Below are positions 1 to 33,869 of a stretch of 33,869 nt of DNA, one piece after another; position 1 is the stretch's first letter, and each line of letters opens with the position of its first letter. The notes beneath the pieces are model-generated. The model did no database searches and was not told the origin of the DNA. It saw only the letters and a program-made list of their open reading frames with translations. A program made the position numbers and the translations under genes. The DNA is from Chthoniobacteraceae bacterium (GTDB lineage: Bacteria > Verrucomicrobiota > Verrucomicrobiia > Chthoniobacterales > Chthoniobacteraceae): the NCBI GenBank assembly GCA_037190965.1, contig JBBCKI010000005.1, forward strand, positions 1 to 33,869. Direction: 5' to 3'.

Positions 1-3000
1 GACTCCGGCGTTTGTCCCGCCGACAACCGTCTTTTTCTCCCGATTATTGCCGCCGTCGTAGACGTAGGTCGTCGTGATGTCGACGCTTTCGTCGGAGCCA
101 AGGTCGACCGCTTCCCTATATAGCCGGTTGGCATTGTCGTAGGTGTTATGAACGGTGCGTGAGGGGAGCGTGCCCGTCAAGTATTGTTCCTCGACGGTCG
201 TTACGTTGCCCGCGAGGTCGTACTTGTTGAGCGTCAGGCTCAGGTCGTTGCCTCCTGCTTTTGCGAGGATGGTCTGTACCCGGCCGAGCGCGTCGTAGGT
301 AAACTCGCTCATTGTATCGGCGGGAAGCTCCTTCTTCCTCACACGGCCGCTCAGATCGTAGCGGTAGGTGGTTGTCCGTCCGCCCTCCGTCATGGTTTTA
401 AGACGGTTGAGGGCATCGTAGGTTGAAACGATGATTCGGCCGCTTCCACCATAGGTGACCTGGAGCCGGTTGCCTGCCAGGTCGTATTCGTACTGGTGGG
501 CGGCTCCTCCGCTTGTTTCGGTGACAACCCGATTGAGGGCGTCGTAGGTGTACGTGACGTTGGCCTTGCCGCTCTTCCCGGGCTCGATGACGGAGAGCAG
601 GTTGCCAGCGGCGTCGTAGCTATAGGTGCGGTTGCCGGCGGATGAGACGCTATAGTTTACGGTCTTCAGTCGGTGCCGGTTGTCGTAGCTATAGGTCGTC
701 AGTTGGCCATTGGCGTCGGTTCGGCTCGTTTTGTTGACGGAATTGTACTGGAAGAGTGTGCTCCGCCCAGCGGCATCGGTGCTCTTTGTGTTCCGATTGA
801 GTCCGTCGTAGTCAAAGCTCGTCGAATGTGCGTTGCCATCGATGACTTTGGTCCGATTGCCGACTTTATCGTATTCGTAGCTGACGGTGTTGTTGGCTCC
901 ATCGGTGGTGGTGCGCAGCCAGTTGAGCCCGTCGTAGGTGTTCTGGGTGACGTGTCCATTGGGATCGGTGACGCTCAGGACATTGCCGTTGGCATCGTAC
1001 GTCGTCGTTGTCGTTGGGCGTTTGCTCTGTCCGTCGGTCGGGTCGATGACCGCCGGGGCTTGTACCGAGATCGGCCGGTTGGCGTGATCGTAGACGGTAT
1101 TGCTCCGGTTTCCGTTCGGATCGGTGACCGCTACCAGGTTGCCGACGTTATCGTAATCCCAGGTGGTAACCGGTCTTGCCGCGTTACCGGTGACGGCATC
1201 GGTGACGCTTGGGCCGGTTTCGGTCCGTTTGCGGTTGCGTTCGTCGAATCCGTAGTTCCATTCGTTGCCAAGCGGGTTGATGACCGCGATGACATTTCCT
1301 GCATCGTCGTACGTCGTTTGGGTAACGGGCCGCTGGTTCCCAGGGAGGGTGGGTGCGAGGACTTTAACGGGCCGACCGGCGCGGTCGTACTCGGTTTCCG
1401 TCACCCGGTTGAGTTCGTCGACGATTTTCCATTTCAGTCCCGTACTGGTGTAAGAGCTCTGGACTCTCTGGCCGTCAGCATAAGTCACCTGCGTGGGCCG
1501 ATTGAGTGCGTCGAACGCGATATTTGTGGTTTTTTGCAGCGGATCGGTTTCCCGAATCTGGTTACCTACGCGATCGTAGCCGAACGTGCTCGTGGCGTAT
1601 TGTCCATTCCCGTATTGAACGGAGCGCGATGCGAGCCGGTACAGCCCGTCGTAAAGGAAGTTGGTCACATACCCGCGCGGGTCGGTGCTCCGGGTCGGCT
1701 TGAATCCCGATGAGTCGAAGACGCTCCCACCGGAGTTGACTCCATAGACATAGGTCGTTGTCCCCGCCGGATTGGTGGTGCTCTTGAGCCGCTGGATGGC
1801 GTCGTAGTCCATCGTCGTCTGGTTGCCGTTGGGATCGGTGACGGAGGTCTTTGAGTTAACTTTGTTATATCCGTACCGGGTGACGATGTTTTGGCCCGAA
1901 CCGGATGTTTTCTTAATGGAGCTCAGGCGGCTCAGGTCGTCGTAGCCGAACTCGGTGACGTGACCGTTTTCATCGGTTTCGAAAGTCTTGTTTCCGCGTA
2001 CATCGTACTCGAGGTGCTTCTCGCTGGCGTCGGCGTAAGTCACCCACGCCAGCCGGTTGCGGCGGTCGTATTCGAAATACGTGGTGTTGCCGTTGGGATC
2101 GGTCGTGGAAAGTTTATTGCCATTATGATCGTAGCCGTGGTGCGTGACGAGGTTAAGCCCGGATGGGTCTACCGTTTCGGATGCGATTCTGCCCGAACCA
2201 TCGAGACCATAGGAAGTCACGAGATTGCCCGCCCAGGCCGGATCGCCGGAAAGACGGTTGACGGTCCTTTGAGTCACGACGCCTGGGTGAGCAGAACTGC
2301 CGTAGGTGAAGGTCGTCTGCTGAACGGTCGCGCCACTGCTGTTTTTGATCGTCCCCACCGTGCGGCGCCCCTTGTTGTCGAGAGTGTACTCGGTCTTCCG
2401 CCCTTCTTCATCCAGGACGCTCGACATGATGCGCCACTGGGTGCCATAGGTGAACACCTTGGATTCCCCCTGCGCATTGGTCTGGCGGGTGGGATCGTCA
2501 TAACGGGCATTGAAGCCGCTAACTGGAAAGAGAGGCGTCGGGCTGCCCGAAACTACCCACACATCATCATAGGAGAAGGTGGTCGTGTTGCCGTTCATGT
2601 CCTTGGCGCTCTTCAGCGCCATGCCTGCGCCCGGATCGAAATCATAAACTTCCGACCCTCCGATGGGATGATCGATGGTCATCCGGGTGAAATAGACGAT
2701 TTTGGGCGCAGTGGTTTCAGCGCTGATCGCATCGATATTTGCGCTGACGACCTGTCCATTGCTGAAGCGATAGTCCGTCGTGTGGCCTTCGGCATCGGTC
2801 ACGCTAGTGATGCAGCGGCTGTCGAAGGTCAACTGGGGAACAGTATTATTGGCGTCAGACCCGTAGGTAATGGCAATGGAACTATTGTTCCGGAAGGTGG
2901 CGTAACCGTGGCTACCCGGCAGGGTAACCTTGGCGACATTGCGGGGTAGACCAGTCTGGGTGTAATAGCGACCATGCTTGGCGGTGTAGGTCCGCTTTGT

Positions 3001-3900
3001 GTGGTCAAACTCGTAGGTGAACGAGTACGTCTTCCCCAGGGGATCGCTAATGCTGCTCAGATCGCAGTGAAACTTTGGAACAGGAGCGTCCCCCGAATTT
3101 ATTGGGCTCAGGTCGTCTTCCACGGCGAAATCGTAGCCATAGTTTGTGACCCCTCCGTCGGGGGCTGAAACGCTGGCCAATTTCCACGCTTTGAAAGTAG
3201 CGCCACCGTAATTGTAGCTGATCTGGTCGTAGGAGTACCGATACAGGTTTCCATTGGGATCCCAAATCTTGGTAATCAACCCCTCGTCATTCTGGGCAAT
3301 GTAAATCGTCTGGTCGGGATGCCCGGACCGGGAGATCATCATCGGCGTCAGAGTCGATGCGTTGGCATAGGTGTAGACGAGCGAATTACCGAGGCGATCG
3401 ATGACGCTGGTCGCGCGGGAATACGAACGGTCTTCGTCCGGCCCCCCTTTCTGACGGTCGGTGCTGATACTCAGGTAAATTTGAGTCCACGAAAAAGTAA
3501 TCTGGTTTCCAAACTTTTGCCTGAAGGTATATCCGTCAAACGAGGTCAGGTAATCAGTCGCCTCCACGTTGGAGGTCGGCATCGGCTGCCATTTGTTGTA
3601 TTCGGAACGAATGAACCGATGGACCGAACCGTTTTCATCCGTGATATACGCGTAGGAAGGTTGGTCAGGCGCATTAACGTATTCGACATGGGGCGTCACA
3701 TTTGAACCCCATCCTATGCCGAATGGTCGATTGGGGCGCTCGTGAGGACGCAAACCGCTGCGCATCGTCCAGTTTTCAGAGGCCGCATTCCGACGAACTG
3801 AAAGCACGAGCGGACTTCCCGCTACCGGTACATAGACGTCTGTCGTGCTGTGTCGAAGCCCCATGGTCATCGCATCCACATAGGTCTCCTCCTTCTGTTC
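1..3900 (-). repeat. RHS/YD repeat region of the giant CDS, beginning with a DUF6531-like segment (LVLSVRRN...PFGIGWGS, ~3.9-3.55 kb)
   Basis: Dense YD-type repeats, seen as recurring gtcgta on the + strand, e.g. TYTYDALNR, YEYDLAGNR, TTTTYDANGNVLSVTDPNG, TDALGG. Confidence 0.9.
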
Positions 3901-6900
3901 GTCGGTCTCAGCGGACTGCTGAGGCTTTTCATCCGGGATCGGTCGCCCGTTCAGCGCGATTTTGCGATAGCGCGTTCCGGAAGCATAGTCCGCCGGGACC
4001 GTGTAGTCGCGTTTATCATCATCCACTGTATCCGGATCGGGTTGGTAAGTGACTGCGAACTGATCCTGACCCACTGATTGGCCATCAAAAATAGCGTCAA
4101 AACGGAACTGCAGGGTATCATCGACTTTAGCTCCGGACGTGGGGACAACGCGGAATGTGGTTCCTTTTGTCCCGGAATTAATCTCTTGCTGCGTAAATGT
4201 ATGGCCGCTGCTGAGAGTCTGCCCGGTCCTTGTATCGATCACTACAAATCCGGTGCCGGACCAATTCAGCGTATAGGTGGTGCCAGACGGTCCAGTAGCA
4301 TTCACGGAAAACTGAGAGGTCTGGCCTTTCTTTACAATGGCAGCCGAGTTCCTCTTTTCATCATAATCGAGTTTAATGCCCCCTTGGCTATAATAGACTC
4401 CATCATAGACATTGACATAAGGCGCTTGGATGAGGCAATAGTCCCCAGACGCTATTGATGCATCCCCGTCTTCCGGCCCCAAGGCCGCCTTGCGGAGATC
4501 AATTTCAAATTCTTCGGTTTCCCCAGGACCAGTAAGAGTAGGACGACGCGATTTTATAACCTGAATTTCAGGAGAATTGCCCTTTGGAACGAAAATTTCG
4601 TACCAATCAAGATGATGAACCCCAGGCTTTTTTGTCTTGTATTTGTATTTGTATTGACGCGCATCTATATAATCTCCGTCATGATCTAAATTCACTCCTC
4701 CAACCCAAGTGCCGTAGATGTTATGACCAGGGATCCACCAGGGGGATGGAGGGACGCTGCTCCAATCGCTGTACTCCGACATGCTCTCCAGAGCATCAGA
4801 CACAAACCGGTCGCTCGTGTATTCTTCAGACAGTGTTTCCACTTCTGCGCCCGATATAGAAGCGAGATCTTCGCCGGAACTATGCCAAATCCATCTTTTC
4901 TCCGTCGGCTCTACGGTGTAAGTCCAGTCAGCGTCTGGGTCAATGGGATAGATCAACCCAAATGGCGAGCCAAAGTAACTGGGTCTATACACATAATGAT
5001 TTACATGGCCGTTGGAGTTTGTATCAACAACCCAAGCTCCAGTTTCATCCCGAATAGCATTGCCACTATAGCTGGACGATCTTTCTCCATCATAATAATT
5101 TTTCCAATTCGCCCGACTCTGGAAGCGTGCGCTTCCCTCATAAGAGAAAGCGAATTCATATCCCTCACGAAAATATACCAGTGGGTCGATGGTGTCCGAC
5201 ATTGAATAGCTCGAACTTCCGCTGCTGTTCCAGTAATGGTATGAATACCCGTCAATTGGATGATCATTAGTCCATGCCTCTGAAGAGCTAGAATGCCCTG
5301 TTGCTGAGTATTTCAGGTAGTACTTCGGGGGCGCTCCGGGAACAAACTCCTGATAGCCGGGATTCCAAGCCCATATCCCCCGCGAGCGGTGCCAAAATTC
5401 AATTTCCCCCGGAACCTCGTAAGAAACAACGTTCGTGTAGGCTGTCTTATAAGACCCATTCTCACCGTACGCTCGATATTGATAACGTTTACCAGCAAGC
5501 AATCCGGTATCCCAGGTATTTGTCAACCAATAGGATATAGTCCTCAAAGTCTCCCAGGGACCATCGCTCACTTTCCGCTCGATGATGACGTCGGAAACGT
5601 TTGGAAACCGGCTTGAGAGTTTAATGTCGATTGTCGAAGAGTTGGTCTTGTTTTCGGGAGCACTCCATTGTGCTGAAACGCTTAACGTCGGCATATATCC
5701 CACGGATGATGATGAAGCGGGGTCCGGATCCGTCTGCGGCAACCGTCCTTGGCCCCCTGGCTCTGGTGGTGGGTTCGGACCTGTTCCACCATGGGATGGT
5801 CCACCAATCACTCCACCACTAGCGGAGACATTAATCACAAGCACCGCCGAGATCGCTTCGATCCCGTTGCTGTCAGTGACCTTCGCTAAGTACCTGTGCC
5901 CACCCGCCGTAATGCTGCCAATAGTCTGACTGTATGAAAGTACGCCTGAGCCGCCTCCGATGTTGAGCGATCCATCAAACAGATCGATTCGAGCAATGGA
6001 GCCGGAGACGGATGTAGCACTGGCTGTCAACGTTAAGCTCGAGCCGGGCGTAATCGGTGAAGAACCAGCAGAGGAGGTGAGGGTCACAACGGGAGGGGCT
6101 ACAGCCGTTACCGTCACAGGAGTGGAAATACCGACGCCGCCGTTGCTGTTGGTTGCTTTTGCGGTAAGGACGTGCTCTCCGAGAGTAATATCCTTCCAGA
6201 TAAACTTTCCGGCGATTGGCTCACCCAGCTTCGCCTCACCGTCGAAGAGTTCGATTTTGGTGATGCCGCCGGCGTCCGTCTGAGCCGTCGTCTCGATGAC
6301 CAGTGAACCTCCGGCTGCAATTGTGTCTCCATCGGAGGGAGAGTCGATCACAACCGTTGGCGGAGCATCCGCCATCAGGTTAATCGGGGAGGAGACGGAA
6401 ACGCCGCCTTTGTCATCCGTTACCTTTGCAATGAACTCGTGACTCCCGGGCGCAAGTGAACTGATCGTATATTCATACGGAGTTGTTGTGACGGTTGTGC
6501 GGAAAGAATTGTTGTCGTAAAATTGAACCGAAGCGATGGTTCCGTCGCTATCAGCCACGGTCGCGGTGACAGTCAAAGCCTCATTGGCCGGTACAATACT
6601 TCCGCTCGGCGAGGTTGCGATGCTGATAGTCGGATTGGCGTTGATCCGTATCGTCACCGGATCTGAAGTTGCCGTTCCGGCCCCACTATCGGTCACCTTT
6701 GCGGTCAGTGTATGCTCTCCCGCCGTCAATCCGGTGAGGTTCACAGAAAATGGACTTTTTGTGGCTTCACCAAGTTTGGTTTCACCTTCGAATATCTCGA
6801 CACGCGAGATTTGCAGGCCCGTACTCACCGTCGCGTAGGAGCTGACAGGCACATCGGCACCGGAAAGAAATACATACCCATTTCCCGGCGACGTGATTCG

Positions 6901-9900
6901 AATTGAGGGAGGATCTGCCGCGATCAAGGTGATAGTCTTTGACTGGGTGAAAACGCCCTGAGCATCCGTAGCTTTCGCGGTCAGCGAGTGGACGCCTTGA
7001 GAAATAGAAGCGATCTGAACCGTGTAGGGCGGCGTGGAGTCTTCTCCGATCTTCGTCTCTCCATTGAAAAATTCGACAAGGGCGATGCTTCCTCCGGCCA
7101 TGGGGCTGGCCGTCGCTGTCACGTCGACGGGGGTTCCCGTTACAACGACCGTGCCGGTAATCGGCGCCGTAATTTCCACCATCGAACTATCGGTTACTGT
7201 AATCGCGACGGGGGCGGAAGACGCGGTGACTCCTGCGTCATCCGTTGCCTTGGCCGTCAATGAGTGAGATCCCGGCTCGGGGCCCTGCCAAAAAAACGAA
7301 AATGGAGCCACAAAACTTTCACCGAGTTTGGTGGTTCCGGTGAAGAACTCAACCTTTGCGATGCTTCCATTGGCCGTTGAGGCTGTGGCTTGGAGGCGAA
7401 TCATCTCATTGCGGGAGAAGGTCTGGGCTGCCTGGGGATAGGTCAGCGTTACTGTGGGAACAGGCCGAATAGTGACGGAAACCGGCGCTGAAGTTCTAGC
7501 GATGCCTCGACTATCCGTGGCTTTCGCGGTAAGGACATGAATCCCCTCGGCCGTCCCGCTAAATGTCAATGACAGAGAAGCTGCCGCAGCTTCATCGAGC
7601 ATCGTGCCACCGTCGAAGACCTCAATTAAGGTGACCGTTTGTCCACTTGGAGAGACGGCTTCGGCTGCGACGGGTAGTTCAGCATCGATGGCAATCCCTG
7701 TATTCCCGCCGGGTGCGGTGATAGCTACATTTGGCGGAGCGTACGCTCGATAGAGATCCTGAACCTCGATTTCGCTCAACGCCTTGTGATAGATACGGAG
7801 ATCGTCCAATGCGCCGTCGAAATCACGAACCTCTTCGCTCTCTCCCGTCGCCTTTCCGACAAGAATGGAGGCGGTATCCGAAAGGATCGTCCCTGTCGAA
7901 CTGCCAACAACGACTTCATTGAGGTAGAAGGTCGCCTTGGTTCCATTGTAGACGACCACGGCGTGGTGCCATTCATCGGACGTCACGGAAGCAGGGCTCT
8001 GGAAATTAATGGTTCCGCCATTCTGGGTCGAGGAAACGAGGAGACGCGGCGAACCCAACTCCGATGGATGAACCTGGCCATTGTCGACAAGGAGTTGGAA
8101 TCCACTTGTCGACGCGGTTCCGGTTCTAATCAACGTGAACGCTGTCCCGTCGGGAATCGGATTATACCTAAACCAAACTGAAATGCTGAAAGGCTTGCCG
8201 GTAACCGGCACGATTCGATTGCTCGTATTGTCGATCTGCAGCGCCTGAACCGATAGTCCGCCGTCGAAGAGGATCGCTTTCTGAGACTCAATCCCCGTTC
8301 CACGGATGACGCCTGAGAGGGAGGCATCGTTGCCAACTCCCGATGAATCGGTCGCGATGTTTCCATCCGTTTCTTCAAAACGCCAGCGCCCCACCAGGGC
8401 GGCGGTATTCGCCGTAAAGGTAACCGGTGCGGCATCGCCAGCCGTCACCGAAATCGTGCTAGTCGTTGCTCCATAGAGCGGCTGCTTATAATGGACACGC
8501 GCTTTCCCCAAATCGTCGGTGGTGAGGGAAACTGTTTCCAGCAAGGGCGATTCGCCATCACTGGTCAGCGAGAGCTTTCCTCCCCCCTCCGCAACCGTAA
8601 AGCTTAGCGGTGCATTTCTCAGCGCTGCCCCGTTGGCATCAGCCAGGGAGACTTCCAGCGCCTGAGGCAGAAAGCAATTGGCCGGCGTTGTTTGATTGTC
8701 GCCGCCGCTCGTCTTTGTCACCGTCGGGTTCGCCCCGTTGTAGTAGTCAGTGGGATCGGTTTCGTTTTGGAACTCCTGCAGATTGGTAAGTCCGTCCCCA
8801 TCGCCATCTCCCGCAGGGTCAATTCCAATTTGGCCGAAGTGCTCGATTTCCCAGGAATCGCGCACGCCGTTCCAATCCTGGTCGCCATTCATGAAGAGCG
8901 TGCTCACCTGCACAACTCTCGTCGGGGTGACCACGCCGACAGGGTAAAGATGCGGAACTCCGGTTCCTCCTCCGGGTGGGATCGCGACGATCAGGTTGTG
9001 TTCAAGATCGTTTGTGGCGAGGAAACGACCGTCTGCCAACCTGGCCAATCCCGCAAATTGGGTATGCTCTCCGCTGGAGACGGGTGAACTGAACGTGAAG
9101 GTTTTGCTGACGTCCGCCAGATCATCAGGGTCCCACATCCGTATCTTGCCGGTACTATCGTGATCGATCGTTGCCAGTTGTGTATCGCTGATCGCGATCG
9201 TCTGCCGCCCGTTCCCGAAGCCCGCTGAAGAGCTGACTTCGCGAACCCGCCATCCAAATGGCTTTGTAGGCCGTGCGTTGAGATAGTACGCCGCTGCGGT
9301 GCTTCCGCCATATTGAACCCATAGTTCCCGGCTGGCACGGCGATATGCCATTCCATAAACGGGGCTGCTTGAAAGCGCGGGATCATTAGTCCCATCTTCC
9401 TTGAGCAATGGAGTCATTTCTGGATTCCAGCTAGCCAGTATGAGGTCGTAGAGCACAAAATAGGGCCGACCATCCGTTTTTCTCACGATCAGATAGATCT
9501 TCTGGTCTACACGCTCGATGGCATCGAGAGACTGGATCGCCCCGGAGGCAAATGGCGTCACGTGATCGGTGTAGTCCGCATTGGAACCTGGAGCGTTAAG
9601 ACGATGATAGTTCCTCAATACCAACTGCTGCGTACCGTCGATATATCCCCACCAGAATCCTCCATGGGGATCGCTCGTAATCACGCCTTCCCCGAGACAC
9701 GGGAAAGCTCCCAATTTCAAGAGGCTATTATTGAATACGTGAAACTCCGACCCTGCAACGGTGACAATTTGCGACAGAGCGCCCTGGGAAACCGTTGGAT
9801 CGGTTCCGTTTCGGTATTCCTCAAGATTTGAGCGCCCATCGTCATCCGGGTCCGCGTTGGGATCCGTTCCGGTCTGGCTAAAATATTGCCTCTCCCACGC

Positions 9901-11961
9901 GTCAGGAAGGCCATTATGATCGGCATCCACCTCGATGGCCTGCGCTGAAAAGCTTACATCGCCAGAGGTGCCCGCCGATACCTGGATCAGGCTATTCGCG
10001 CCATCTTGTTGAGGCTGTCGGTAGTAAACGAAAGCTCTTCCGTCGGCTCCAGTCCGCAGCGACAGGGTGACAGGAAGAGGATCCACGTCCGAGGTGGTCA
10101 TCGCCAGTCCTCCTCCGTTGCCCGTCAGGACGTTGAATGTCACGGGAGCATTGACCAGCACTTCCCCATTCCCATTTCGGACTTCGACTCCCAAAGCATC
10201 GGCGAGGAATTCCCCGGGAGGGCCCACCTGGCCGTCGGTTCCGGGAATGGCGACAACAACAGGGGTGACTCCATTGTAAAAGTCAGTCGGATCGCTCCCA
10301 GCGTTAGATTCTTGCAGATTCGTTCGGCCATCGCCGTCGGGATCGGCATTTGGATCCACCCCTAACTCTCCGAAGTATTGAACTTCCCACGAATCTGGTA
10401 AGCCATTCCAGTTTTGATCGTCTTCAGGCAAAAAGTGCGCGCTGACCTGCGCCATTGACCACGTGACTGTATTCTGCGGATAGATTTTTGGAGTCCCTGG
10501 CCCACCCTGCGGTGGGATCACCATCAGCATCGTCTTGATCCCGTTTGTCGCCAGGAAACGTCCATCGGCCAACGGCAGCAATCCGTTGAAGTCGCTATAT
10601 TCTCCTGTCGAAATCCGCCCCCCCAAGTTTCGTGAAGGCAGGCGATCCGGATCCCAAACTCGGATGAGTCCGATACCGTTGTAATCGAGCGTCGCAAGCT
10701 TACTATCGTCGAGGGCTATAATCTGCCTTCCATTTCCAAACCCAAAGGTCTCCCACGTAGCGCGGCGGTTTCGCCATCCCAAAGGTTTACCTGGCTTCTC
10801 CTCCGTAAAGAATGAGGAAGCGGCTCCCCCGGTCTGCATCCAAAGCTCGCCGCTTTCCCGCCGGTGTGCCATCCCAAAGATCCAGTACGTCGCAATCGGG
10901 GAAGAGTTACCGGCATCATCGCCTCCATTTTCGTCACGCAAAGGCGTCATCGGTCCCCATGTTTGCCGCGCGACGTCATAAGATGTCAGGTAGTTCGAAG
11001 AATCGACCTTCCTCACCGCCATGAAGATCTTTTGGTCAACGCGCGTCATGACGTGAACCCTCTCCAACGTACCCGAAGTAACAGCGGGCGCGATCAATTC
11101 ACCGTAATCTGGCGTTTGGCCCGGCTCGTTCACACTCTGGTAATTCCGCAGCACCAGCCGTTTCGAGCCATTGATGTAACCAAACCAGAACCCGCCATTC
11201 GGGTTGGCCACCATTTGTCCAGTCCCAGGGGCTGGAAAACTCCCGAGTACATCAAAATTTGTCCCATCCAGAACGGAAAACTTGCTATCCACCTGGCTCA
11301 CAACCGGGAATGGAAGCCCCTGAGAAACGACTGGATCCGTTCCATCCCTGTATTCCACCAGATTGCTCCTTCCGTCGTTGTCGGGGTCAGCGTTGGGATC
11401 GATCCCGATGTGACCGAAGTAGAACTGTTCCCACCAGTCGGGAAGACCGTTCAGGTCGGTATCATGCGCCGGATCCACACTGGTGAGATCAAACGAGAAC
11501 AGGTTTTTCACCTGGCCGATATTGGCCATCGCGTAGTCGTTGGCTGGATTTTCCGCCTCACTCCAAGGATATTTATCGGTGTATCCAACCGCAATCAGCC
11601 GGTCATAGAACGGTTTGGCAATCGCCTTGAGCTGCCCAAGGTTAACAACTGCGTAGTCGGACGTGGCTGATGTGGGAGTCTTCCAACCATCCACAAGATT
11701 TCGAAGATGAACGCCGGCTCCCCCGGGCAACCTTAGATCAAGCTCCGCTGCTGCTGCACGGGCGATGTTCTTAACCTGCCCTTGGTTGACCGCTGCAAAA
11801 TCCTGAACATTGGTTCCTGAGATCACCGGCGGATTCGACGTCGTCCACCACGATGGCGCGGACGCGATCACCGCGATCGGCAAAATCGCAATAATGAGCA
11901 AAAGGGAGTAAAGCCTTACACTTCCGAAGCCTTTTTTGGGGTCAGGAGACGGCCGGTTCAT
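1..11961 (-). CDS. Giant secreted RHS/YD-repeat protein (>=3987 aa, 3' end outside window)
   Basis: ATG at 11961, with an in-frame TAA just upstream (11992-11994). It reads MNRPSPDPKKGFGSVRLYSLLLIIAILPIAVIASAPSWW (signal-peptide-like). Spot translations in this frame are open at ~10.8, 5.3, 4.5 and 3.4 kb and at the edge (...ITTTYVYDGGNNREKKTVVGGTNAGV). The track lists no long minus ORF here, consistent with a stop-free frame leaving the window. Confidence 0.9.
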   Translation of the reverse strand, partial: MNRPSPDPKKGFGSVRLYSLLLIIAILPIAVIASAPSWWTTSNPPVISGTNVQDFAAVNQGQVKNIARAAAAELDLRLPGGAGVHLRNLVDGWKTPTSATSDYAVVNLGQLKAIAKPFYDRLIAVGYTDKYPWSEAENPANDYAMANIGQVKNLFSFDLTSVDPAHDTDLNGLPDWWEQFYFGHIGIDPNADPDNDGRSNLVEYRDGTDPVVSQGLPFPVVSQVDSKFSVLDGTNFDVLGSFPAPGTGQMVANPNGGFWFGYINGSKRLVLRNYQSVNEPGQTPDYGELIAPAVTSGTLERVHVMTRVDQKIFMAVRKVDSSNYLTSYDVARQTWGPMTPLRDENGGDDAGNSSPIATYWIFGMAHRRESGELWMQTGGAASSFFTEEKPGKPLGWRNRRATWETFGFGNGRQIIALDDSKLATLDYNGIGLIRVWDPDRLPSRNLGGRISTGEYSDFNGLLPLADGRFLATNGIKTMLMVIPPQGGPGTPKIYPQNTVTWSMAQVSAHFLPEDDQNWNGLPDSWEVQYFGELGVDPNADPDGDGRTNLQESNAGSDPTDFYNGVTPVVVAIPGTDGQVGPPGEFLADALGVEVRNGNGEVLVNAPVTFNVLTGNGGGLAMTTSDVDPLPVTLSLRTGADGRAFVYYRQPQQDGANSLIQVSAGTSGDVSFSAQAIEVDADHNGLPDAWERQYFSQTGTDPNADPDDDGRSNLEEYRNGTDPTVSQGALSQIVTVAGSEFHVFNNSLLKLGAFPCLGEGVITSDPHGGFWWGYIDGTQQLVLRNYHRLNAPGSNADYTDHVTPFASGAIQSLDAIERVDQKIYLIVRKTDGRPYFVLYDLILASWNPEMTPLLKEDGTNDPALSSSPVYGMAYRRASRELWVQYGGSTAAAYYLNARPTKPFGWRVREVSSSAGFGNGRQTIAISDTQLATIDHDSTGKIRMWDPDDLADVSKTFTFSSPVSSGEHTQFAGLARLADGRFLATNDLEHNLIVAIPPGGGTGVPHLYPVGVVTPTRVVQVSTLFMNGDQDWNGVRDSWEIEHFGQIGIDPAGDGDGDGLTNLQEFQNETDPTDYYNGANPTVTKTSGGDNQTTPANCFLPQALEVSLADANGAALRNAPLSFTVAEGGGKLSLTSDGESPLLETVSLTTDDLGKARVHYKQPLYGATTSTISVTAGDAAPVTFTANTAALVGRWRFEETDGNIATDSSGVGNDASLSGVIRGTGIESQKAILFDGGLSVQALQIDNTSNRIVPVTGKPFSISVWFRYNPIPDGTAFTLIRTGTASTSGFQLLVDNGQVHPSELGSPRLLVSSTQNGGTINFQSPASVTSDEWHHAVVVYNGTKATFYLNEVVVGSSTGTILSDTASILVGKATGESEEVRDFDGALDDLRIYHKALSEIEVQDLYRAYAPPNVAITAPGGNTGIAIDAELPVAAEAVSPSGQTVTLIEVFDGGTMLDEAAAASLSLTFSGTAEGIHVLTAKATDSRGIARTSAPVSVTIRPVPTVTLTYPQAAQTFSRNEMIRLQATASTANGSIAKVEFFTGTTKLGESFVAPFSFFWQGPEPGSHSLTAKATDDAGVTASSAPVAITVTDSSMVEITAPITGTVVVTGTPVDVTATASPMAGGSIALVEFFNGETKIGEDSTPPYTVQIASISQGVHSLTAKATDAQGVFTQSKTITLIAADPPSIRITSPGNGYVFLSGADVPVSSYATVSTGLQISRVEIFEGETKLGEATKSPFSVNLTGLTAGEHTLTAKVTDSGAGTATSDPVTIRINANPTISIATSPSGSIVPANEALTVTATVADSDGTIASVQFYDNNSFRTTVTTTPYEYTISSLAPGSHEFIAKVTDDKGGVSVSSPINLMADAPPTVVIDSPSDGDTIAAGGSLVIETTAQTDAGGITKIELFDGEAKLGEPIAGKFIWKDITLGEHVLTAKATNSNGGVGISTPVTVTAVAPPVVTLTSSAGSSPITPGSSLTLTASATSVSGSIARIDLFDGSLNIGGGSGVLSYSQTIGSITAGGHRYLAKVTDSNGIEAISAVLVINVSASGGVIGGPSHGGTGPNPPPEPGGQGRLPQTDPDPASSSSVGYMPTLSVSAQWSAPENKTNSSTIDIKLSSRFPNVSDVIIERKVSDGPWETLRTISYWLTNTWDTGLLAGKRYQYRAYGENGSYKTAYTNVVSYEVPGEIEFWHRSRGIWAWNPGYQEFVPGAPPKYYLKYSATGHSSSSEAWTNDHPIDGYSYHYWNSSGSSSYSMSDTIDPLVYFREGYEFAFSYEGSARFQSRANWKNYYDGERSSSYSGNAIRDETGAWVVDTNSNGHVNHYVYRPSYFGSPFGLIYPIDPDADWTYTVEPTEKRWIWHSSGEDLASISGAEVETLSEEYTSDRFVSDALESMSEYSDWSSVPPSPWWIPGHNIYGTWVGGVNLDHDGDYIDARQYKYKYKTKKPGVHHLDWYEIFVPKGNSPEIQVIKSRRPTLTGPGETEEFEIDLRKAALGPEDGDASIASGDYCLIQAPYVNVYDGVYYSQGGIKLDYDEKRNSAAIVKKGQTSQFSVNATGPSGTTYTLNWSGTGFVVIDTRTGQTLSSGHTFTQQEINSGTKGTTFRVVPTSGAKVDDTLQFRFDAIFDGQSVGQDQFAVTYQPDPDTVDDDKRDYTVPADYASGTRYRKIALNGRPIPDEKPQQSAETDEQKEETYVDAMTMGLRHSTTDVYVPVAGSPLVLSVRRNAASENWTMRSGLRPHERPNRPFGIGWGSNVTPHVEYVNAPDQPSYAYITDENGSVHRFIRSEYNKWQPMPTSNVEATDYLTSFDGYTFRQKFGNQITFSWTQIYLSISTDRQKGGPDEDRSYSRATSVIDRLGNSLVYTYANASTLTPMMISRSGHPDQTIYIAQNDEGLITKIWDPNGNLYRYSYDQISYNYGGATFKAWKLASVSAPDGGVTNYGYDFAVEDDLSPINSGDAPVPKFHCDLSSISDPLGKTYSFTYEFDHTKRTYTAKHGRYYTQTGLPRNVAKVTLPGSHGYATFRNNSSIAITYGSDANNTVPQLTFDSRCITSVTDAEGHTTDYRFSNGQVVSANIDAISAETTAPKIVYFTRMTIDHPIGGSEVYDFDPGAGMALKSAKDMNGNTTTFSYDDVWVVSGSPTPLFPVSGFNARYDDPTRQTNAQGESKVFTYGTQWRIMSSVLDEEGRKTEYTLDNKGRRTVGTIKNSSGATVQQTTFTYGSSAHPGVVTQRTVNRLSGDPAWAGNLVTSYGLDGSGRIASETVDPSGLNLVTHHGYDHNGNKLSTTDPNGNTTYFEYDRRNRLAWVTYADASEKHLEYDVRGNKTFETDENGHVTEFGYDDLSRLSSIKKTSGSGQNIVTRYGYNKVNSKTSVTDPNGNQTTMDYDAIQRLKSTTNPAGTTTYVYGVNSGGSVFDSSGFKPTRSTDPRGYVTNFLYDGLYRLASRSVQYGNGQYATSTFGYDRVGNQIRETDPLQKTTNIAFDALNRPTQVTYADGQRVQSSYTSTGLKWKIVDELNRVTETEYDRAGRPVKVLAPTLPGNQRPVTQTTYDDAGNVIAVINPLGNEWNYGFDERNRKRTETGPSVTDAVTGNAARPVTTWDYDNVGNLVAVTDPNGNRSNTVYDHANRPISVQAPAVIDPTDGQSKRPTTTTTYDANGNVLSVTDPNGHVTQNTYDGLNWLRTTTDGANNTVSYEYDKVGNRTKVIDGNAHSTSFDYDGLNRNTKSTDAAGRSTLFQYNSVNKTSRTDANGQLTTYSYDNRHRLKTVNYSVSSAGNRTYSYDAAGNLLSVIEPGKSGKANVTYTYDALNRVVTETSGGAAHQYEYDLAGNRLQVTYGGSGRIIVSTYDALNRLKTMTEGGRTTTYRYDLSGRVRKKELPADTMSEFTYDALGRVQTILAKAGGNDLSLTLNKYDLAGNVTTVEEQYLTGTLPSRTVHNTYDNANRLYREAVDLGSDESVDITTTYVYDGGNNREKKTVVGGTNAGV
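5825..7735 (-). repeat. Seven tandem ~90-aa bacterial Ig-like domains in the giant CDS
   Basis: Repeating P-x-V-x-I-T-x-P ... I-x-x-V-E-F-F-x-G-x-T-K-L-G-E ... G-x-H-x-L-T-A-K-A-T-D, with a period of ~270 nt. Confidence 0.85.
7745..8400 (-). other. LamG / concanavalin A-like lectin domain in the giant CDS
   Basis: LVGRWRFEETDG...FSISVWF...DEWHHAVVVYNGTKATFYLN...FDGALDDLRIYHKALS is a typical LamG signature. Confidence 0.85.
8410..11465 (-). repeat. Tandem duplication of a ~510-aa module (TSP3-like repeat, unknown beta-rich domain, TSP3-like repeat, invasin/Big_1-like domain)
   Basis: Four DxDxNG[LV]xDxWE..FG..DP..D.D.DG..NL.E...DP repeats (~11460, ~10420, ~9930, ~8885). Paired segments GGFWFGYINGSKRLVLRNY / GGFWWGYIDGTQQLVLRNY and RVDQKIF / RVDQKIY lie about 1.54 kb apart. 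Confidence 0.85.
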
Positions 11962-12036
11962 AATAAGTCTGCCAAAGGGGGAGCCCGATGTTTACGGAAG
12001 GGGCGTTAAAACGAAGAAATCACAATCACTTGCCTT

Positions 12037-14811
12037 TTACTCCGGGAGCGGACCCGCAATGAATGATCCCATGGAAAGATCTCCCTGCTCGGGAATCAGC
12101 ACCAGGTGATTGCTTCCCGAAGAAACAATCTTGGTGGCTGTGGTAGTCCCGGAAGTAACCTGCACCGCCGTCCCCGTTACGATAAAGCCGCCTGCCGCGA
12201 CTTTCGTTGTTCCAGAGAGAGTAATACCGTTGGCCGTACCGCTGGCCGTCACGTATCCCGCGCCATTCACAAGCTGATTGGTATTCGTAGGGATTGTCGG
12301 CAACCCTGATAAAGAAGCGTAGTCACCGCTGGTTGCGACTTCGGACAATCCAGTGACCTGGGTGGCCTGAATTGTCCCGCTCAGGATAGCGGCTGTGCCG
12401 CTGGTCTGGGCAAATGCGGCCGTGCCGCTGGCCGTGATATAACCCGCTCCATTGGCCAACTGATCGTTGTCCACCGGGATTGTCGGAAGTCCAGTCAACG
12501 AGCTATAAGCCCCAGTGGTTGCGACAGCCGACAACCCGTTCACCTGCGTCGCGGGAATTGTTCCAGATATGGCCAGGGCTGTTCCGCTGGCGACCACAGT
12601 CTGGAGGTTGTTACTGGCCGATAATATAGTCCCATCCGGAAGCGTCAGCGAACCGCTACCGGAAATGGCAAGATTTCCCGACACCTTGCCGTCTCCGCTG
12701 ACATCGAGCGCCGCTTGCGGAGCCGCAGTGCCAATACCGACCTTACCGTCACTCCTCACAAACAGAGCCGACGTCCCCGAATAACCCTGAGCATCAAGCA
12801 GTCCGAAGGTTGCAGAGTTCACATTTCCCCTGATAACCAACTGGCTTCCCGGAGCTGGAATATTTCCCTGCACGCCGCCAATTTGAACATTCCCTTGGCT
12901 CGTTGCGCCTTGAACACCTGATGATTGAATGAAGACGTTTCGCGAAGCGGAATCCGTTCTCATGTACCAGCCTCCATCAGCCTGGTTCACGAAGAGGTAA
13001 TTAGTAAAGGAGGGCCCCGAAAGTTCGAGCACCGGGTCCAAACCCGAGGTGCTATCGATCCTCATTCGCGCCCCAGCCCCTCTAATGTGAAGAAGCTGAG
13101 CCGGTGTCGTTGTGCCGATACCGACTCTCCCATTCGAAAGGGTCAACCCTGAAGCCGCGGGAAGGTAACGTGTGTCCGCAGCAGTCTGTGTGAGAAGAGC
13201 GCTTCCATTTGCCGTTGCAGTTCCGCTGATGGTCAATCCACCGGTGATGACTGTGTTCGCCAAGGTGGTGTTGGCGGTTCCGCTGTTTACGACATAACGT
13301 TGATCCGCCGACCCCTGTGTTAGCACGCTGGTGGGACCATCAATTGCATTCGGATCCAAAACAAGCTGCGGGGGATTACTGGCGGCGGTACCCGTCAGGA
13401 TTAAGCGATTGGAGGAATCAAGCTTCATCGCTGACACCCCAGTCCCCGAAACAGCCCTTCTCCAAACCCACTCCAGGCCCTCCTCTTGCGCCTGAATGGT
13501 CAAAGCGGGATTGTTAGCACTCGCTTCATAGCGCATCGAAACCTTGGCTGAACTCGTCTCGGCGTTGTAAACGCCGAGGGAAATCCCGGAGCCCTGAACG
13601 TCAGCCGTTCCACTGAGCGTAAGGCTCCCATGAACCACTGTGTTTCCGTTCTTCTTGACAACAAAAGCATTGGACGGCTGGTAAAGAGTATTTCCCGAAG
13701 AATCTTTTTGAACAGAAGTTCCGCTCATCAATGGTACACTCCCATTCCCAACTACAAAAAGGTCATCTTCAGGGATCCATTGACTTGAATGTCCTTGAGG
13801 AATATTAAACCTTCCAACTACGAACTGTCCCATCCCTTGAGAGACGGTTTTATGTCCAGCAGCTATGGATTCCACCCCAACTGATCGCGAGAATGGCCCG
13901 CTAGCAACTGATCGCACTCCATCAGATTGAGAAGAATTACCACTTGCAGTGGAGTTGGCCCCGAAAGCTTTAGAGCCTATTCCCCTAGCAGTAGAAAATT
14001 GTCCCGACGCCATTGCATTGGTATTGTAAGCAGTTGCGCCCAATGCACGCCCTTCTGCCGCAATTCCTACAGAGAATGCAATGTTTGCAGTAGCTTTAGC
14101 TCCCGATCCGAAAGCTGATGCCTCCTCTCCACGTGCTTCAGCATTGTTTCCAATGGCCACAGTCGAGCCATCCGCTTGCGCACCGGCGCCAAAAGCAATT
14201 GAACCGAAACCTGCCGCTTTTGCCTCGGGTCCCGCAATGGTATTTGCACCGCTTGCTGTACCTGTAGTAAAGGCTAACGCTGGGCCATAAGGATGCAAAT
14301 TAACTTGGAGAATTTCGCTTTTTATATACCTATTATCAGCTGAGTTAATGGTCAGGACATTCGAAGAATTACTGCCTCCCGATGGATCTAGAATAACTGA
14401 TGGATTCCCCAGGACGTCATAAATTGTCAGCACGTGGTCCGAATCCATCTTCATCATCGGAACCGTAGCGGTCTGATTTTCATTCTCGTGCTCCCAAACC
14501 CAGCCATGAAAAGCACGAGTAGCCGTGAACCTTAAAAGCGACGATTCAGACGTGCCCGAAATGACGGCGTCGGCGTAAGTAAGAGTAATACCCGGAATGG
14601 CGCTATTTGTCCCCGACGTGCCGAGGGTAAACTCATTTCCTCGAATATCGGCATTTCCGCTCACATCGAGATTACCGGCAACAGCGAGATCGGAGGCACG
14701 GACATCCACACCGAGGAGAAACATCGCTCCAATAGCTGCCGGAGCGAGATTCAAGATTGCTCGGCCACCGGTCCATGCTTCGGAAAAGTTCTTACTACGG
14801 TTTGATGTCAT
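12037..14811 (-). CDS. Secreted fibre/adhesin-like protein with YadA-head (Hep_Hag)-type repeats and tail-fibre-like repeats (~924 aa)
   Basis: ORF 12037..14880; I prefer the ATG at 14811 (MTSNR...AIGAMFLLGVDVRA, signal-like). It has AxAxGxxSxAxG repeats (~14260-13830), two G[RK]VGIGTxxP motifs, a duplicated ATxGxYxSLxGLPTIP..QLxNGAGY[IV]T, and no C-terminal beta-barrel. Confidence 0.8.
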   Translation of the reverse strand: MTSNRSKNFSEAWTGGRAILNLAPAAIGAMFLLGVDVRASDLAVAGNLDVSGNADIRGNEFTLGTSGTNSAIPGITLTYADAVISGTSESSLLRFTATRAFHGWVWEHENENQTATVPMMKMDSDHVLTIYDVLGNPSVILDPSGGSNSSNVLTINSADNRYIKSEILQVNLHPYGPALAFTTGTASGANTIAGPEAKAAGFGSIAFGAGAQADGSTVAIGNNAEARGEEASAFGSGAKATANIAFSVGIAAEGRALGATAYNTNAMASGQFSTARGIGSKAFGANSTASGNSSQSDGVRSVASGPFSRSVGVESIAAGHKTVSQGMGQFVVGRFNIPQGHSSQWIPEDDLFVVGNGSVPLMSGTSVQKDSSGNTLYQPSNAFVVKKNGNTVVHGSLTLSGTADVQGSGISLGVYNAETSSAKVSMRYEASANNPALTIQAQEEGLEWVWRRAVSGTGVSAMKLDSSNRLILTGTAASNPPQLVLDPNAIDGPTSVLTQGSADQRYVVNSGTANTTLANTVITGGLTISGTATANGSALLTQTAADTRYLPAASGLTLSNGRVGIGTTTPAQLLHIRGAGARMRIDSTSGLDPVLELSGPSFTNYLFVNQADGGWYMRTDSASRNVFIQSSGVQGATSQGNVQIGGVQGNIPAPGSQLVIRGNVNSATFGLLDAQGYSGTSALFVRSDGKVGIGTAAPQAALDVSGDGKVSGNLAISGSGSLTLPDGTILSASNNLQTVVASGTALAISGTIPATQVNGLSAVATTGAYSSLTGLPTIPVDNDQLANGAGYITASGTAAFAQTSGTAAILSGTIQATQVTGLSEVATSGDYASLSGLPTIPTNTNQLVNGAGYVTASGTANGITLSGTTKVAAGGFIVTGTAVQVTSGTTTATKIVSSGSNHLVLIPEQGDLSMGSFIAGPLPE
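12232..12572 (-). repeat. Two ~62-aa tail-fibre-like repeats
   Basis: SGTIPATQVNGLSAVATTGAYSSLTGLPTIPVDNDQLANGAGYITASGTA versus SGTIQATQVTGLSEVATSGDYASLSGLPTIPTNTNQLVNGAGYVTASGTA. Confidence 0.85.
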
Positions 14812-15295
14812 TTTGTAGTTCCTTTGATCACGCCAATTCAACTGACACGAGTACAGCCTTCGTCGAAGGAATCCAATCACTTTTGCTAAAACAATCTCAG
14901 CCCATCATAAAATCCTAATGAAGAGCTGAAAGCAAGAGCACGAATGGATGTGAGCGATTTGAACTCGCCCTGTAATTTTGCTGTCGACCCCGCTCCAATT
15001 TGAGATGATTCAGTATCACAAATGAAAACGATCACAACGTGAACATACTCGATGTGAACACCTATGGGCGGGCAGCATCTATGTCATGGATTCGCCGCTA
15101 TTTCGATTTCGGTCGCCTTCATTGCATCCAGCCCACAGGGTATTCCGACACCGGATGCGCTCGAACGCGTTTGCCTTTGCTTTCTTGGATCTGATGAAAA
15201 GATGCCAGATCCATCGATTCAAGAACTCCATGGGAATGATCCATCACTCCCGCTGCATCCTCACCGGTAAAACCCCAACAGAAACAATTACATCA

Positions 15296-15331
15296 CCAAA
15301 GGCTCCCATCGTAAGATGGGGCCCCCTTTGG
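15296..15331 (-). terminator. Hairpin downstream of tRNA-Lys, possible terminator
   Basis: Imperfect inverted repeat ccaaaggctcccatc-gtaa-gatggggccccctttgg, ~15 nt past the tRNA 3' end; the U-tract is weak. Confidence 0.45.
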
Positions 15332-15345
15332 AAGGATTCAAGAGA

Positions 15346-15417
15346 TGGGTTGGCTGGGACTCGAACCCAGAACCAACGCCTTAAAAGGGCGCTGCTCTAC
15401 CATTGAGCTACCAACCC
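15346..15417 (-). tRNA. tRNA-Lys (anticodon UUU), CCA not encoded
   Basis: The reverse complement GGGTTGG TA GCTC AATGGTA GAGC A GCGCC CTTTTAA GGCGT TGGTT CTGGG TTCGAGT CCCAG CCAACCC A folds as a full cloverleaf. Confidence 0.96.
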
Positions 15418-15603
15418 GTCTTGTCCGACGTTTCCCTCTGAAAAGAGGGACGGACTGTTTACGCGAGGACGGCGCGTAACGCAAGCAAAGAACGTGCAGA
15501 AATTTTTGGGACACAGGAATTTCGGTTTTTTTTTCCGCCGGATCCTCCCCCGGATGGCAATTTGCTTGCCGCCCGGGCGGGTGGAGAGAAAATCAGGGCC
15601 GAT

Positions 15604-16242
15604 ATGCACGGTGTTTTCCCTTCCGCCCTTCTCGGATACCTTTTGGGATCGATTCCCTTCGGCCTTCTGGTCGCCCGGAGTCGCGGTGTCGATATCCGCC
15701 AACACGGCAGTGGAAACATCGGCGCCACCAATGTTCTACGAACACTGGGGAAAAAGTGGGGCATTCTTGTCTTCTTCCTCGATGCCTTGAAAGGCGTGGC
15801 TGCCGTGCTGCTGGCAGAGCGGCTTTTCGGTCCGATGCTCCCCATGCTCCCGGAAGGCGGCGCGGCCCTCACCCGCGTTCACCTCGGGATCGTGGGCGGG
15901 CTGGCGTGCGTGATGGGCCATAACTTCCCCGTATGGCTGAAGTTCAAGGGCGGCAAAGGGGTGGCCACGACGGCGGGCGTGCTGATCGGCCTTTTGCCCG
16001 TGGCCGCTGCCGTGGCCTTCGTCGCCTGGGGGGTGGTGTTCTATGCCACCCGTTATGTTTCCATCGCCTCGATCGCCGCCGCCATCGTGATCCCCGTCAC
16101 GGTCTGGTTCATCGAACGGCAGGCGGACACGCTCTTCTGGTTTTCGGTCGCGGTGGGCGTGCTTGCCATTTGGCGGCATCGCTCGAACATTCAACGGTTG
16201 CTGGCAGGAACCGAGGGCCGCTTCGAAAAGAAAAAGAAATGA
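15604..16242 (+). CDS. plsY: Glycerol-3-phosphate acyltransferase PlsY
   Basis: YLLGSIPFG, DIRQHGSGNIGATNVLR, GHNFPVWLKFKGGKGVAT, RHRSNIQRL. Start moved to the ATG at 15604. Confidence 0.95.
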   Translation: MHGVFPSALLGYLLGSIPFGLLVARSRGVDIRQHGSGNIGATNVLRTLGKKWGILVFFLDALKGVAAVLLAERLFGPMLPMLPEGGAALTRVHLGIVGGLACVMGHNFPVWLKFKGGKGVATTAGVLIGLLPVAAAVAFVAWGVVFYATRYVSIASIAAAIVIPVTVWFIERQADTLFWFSVAVGVLAIWRHRSNIQRLLAGTEGRFEKKKK

Positions 16243-17240
16243 GCGTCACAAAAATCGGAGTCATCGGCGCGGGGAGTTTCGGCACCGCGCTTGCCCATCT
16301 TGCAGCCGCCGCGCCGGAACCGCGCTCCATCGTGCTCTGGGGGCGCGATCCCGAGCAGGTGGACCGAATCCGCAGCACGCGCTTGAATACCCCCTACCTT
16401 CCCGGCATCCGGCTTTCGGAGAACATCATCGCCACCCATGACATCGGCGAGGCTGCCGACGCCGAGGTGATCCTCGTGGTGCCCCCCTCCAAGGGAATCC
16501 GCGAAGTGGCGAAACGACTCGCAGACGCCAAGGCGCGCGGCATCCTGATCTCCTGCACCAAAGGGATTGAACGCGGTACGGGCCTGCGGATGAGCCAGAT
16601 TCTGCACGAGGCGCTCCCGGCAAATCCGATCGCGGTCCTCTCCGGGCCCAGCCACGCGGAGGAACTCTCGCGGGGGATCCCCGCCGCCGTGGCGCTCGGG
16701 TGCGAGGACGAAGCGCTGGCGGAGAAACTCCAACGCCTGCTGAGCGCGCAGACGCTCCGCATCTACACCAGCACCGATGTCGCGGGGATCGAACTCGGCG
16801 GGGCGCTCAAGAACATCTTCGCCATCGCGGCGGGAGTGGCCGATGGCCTCGGCTTTGGCGACAACTCCAAGGCGGCGCTTGTCACCCGCGCCGTCGTGGA
16901 GATGGTACGGCTCGGCGTTGCCATGGGAGGCCGCGCGGAGACTTTCTACGGCCTGAGTGGGCTGGGGGACCTGATGGTTACCTGCTTCTCCCGACATAGC
17001 CGCAACCGCGCGGTCGGCGAGCGGCTGGGGCACGGAGAAACCCCAGAGGCCGTCTCCGGGTCGATGCAAATGGTCGCCGAAGGGGTGCCGACAACACTAA
17101 GCGCCTACGAATGCGCCCGGCGGTTCGGGCTGGAAACGCCGATCATCGACGCCGTCTATGGCCTGATTTACGAGGGCAAGGCACCGAAGACCGTACTGGC
17201 GGAGATCCTGGCGCGGCAGCCGAAGGCTGAAGGGCGGTAA
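16239..17240 (+). CDS. gpsA: NAD(P)H-dependent glycerol-3-phosphate dehydrogenase
   Basis: GAGSFGTALA, CTKGIE, LSGPSHA, ELGGALKNI, GLGDLMVTC, SRNR. The start overlaps the plsY stop (ATGA). Confidence 0.95.
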   Translation: MSVTKIGVIGAGSFGTALAHLAAAAPEPRSIVLWGRDPEQVDRIRSTRLNTPYLPGIRLSENIIATHDIGEAADAEVILVVPPSKGIREVAKRLADAKARGILISCTKGIERGTGLRMSQILHEALPANPIAVLSGPSHAEELSRGIPAAVALGCEDEALAEKLQRLLSAQTLRIYTSTDVAGIELGGALKNIFAIAAGVADGLGFGDNSKAALVTRAVVEMVRLGVAMGGRAETFYGLSGLGDLMVTCFSRHSRNRAVGERLGHGETPEAVSGSMQMVAEGVPTTLSAYECARRFGLETPIIDAVYGLIYEGKAPKTVLAEILARQPKAEGR

Positions 17241-17362
17241 GGAGACCGGGGCTTTCAGAAAAGCCAACCGCCAAAGGTTGATGCGCAGTTCCTCAAGCAA
17301 AGCGGCTGTATTTTCCATACTGCCCGAGTTGGAAGAACCGCGCGACGGCCCCTCGCCCGCAA

Positions 17363-17452
17363 GGTAGTGCGATCGCGCCGCGAGCGCAGGGGTTGGACGT
17401 TCGATTCGCCTCAACCTCCACTCCCGGACCGCGACGGCGCGCGGTCCCTACC
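17363..17452. repeat. REP doublet (REPIN): two inverted GTAG-type REPs between convergent gpsA and cysNC
   Basis: + strand GGTAG-TGCGATCG-CGCCG-CGAGCGCA-GGG (17363-17391) and - strand GGTAG-GGACCGCG-CGCCGT-CGCGGTCC-GGG (17452-17423), with a small hairpin in the spacer. Confidence 0.75.
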
Positions 17453-17469
17453 TTTACATCACCGCTCTT

Positions 17470-19395
17470 CTAAATATCGAAGTTCTCCGGCCCCTCGACA
17501 CGCAGCTTGGGCCGCAGGAAGTCGAGAATGGTCGCAACCGATTCGCCCAGCGTCTGCACCTCGGTGTCGATGACGAGATCGGGGTCTTCCGGCACTTCGT
17601 AAGGAGCGTCGATTCCGGTGAAATCCTTGATCTCTCCGGCGCGCGCCTTTTTGTAGAGCTGCTTGGGATCACGCTGCTCGCAAACTTCCAGCGACGCCTT
17701 GACGTGGACGACGTAAAAGTCGAGGCCTCCTTCGAGAGCGATCTCGCGGGCGCGGCGGCGATCGGCCTTGTAGGGCGCGATGAACGCCGTGATGACCACC
17801 AGACCTGCGTCAGCCATCAACCGGGCCACCTCGGCCACACGCCGGATGTTCTCAACCCGATCCTCAGGCGAGAAGCCGAGGTTGGAGTTGAGCCCGTGGC
17901 GGATATTGTCGCCGTCGAGGATGTAGGTCTGCATCGAGCGATTGAAAAGCTCGCGCTCCAACTCGTGGGCGATGGTCGATTTACCCGAGCCGCTCAGGCC
18001 GGTGAGCCAGACAACGGCCCCCTTGTGCCCGTTGCGGATCTCGCGGTGCTCGGGAGTCACGGCTCCTTCGCTCCAGAAAATGTTGCTCGATTTGATCTTG
18101 GTGCGGTCCGTGTAGATGCCGCCGAAGACGATGCCGCCCCCGGCGACGTGGTGCCCGTCCATGATGACGAAACGGCCCAGGATGGGGCTGGTGTCATGGT
18201 TATCCATGACTAGTGCGGTGCGCGTCTTGAGCGTGACTTCGGCCACGTCGTTGCGGGCGATGAAGTCGCGGTCGGTTACGGCGTCAAGGGTGGAGGCGTC
18301 GATCACGCGCTCGATGGAAACGATCTCGGCGTCGACCTCCTGAGTGGTGATCTTGAGCTTGTACCGGCGGCCTTTCTCCAGCGGATTGTGGCCCATCCAG
18401 AAGAGGCGCGCCTTGAAACGGTTGCTCTCGATGGGAGTCTCCGTCTCGTGCGAGGCGATGTGCCCGCGCTCGACAAAGATCTGTTCGGTGAGCGTCACAC
18501 CGATTGATTCTCCCGCGACGGCGAAATCGCGCTCCGGCGCGTGCCACCGCTCGATCGTCTTGACCACCGCCGTCTTGTTATTGGGCGAGAAGACCAGCTT
18601 GTCCCCCACGCGCAACGTGCCCGACTCAATGCGGCCCGCAAGGATGCGGCGCTCGTCAAAACGATAGATATCCTGAATCGGGAAGCGGAGGGCCTGCTCT
18701 TCGACCGTCTTGGGGAGTTCGAACTGATCAAGCGCCTCCAGGATCGTGGGGCCATCGTACCAGCCGAGTTGCGCGGCATTGCGAGTGGCGATGTTGTCAC
18801 CGTTGCGGGCGGAGATCGGGATGAAGAGCTTGGCCTCCAGGCCGATCTGGCTCAGAAACTCGGTATACTCGGCCTTCAGTTTTTCGAAGGTCTCCTCGCA
18901 GTACCCGGCGAGGTCCATCTTGTTGACCGCGACAACCACCTGCCGGATGCCGAGCAGGCTCAAGAGATAACCGTGGCGTCGGCTCTGTTCGCGCACGCCC
19001 TCGTTAGCGGCGATGAGCAACACGGCGGCATCGGCGCTGGCCGCGCCGCTGATCATGTTCTTCAGGAACTCCTTGTGGCCCGGCGCGTCAATGATGACGT
19101 AAGGGCGCTTTTCCGTGCGGAACTGAATCTGCGTCGTGTCGATGGTGATGTTCTGCGCCTGCTCTTCGAGCAACGCGTCGAGCAGAAAGGCATACTCGAA
19201 CTCCATCCCCTCCTCTTTGCACGCTTTCTGAATCTGCTCCACTTTGCCGTCGGGCAGCGAGTGAGTGTCATGAAAGATGCGGCCAATCAGCGTCGATTTA
19301 CCATGGTCGACATGGCCGACGAATACGATCTTCAAGCGAGCCGTCGACTGAGCGGCGGCGTTTTTGGGTTGGGAAGGAGAAAGCGTGGTGGACAT
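17470..19395 (-). CDS. cysNC: Bifunctional sulfate adenylyltransferase large subunit / APS kinase
   Basis: GTPase motifs [14 protein letters not shown] and NKMD; C-terminal APS kinase motifs [19 protein letters not shown] and FTGIDAPYE. Confidence 0.95.
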
Positions 19396-19461
19396 GGTCT
19401 GTCAAAAGGAGTGAATCCGGCTGGCGATAAATGCGAAGAGCAAGGGGCGGGGTGGCGCGGC

Positions 19462-20409
19462 CTACATGAAGCCTTTTGCGCGAAGCTTCTGCATCGCGTT
19501 GCGCTCATGGTGATCCTGGGCGCGGCCGGCGCGTTCGCTGGTCTTGGTGCAGGCGAGTTCGTCGATGATCTTGTCGATGGTATCGGCGTTGCTCTCCACG
19601 GGGCCGGAGATCGGCCAGCAGCCGAGGGAGCGGAACCGGTAACGGCCTCCGTCCTTCCCGTCGCGGGCAAAATACATTTGGGGGATCGGGATCCCTTCGC
19701 GCTGGATGTAGAGCCAGATGTCGCGCTCGCTCCAATCCAGCAGCGCCTGCACGCGGACGTGTTCGCCCGGGCCGCAGGAGGTGGTGAACTGATTCCAGAA
19801 CTCGGGCGGCTGATCCTTGTAGTCCCACTCGAAGTCCTTCGTGCGCGGGCTGAAGTAACGCTCCTTGGCGCGAGTCGGGTCTTCATCGCGGCGGATGCCG
19901 GTGATGAGCGCGTCCCACTGGTGCTCGGCCATCACCTGCTGGAGGGCGACGGTCTTCAATTCATGCGTGACGGTGACGGGATCGGCGGTGTCATAACCGA
20001 TCGGCCCCGTTGCCTCGTAAGAGCCACATCCGGCGCGGGCGTCCTCGTTGATCTTCACGATCAGGTTGAGGTTATGATGCTTCACCGCCCAGTCGCGGTA
20101 GGCAATCATCTCCGGGAATTCGTACGTCGTGTCGATATGCAGGAGCGGGTACGGGATGTGCCCGCCGAATGCCTTCCTGGAAAGCCAGATAAGGACGTTG
20201 GAGTCCTTCCCCATCGACCACGGCATGCAGATGTTTTTGAAGTGGTGGTAAGCCTCGCGGATGATGAAAATGCTCTGGGCTTCCAACGCGTCGAGGTGCG
20301 CGGCGTCTTCGCGGGAGACGGTCTCCGGGAAAAACGCGGGCGATTCGTCGGGACGCGGCGCGGGATATTTTCCGCCGTAAGCGGGGTGGCTTTCGTAGCT
20401 GGTGCTCAT
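19462..20409 (-). CDS. cysD: Sulfate adenylyltransferase subunit 2
   Basis: SMGKDS, LLHIDT, LKTVAL, GIRRDE..RAKERYFS, RFRSLGC, ERAGR. Start set at the ATG at 20409. Confidence 0.93.
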   Translation of the reverse strand: MSTSYESHPAYGGKYPAPRPDESPAFFPETVSREDAAHLDALEAQSIFIIREAYHHFKNICMPWSMGKDSNVLIWLSRKAFGGHIPYPLLHIDTTYEFPEMIAYRDWAVKHHNLNLIVKINEDARAGCGSYEATGPIGYDTADPVTVTHELKTVALQQVMAEHQWDALITGIRRDEDPTRAKERYFSPRTKDFEWDYKDQPPEFWNQFTTSCGPGEHVRVQALLDWSERDIWLYIQREGIPIPQMYFARDGKDGGRYRFRSLGCWPISGPVESNADTIDKIIDELACTKTSERAGRAQDHHERNAMQKLRAKGFM

Positions 20410-20426
20410 CGTGTGTGGGAAAAAAA

Positions 20427-21164
20427 CTAAATATTCGCTCCAAGAAAGGTGTGAATGCCGCACTCGGTCTTGTCAAAACCCGTCCAGCGCCCCGCCCGTT
20501 CGTCCTCTCCGGAGCCGGTTGGGCGGGTGCAGGGAATGCAACCGATCGAGCGATAGCCCCGGTCGTGCAATGGGTTATAGGGGATCTTGTGTTCGTGCAG
20601 ATAAGCCCACACGGCTTCCCGGCTCCAGGCGGCCATCGGGTTAAGTTTCAGGATGTCGAGGTCCCGCAGCTTGTCAAAATTATAGAGCTCCAGAATACCG
20701 GTCTTCTCGCGCGTGTCGGCCTGCTGCCGGCGAACCCCGGTGATCCAGACCGCCAGATCGGCAAGCCGCTTTTGCAACGGAAGCACTTTGCGAAGCGTGC
20801 AGCAGAGGTCCGGCGCTCTTTCCCACAGCTTTTCCCCGTGCTCGACGGCCTGCTCCTCCGGCGTCTGCTCCGGGTGGGAGCTTTCGATCTCAATGCCGAA
20901 GAAATCCTCCAGCCGCTTTTTCAACTCCAGCGTCTCCGGAAAAAGAAACCCGGTATCCAAGGTGAAAATGGGAAAACGGAATCCCGCGCGGACGGCTTGA
21001 TGAATCATCACCAACCCGGCCCCCTGAAAGCTCGTGCCGATCCCGGCGCGGACTTCAAATCGCTCCCAGGCCCAGCCCAGAATCTGCTCCAGCGAAGCCG
21101 ATTCGAATCCCTCTGCAAGGGCTCGAACTTCTTCACTGGTGATTTCATTGGGTTGAAGTGACAT
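20427..21164 (-). CDS. cysH: APS/PAPS reductase (Fe-S cysteine motifs indicate the APS-reductase type)
   Basis: LDTGFLFPET, CCTLRKV, WITGVRRQQ, GYRSIGCIPCT, ERAGRW, KTECGIH. Confidence 0.93.
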   Translation of the reverse strand: MSLQPNEITSEEVRALAEGFESASLEQILGWAWERFEVRAGIGTSFQGAGLVMIHQAVRAGFRFPIFTLDTGFLFPETLELKKRLEDFFGIEIESSHPEQTPEEQAVEHGEKLWERAPDLCCTLRKVLPLQKRLADLAVWITGVRRQQADTREKTGILELYNFDKLRDLDILKLNPMAAWSREAVWAYLHEHKIPYNPLHDRGYRSIGCIPCTRPTGSGEDERAGRWTGFDKTECGIHTFLGANI

Positions 21165-21334
21165 TTTCTTTCAAAACCCCAATTCCCTACTAGAAATTGG
21201 GAGAATTAGGATTCATGCTGCCTTAGCCGCGGCTCCCGTCGCAAGCCAAAAATCGAAAGCCCTTCGGAATAAACCTAAAAACGTCAATGGGAAGGGATGA
21301 GGCTGGCGTAAAATGCTGAGTCGCGATGGTTGGA

Positions 21335-21481
21335 GGTAGTCCGCTCGCGCCGTCGAGCGCGGGATCGACGAAGAGTCGCGTTTGGCGCCCATCCCCACAG
21401 GACGGGGCTGCTGGGACGGGGATGCAGCCCTCATGAAGCCAAGAAGTCGATACCCGCGCTCGACGGCGCGAGCGTGCTACC
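21335..21481. repeat. REP doublet (REPIN) between tkt and cysH
   Basis: GGTAGTCCGCTCGCGCCGTCGAGCGCGGGATCGAC (21335-21369) and an inverted near-identical copy GGTAGCACGCTCGCGCCGTCGAGCGCGGGTATCGAC (21481-21446), with an inner catcccc/ggggatg inverted repeat. Confidence 0.85.
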
Positions 21482-21564
21482 GGTGCTGCCGCACCAGCTA
21501 CTTCGGCCATGCCAAGCGGTTGCTGACACGCTTGGATTCCACCGGGAAAGCGATGTGTTTCCGC

Positions 21565-21602
21565 AAAAGAAAGAGACCCGGGAGAGGAAGCCCCCTCCCG
21601 GG
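21565..21602 (-). terminator. Intrinsic terminator of tkt
   Basis: Stem cccgggag...ctcccggg followed on the minus strand by TCTCTTTCTTTT, ~11 nt after the tkt stop. Confidence 0.7.
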
Positions 21603-21613
21603 CCTGAAATCCC

Positions 21614-23599
21614 TTACGCGAGTTCGCGCGCGGCTTTCACGACGCTCTCGGCGGTCATGCCGAGTTCTTTCATCACGGAGCCGCCCGGTGCGCTGATGCC
21701 GAAGCTATCGATCCCGACGACTTTGCCGTCGAGCCCGACCCAGCGGAACCAGAGATCGCTCACGCCCGCTTCAATCGCCACGCGGCGGCGAACGTTGGCC
21801 GGGAGAATCGACTCGCGGTATTCCACGCTCTGGCGCTCAAAGCGCTCGAAGGAAGGCATGGAAACCACGCGGGTGCCCGCGCCGAGTTCCTTCGCGGCAG
21901 CCACGGCATGCTGCACTTCGCTCCCTGCGGCGAGGAGAATCGTCTCCAGGGGAGCCGTCTCTTTGACGAGAATATACGCCCCCTTGAGGACGCCTTCGCG
22001 ACGGACTTCCGCCGGAGCGACGGTCAGGTTCGGGACCACTTGCCGGGTGAGCGCGAGGAGCGTCGGGCCGTCATTGCGCTGCTGGGAGGCGACGAAAGCG
22101 CCCGCCGTCTCTTCGGGATCGGCAGGACGGATGACGTCCAGATTCGGGATCACGCGGAGACCGCTGACCGTTTCCACCGGCTGGTGGGTCGGGCCGTCTT
22201 CACCCACGCCCACGGAGTCGTGCGTAAAGATGTACGTCACCGGGAGGCGCGAGAGCGCCGCGAGGCGGATCGAAGGCCGGGCGTAGTCGGCGAAGACGAG
22301 GAACGTCGCACCGGAAGCGCGGAAGATTCCGTCATAGGCGATCCCGTTGAGGATACCCGCCATGGCGTGTTCGCGGATGCCGAAACGGATGTTGCGGCCG
22401 CCCCAGTTTTCCGGCGTCCAGTCCTTGCTGGAGTTGATGTAGTTGAGCGTGGAGCCGTAAAGATCCGCCGAACCGCTGATGAGGAGCGGAAGCGCCTCGG
22501 CGATTGGCTGGAGCACGTCGCCGCCCGCCTTGCGGGTGGCGATCTTCGCGTCGTCGGGGAATACCGGGATGCGCGAAAGAAGATCGGCCGGCGTCGCATG
22601 AGTCACCCCGGAGTCGAGCAAAGCCGCCTTGTCCGGGTTGGCCTCGCGCCATGCGCGGTAGGATGCGTTCCACGCCTCGTAGTCGGCAAGACGGCACTTC
22701 TTGTGCTCCGCGAAGTAAGCCTGTGTCTCCGGCGAAACATAAAAATGCGTCTCCGGAAGACCGAGCGCCTTGCGGGCGGCATCGGAGAATTTTGCCCCGC
22801 CTTCACCGTGAGCTTTCGCGGTTCCGGCAACCTCGGGGATGCCTTTGCCGATGAGCGTCTTGGCAATGATGAGCTGCGGCTTGCCGCTGGCAGCTTTGGC
22901 CTTTTCGTAGGCGGCGAGGAACGCCGTCATGTCGTGGCCGTCCACCGTCTGCACGTCCCAACGCAGCGCCTCGAAGCGACCTGCGGTGTCCTCGTTCTGC
23001 GTGGCGTCGGCCATCGCGTCGAGGGTGACATCGTTGGAATCGTAAATGAGGATCAGGTTATCGAGCTTGGCGTGCCCGGCAAACGCAACCGCCTCCTGAG
23101 CGACGCCTTCCTGCATGCAGCCATCGCCCGCGAGCACGACGATGTGCTGGTCAAAAATCGCGTGCTCGGGCGTGTTGAAACGCGCCGCCGCCATCTTGGC
23201 GGAAACGGCGAACCCGACCGCGTTGGAAATCCCCTGGCCGAGCGGCCCGGTGGTCGCCTCGACGCCCGGGGTTTCAAACGATTCCGGGTGGCCCGGCGTC
23301 TTGCTGTGAAGCTGCCGGAAGTTTTCCACCTCCTTGATGGAGAGATCGTACCCGGCAATATGCAGCCAGGAATAAAGGAACATGGAGCCGTGACCTGCGG
23401 AGAGAATGAAACGGTCGCGGTTGAGCCATTTTGGGGCTTCAGGATTGTAGCGAAGGGCGCTCCCAAAGAGAACCGCGCCAATCTCGGCGCATCCGAGCGG
23501 GAGACCAAGGTGACCGGAGGAACACTTATGCACCGCGTCGATGGCGAGGCCGCGCGCTTCGTCAGCGGCCCGGGAAAGAATATCGAGTTTCAGATTCAT
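21614..23599 (-). CDS. tkt: Transketolase
   Basis: [67 protein letters not shown]. Confidence 0.97.
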
Positions 23600-23630
23600 G
23601 GATTCTTTGTCTTCTTTAAATAGGGCATGG

Positions 23631-23658
23631 AGCCTAAAAGCTCGTCCCGGGAAGTCAA
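23631..23658 (-). promoter_or_regulatory. Putative sigma70 promoter of tkt
   Basis: Minus strand TTGACT-N16-TAGGCT, about 30 nt upstream of the tkt ATG. Confidence 0.45.
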
Positions 23659-23689
23659 GAATTGCGGCGTGAAGAGCCGGAGGGGGGGT

Positions 23690-23705
23690 GCGCGACCGGA
23701 CTACC
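23690..23705 (-). repeat. Half REP remnant
   Basis: Minus strand GGTAGTCCGGTCGCGC matches 15/16 nt of the 5' half of the REP at 21335. Confidence 0.5.
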
Positions 23706-23722
23706 GATCTCCGGTTTTTAGC

Positions 23723-26623
23723 TCAAAGCCGGGCGCGGGAACGGCGAACCATAAAAACAAACCCGGAGGCCGCCACCATCAGAGCCACTGTAGAGGGCTC
23801 CGGTATCGCTTCATAATCGAGGAAGAAGACGTTGTCGCTCACACGCAGGGAGAAGAGCCCGTCGTAGAAATACTCGAACCCGCTAAAATCCATTATCAGA
23901 TCGTCCAACCCCGTGATGCCCGTGGTGGTCGTGGCAACAGCCCAGGAGTAGTCCCGGGCACCGTCGAAATTTTGCAGACCCAGGGAGATGACTCGAAAGG
24001 TTGAGCCCAAGGCAAAGGAGATGCCGCCGGTAACCTCCGCAAGATCCCAGCCGGTTCCTGCTTCCCCAAGAGCGTCGGAAAGTTCCCATTCAAAGACACC
24101 GGTGCTGTCGAACGCAAGGCTACCACTGGCAAGCTTCCCCACGCTGTTGCCGGGGGCGTAGATCCCCTGGATGGTGGCAACGGTGGTGAAGCTCCCGGAG
24201 CCACCAAGCAGAGCTCCAGCCTCGACAGTGATCCCGCCGGTGCCGGCGATCTTCCCGTCCACTCGTAGCTGTCCCTGGTGAATCAAGGTGCTGCCCGTGT
24301 AGGTGCTGGTGCCCGAGAGCACCGCCGTGCCGGTGCCGGTTTTCACAAGGCCGCCAGTGCCGGTGATGGCTCCTCCAAAGTTGGAGCCGAGGTGATTGGT
24401 CGAGCCAAGGGTAAGCGTGTAGCTGCCGAGTTCCACCGTGCCGCCGGTGCCCTTCAATGCCCCGAGGGTCTGGGAAGCTCCGAGAGCAAAGGTGGTGTTC
24501 GTGGAAAGCTCGACTTGAGCAAGCGTCCCGAGCGCGGTGGCGTTGTTGGAGTTCACCCGGCCGCCGGTCACTTTCAGCGTCGTCCCATTGGAAATCATGG
24601 TGGCGGCGGCGGAGAGCGTGAGCGTGCCGTTGCCGCTCTTGGTCAGCGTTCGGGCAGCCCCCTGATCGTTCAACGCGTCGAAGGTGGTGACGCCGGTCCC
24701 CGTGCCATTGGTATTGTTGAGCGCCACGGTGGCGTCGCCCGCGAGCGTGACGGCCCCGGTGGCCAAACTGCCCGCATTATTCGTATTGAAGTTCGAACCC
24801 TGGGCGATCGTAAGGGTATGGCCGCCACCGAGTGTCAGCCCCCGAAGGGTCTGTGTCACCGCGTTGCCATTAGATGTGCGGCTCAACCGGATCGTCGCAT
24901 TGCCGCCAAGGGTGATCGTCGTGCCGTTGAATGTGGTGGCGGAATTATTGGCGAGTTCAAGGATGCCGCCATTCAAATTGAGCGCCGCCCCGGCACTGTT
25001 ACCCAGCGCATTGGCTACCTGGAGCCGCAGAATGCCGGCGGTAAGCGTGGTGGTGGCGTTCCGTGTGGAGTTGGAGCCGAGCGTCAATTGACCGTCACCC
25101 TCTTTGGTGAAGCGGTAGTTGCCGCTGAGGGCTCCAAGCGTGAGGAGCGTTCCCGCCCCGGTGTCGAAGATCGCATCATGGGCGGTCAGGGCGGTCGCCC
25201 CAAAGGTCAACGACGCCGTGCCGGTGACGAGAGAGCCCCGGGCGACGGTGAGCTTGTTGCCGCCAATGGAAAGCGTGCCGAGGGTGTGCGAGACAGTCCC
25301 CCCGCTGGTGGTAAGCCGGTTGGCAGTGATGGTGCCATTGGCGGTGATCTCGGTATCCTGGCCAAAATTGAGGCCCGTGTTGTTGGCCAGTTCCAGGCTC
25401 CCTCCTTTCAGGTAAACCGTCCCGGAACCCAGCGCGGTGGCGCGGGTGGTGGCGCGGAGCGTCCCGCCATGGATGTAGGTTCCGCCGGTGTAAGTATTAT
25501 TGCCGGAGAGCGTCGTCGTCCCCGCGCCGGATTTTGTCACAATGCCGCGTCCTGCCTCGTATTCAGAAATGATGTTGTAGGCAAACGTGAGATCGTCGGT
25601 ATGGTTAAAATTCAGCGTAGCCGCCGTATTGGTATACCGGAAAAGCACGTCCGCCTTGAGCGTACCGGAGAGCCCGCCGCTGCCAATGTTCAAAGACGTC
25701 GTTGAGCCGCTTAAAACAACCCCGCCATTCGCGGTAATGACGGCACCGTCAGCCACCGTTACCGACGAGGTGTTGCTGTCGCCGTTGTCGGGATTGTAAT
25801 GCCCCATCGTCAACTGTTCGGTGATCGTCCATTGCGAACCTGTGCCGGAAACGAGGACGCTGCCTCGCGTATTTTGCCCGTTCACCGAGCCGCCGGCCAC
25901 ATCGCCACCCGTGCTGTCGACATGCGCCCCCGCGAGGATCGACAGGCTCCCCGCGCCGAAGTTTCCAACGACAAGGTTCAATGTGGACATTTGCGACCCG
26001 CTGCCCGTCACGGTGACGATCGAGGGGGAAGACGGGCTTGAACTATAGCCGATGATGGTATCGCCCCCGCCCGCGGTATTCTCGAAAGTGCCGCCATTCC
26101 GGATGGTTACCGCGGCGACGCCATCGTACCCAAAAATGGCACTCTCCTCGGAATTGACGGAAAGCTTGGAGCCCACGCCGTCGATCGTCAGCGTTCCGGT
26201 GATGCCAGGCTCGATCCCCACCCATATGCCTCCCACGGCAGCGGTGCCGCCGCTCTCCAAAATCAACGTGCCGGTGCGGTCTCTGCCGACGTTCAGATAA
26301 CCGGCAACCTCCAGGCTTCCTCCGCTGCCAACCGTCAACGAACCGCTGCCTCCGGTGGCTCCCGATGTCCGGTAGCCCAACTCAACACTACCCGCCTTCG
26401 CAGCCCCGCTCGTGATTGTCGCCGAGCGGTTGGCCGTCGTGGAACCGATATAAACCGTGTCATTAAGGGTCGGAACGTTGCTCGATGACCAGTTCGAAGC
26501 GGTAAACCAGCTCCCGCTGGTTTGCGTAAAGGTGCGATTCGCCGCGAAAACCGCCCCTGGGGCAGCCAGCCAGATCGACAAGGCAAAACAAGCGCGAAAC
26601 CGACGCGGCAAACAGATATTCAT
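23723..26623 (-). CDS. PEP-CTERM surface protein with autotransporter-associated beta-strand (PATR) repeats (~966 aa)
   Basis: Signal-like MNICLPRRFRACFALSIWLAAPGAVFA from the ATG at 26623. PATR repeats VTKSGAGTTTLSGNNTYTGGT and LVKTGTGTAVLSGTSTYTGST. C-terminus IPEPSTVALMVAASGFVFMVRRSRARL (PEP + hydrophobic stretch + Arg tail). Confidence 0.9.
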   Translation of the reverse strand: MNICLPRRFRACFALSIWLAAPGAVFAANRTFTQTSGSWFTASNWSSSNVPTLNDTVYIGSTTANRSATITSGAAKAGSVELGYRTSGATGGSGSLTVGSGGSLEVAGYLNVGRDRTGTLILESGGTAAVGGIWVGIEPGITGTLTIDGVGSKLSVNSEESAIFGYDGVAAVTIRNGGTFENTAGGGDTIIGYSSSPSSPSIVTVTGSGSQMSTLNLVVGNFGAGSLSILAGAHVDSTGGDVAGGSVNGQNTRGSVLVSGTGSQWTITEQLTMGHYNPDNGDSNTSSVTVADGAVITANGGVVLSGSTTSLNIGSGGLSGTLKADVLFRYTNTAATLNFNHTDDLTFAYNIISEYEAGRGIVTKSGAGTTTLSGNNTYTGGTYIHGGTLRATTRATALGSGTVYLKGGSLELANNTGLNFGQDTEITANGTITANRLTTSGGTVSHTLGTLSIGGNKLTVARGSLVTGTASLTFGATALTAHDAIFDTGAGTLLTLGALSGNYRFTKEGDGQLTLGSNSTRNATTTLTAGILRLQVANALGNSAGAALNLNGGILELANNSATTFNGTTITLGGNATIRLSRTSNGNAVTQTLRGLTLGGGHTLTIAQGSNFNTNNAGSLATGAVTLAGDATVALNNTNGTGTGVTTFDALNDQGAARTLTKSGNGTLTLSAAATMISNGTTLKVTGGRVNSNNATALGTLAQVELSTNTTFALGASQTLGALKGTGGTVELGSYTLTLGSTNHLGSNFGGAITGTGGLVKTGTGTAVLSGTSTYTGSTLIHQGQLRVDGKIAGTGGITVEAGALLGGSGSFTTVATIQGIYAPGNSVGKLASGSLAFDSTGVFEWELSDALGEAGTGWDLAEVTGGISFALGSTFRVISLGLQNFDGARDYSWAVATTTTGITGLDDLIMDFSGFEYFYDGLFSLRVSDNVFFLDYEAIPEPSTVALMVAASGFVFMVRRSRARL

Positions 26624-26770
26624 AAAAGGGATTCCTAGCAATGCCGGTAAAATGGACAACCGGACAAACCCCGTAGTTCTACGAGGCTGGCGAGGCGGCA
26701 AGGCGGCAGGGGGGGCGTTTCCAGAGAGGGCTTGCCACGCAGAAAGATTAGGGCTCAACTGCAAGGCATC

Positions 26771-28798
26771 ATGCAGTTCCGATTGCCATACGGATGCATC
26801 CAGGCGGTTTTGCTGGCGCTGGCGGCCATTATCCTTGGATGGCTTCTGATTGGATTATCGGGAGATCGCTCAGGGAGGCAGACCTTGCCGGATGCAAACG
26901 GCTCCGCCGTCGCCTTTCTGCCCAATCCCAAGTCAGGATTGACGCCCGCCGAGGCGGCGGCCCTGCCCGATGAAGCCTGGCGCCCCTGGGCCCGTGGCTT
27001 TCTCCCATCTTCGCATCGCGAGGCTGCCTGGGTGCGGGTGATCCTGCGGAATCCGGAAGCGACCGTCGCTCACGGCGTCTTGAGCGATGCGCTCGACTAC
27101 GCGGACAAAGCGGACCTCTTCACGCCGGGAGACGCGCCGGGCAGTTGGCTTCATCTCCGCTCGGGAGAATGGACCCCCGCCGGGAAGAAGGCGCTCTGGG
27201 GACGCGAGACGGCATTCCCCCTCACCGTCCCCGCACAGGGAGAACGGAAAGTTTACCTCCGATATGAAGATTCTTTCATGGTCTGGCTGCAACTCGACTG
27301 GTGGCCGGACCAGAATGCATTCCATGCGTCCCGGTTGCGCACCGCGCTGGCGGAGGGGTTTTATTTCGGAGGTCTCCTCGCGCTCCTTTTCTACAACGCG
27401 ACATTGTGGGCCCGCCTCCGCTTTTCCGATACGGGCTACTATCTCCTCTATCTTGGCTCGTTCACGATCTACCTGTTTTTCGCGCGCAGTGAACTGGCGG
27501 GTTTGGGTGGGGCACTCGGTTCGCCGTGGCTGGAAACCATCTCGATGGTGGCGCTGGCGTTGAGCGGAGCATTTCTCGCGCAGTTCGTCCGGGTCTTGCT
27601 GGAACTTCCGGTTCGCACCCCGACGGCAGACAAGGTCACGAAAGCGATGAGAACCGTCATGGTTCTGCTCGCCCTTGGAGCGGTGGCCGCCCCATGGGTC
27701 GGCTATGAAAACTGGCTCTCCTATATCGTGCTCGGGAGCGCGACAGCCCATCTCGTATTACTGGGGGCGGCAGTCGCCGCGTGGCGCGCCGGGGCGCGGC
27801 AGGCCCGTTATTTCGTGGTGGCATTTGGGCTTTTGTTCGCGGGGATTGCACCGGTCGCCGCCTCATGGCTCTCCTGGCTGAGCATCTCAAACGTCATCAC
27901 GGTCGTCATGCTTGCCTCCGCCCTGGAGATGCTGCTCCTCTCTCTCGCCACGGCGGATCGCTTCGCGCAGATCCAACGCGAGAAACTCGACGCCCAGCAA
28001 AGCCTGCTCGCGGAGGCGCAACAACGCCAGATCCTGCAGGAAGCCTACGCCGACGAGCTGGCCCTGGAAGTGCGGGAGCAGACGCGGGAGTTGGAGGCCG
28101 CCAATCATGACAAAGACCGAATGATCGCCGTGCTCGGCCATGATCTGCGCAGCCCCCTCACGGGGCTCACCCAGGCCGCCGAGCAACTTGTAGCCGCCCC
28201 GCCCGGGCGCTCTCTGGAGCAGTTCGCGAGCGACACCGCGCGAACCGGGCGGGAGTTGCTTCTCCTGATCGAAGACCTCGTGCTCTGGACACGGTTGCGA
28301 GCCGGGGCGGAAGCCGCTCGGACGGATTCGCTTTCGGTAGGCACGCTGATGGCCCCTGTCGTGGCGCTGCATCGCACCGTGGCGGAGCAAGGCAAGCGCG
28401 AACTGGTGATCGAAGTGCCGGAAGACCTTCATGTCGAAACGGACCTCGTGCTGGCGCAGACCTTGCTACGTAATCTCCTCGTCAACGCCTTGAAATTTGC
28501 CCGACATAGAGTCGTCGTCAGCGCGGCACTCACGCCAAACGGAGTGAGGCTGGCCGTCCGCGATGACGGCCCGGGCCTGCCCCGGGAAGTAGCGGAGCAA
28601 CTCGCCGCGGAATCCCCCTGCCCGCCGGCCGCCAGGGGTGGCATGGGCCTGCACCTCTGCGGCGAGATCAGCCGGACCATGGGCATCCGGCTGGAGGCTA
28701 TCTTGAACCCGGGCGGTCAAGGCGGAACAGAGTTATGGTTTACCCTGCCCGCCGCGGAAGGGCGAGCTTGCGATAAAGGCCTCGCTATCGCCTCATGA
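26771..28798 (+). CDS. 7TM-DISM sensor histidine kinase
   Basis: Periplasmic DISMED2-like region (AWVRVILRN...FPLTVP...KVYLRY), about 7 hydrophobic segments, H-box HDLRSPL, N-box NLLVNALKF, DDGPGL, GMGL. Probable start is the ATG at 26771. Confidence 0.88.
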   Translation: MQFRLPYGCIQAVLLALAAIILGWLLIGLSGDRSGRQTLPDANGSAVAFLPNPKSGLTPAEAAALPDEAWRPWARGFLPSSHREAAWVRVILRNPEATVAHGVLSDALDYADKADLFTPGDAPGSWLHLRSGEWTPAGKKALWGRETAFPLTVPAQGERKVYLRYEDSFMVWLQLDWWPDQNAFHASRLRTALAEGFYFGGLLALLFYNATLWARLRFSDTGYYLLYLGSFTIYLFFARSELAGLGGALGSPWLETISMVALALSGAFLAQFVRVLLELPVRTPTADKVTKAMRTVMVLLALGAVAAPWVGYENWLSYIVLGSATAHLVLLGAAVAAWRAGARQARYFVVAFGLLFAGIAPVAASWLSWLSISNVITVVMLASALEMLLLSLATADRFAQIQREKLDAQQSLLAEAQQRQILQEAYADELALEVREQTRELEAANHDKDRMIAVLGHDLRSPLTGLTQAAEQLVAAPPGRSLEQFASDTARTGRELLLLIEDLVLWTRLRAGAEAARTDSLSVGTLMAPVVALHRTVAEQGKRELVIEVPEDLHVETDLVLAQTLLRNLLVNALKFARHRVVVSAALTPNGVRLAVRDDGPGLPREVAEQLAAESPCPPAARGGMGLHLCGEISRTMGIRLEAILNPGGQGGTELWFTLPAAEGRACDKGLAIAS

Positions 28799-29430
28799 AT
28801 CGGCCACCTCTCCGCGCGTTGATCGTAGAAGACCAGGGGATGTTTCGCTCCTTCCTGGAGCAATGGCTTGAGATACAACCCGGCTTTCTTCCCGTAGGAG
28901 CGGCAGGATCAGGGGAGGAAGCCCTTCCTCTGGTTGTATCGGCGCAACCCGATGTCGTGCTGGTGGATCTGCAACTCCCGGGGATGGATGGACTGGAGTT
29001 CGTCCGGGCAGCCCGGCTGCTGCGGCGCCATCTTCGGGCTTTGGTCCTCTCCTCAATGGTGGATCCTCTGGCGCTGACGCGGGTCCGCGAAAGTGGCGTG
29101 GAGGGGTATATCGAAAAAGATGCCCCTCCCATGGCGCTTGCCGAAGCGCTGAAGACCGTCGCCAACGGACAACCGTATTATTCAGCCCGGTTCAGCGAAA
29201 CGCTGACCCGCGAACGAGCAAAGAGTCTCTCGGTCGGAAAGATCCTCTCCCGCCGGGAGCAGGAAGTTCTTGGCTACGTTCTCACGGGGCGGACCAGCCG
29301 GGAGATCAGCGACATCATTAGCCTGAGCCCCCGCACGGTTGAATTTCACCGCGCCAACATTATCGCCAAACTTGGCGCCAGCAACATGGCGGAGCTTGTG
29401 GCCCGCGCGAAGCATTACGGGCTCGGATAA
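28795..29430 (+). CDS. NarL/LuxR-family response regulator
   Basis: LIVED, PDVVLVDLQLPGMDGLE, and HTH LSRREQEVL...SPRTVEFHRANIIAKLG. Overlaps the kinase stop by 4 nt. Confidence 0.93.
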   Translation: MNRPPLRALIVEDQGMFRSFLEQWLEIQPGFLPVGAAGSGEEALPLVVSAQPDVVLVDLQLPGMDGLEFVRAARLLRRHLRALVLSSMVDPLALTRVRESGVEGYIEKDAPPMALAEALKTVANGQPYYSARFSETLTRERAKSLSVGKILSRREQEVLGYVLTGRTSREISDIISLSPRTVEFHRANIIAKLGASNMAELVARAKHYGLG

Positions 29431-29602
29431 GACACGAGCGGGATGGCGGGAGGGGTGGCTGAAAAATACCCCGGTGAGGTGTTTCCTTTTGCCCAGCATG
29501 GATAAAAAGAGACAGATCACTGCCTTTTCGAGGCTGGAATTTGCACCTCCCAATCTCCTTCCTGTCTTAAAAATAAGGGTAAAATATGATGGATCAGAAA
29601 CG

Positions 29603-29618
29603 TGGCACGGTCGATGCT
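29603..29618 (+). promoter_or_regulatory. Sigma54 (-24/-12) promoter of glutamine synthetase III
   Basis: TGGCACGGTCGATGCT fits TGGCAC-N5-[T/A]TGCW, lies ~95 nt upstream of the ATG and follows an AT-rich stretch. Confidence 0.75.
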
Positions 29619-29712
29619 AAGGGGAGCGCATCACGAAACGCTGACCATGATGAATCCGGGGTGAGCATTCCGATGCAAACCTCTTAGAACATCCACCGCA
29701 ACCAAACTTACA

Positions 29713-31887
<2,175 letters not shown>

Positions 31888-31907
31888 CGCTTGATGGAGT
31901 CAACCAA

Positions 31908-31945
31908 GAGGTCGCCTTCCGGGGGGGAGGCGGCCTCCTTTTTTT
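31908..31945 (+). terminator. Intrinsic terminator after glnA
   Basis: gaggtcgccttcc-gggg-gggaggcggcctc followed by a run of 7 T. Confidence 0.88.
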
Positions 31946-32167
31946 GCCGTTTTTTAACTACCAAGAAGCGGCCTGCAACGGATAGACCTGAAATTCGAGC
32001 GATTGCGACGAATTTCCATAGGCGACTTGGAGTTTCAAGTCACCCGGTGTCCGTTCGTAAAACTTGCCAACACGGCTGAAACGCCGTTCATTGGGGGGCT
32101 ATTTTCTCGAAAAGACAGCCGCGCCCGGGGGAACGCGGCACGCGAGGCGAACCAACCCAGTAAACTC

Positions 32168-33004
32168 ATGACCAACGCCGACTCCAGTTCCAATGACCGC
32201 ATTCCTCTCTCGCCGTTACACAGCATCGTCATTGCCGAAGGCTTGCGCCATCTGTTGACCCAGCCGCAGGACAAAGATTTTCCCGTTCACTCCATCGCGC
32301 GAAAAACGGGCCCGGATGGCCGCGATCTCGTGCACAGCCAGTTGGTCATCGCCGGGCGGCAATCCCGCGCCGCCTTTCCACGCGCCAGCGAATACCCGGT
32401 GCATTTTGTCAAACAATACCACCCGTGGAGCTTCCACGGCGACCCGGCGGTGGAATTTGAGAATAGCCTTGCGGCGGCGGAAATCCTCGGCTCGCCCGAG
32501 CCGATCGGCTTTGATAACAACTCCTTCCGCTCCGCCTTCATCCCCGGCAAGCCGTTGAGCCGCCTCTCCCCCTTCACCGATGTGGAACCCGCCGAGCGCT
32601 GCCTTGGGATCGCTCTTCAGACCGACCCCGCCGTCCTCATCGGGCTTTGGAAGCTGTCCGAAGAGATTTTTGCACAGCTCGAAAAGCTGCATGCCCGCCG
32701 CTTTCTCCATCGCGATATGGAGTTGCACAACATCATCGTCTGCACCGCGCCGGTGCAACCGTTTCTGATCGATTTCGAGAGCGCCGAACGCAATTTCAGC
32801 GGCTCCGAGGAGGCCTTTGAAGAGGCCCGCTTCCGCGACCTCGCCGAACTCCTACGGTTGGCCATTTTCCTCCAGAGCGGCCTTGGCCGCCAGGAAGGCC
32901 CGCTCGCCCGCGCCTCGCTGGACGCACTCCCCCGGCTCTTCCGCTCCAGCGACACCTTCGCCTCCCGCCTCGACGCCGCCGACCGCCGCGCGGTGGGGGG
33001 GTGA
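32168..33004 (+). CDS. Protein-kinase-like superfamily protein (RIO/Kdo/APH-like), function unknown
   Basis: FVKQY, catalytic loop LHRDMELHNI, LIDFE. Likely start is the ATG at 32168. Confidence 0.7.
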   Translation: MTNADSSSNDRIPLSPLHSIVIAEGLRHLLTQPQDKDFPVHSIARKTGPDGRDLVHSQLVIAGRQSRAAFPRASEYPVHFVKQYHPWSFHGDPAVEFENSLAAAEILGSPEPIGFDNNSFRSAFIPGKPLSRLSPFTDVEPAERCLGIALQTDPAVLIGLWKLSEEIFAQLEKLHARRFLHRDMELHNIIVCTAPVQPFLIDFESAERNFSGSEEAFEEARFRDLAELLRLAIFLQSGLGRQEGPLARASLDALPRLFRSSDTFASRLDAADRRAVGG

Positions 33005-33081
33005 GAGGGAAAACCGGAACGCGGAAACCGGAAAGAACGCTACCGCGCGAAGGAAAGCCAATCACTCGGTTGCAGAATTCC

Positions 33082-33135
33082 CTCGTTCCCAAACTCCAGT
33101 TTGGGAATGCCCCTGTCTGCGAAACTCCAGTTTCG
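33082..33135. repeat. RAYT-flanking double-hairpin repeat, left copy
   Basis: Hairpins ttcccaaact-cc-agtttgggaa (33086-33107) and cgaaact-cc-agtttcg (33120-33135). Confidence 0.85.
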
Positions 33136-33144
33136 AAAACCCGC

Positions 33145-33675
33145 CTATCGCCAATCATCGCAGCGAAACACAGGCTCACCTCCCGGCAGCCATTCATGCG
33201 CCGACGAATAGCGCCAATGCTCCGGAGCCGCAACCAAGCCCGCGCGAACCGGGTTGTTATGCAAATATTCCAGCTTCTGGAGCATCATCTCATCATGGGT
33301 AATCTCTTGGGGATGAAAACCTTCCTGCCAGATCTGATGAGCGCTGGTCTTATGATTGGCCCGGTAGTAACTGAGTTGATTCAGAAGCCATTCCCGCCTT
33401 TCTTCCTCAAGCCGCGCCACGAGCCGCCGCGCAGTGAATTTCTTGAGATCAGCGAGAATTGAGCTGAGGTCGGGCGCTGAAACGATGGCGTGGAAATGGT
33501 GATGAAGAATCACCCAGCCATAGATTTTGAGACCTTTGTTCTCGCGGCAAAATTGCAGGGAATCCGCGAGGATGTCGCAGCAGGCTTGCGTGGTGAAGAC
33601 GGGCAGCCACTCGACGATGGTGGAGGTGATGAAATGCGCCGCGTCGGGTCTGCTGACTCTGTAGCGGCTGCGCAT
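33145..33675 (-). mobile_element. REP-associated tyrosine transposase (RAYT, Y1 HUH family)
   Basis: 176 aa; HFIT, YGWVILHHHFHAI (HUH motif), IWQEGFHP, YLHNNPVRAGLV, WRYSS; flanked by inverted hairpin repeats. Confidence 0.92.
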
Positions 33676-33689
33676 CTTCGGGAGGGTAG

Positions 33690-33731
33690 CGAAACTGGAG
33701 TTTCGAAGACAAGGGCATTCCCAAACTGGAG
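33690..33731. repeat. RAYT-flanking repeat, right copy (inverted, outer hairpin truncated)
   Basis: 40/42 identity to the reverse complement of 33094-33135; the match breaks just after the loop of the outer hairpin. Confidence 0.85.
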
Positions 33732-33869
33732 AGACTGTGTGAAAACTCCAAGTATGCTCGATTCTGAAAAACTCCGACGCTCATATTTGCCCTACACGGC
33801 CTGTTTCGAAGGAGGGCAATGATTTATCATTCCCAAAAATCGAGCATTTTACGACGAAATTAGAGTTTT
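33731..33869. mobile_element. Probable MITE (non-coding, nested inverted repeats), right end outside window
   Basis: Starts GAGACTGTGTGAAAACTC; the window ends GAGTTTT, the first 7 nt of its reverse complement. Inner inverted repeats are atgctcgatt/aatcgagcat and ttgccct/agggcaa. Confidence 0.6.

Follow-up and report, generated by a model that had tools for sequence, protein, structure and literature searches.

A predicted three-to-one docking module joining an anchorless YadA-like fibre to a giant RHS protein in Verrucomicrobiota

The window analysed here is a stretch of 33,869 nucleotides from a Chthoniobacteraceae bacterium. It contains two genes on the minus strand, separated by 75 nt, in agreement with the co-orientation and spacing given in an earlier reading of the DNA made from the sequence alone (hereafter, the sequence-only reading). 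In the sequencing run that is probably the source, one contig covers the junction between both genes; this does not count as independent support. The features of the locus, with the basis of each assignment in brackets, are the following:

15346..15417, minus strand: tRNA-Lys(TTT), 535 nt upstream of gene 1
12037..14811, minus strand: gene 1, anchorless fibre, 924 aa (ORF and profile scans)
13813..14280, minus strand: YadA/Hep_Hag head repeats, gene 1 residues 178-333 (phmmer to 1p9h, 7o23 and 9u93)
12043..12108, minus strand: predicted docking tail xPxGD[LIV]SMGxF, gene 1 residues 902-923, key Met914 (alignments, predicted interface)
1..11961, minus strand: gene 2, giant NTD-TSP3-Ig-LamG-RHS protein, at least 3987 aa (ORF and profile scans)
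11863..11961, minus strand: signal-peptide-like residues 1-33 of gene 2 (sequence)
11482..11862, minus strand: N-terminal domain (NTD), predicted single-chain triple-neck socket, gene 2 residues 34-160 (AF2, PF05662, complex model)
11770..11802, minus strand: neck-like repeat 1, from gene 2 residue 54 (regex, alignment, complex model)
11626..11658, minus strand: neck-like repeat 2, from gene 2 residue 102 (regex, alignment, complex model)
11506..11538, minus strand: neck-like repeat 3, from gene 2 residue 142 (regex, alignment, complex model)
7759..8211, minus strand: LamG-like lectin domain, gene 2 residues 1251-1401 (Pfam PF13385, E 4e-22)
5812..7734, minus strand: seven Big_7 Ig domains, gene 2 residues ~1410-2050, approximate limits (PF17957, 7 stretches; limits from translation)
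1..2658, minus strand: RHS/YD repeat core, gene 2 residues ~3102-3987, incomplete (PF05593, 18 stretches; NF041261; tblastn)

In the region of the tRNA gene, GC content falls from about 0.62 to about 0.54, a possible island border.

Gene 1, counted from its ATG, runs from 14811 to 12037, with an alternative GTG start possible at 14880, and its product comprises signal-like residues 1-39, a YadA head, beta-rich repeats and the docking tail, in which it terminates exactly as previously described. The head repeats match the solved heads of YadA, BpaC and CbpF (phmmer, E 1e-5 to 2e-4), which bears out the trimeric-adhesin assignment made by eye; the Pfam YadA_head match is weak (E 6.5e-4, below the cut-off). 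By this homology, the fibre is likely homotrimeric. A single-sequence fold prediction of the fibre yielded no usable model (pLDDT 33). The claim of tail-fibre-like repeats fared less evenly: no PHROG matched them in gene 1 itself, whereas phrog_9942 was matched by three of the five other fibres scanned, all from relatives. No YadA_anchor, S74 or PEP-CTERM model matched gene 1 at E<=0.1, as anticipated. The YadA beta-barrel anchor (PF03895) is also absent from all five genomes scanned, with a positive E. coli control, and S74 has no Pfam match in the 23 tail proteins scanned. PEP-CTERM sorting of gene 1 was rejected given the lack of both a model match and a hydrophobic helix at its C-terminal end.

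The tail is conserved across two alignments (A2 and A3) and sits 12 residues or fewer from the C-terminus in 65 of the 71 tail proteins. The same tail is kept on unrelated fibre bodies, including YadA heads, collagen and tail-fibre types; PF05658 is matched by 5 of 23 tail proteins, and 26 of the 71 carry none of the fibre-type patterns applied. The suspicion that it might be a known anchor or sorting signal found no support: no such model matched it in profile scans, and it occurs almost only beside an NTD.

The reading frame of gene 2 is open, running from 11961 to the contig end, so that its C-terminus lies beyond. The signal-like N-termini reported for both genes were recovered by eye and with a hydrophobicity rule, and 198 of 199 relatives have a hydrophobic stretch ahead of the NTD. 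The NTD (127 aa; AF2 pLDDT 83) is not represented by a dedicated Pfam or NCBIfam family. It contains the three motif copies noted before, each running into a helix in the AF2 model, and their suggested likeness to adhesin necks is strengthened by Pfam YadA_stalk (PF05662), which matches 16 of 48 NTDs (best E 3e-7). ALF repeats have no Pfam match in gene 2 or in the other NTD proteins scanned.

The two short modules go together. Among the 36,144 stop-to-stop open reading frames of the genome, the tail regular expression matched only three, each directly upstream of an NTD, and a looser expression for the neck-like motif also matched three, all of them the NTDs; thus, the genome has three tails and three NTDs, every one paired. 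The neighbourhood expected from this locus was recovered in an independent sample of 300 other Verrucomicrobiota genomes, searched with a tail profile derived from loci of other families: 25 genomes have both motifs, 3 only the tail, 6 only the NTD and 266 neither, related genomes in the sample not being independent of one another. In this sample, 29 of the 41 tail matches lie no more than 700 nt upstream of an NTD, and 35 lie within 7 kb of one; conversely, 17 of the 51 NTD matches have no tail match within 7 kb, and 6 of the 31 genomes with an NTD have no tail match at all. In five NTD proteins from three genomes, the tail is present in cis, 10-31 nt ahead of the NTD match. Altogether, the module marks 2,702 protein clusters at 50% identity.

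A complex of three tails and one NTD was modelled with a score of 0.65, compared to 0.02 for the best of three controls. In a calibration on single-chain pairs rather than 3:1 assemblies, 116 of 157 solved complexes attained the score mark, as did 2 of 215 mismatched pairs. The runs share at least 93% of their contacts, with partner pLDDT of at least 82, and the pseudo-symmetric register is the one that had been proposed: every tail methionine contacts the GQ of a different neck-like repeat, and the contacting positions coincide with conserved alignment columns. Because the necks of trimeric autotransporters are solved structures, the model may partly recall known necks. Docking of the three fibre tails onto the three NTD repeats is thus predicted, and the best reading is that a single-chain pseudo-trimeric neck would link an exchangeable trimeric fibre with a monomeric cargo. 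The original notion of a pair formed by this fibre and an RHS protein is supported as to the predicted docking and has to be widened as to the partners, given that the fibre body is exchangeable and the cargo need not be RHS.

The cargo would often be a polymorphic toxin, judging from sequence organisation. RHS is either fused or encoded alongside in 17 of 26 loci, and a regular expression search found a PxxxxDPxG core end followed by a C-terminal extension in 11 of 23 relatives. The 11 extensions show no pairwise BLAST match among themselves; they include TNT, M35, reprolysin, nucleotidyltransferase and hydrolase domains. Most C-terminal pieces have no Pfam match, so that the label 'toxin' rests largely on this organisation. 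An orphan cassette on contig C4 of the same genome shares 67% identity with the end of gene 2 (tblastn), and a SUKH gene lies directly after it. Hydrolases also occur as cargo, and so do short adaptors with a separate RHS gene behind them.

As to export, the proposed absence of both a type VI system and a type Vc anchor held in all five genomes: VgrG and PAAR (TIGR03361, PF05488) were found in none, with positive controls and 97% completeness for genome G000, which rules against RHS delivery by type VI secretion. Two-partner secretion/CDI (type Vb) was rejected as well, with no TPS-domain match in gene 1 or gene 2 and with TpsB (ShlB-type) transporter genes in three of the five genomes, none at these loci. 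Secretins are present in all five, common in the phylum and unlinked to the locus. SprA, the T9SS translocon, was found in none, in a search where no positive control matched.

We consider it fairly probable that the products of genes 1 and 2 form a secreted polymorphic toxin particle, guided by the fibre and held together by 3:1 tail-neck docking. Sec would take both chains across the inner membrane, and the fibre would trimerise, judging by the homology of its YadA-like head. The NTD, as predicted and as adjacency and cis fusions support, would be an adhesin neck with a short helical stalk in one chain; a neck and stalk rebuilt in this way would make a 3-to-1 adaptor at the place where the YadA anchor normally follows. 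The complex might then leave through a secretin-type (T2SS/T4P) channel, the most tentative step. The variable fibre would bind the target surface with the Ig/LamG chain as a tether, the RHS shell would hold a self-cleaved C-terminal toxin, and a small downstream gene would confer immunity; the socket could serve as a general connector for differing cargoes. A broader version, a Verrucomicrobiota-wide plug-and-socket secretion system with the neck split over two genes, a single-chain three-fold socket and free antibacterial particles, is plausible and rather less probable. Under it, a single-chain socket accepting any trimeric fibre with a 20-residue tail and any monomeric cargo would allow combinatorial mixing of fibres and toxins, and the particles would be a diderm counterpart of the Streptomyces umbrella toxins.

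Several other explanations deserve consideration. Docking might be real and the complex held on the producer surface by an anchor, as an adhesin or contact-dependent filament whose main role would be adhesion or the display of enzymes at the surface. YadA heads, LamG, Ig, vWA and TSP3 domains are typical of surface adhesins, 9 of the 26 loci have no RHS nearby, and some NTDs form the C-terminal part of a subtilase-like protein or another cargo; however, neither protein is matched by any anchor model, and complete RHS proteins have variable C-terminal domains, with small genes after them. We consider surface retention unlikely. The tail might instead be a co-secretion or assembly signal, bound briefly by the NTD (as a chaperone or for piggy-back export) before the proteins separate. 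Some tail proteins are indeed very short (about 50-115 aa), and some tail genes lie 6 kb from the NTD or on another contig. Such a transient role is decidedly improbable next to a three-fold modelled interface of about 240-260 contacts, the cis fusions, which leave a mini beta-fibre and tail on the cargo, and the neck being a structural element in adhesins according to the cited part of PMC2483945.

Alternatively, the NTD could be an SLH-like pseudo-trimer that anchors the giant protein by binding a cell-surface glycan, with the fibre no more than a co-transcribed partner. SLH trimers give its best structural matches (6bt4, Z 7.1, rmsd 4.6, 104 aligned; 6cwc, Z 6.3, rmsd 3.9, 99 aligned) and also head the Foldseek list non-significantly; yet Z values below 8 are common for helical models, identity is 3-10%, and no SLH Pfam match was obtained in the 48 members (E<=1) against 16 for YadA_stalk. 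Leaving the tail adjacency, the cis fusion and the predicted register unexplained, this reading is very improbable. Least credible of all is that both motifs share one mobile cassette and never touch, the model score being a memory of adhesin necks. It draws on the island-like look of the loci and the weak sequence likeness to the solved necks of SadA (2yo0, E 0.33) and BadA (3d9x, E 0.4), but only the two short modules are conserved amid changing surroundings, the tail has no neck match in PDB, an unrelated 63-residue control chain scored only 0.02, and five cis fusions are known.

The secreted particle that we favour has partial parallels in known systems. In type VI secretion, VgrG-PAAR-RHS forms a 3:1 symmetry-breaking link from a trimer to an RHS effector; unlike that system, both proteins here have signal-like N-termini. 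Trimeric autotransporters (type Vc: YadA, BadA, SadA, BpaC) share the head of gene 1 and a neck motif followed by a helix, which here belongs to the NTD of gene 2 rather than to gene 1; the DAVNxxQL neck motif opens a coiled coil, as described in the cited part of PMC7247746. In contrast to them, the fibre has no beta-barrel anchor, three necks occur in one chain of a second protein, and the head is optional. RHS polymorphic toxins, as far as the cited sections of Zhang et al. 2012 (PMC3482391) describe them, have a signal peptide, repeats, an RHS core, a variable C-terminal domain, a small downstream gene and SUKH orphan cassettes; here, gene 2 has a signal-like N-terminus, repeats and the RHS core, relatives show the variable C-terminal domain and small downstream gene, and the orphan cassette with SUKH lies on contig C4, whereas the N-terminal socket and dedicated upstream fibre gene set the present proteins apart; the word YadA is absent from the main text of that survey. 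The Streptomyces umbrella toxins are likewise secreted multi-protein particles in which toxin-chain repeats recruit diversified, separately encoded receptor-binding arms, according to the cited portions of PMC11062931. They have five spokes and were demonstrated by experiment, whereas here a predicted particle in a diderm phylum would have one trimeric fibre on three necks, and Pfam scans show neither ALF repeats nor an UmbB adaptor nor trypsin-lectin spokes. The MAT fibres of Bdellovibrio (PMC10769870) also combine a signal peptide with a mosaic trimeric fibre devoid of a T5c anchor, and the pre-tail region weakly matches 8ol4 (E 0.97); unlike these, gene 1 has no S74, and the cited part of that paper reports no docking on a toxin protein. 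In (gp37)3-gp38, the tip of the long tail fibre of T-even phages (PDB 6F45), the N-terminal three-helix bundle of a monomer caps the C-terminus of a trimeric beta-fibre through three equivalent contacts, in the cited account (PMC6851490). There, monomer tryptophans enter trimer pockets and the monomer is the adhesin, whereas here the methionine of each fibre tail is predicted to lie on the GQ of the monomer, and adhesion is likely the part of the trimer. PHROG, phage and fold comparisons gave no match.

Verrucomicrobiota are abundant in soil and fresh water, and the papers that we found do not deal with the way in which they deliver RHS toxins in the absence of type VI secretion. The two-part module named here serves as a marker for such loci. 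If the proposed docking is true, it would clearly exemplify the conversion of a homotrimeric connector into a single-chain adaptor and would provide a small, genetically encoded means of coupling a trimer to a monomer.

The two genes singled out by the sequence-only reading are indeed co-oriented neighbours, both on the minus strand and 75 nt apart, and lie in the window among the following features:

11961 to the contig end, minus strand: gene 2, giant RHS protein, at least 3987 aa
14811-12037, minus strand: gene 1, fibre, 924 aa
15346-15422: tRNA-Lys, at a GC step
15562-31887: ordinary genes (plsY, gpsA, cysH/cysD/cysNC, transketolase, two-component pair, glutamine synthetase-like gene)
23723-26764: autotransporter-repeat protein, among these ordinary genes
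33148-33675, minus strand: REP-associated tyrosine transposase

The fibre encoded by gene 1 contains the expected trimeric-adhesin head, which is of the YadA type (residues 178-333), and, as proposed, matches no model of a membrane anchor, S74 or PEP-CTERM. Along gene 2, a signal-like leader and an N-terminal domain (NTD; residues 34-160, 127 aa) come first, followed by TSP3-like and Ig repeats, LamG, seven Big_7 domains and, last, the RHS core; the missing end of the gene was not recovered by read mapping, and the C-terminus of this copy is absent from the assembly. The triple motif that had been noticed near the N-terminus of gene 2, D[FY]AxxNxGQ[VL]K, starts at residues 54, 102 and 142, and is not due to chance because a looser pattern was found in 3 of the 36,144 ORFs of the genome, all of them NTDs. 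The pattern of the fibre tail, xPxGD[LIV]SMGxF, also has three matches in this genome, every one directly upstream of an NTD. Promoter and terminator scans yielded counts at the chance level.

Several features of the locus are recorded separately. Near its N-terminus, the fibre has a module (residues ~38-164; 14320-14700, minus strand) that is repeated at residues ~393-507 (13291-13635, minus strand) and is also present in both fibres of contig C7 of the same genome; a conserved domain of ~130 aa also comes after the signal peptide of MAT fibres. At 15422, the likely source run yields branching contigs, so that the connection with the housekeeping region on the far side may vary between strains or copies. 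A tRNA is not a general feature of these loci, any tRNA being found in 6 of 41. By eye, genes similar to the REP-associated transposase directly follow the toxin loci L001, L040, L047, L048, L050 and L124.

Two further fibre-NTD pairs are encoded in this genome, both on contig C7. One combines a Hep_Hag-rich fibre with a truncated NTD gene (C7:19661-21216, locus L001) that ends before repeat 3, is followed by an immunity-like gene and is likely a deletion remnant. The other consists of a fibre without a YadA head and an NTD protein of 1,684 aa, followed by a small signal-peptide gene. In addition, contig C4 carries an orphan RHS cassette with 67% identity to residues 3710-3987 of gene 2, with a SUKH gene after it, and another such cassette, with an HExxH domain at its end, follows a transposase at C7:31441-34455.

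The two modules co-occur far beyond this genome, as had been anticipated. NTD and tail profiles that derive from loci in the family to which the window belongs were searched in 300 genomes of other families of the phylum; both were found in 25, the tail only in 3, the NTD only in 6 and neither in 266; these counts translate into no formal probability because kin share loci. The anticipated adjacency was apparent as well: for 29 of the 41 tail matches, a same-strand NTD follows at a distance of up to 700 nt, a number that rises to 35 if the limit is set at 7 kb. Conversely, among the 51 NTD matches (some of them second pieces of one gene), 27 had a tail within 700 nt, 34 within 7 kb, and 17 none within 7 kb. 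The three tail-only matches comprise one inside an ABC transporter, one ahead of a start codon and one that is seemingly real. The 100 genomes of the window's own family (both modules in 33, NTD only in 5, tail profile only in 7, neither in 55) do not represent an independent test, and 4 of the 7 tail-only genomes matched just the beta-repeat part of the profile. A tail gene on another contig was present in several genomes that lack a tail next to the NTD gene.

The named relatives belong to Verrucomicrobiota, namely, Chthoniobacteraceae, Opitutaceae, Methylacidiphilaceae, Akkermansiaceae and others; viral contigs and annotated phages contained no relative of the NTD. An NTD was also detected on a 2.5-kb contig of a MAG labelled Sphingobacterium; given that none of 200 other genomes of that phylum contains the domain, this contig is probably misbinned. 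One protein is labelled Terriglobales.

Both modules are attached to diverse partners. The NTD profile retrieved 2,702 clusters at 50% identity; in 221 of the 227 proteins examined, at most 70 residues precede the start of the domain. A stretch of hydrophobic residues lies ahead of it in 198 of 199, and the regions behind it are varied (RCC1, TSP3, LamG, Ig, vWA, hydrolase, RHS). Among 71 tail proteins, 65 have no more than 12 residues after the tail. The bodies of the 71 are unrelated, and patterns classify them as Hep_Hag-like (19), VGIGT-repeat (15), collagen (5), phage-type neck (2) or none of these (26), in partial agreement with library matches (YadA_head 5/23, collagen-like adhesin 4/48 fragments, tail-fibre PHROGs 3/5). 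YadA heads, collagen and tail fibres all form trimers. The fibre itself is likely trimeric. Five NTD proteins from three genomes have a short beta-segment and a tail in the same chain (cis fusion), immediately ahead of the NTD; all five also have an upstream tail-type gene; a 2+1 heterotrimer would account for this arrangement. A shuffle test of the cis segment against the upstream fibre was run on one pair, with the score reached by 20 of 500 shuffles; beyond that pair, the likeness was judged by eye.

Other arrangements were observed as well. At L134 (3576-5330) and L117, two different tail genes in tandem ahead of one NTD gene and one protein with two tail motifs were seen; the socket could in these cases be occupied by unlike tails. 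The NTD is C-terminal in a subtilase-like protein, an RHS protein and a repeat protein (P0091, P0092, P0149). In L030, L058, L059 and P0077, entire domains have been inserted, either separating NTD repeat 1 from repeat 2 or ahead of the NTD; the NTD loop thus tolerates large insertions.

The NTD is homologous to the necks of trimeric autotransporters. Pfam YadA_stalk matches 16 of 48 NTD members (best E 3e-7), the window copy itself not among them, and the weak sequence matches in the PDB are to the SadA and BadA necks. The neck consensus DAVNxxQL initiates the coiled coil (PMC7247746), and necks connect beta-domains to the stalk (PMC2483945). In the AlphaFold2 model of the NTD (pLDDT 83), every motif is associated with a helix and a short strand. 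An SLH domain would be an alternative assignment: the nearest folds are SLH pseudo-trimers, with Z scores of 7.1 and 6.3 that are under the level separating relatives from common helical arrangements, and SLH was detected by Pfam in none of the 48 members. Foldseek returned nothing at E<=0.001; gp38 is not among the listed fold matches, and the fold may still be gp38-like. A single-sequence AlphaFold2 model of the fibre (pLDDT 33) gave no usable fold.

The suggestion that three fibre tails dock onto the three motifs of one chain was examined by modelling one NTD together with three copies of the 55-residue fibre end, using our own alignments. The predicted 3:1 complex scored 0.65, compared to 0.02 for the best control; in a calibration on single-chain pairs, 116 of 157 solved complexes attained this mark, as did 2 of 215 mismatched pairs. 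At least 93% of contacts were common to the runs, the partner pLDDT was at least 82, and all three fibre copies contact the NTD through residues 902-923 of gene 1. In the lowest-error contacts, each repeat accommodates one tail, with Met914 of the three copies on Gly61/Gln62, Gly109/Gln110 and Gly149/Gln150; these positions are conserved columns of both alignments. The model, which may benefit from the solved autotransporter necks, supports the predicted tail-NTD binding, and we consider physical docking of the fibre tails highly probable. Among PDB entries, the tail profile (12043-12108) best matches a hairpin in a phage-baseplate spike protein (4s37 residues 50-82, E 0.0012); either shared origin or convergence could explain the likeness.

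The pair differs from a trimeric autotransporter in that it lacks an anchor, and belongs neither to T6SS effectors nor to two-partner systems. In agreement with the initial reading, VgrG and PAAR models were silent in five NTD-bearing genomes including that of the window, and a YadA-anchor model found nothing in the same five; the respective controls were detected. ShlB-type transporters are encoded in three of these genomes, and secretins and MshEN-type domains in all five, none of them linked to the locus, and no recurrent transporter gene was seen by eye beside the pair in 29 wide loci. A search for the T9SS translocon SprA gave no match in the five genomes, and no control was detected with it either. 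Export through Sec and a secretin channel would be the simplest route. A prepilin-like signal was considered for gene 2 and rejected, the pattern having matched just 23 of 221 leaders.

The cargo is variable. Loci with 4 kb or more of downstream sequence numbered 26, one having been left out for its shortness. Four of them encode RHS as a fusion to the NTD, 13 encode it no more than 2 kb away, and 9 have none. One of the 13 is in fact followed by a second fibre-NTD pair. A core-end motif was recognized by pattern in 11 of 23 RHS-type relatives, and pairwise BLAST among the 11 C-terminal extensions gave no match. Among 54 C-terminal or downstream pieces, most have no Pfam match; the others include TNT, M35 and reprolysin peptidases, a nucleotidyltransferase, two hydrolase-type domains and one SUKH. 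This layout matches the organization of polymorphic toxin systems (PMC3482391).

A second link, from short adaptors to the next RHS protein, was not established, the 12 downstream proteins being of several unrelated N-terminal types. Many NTD proteins without a toxin (35 of 227, P0007-P0193; loci L039, L040, L044, L050, L054, L055, L058, L135) have at their C-terminus a single beta-strand, LxLxVYTP or TPPxITxxxP, that resembles a first Ig strand, and are often followed by a separate RHS gene; this strand is possibly a second, donor-strand link to the RHS protein. Downstream at L039, L040, L044, L054, L055 and L135 is a signal-peptide RHS family with a common N-terminal region, two members of which match Peptidase_C39. 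Loci L128 (2322-18104, plus strand) and L129 (539-16447, minus strand) show a variant order, a short tail protein (about 90-110 aa), an RHS gene that ends in a possible dockerin-like repeat (by eye), and an NTD-RHS gene.

In organization, the pair fits the RHS polymorphic toxins. As would be the case here, toxin repeats recruit separate binding arms in the Streptomyces umbrella particle (PMC11062931), and a monomer caps a trimer via three helices in the phage (gp37)3-gp38 tip (PMC6851490); no homology to either was detected. The main texts of the literature searched contain no description of the module, and supplements could list such domains. The docking module is real and widespread, and apparently undescribed so far; that it builds a secreted, fibre-guided polymorphic toxin particle, in which the fibre would bind the target and the cargo would be toxic, is somewhat favoured on balance.
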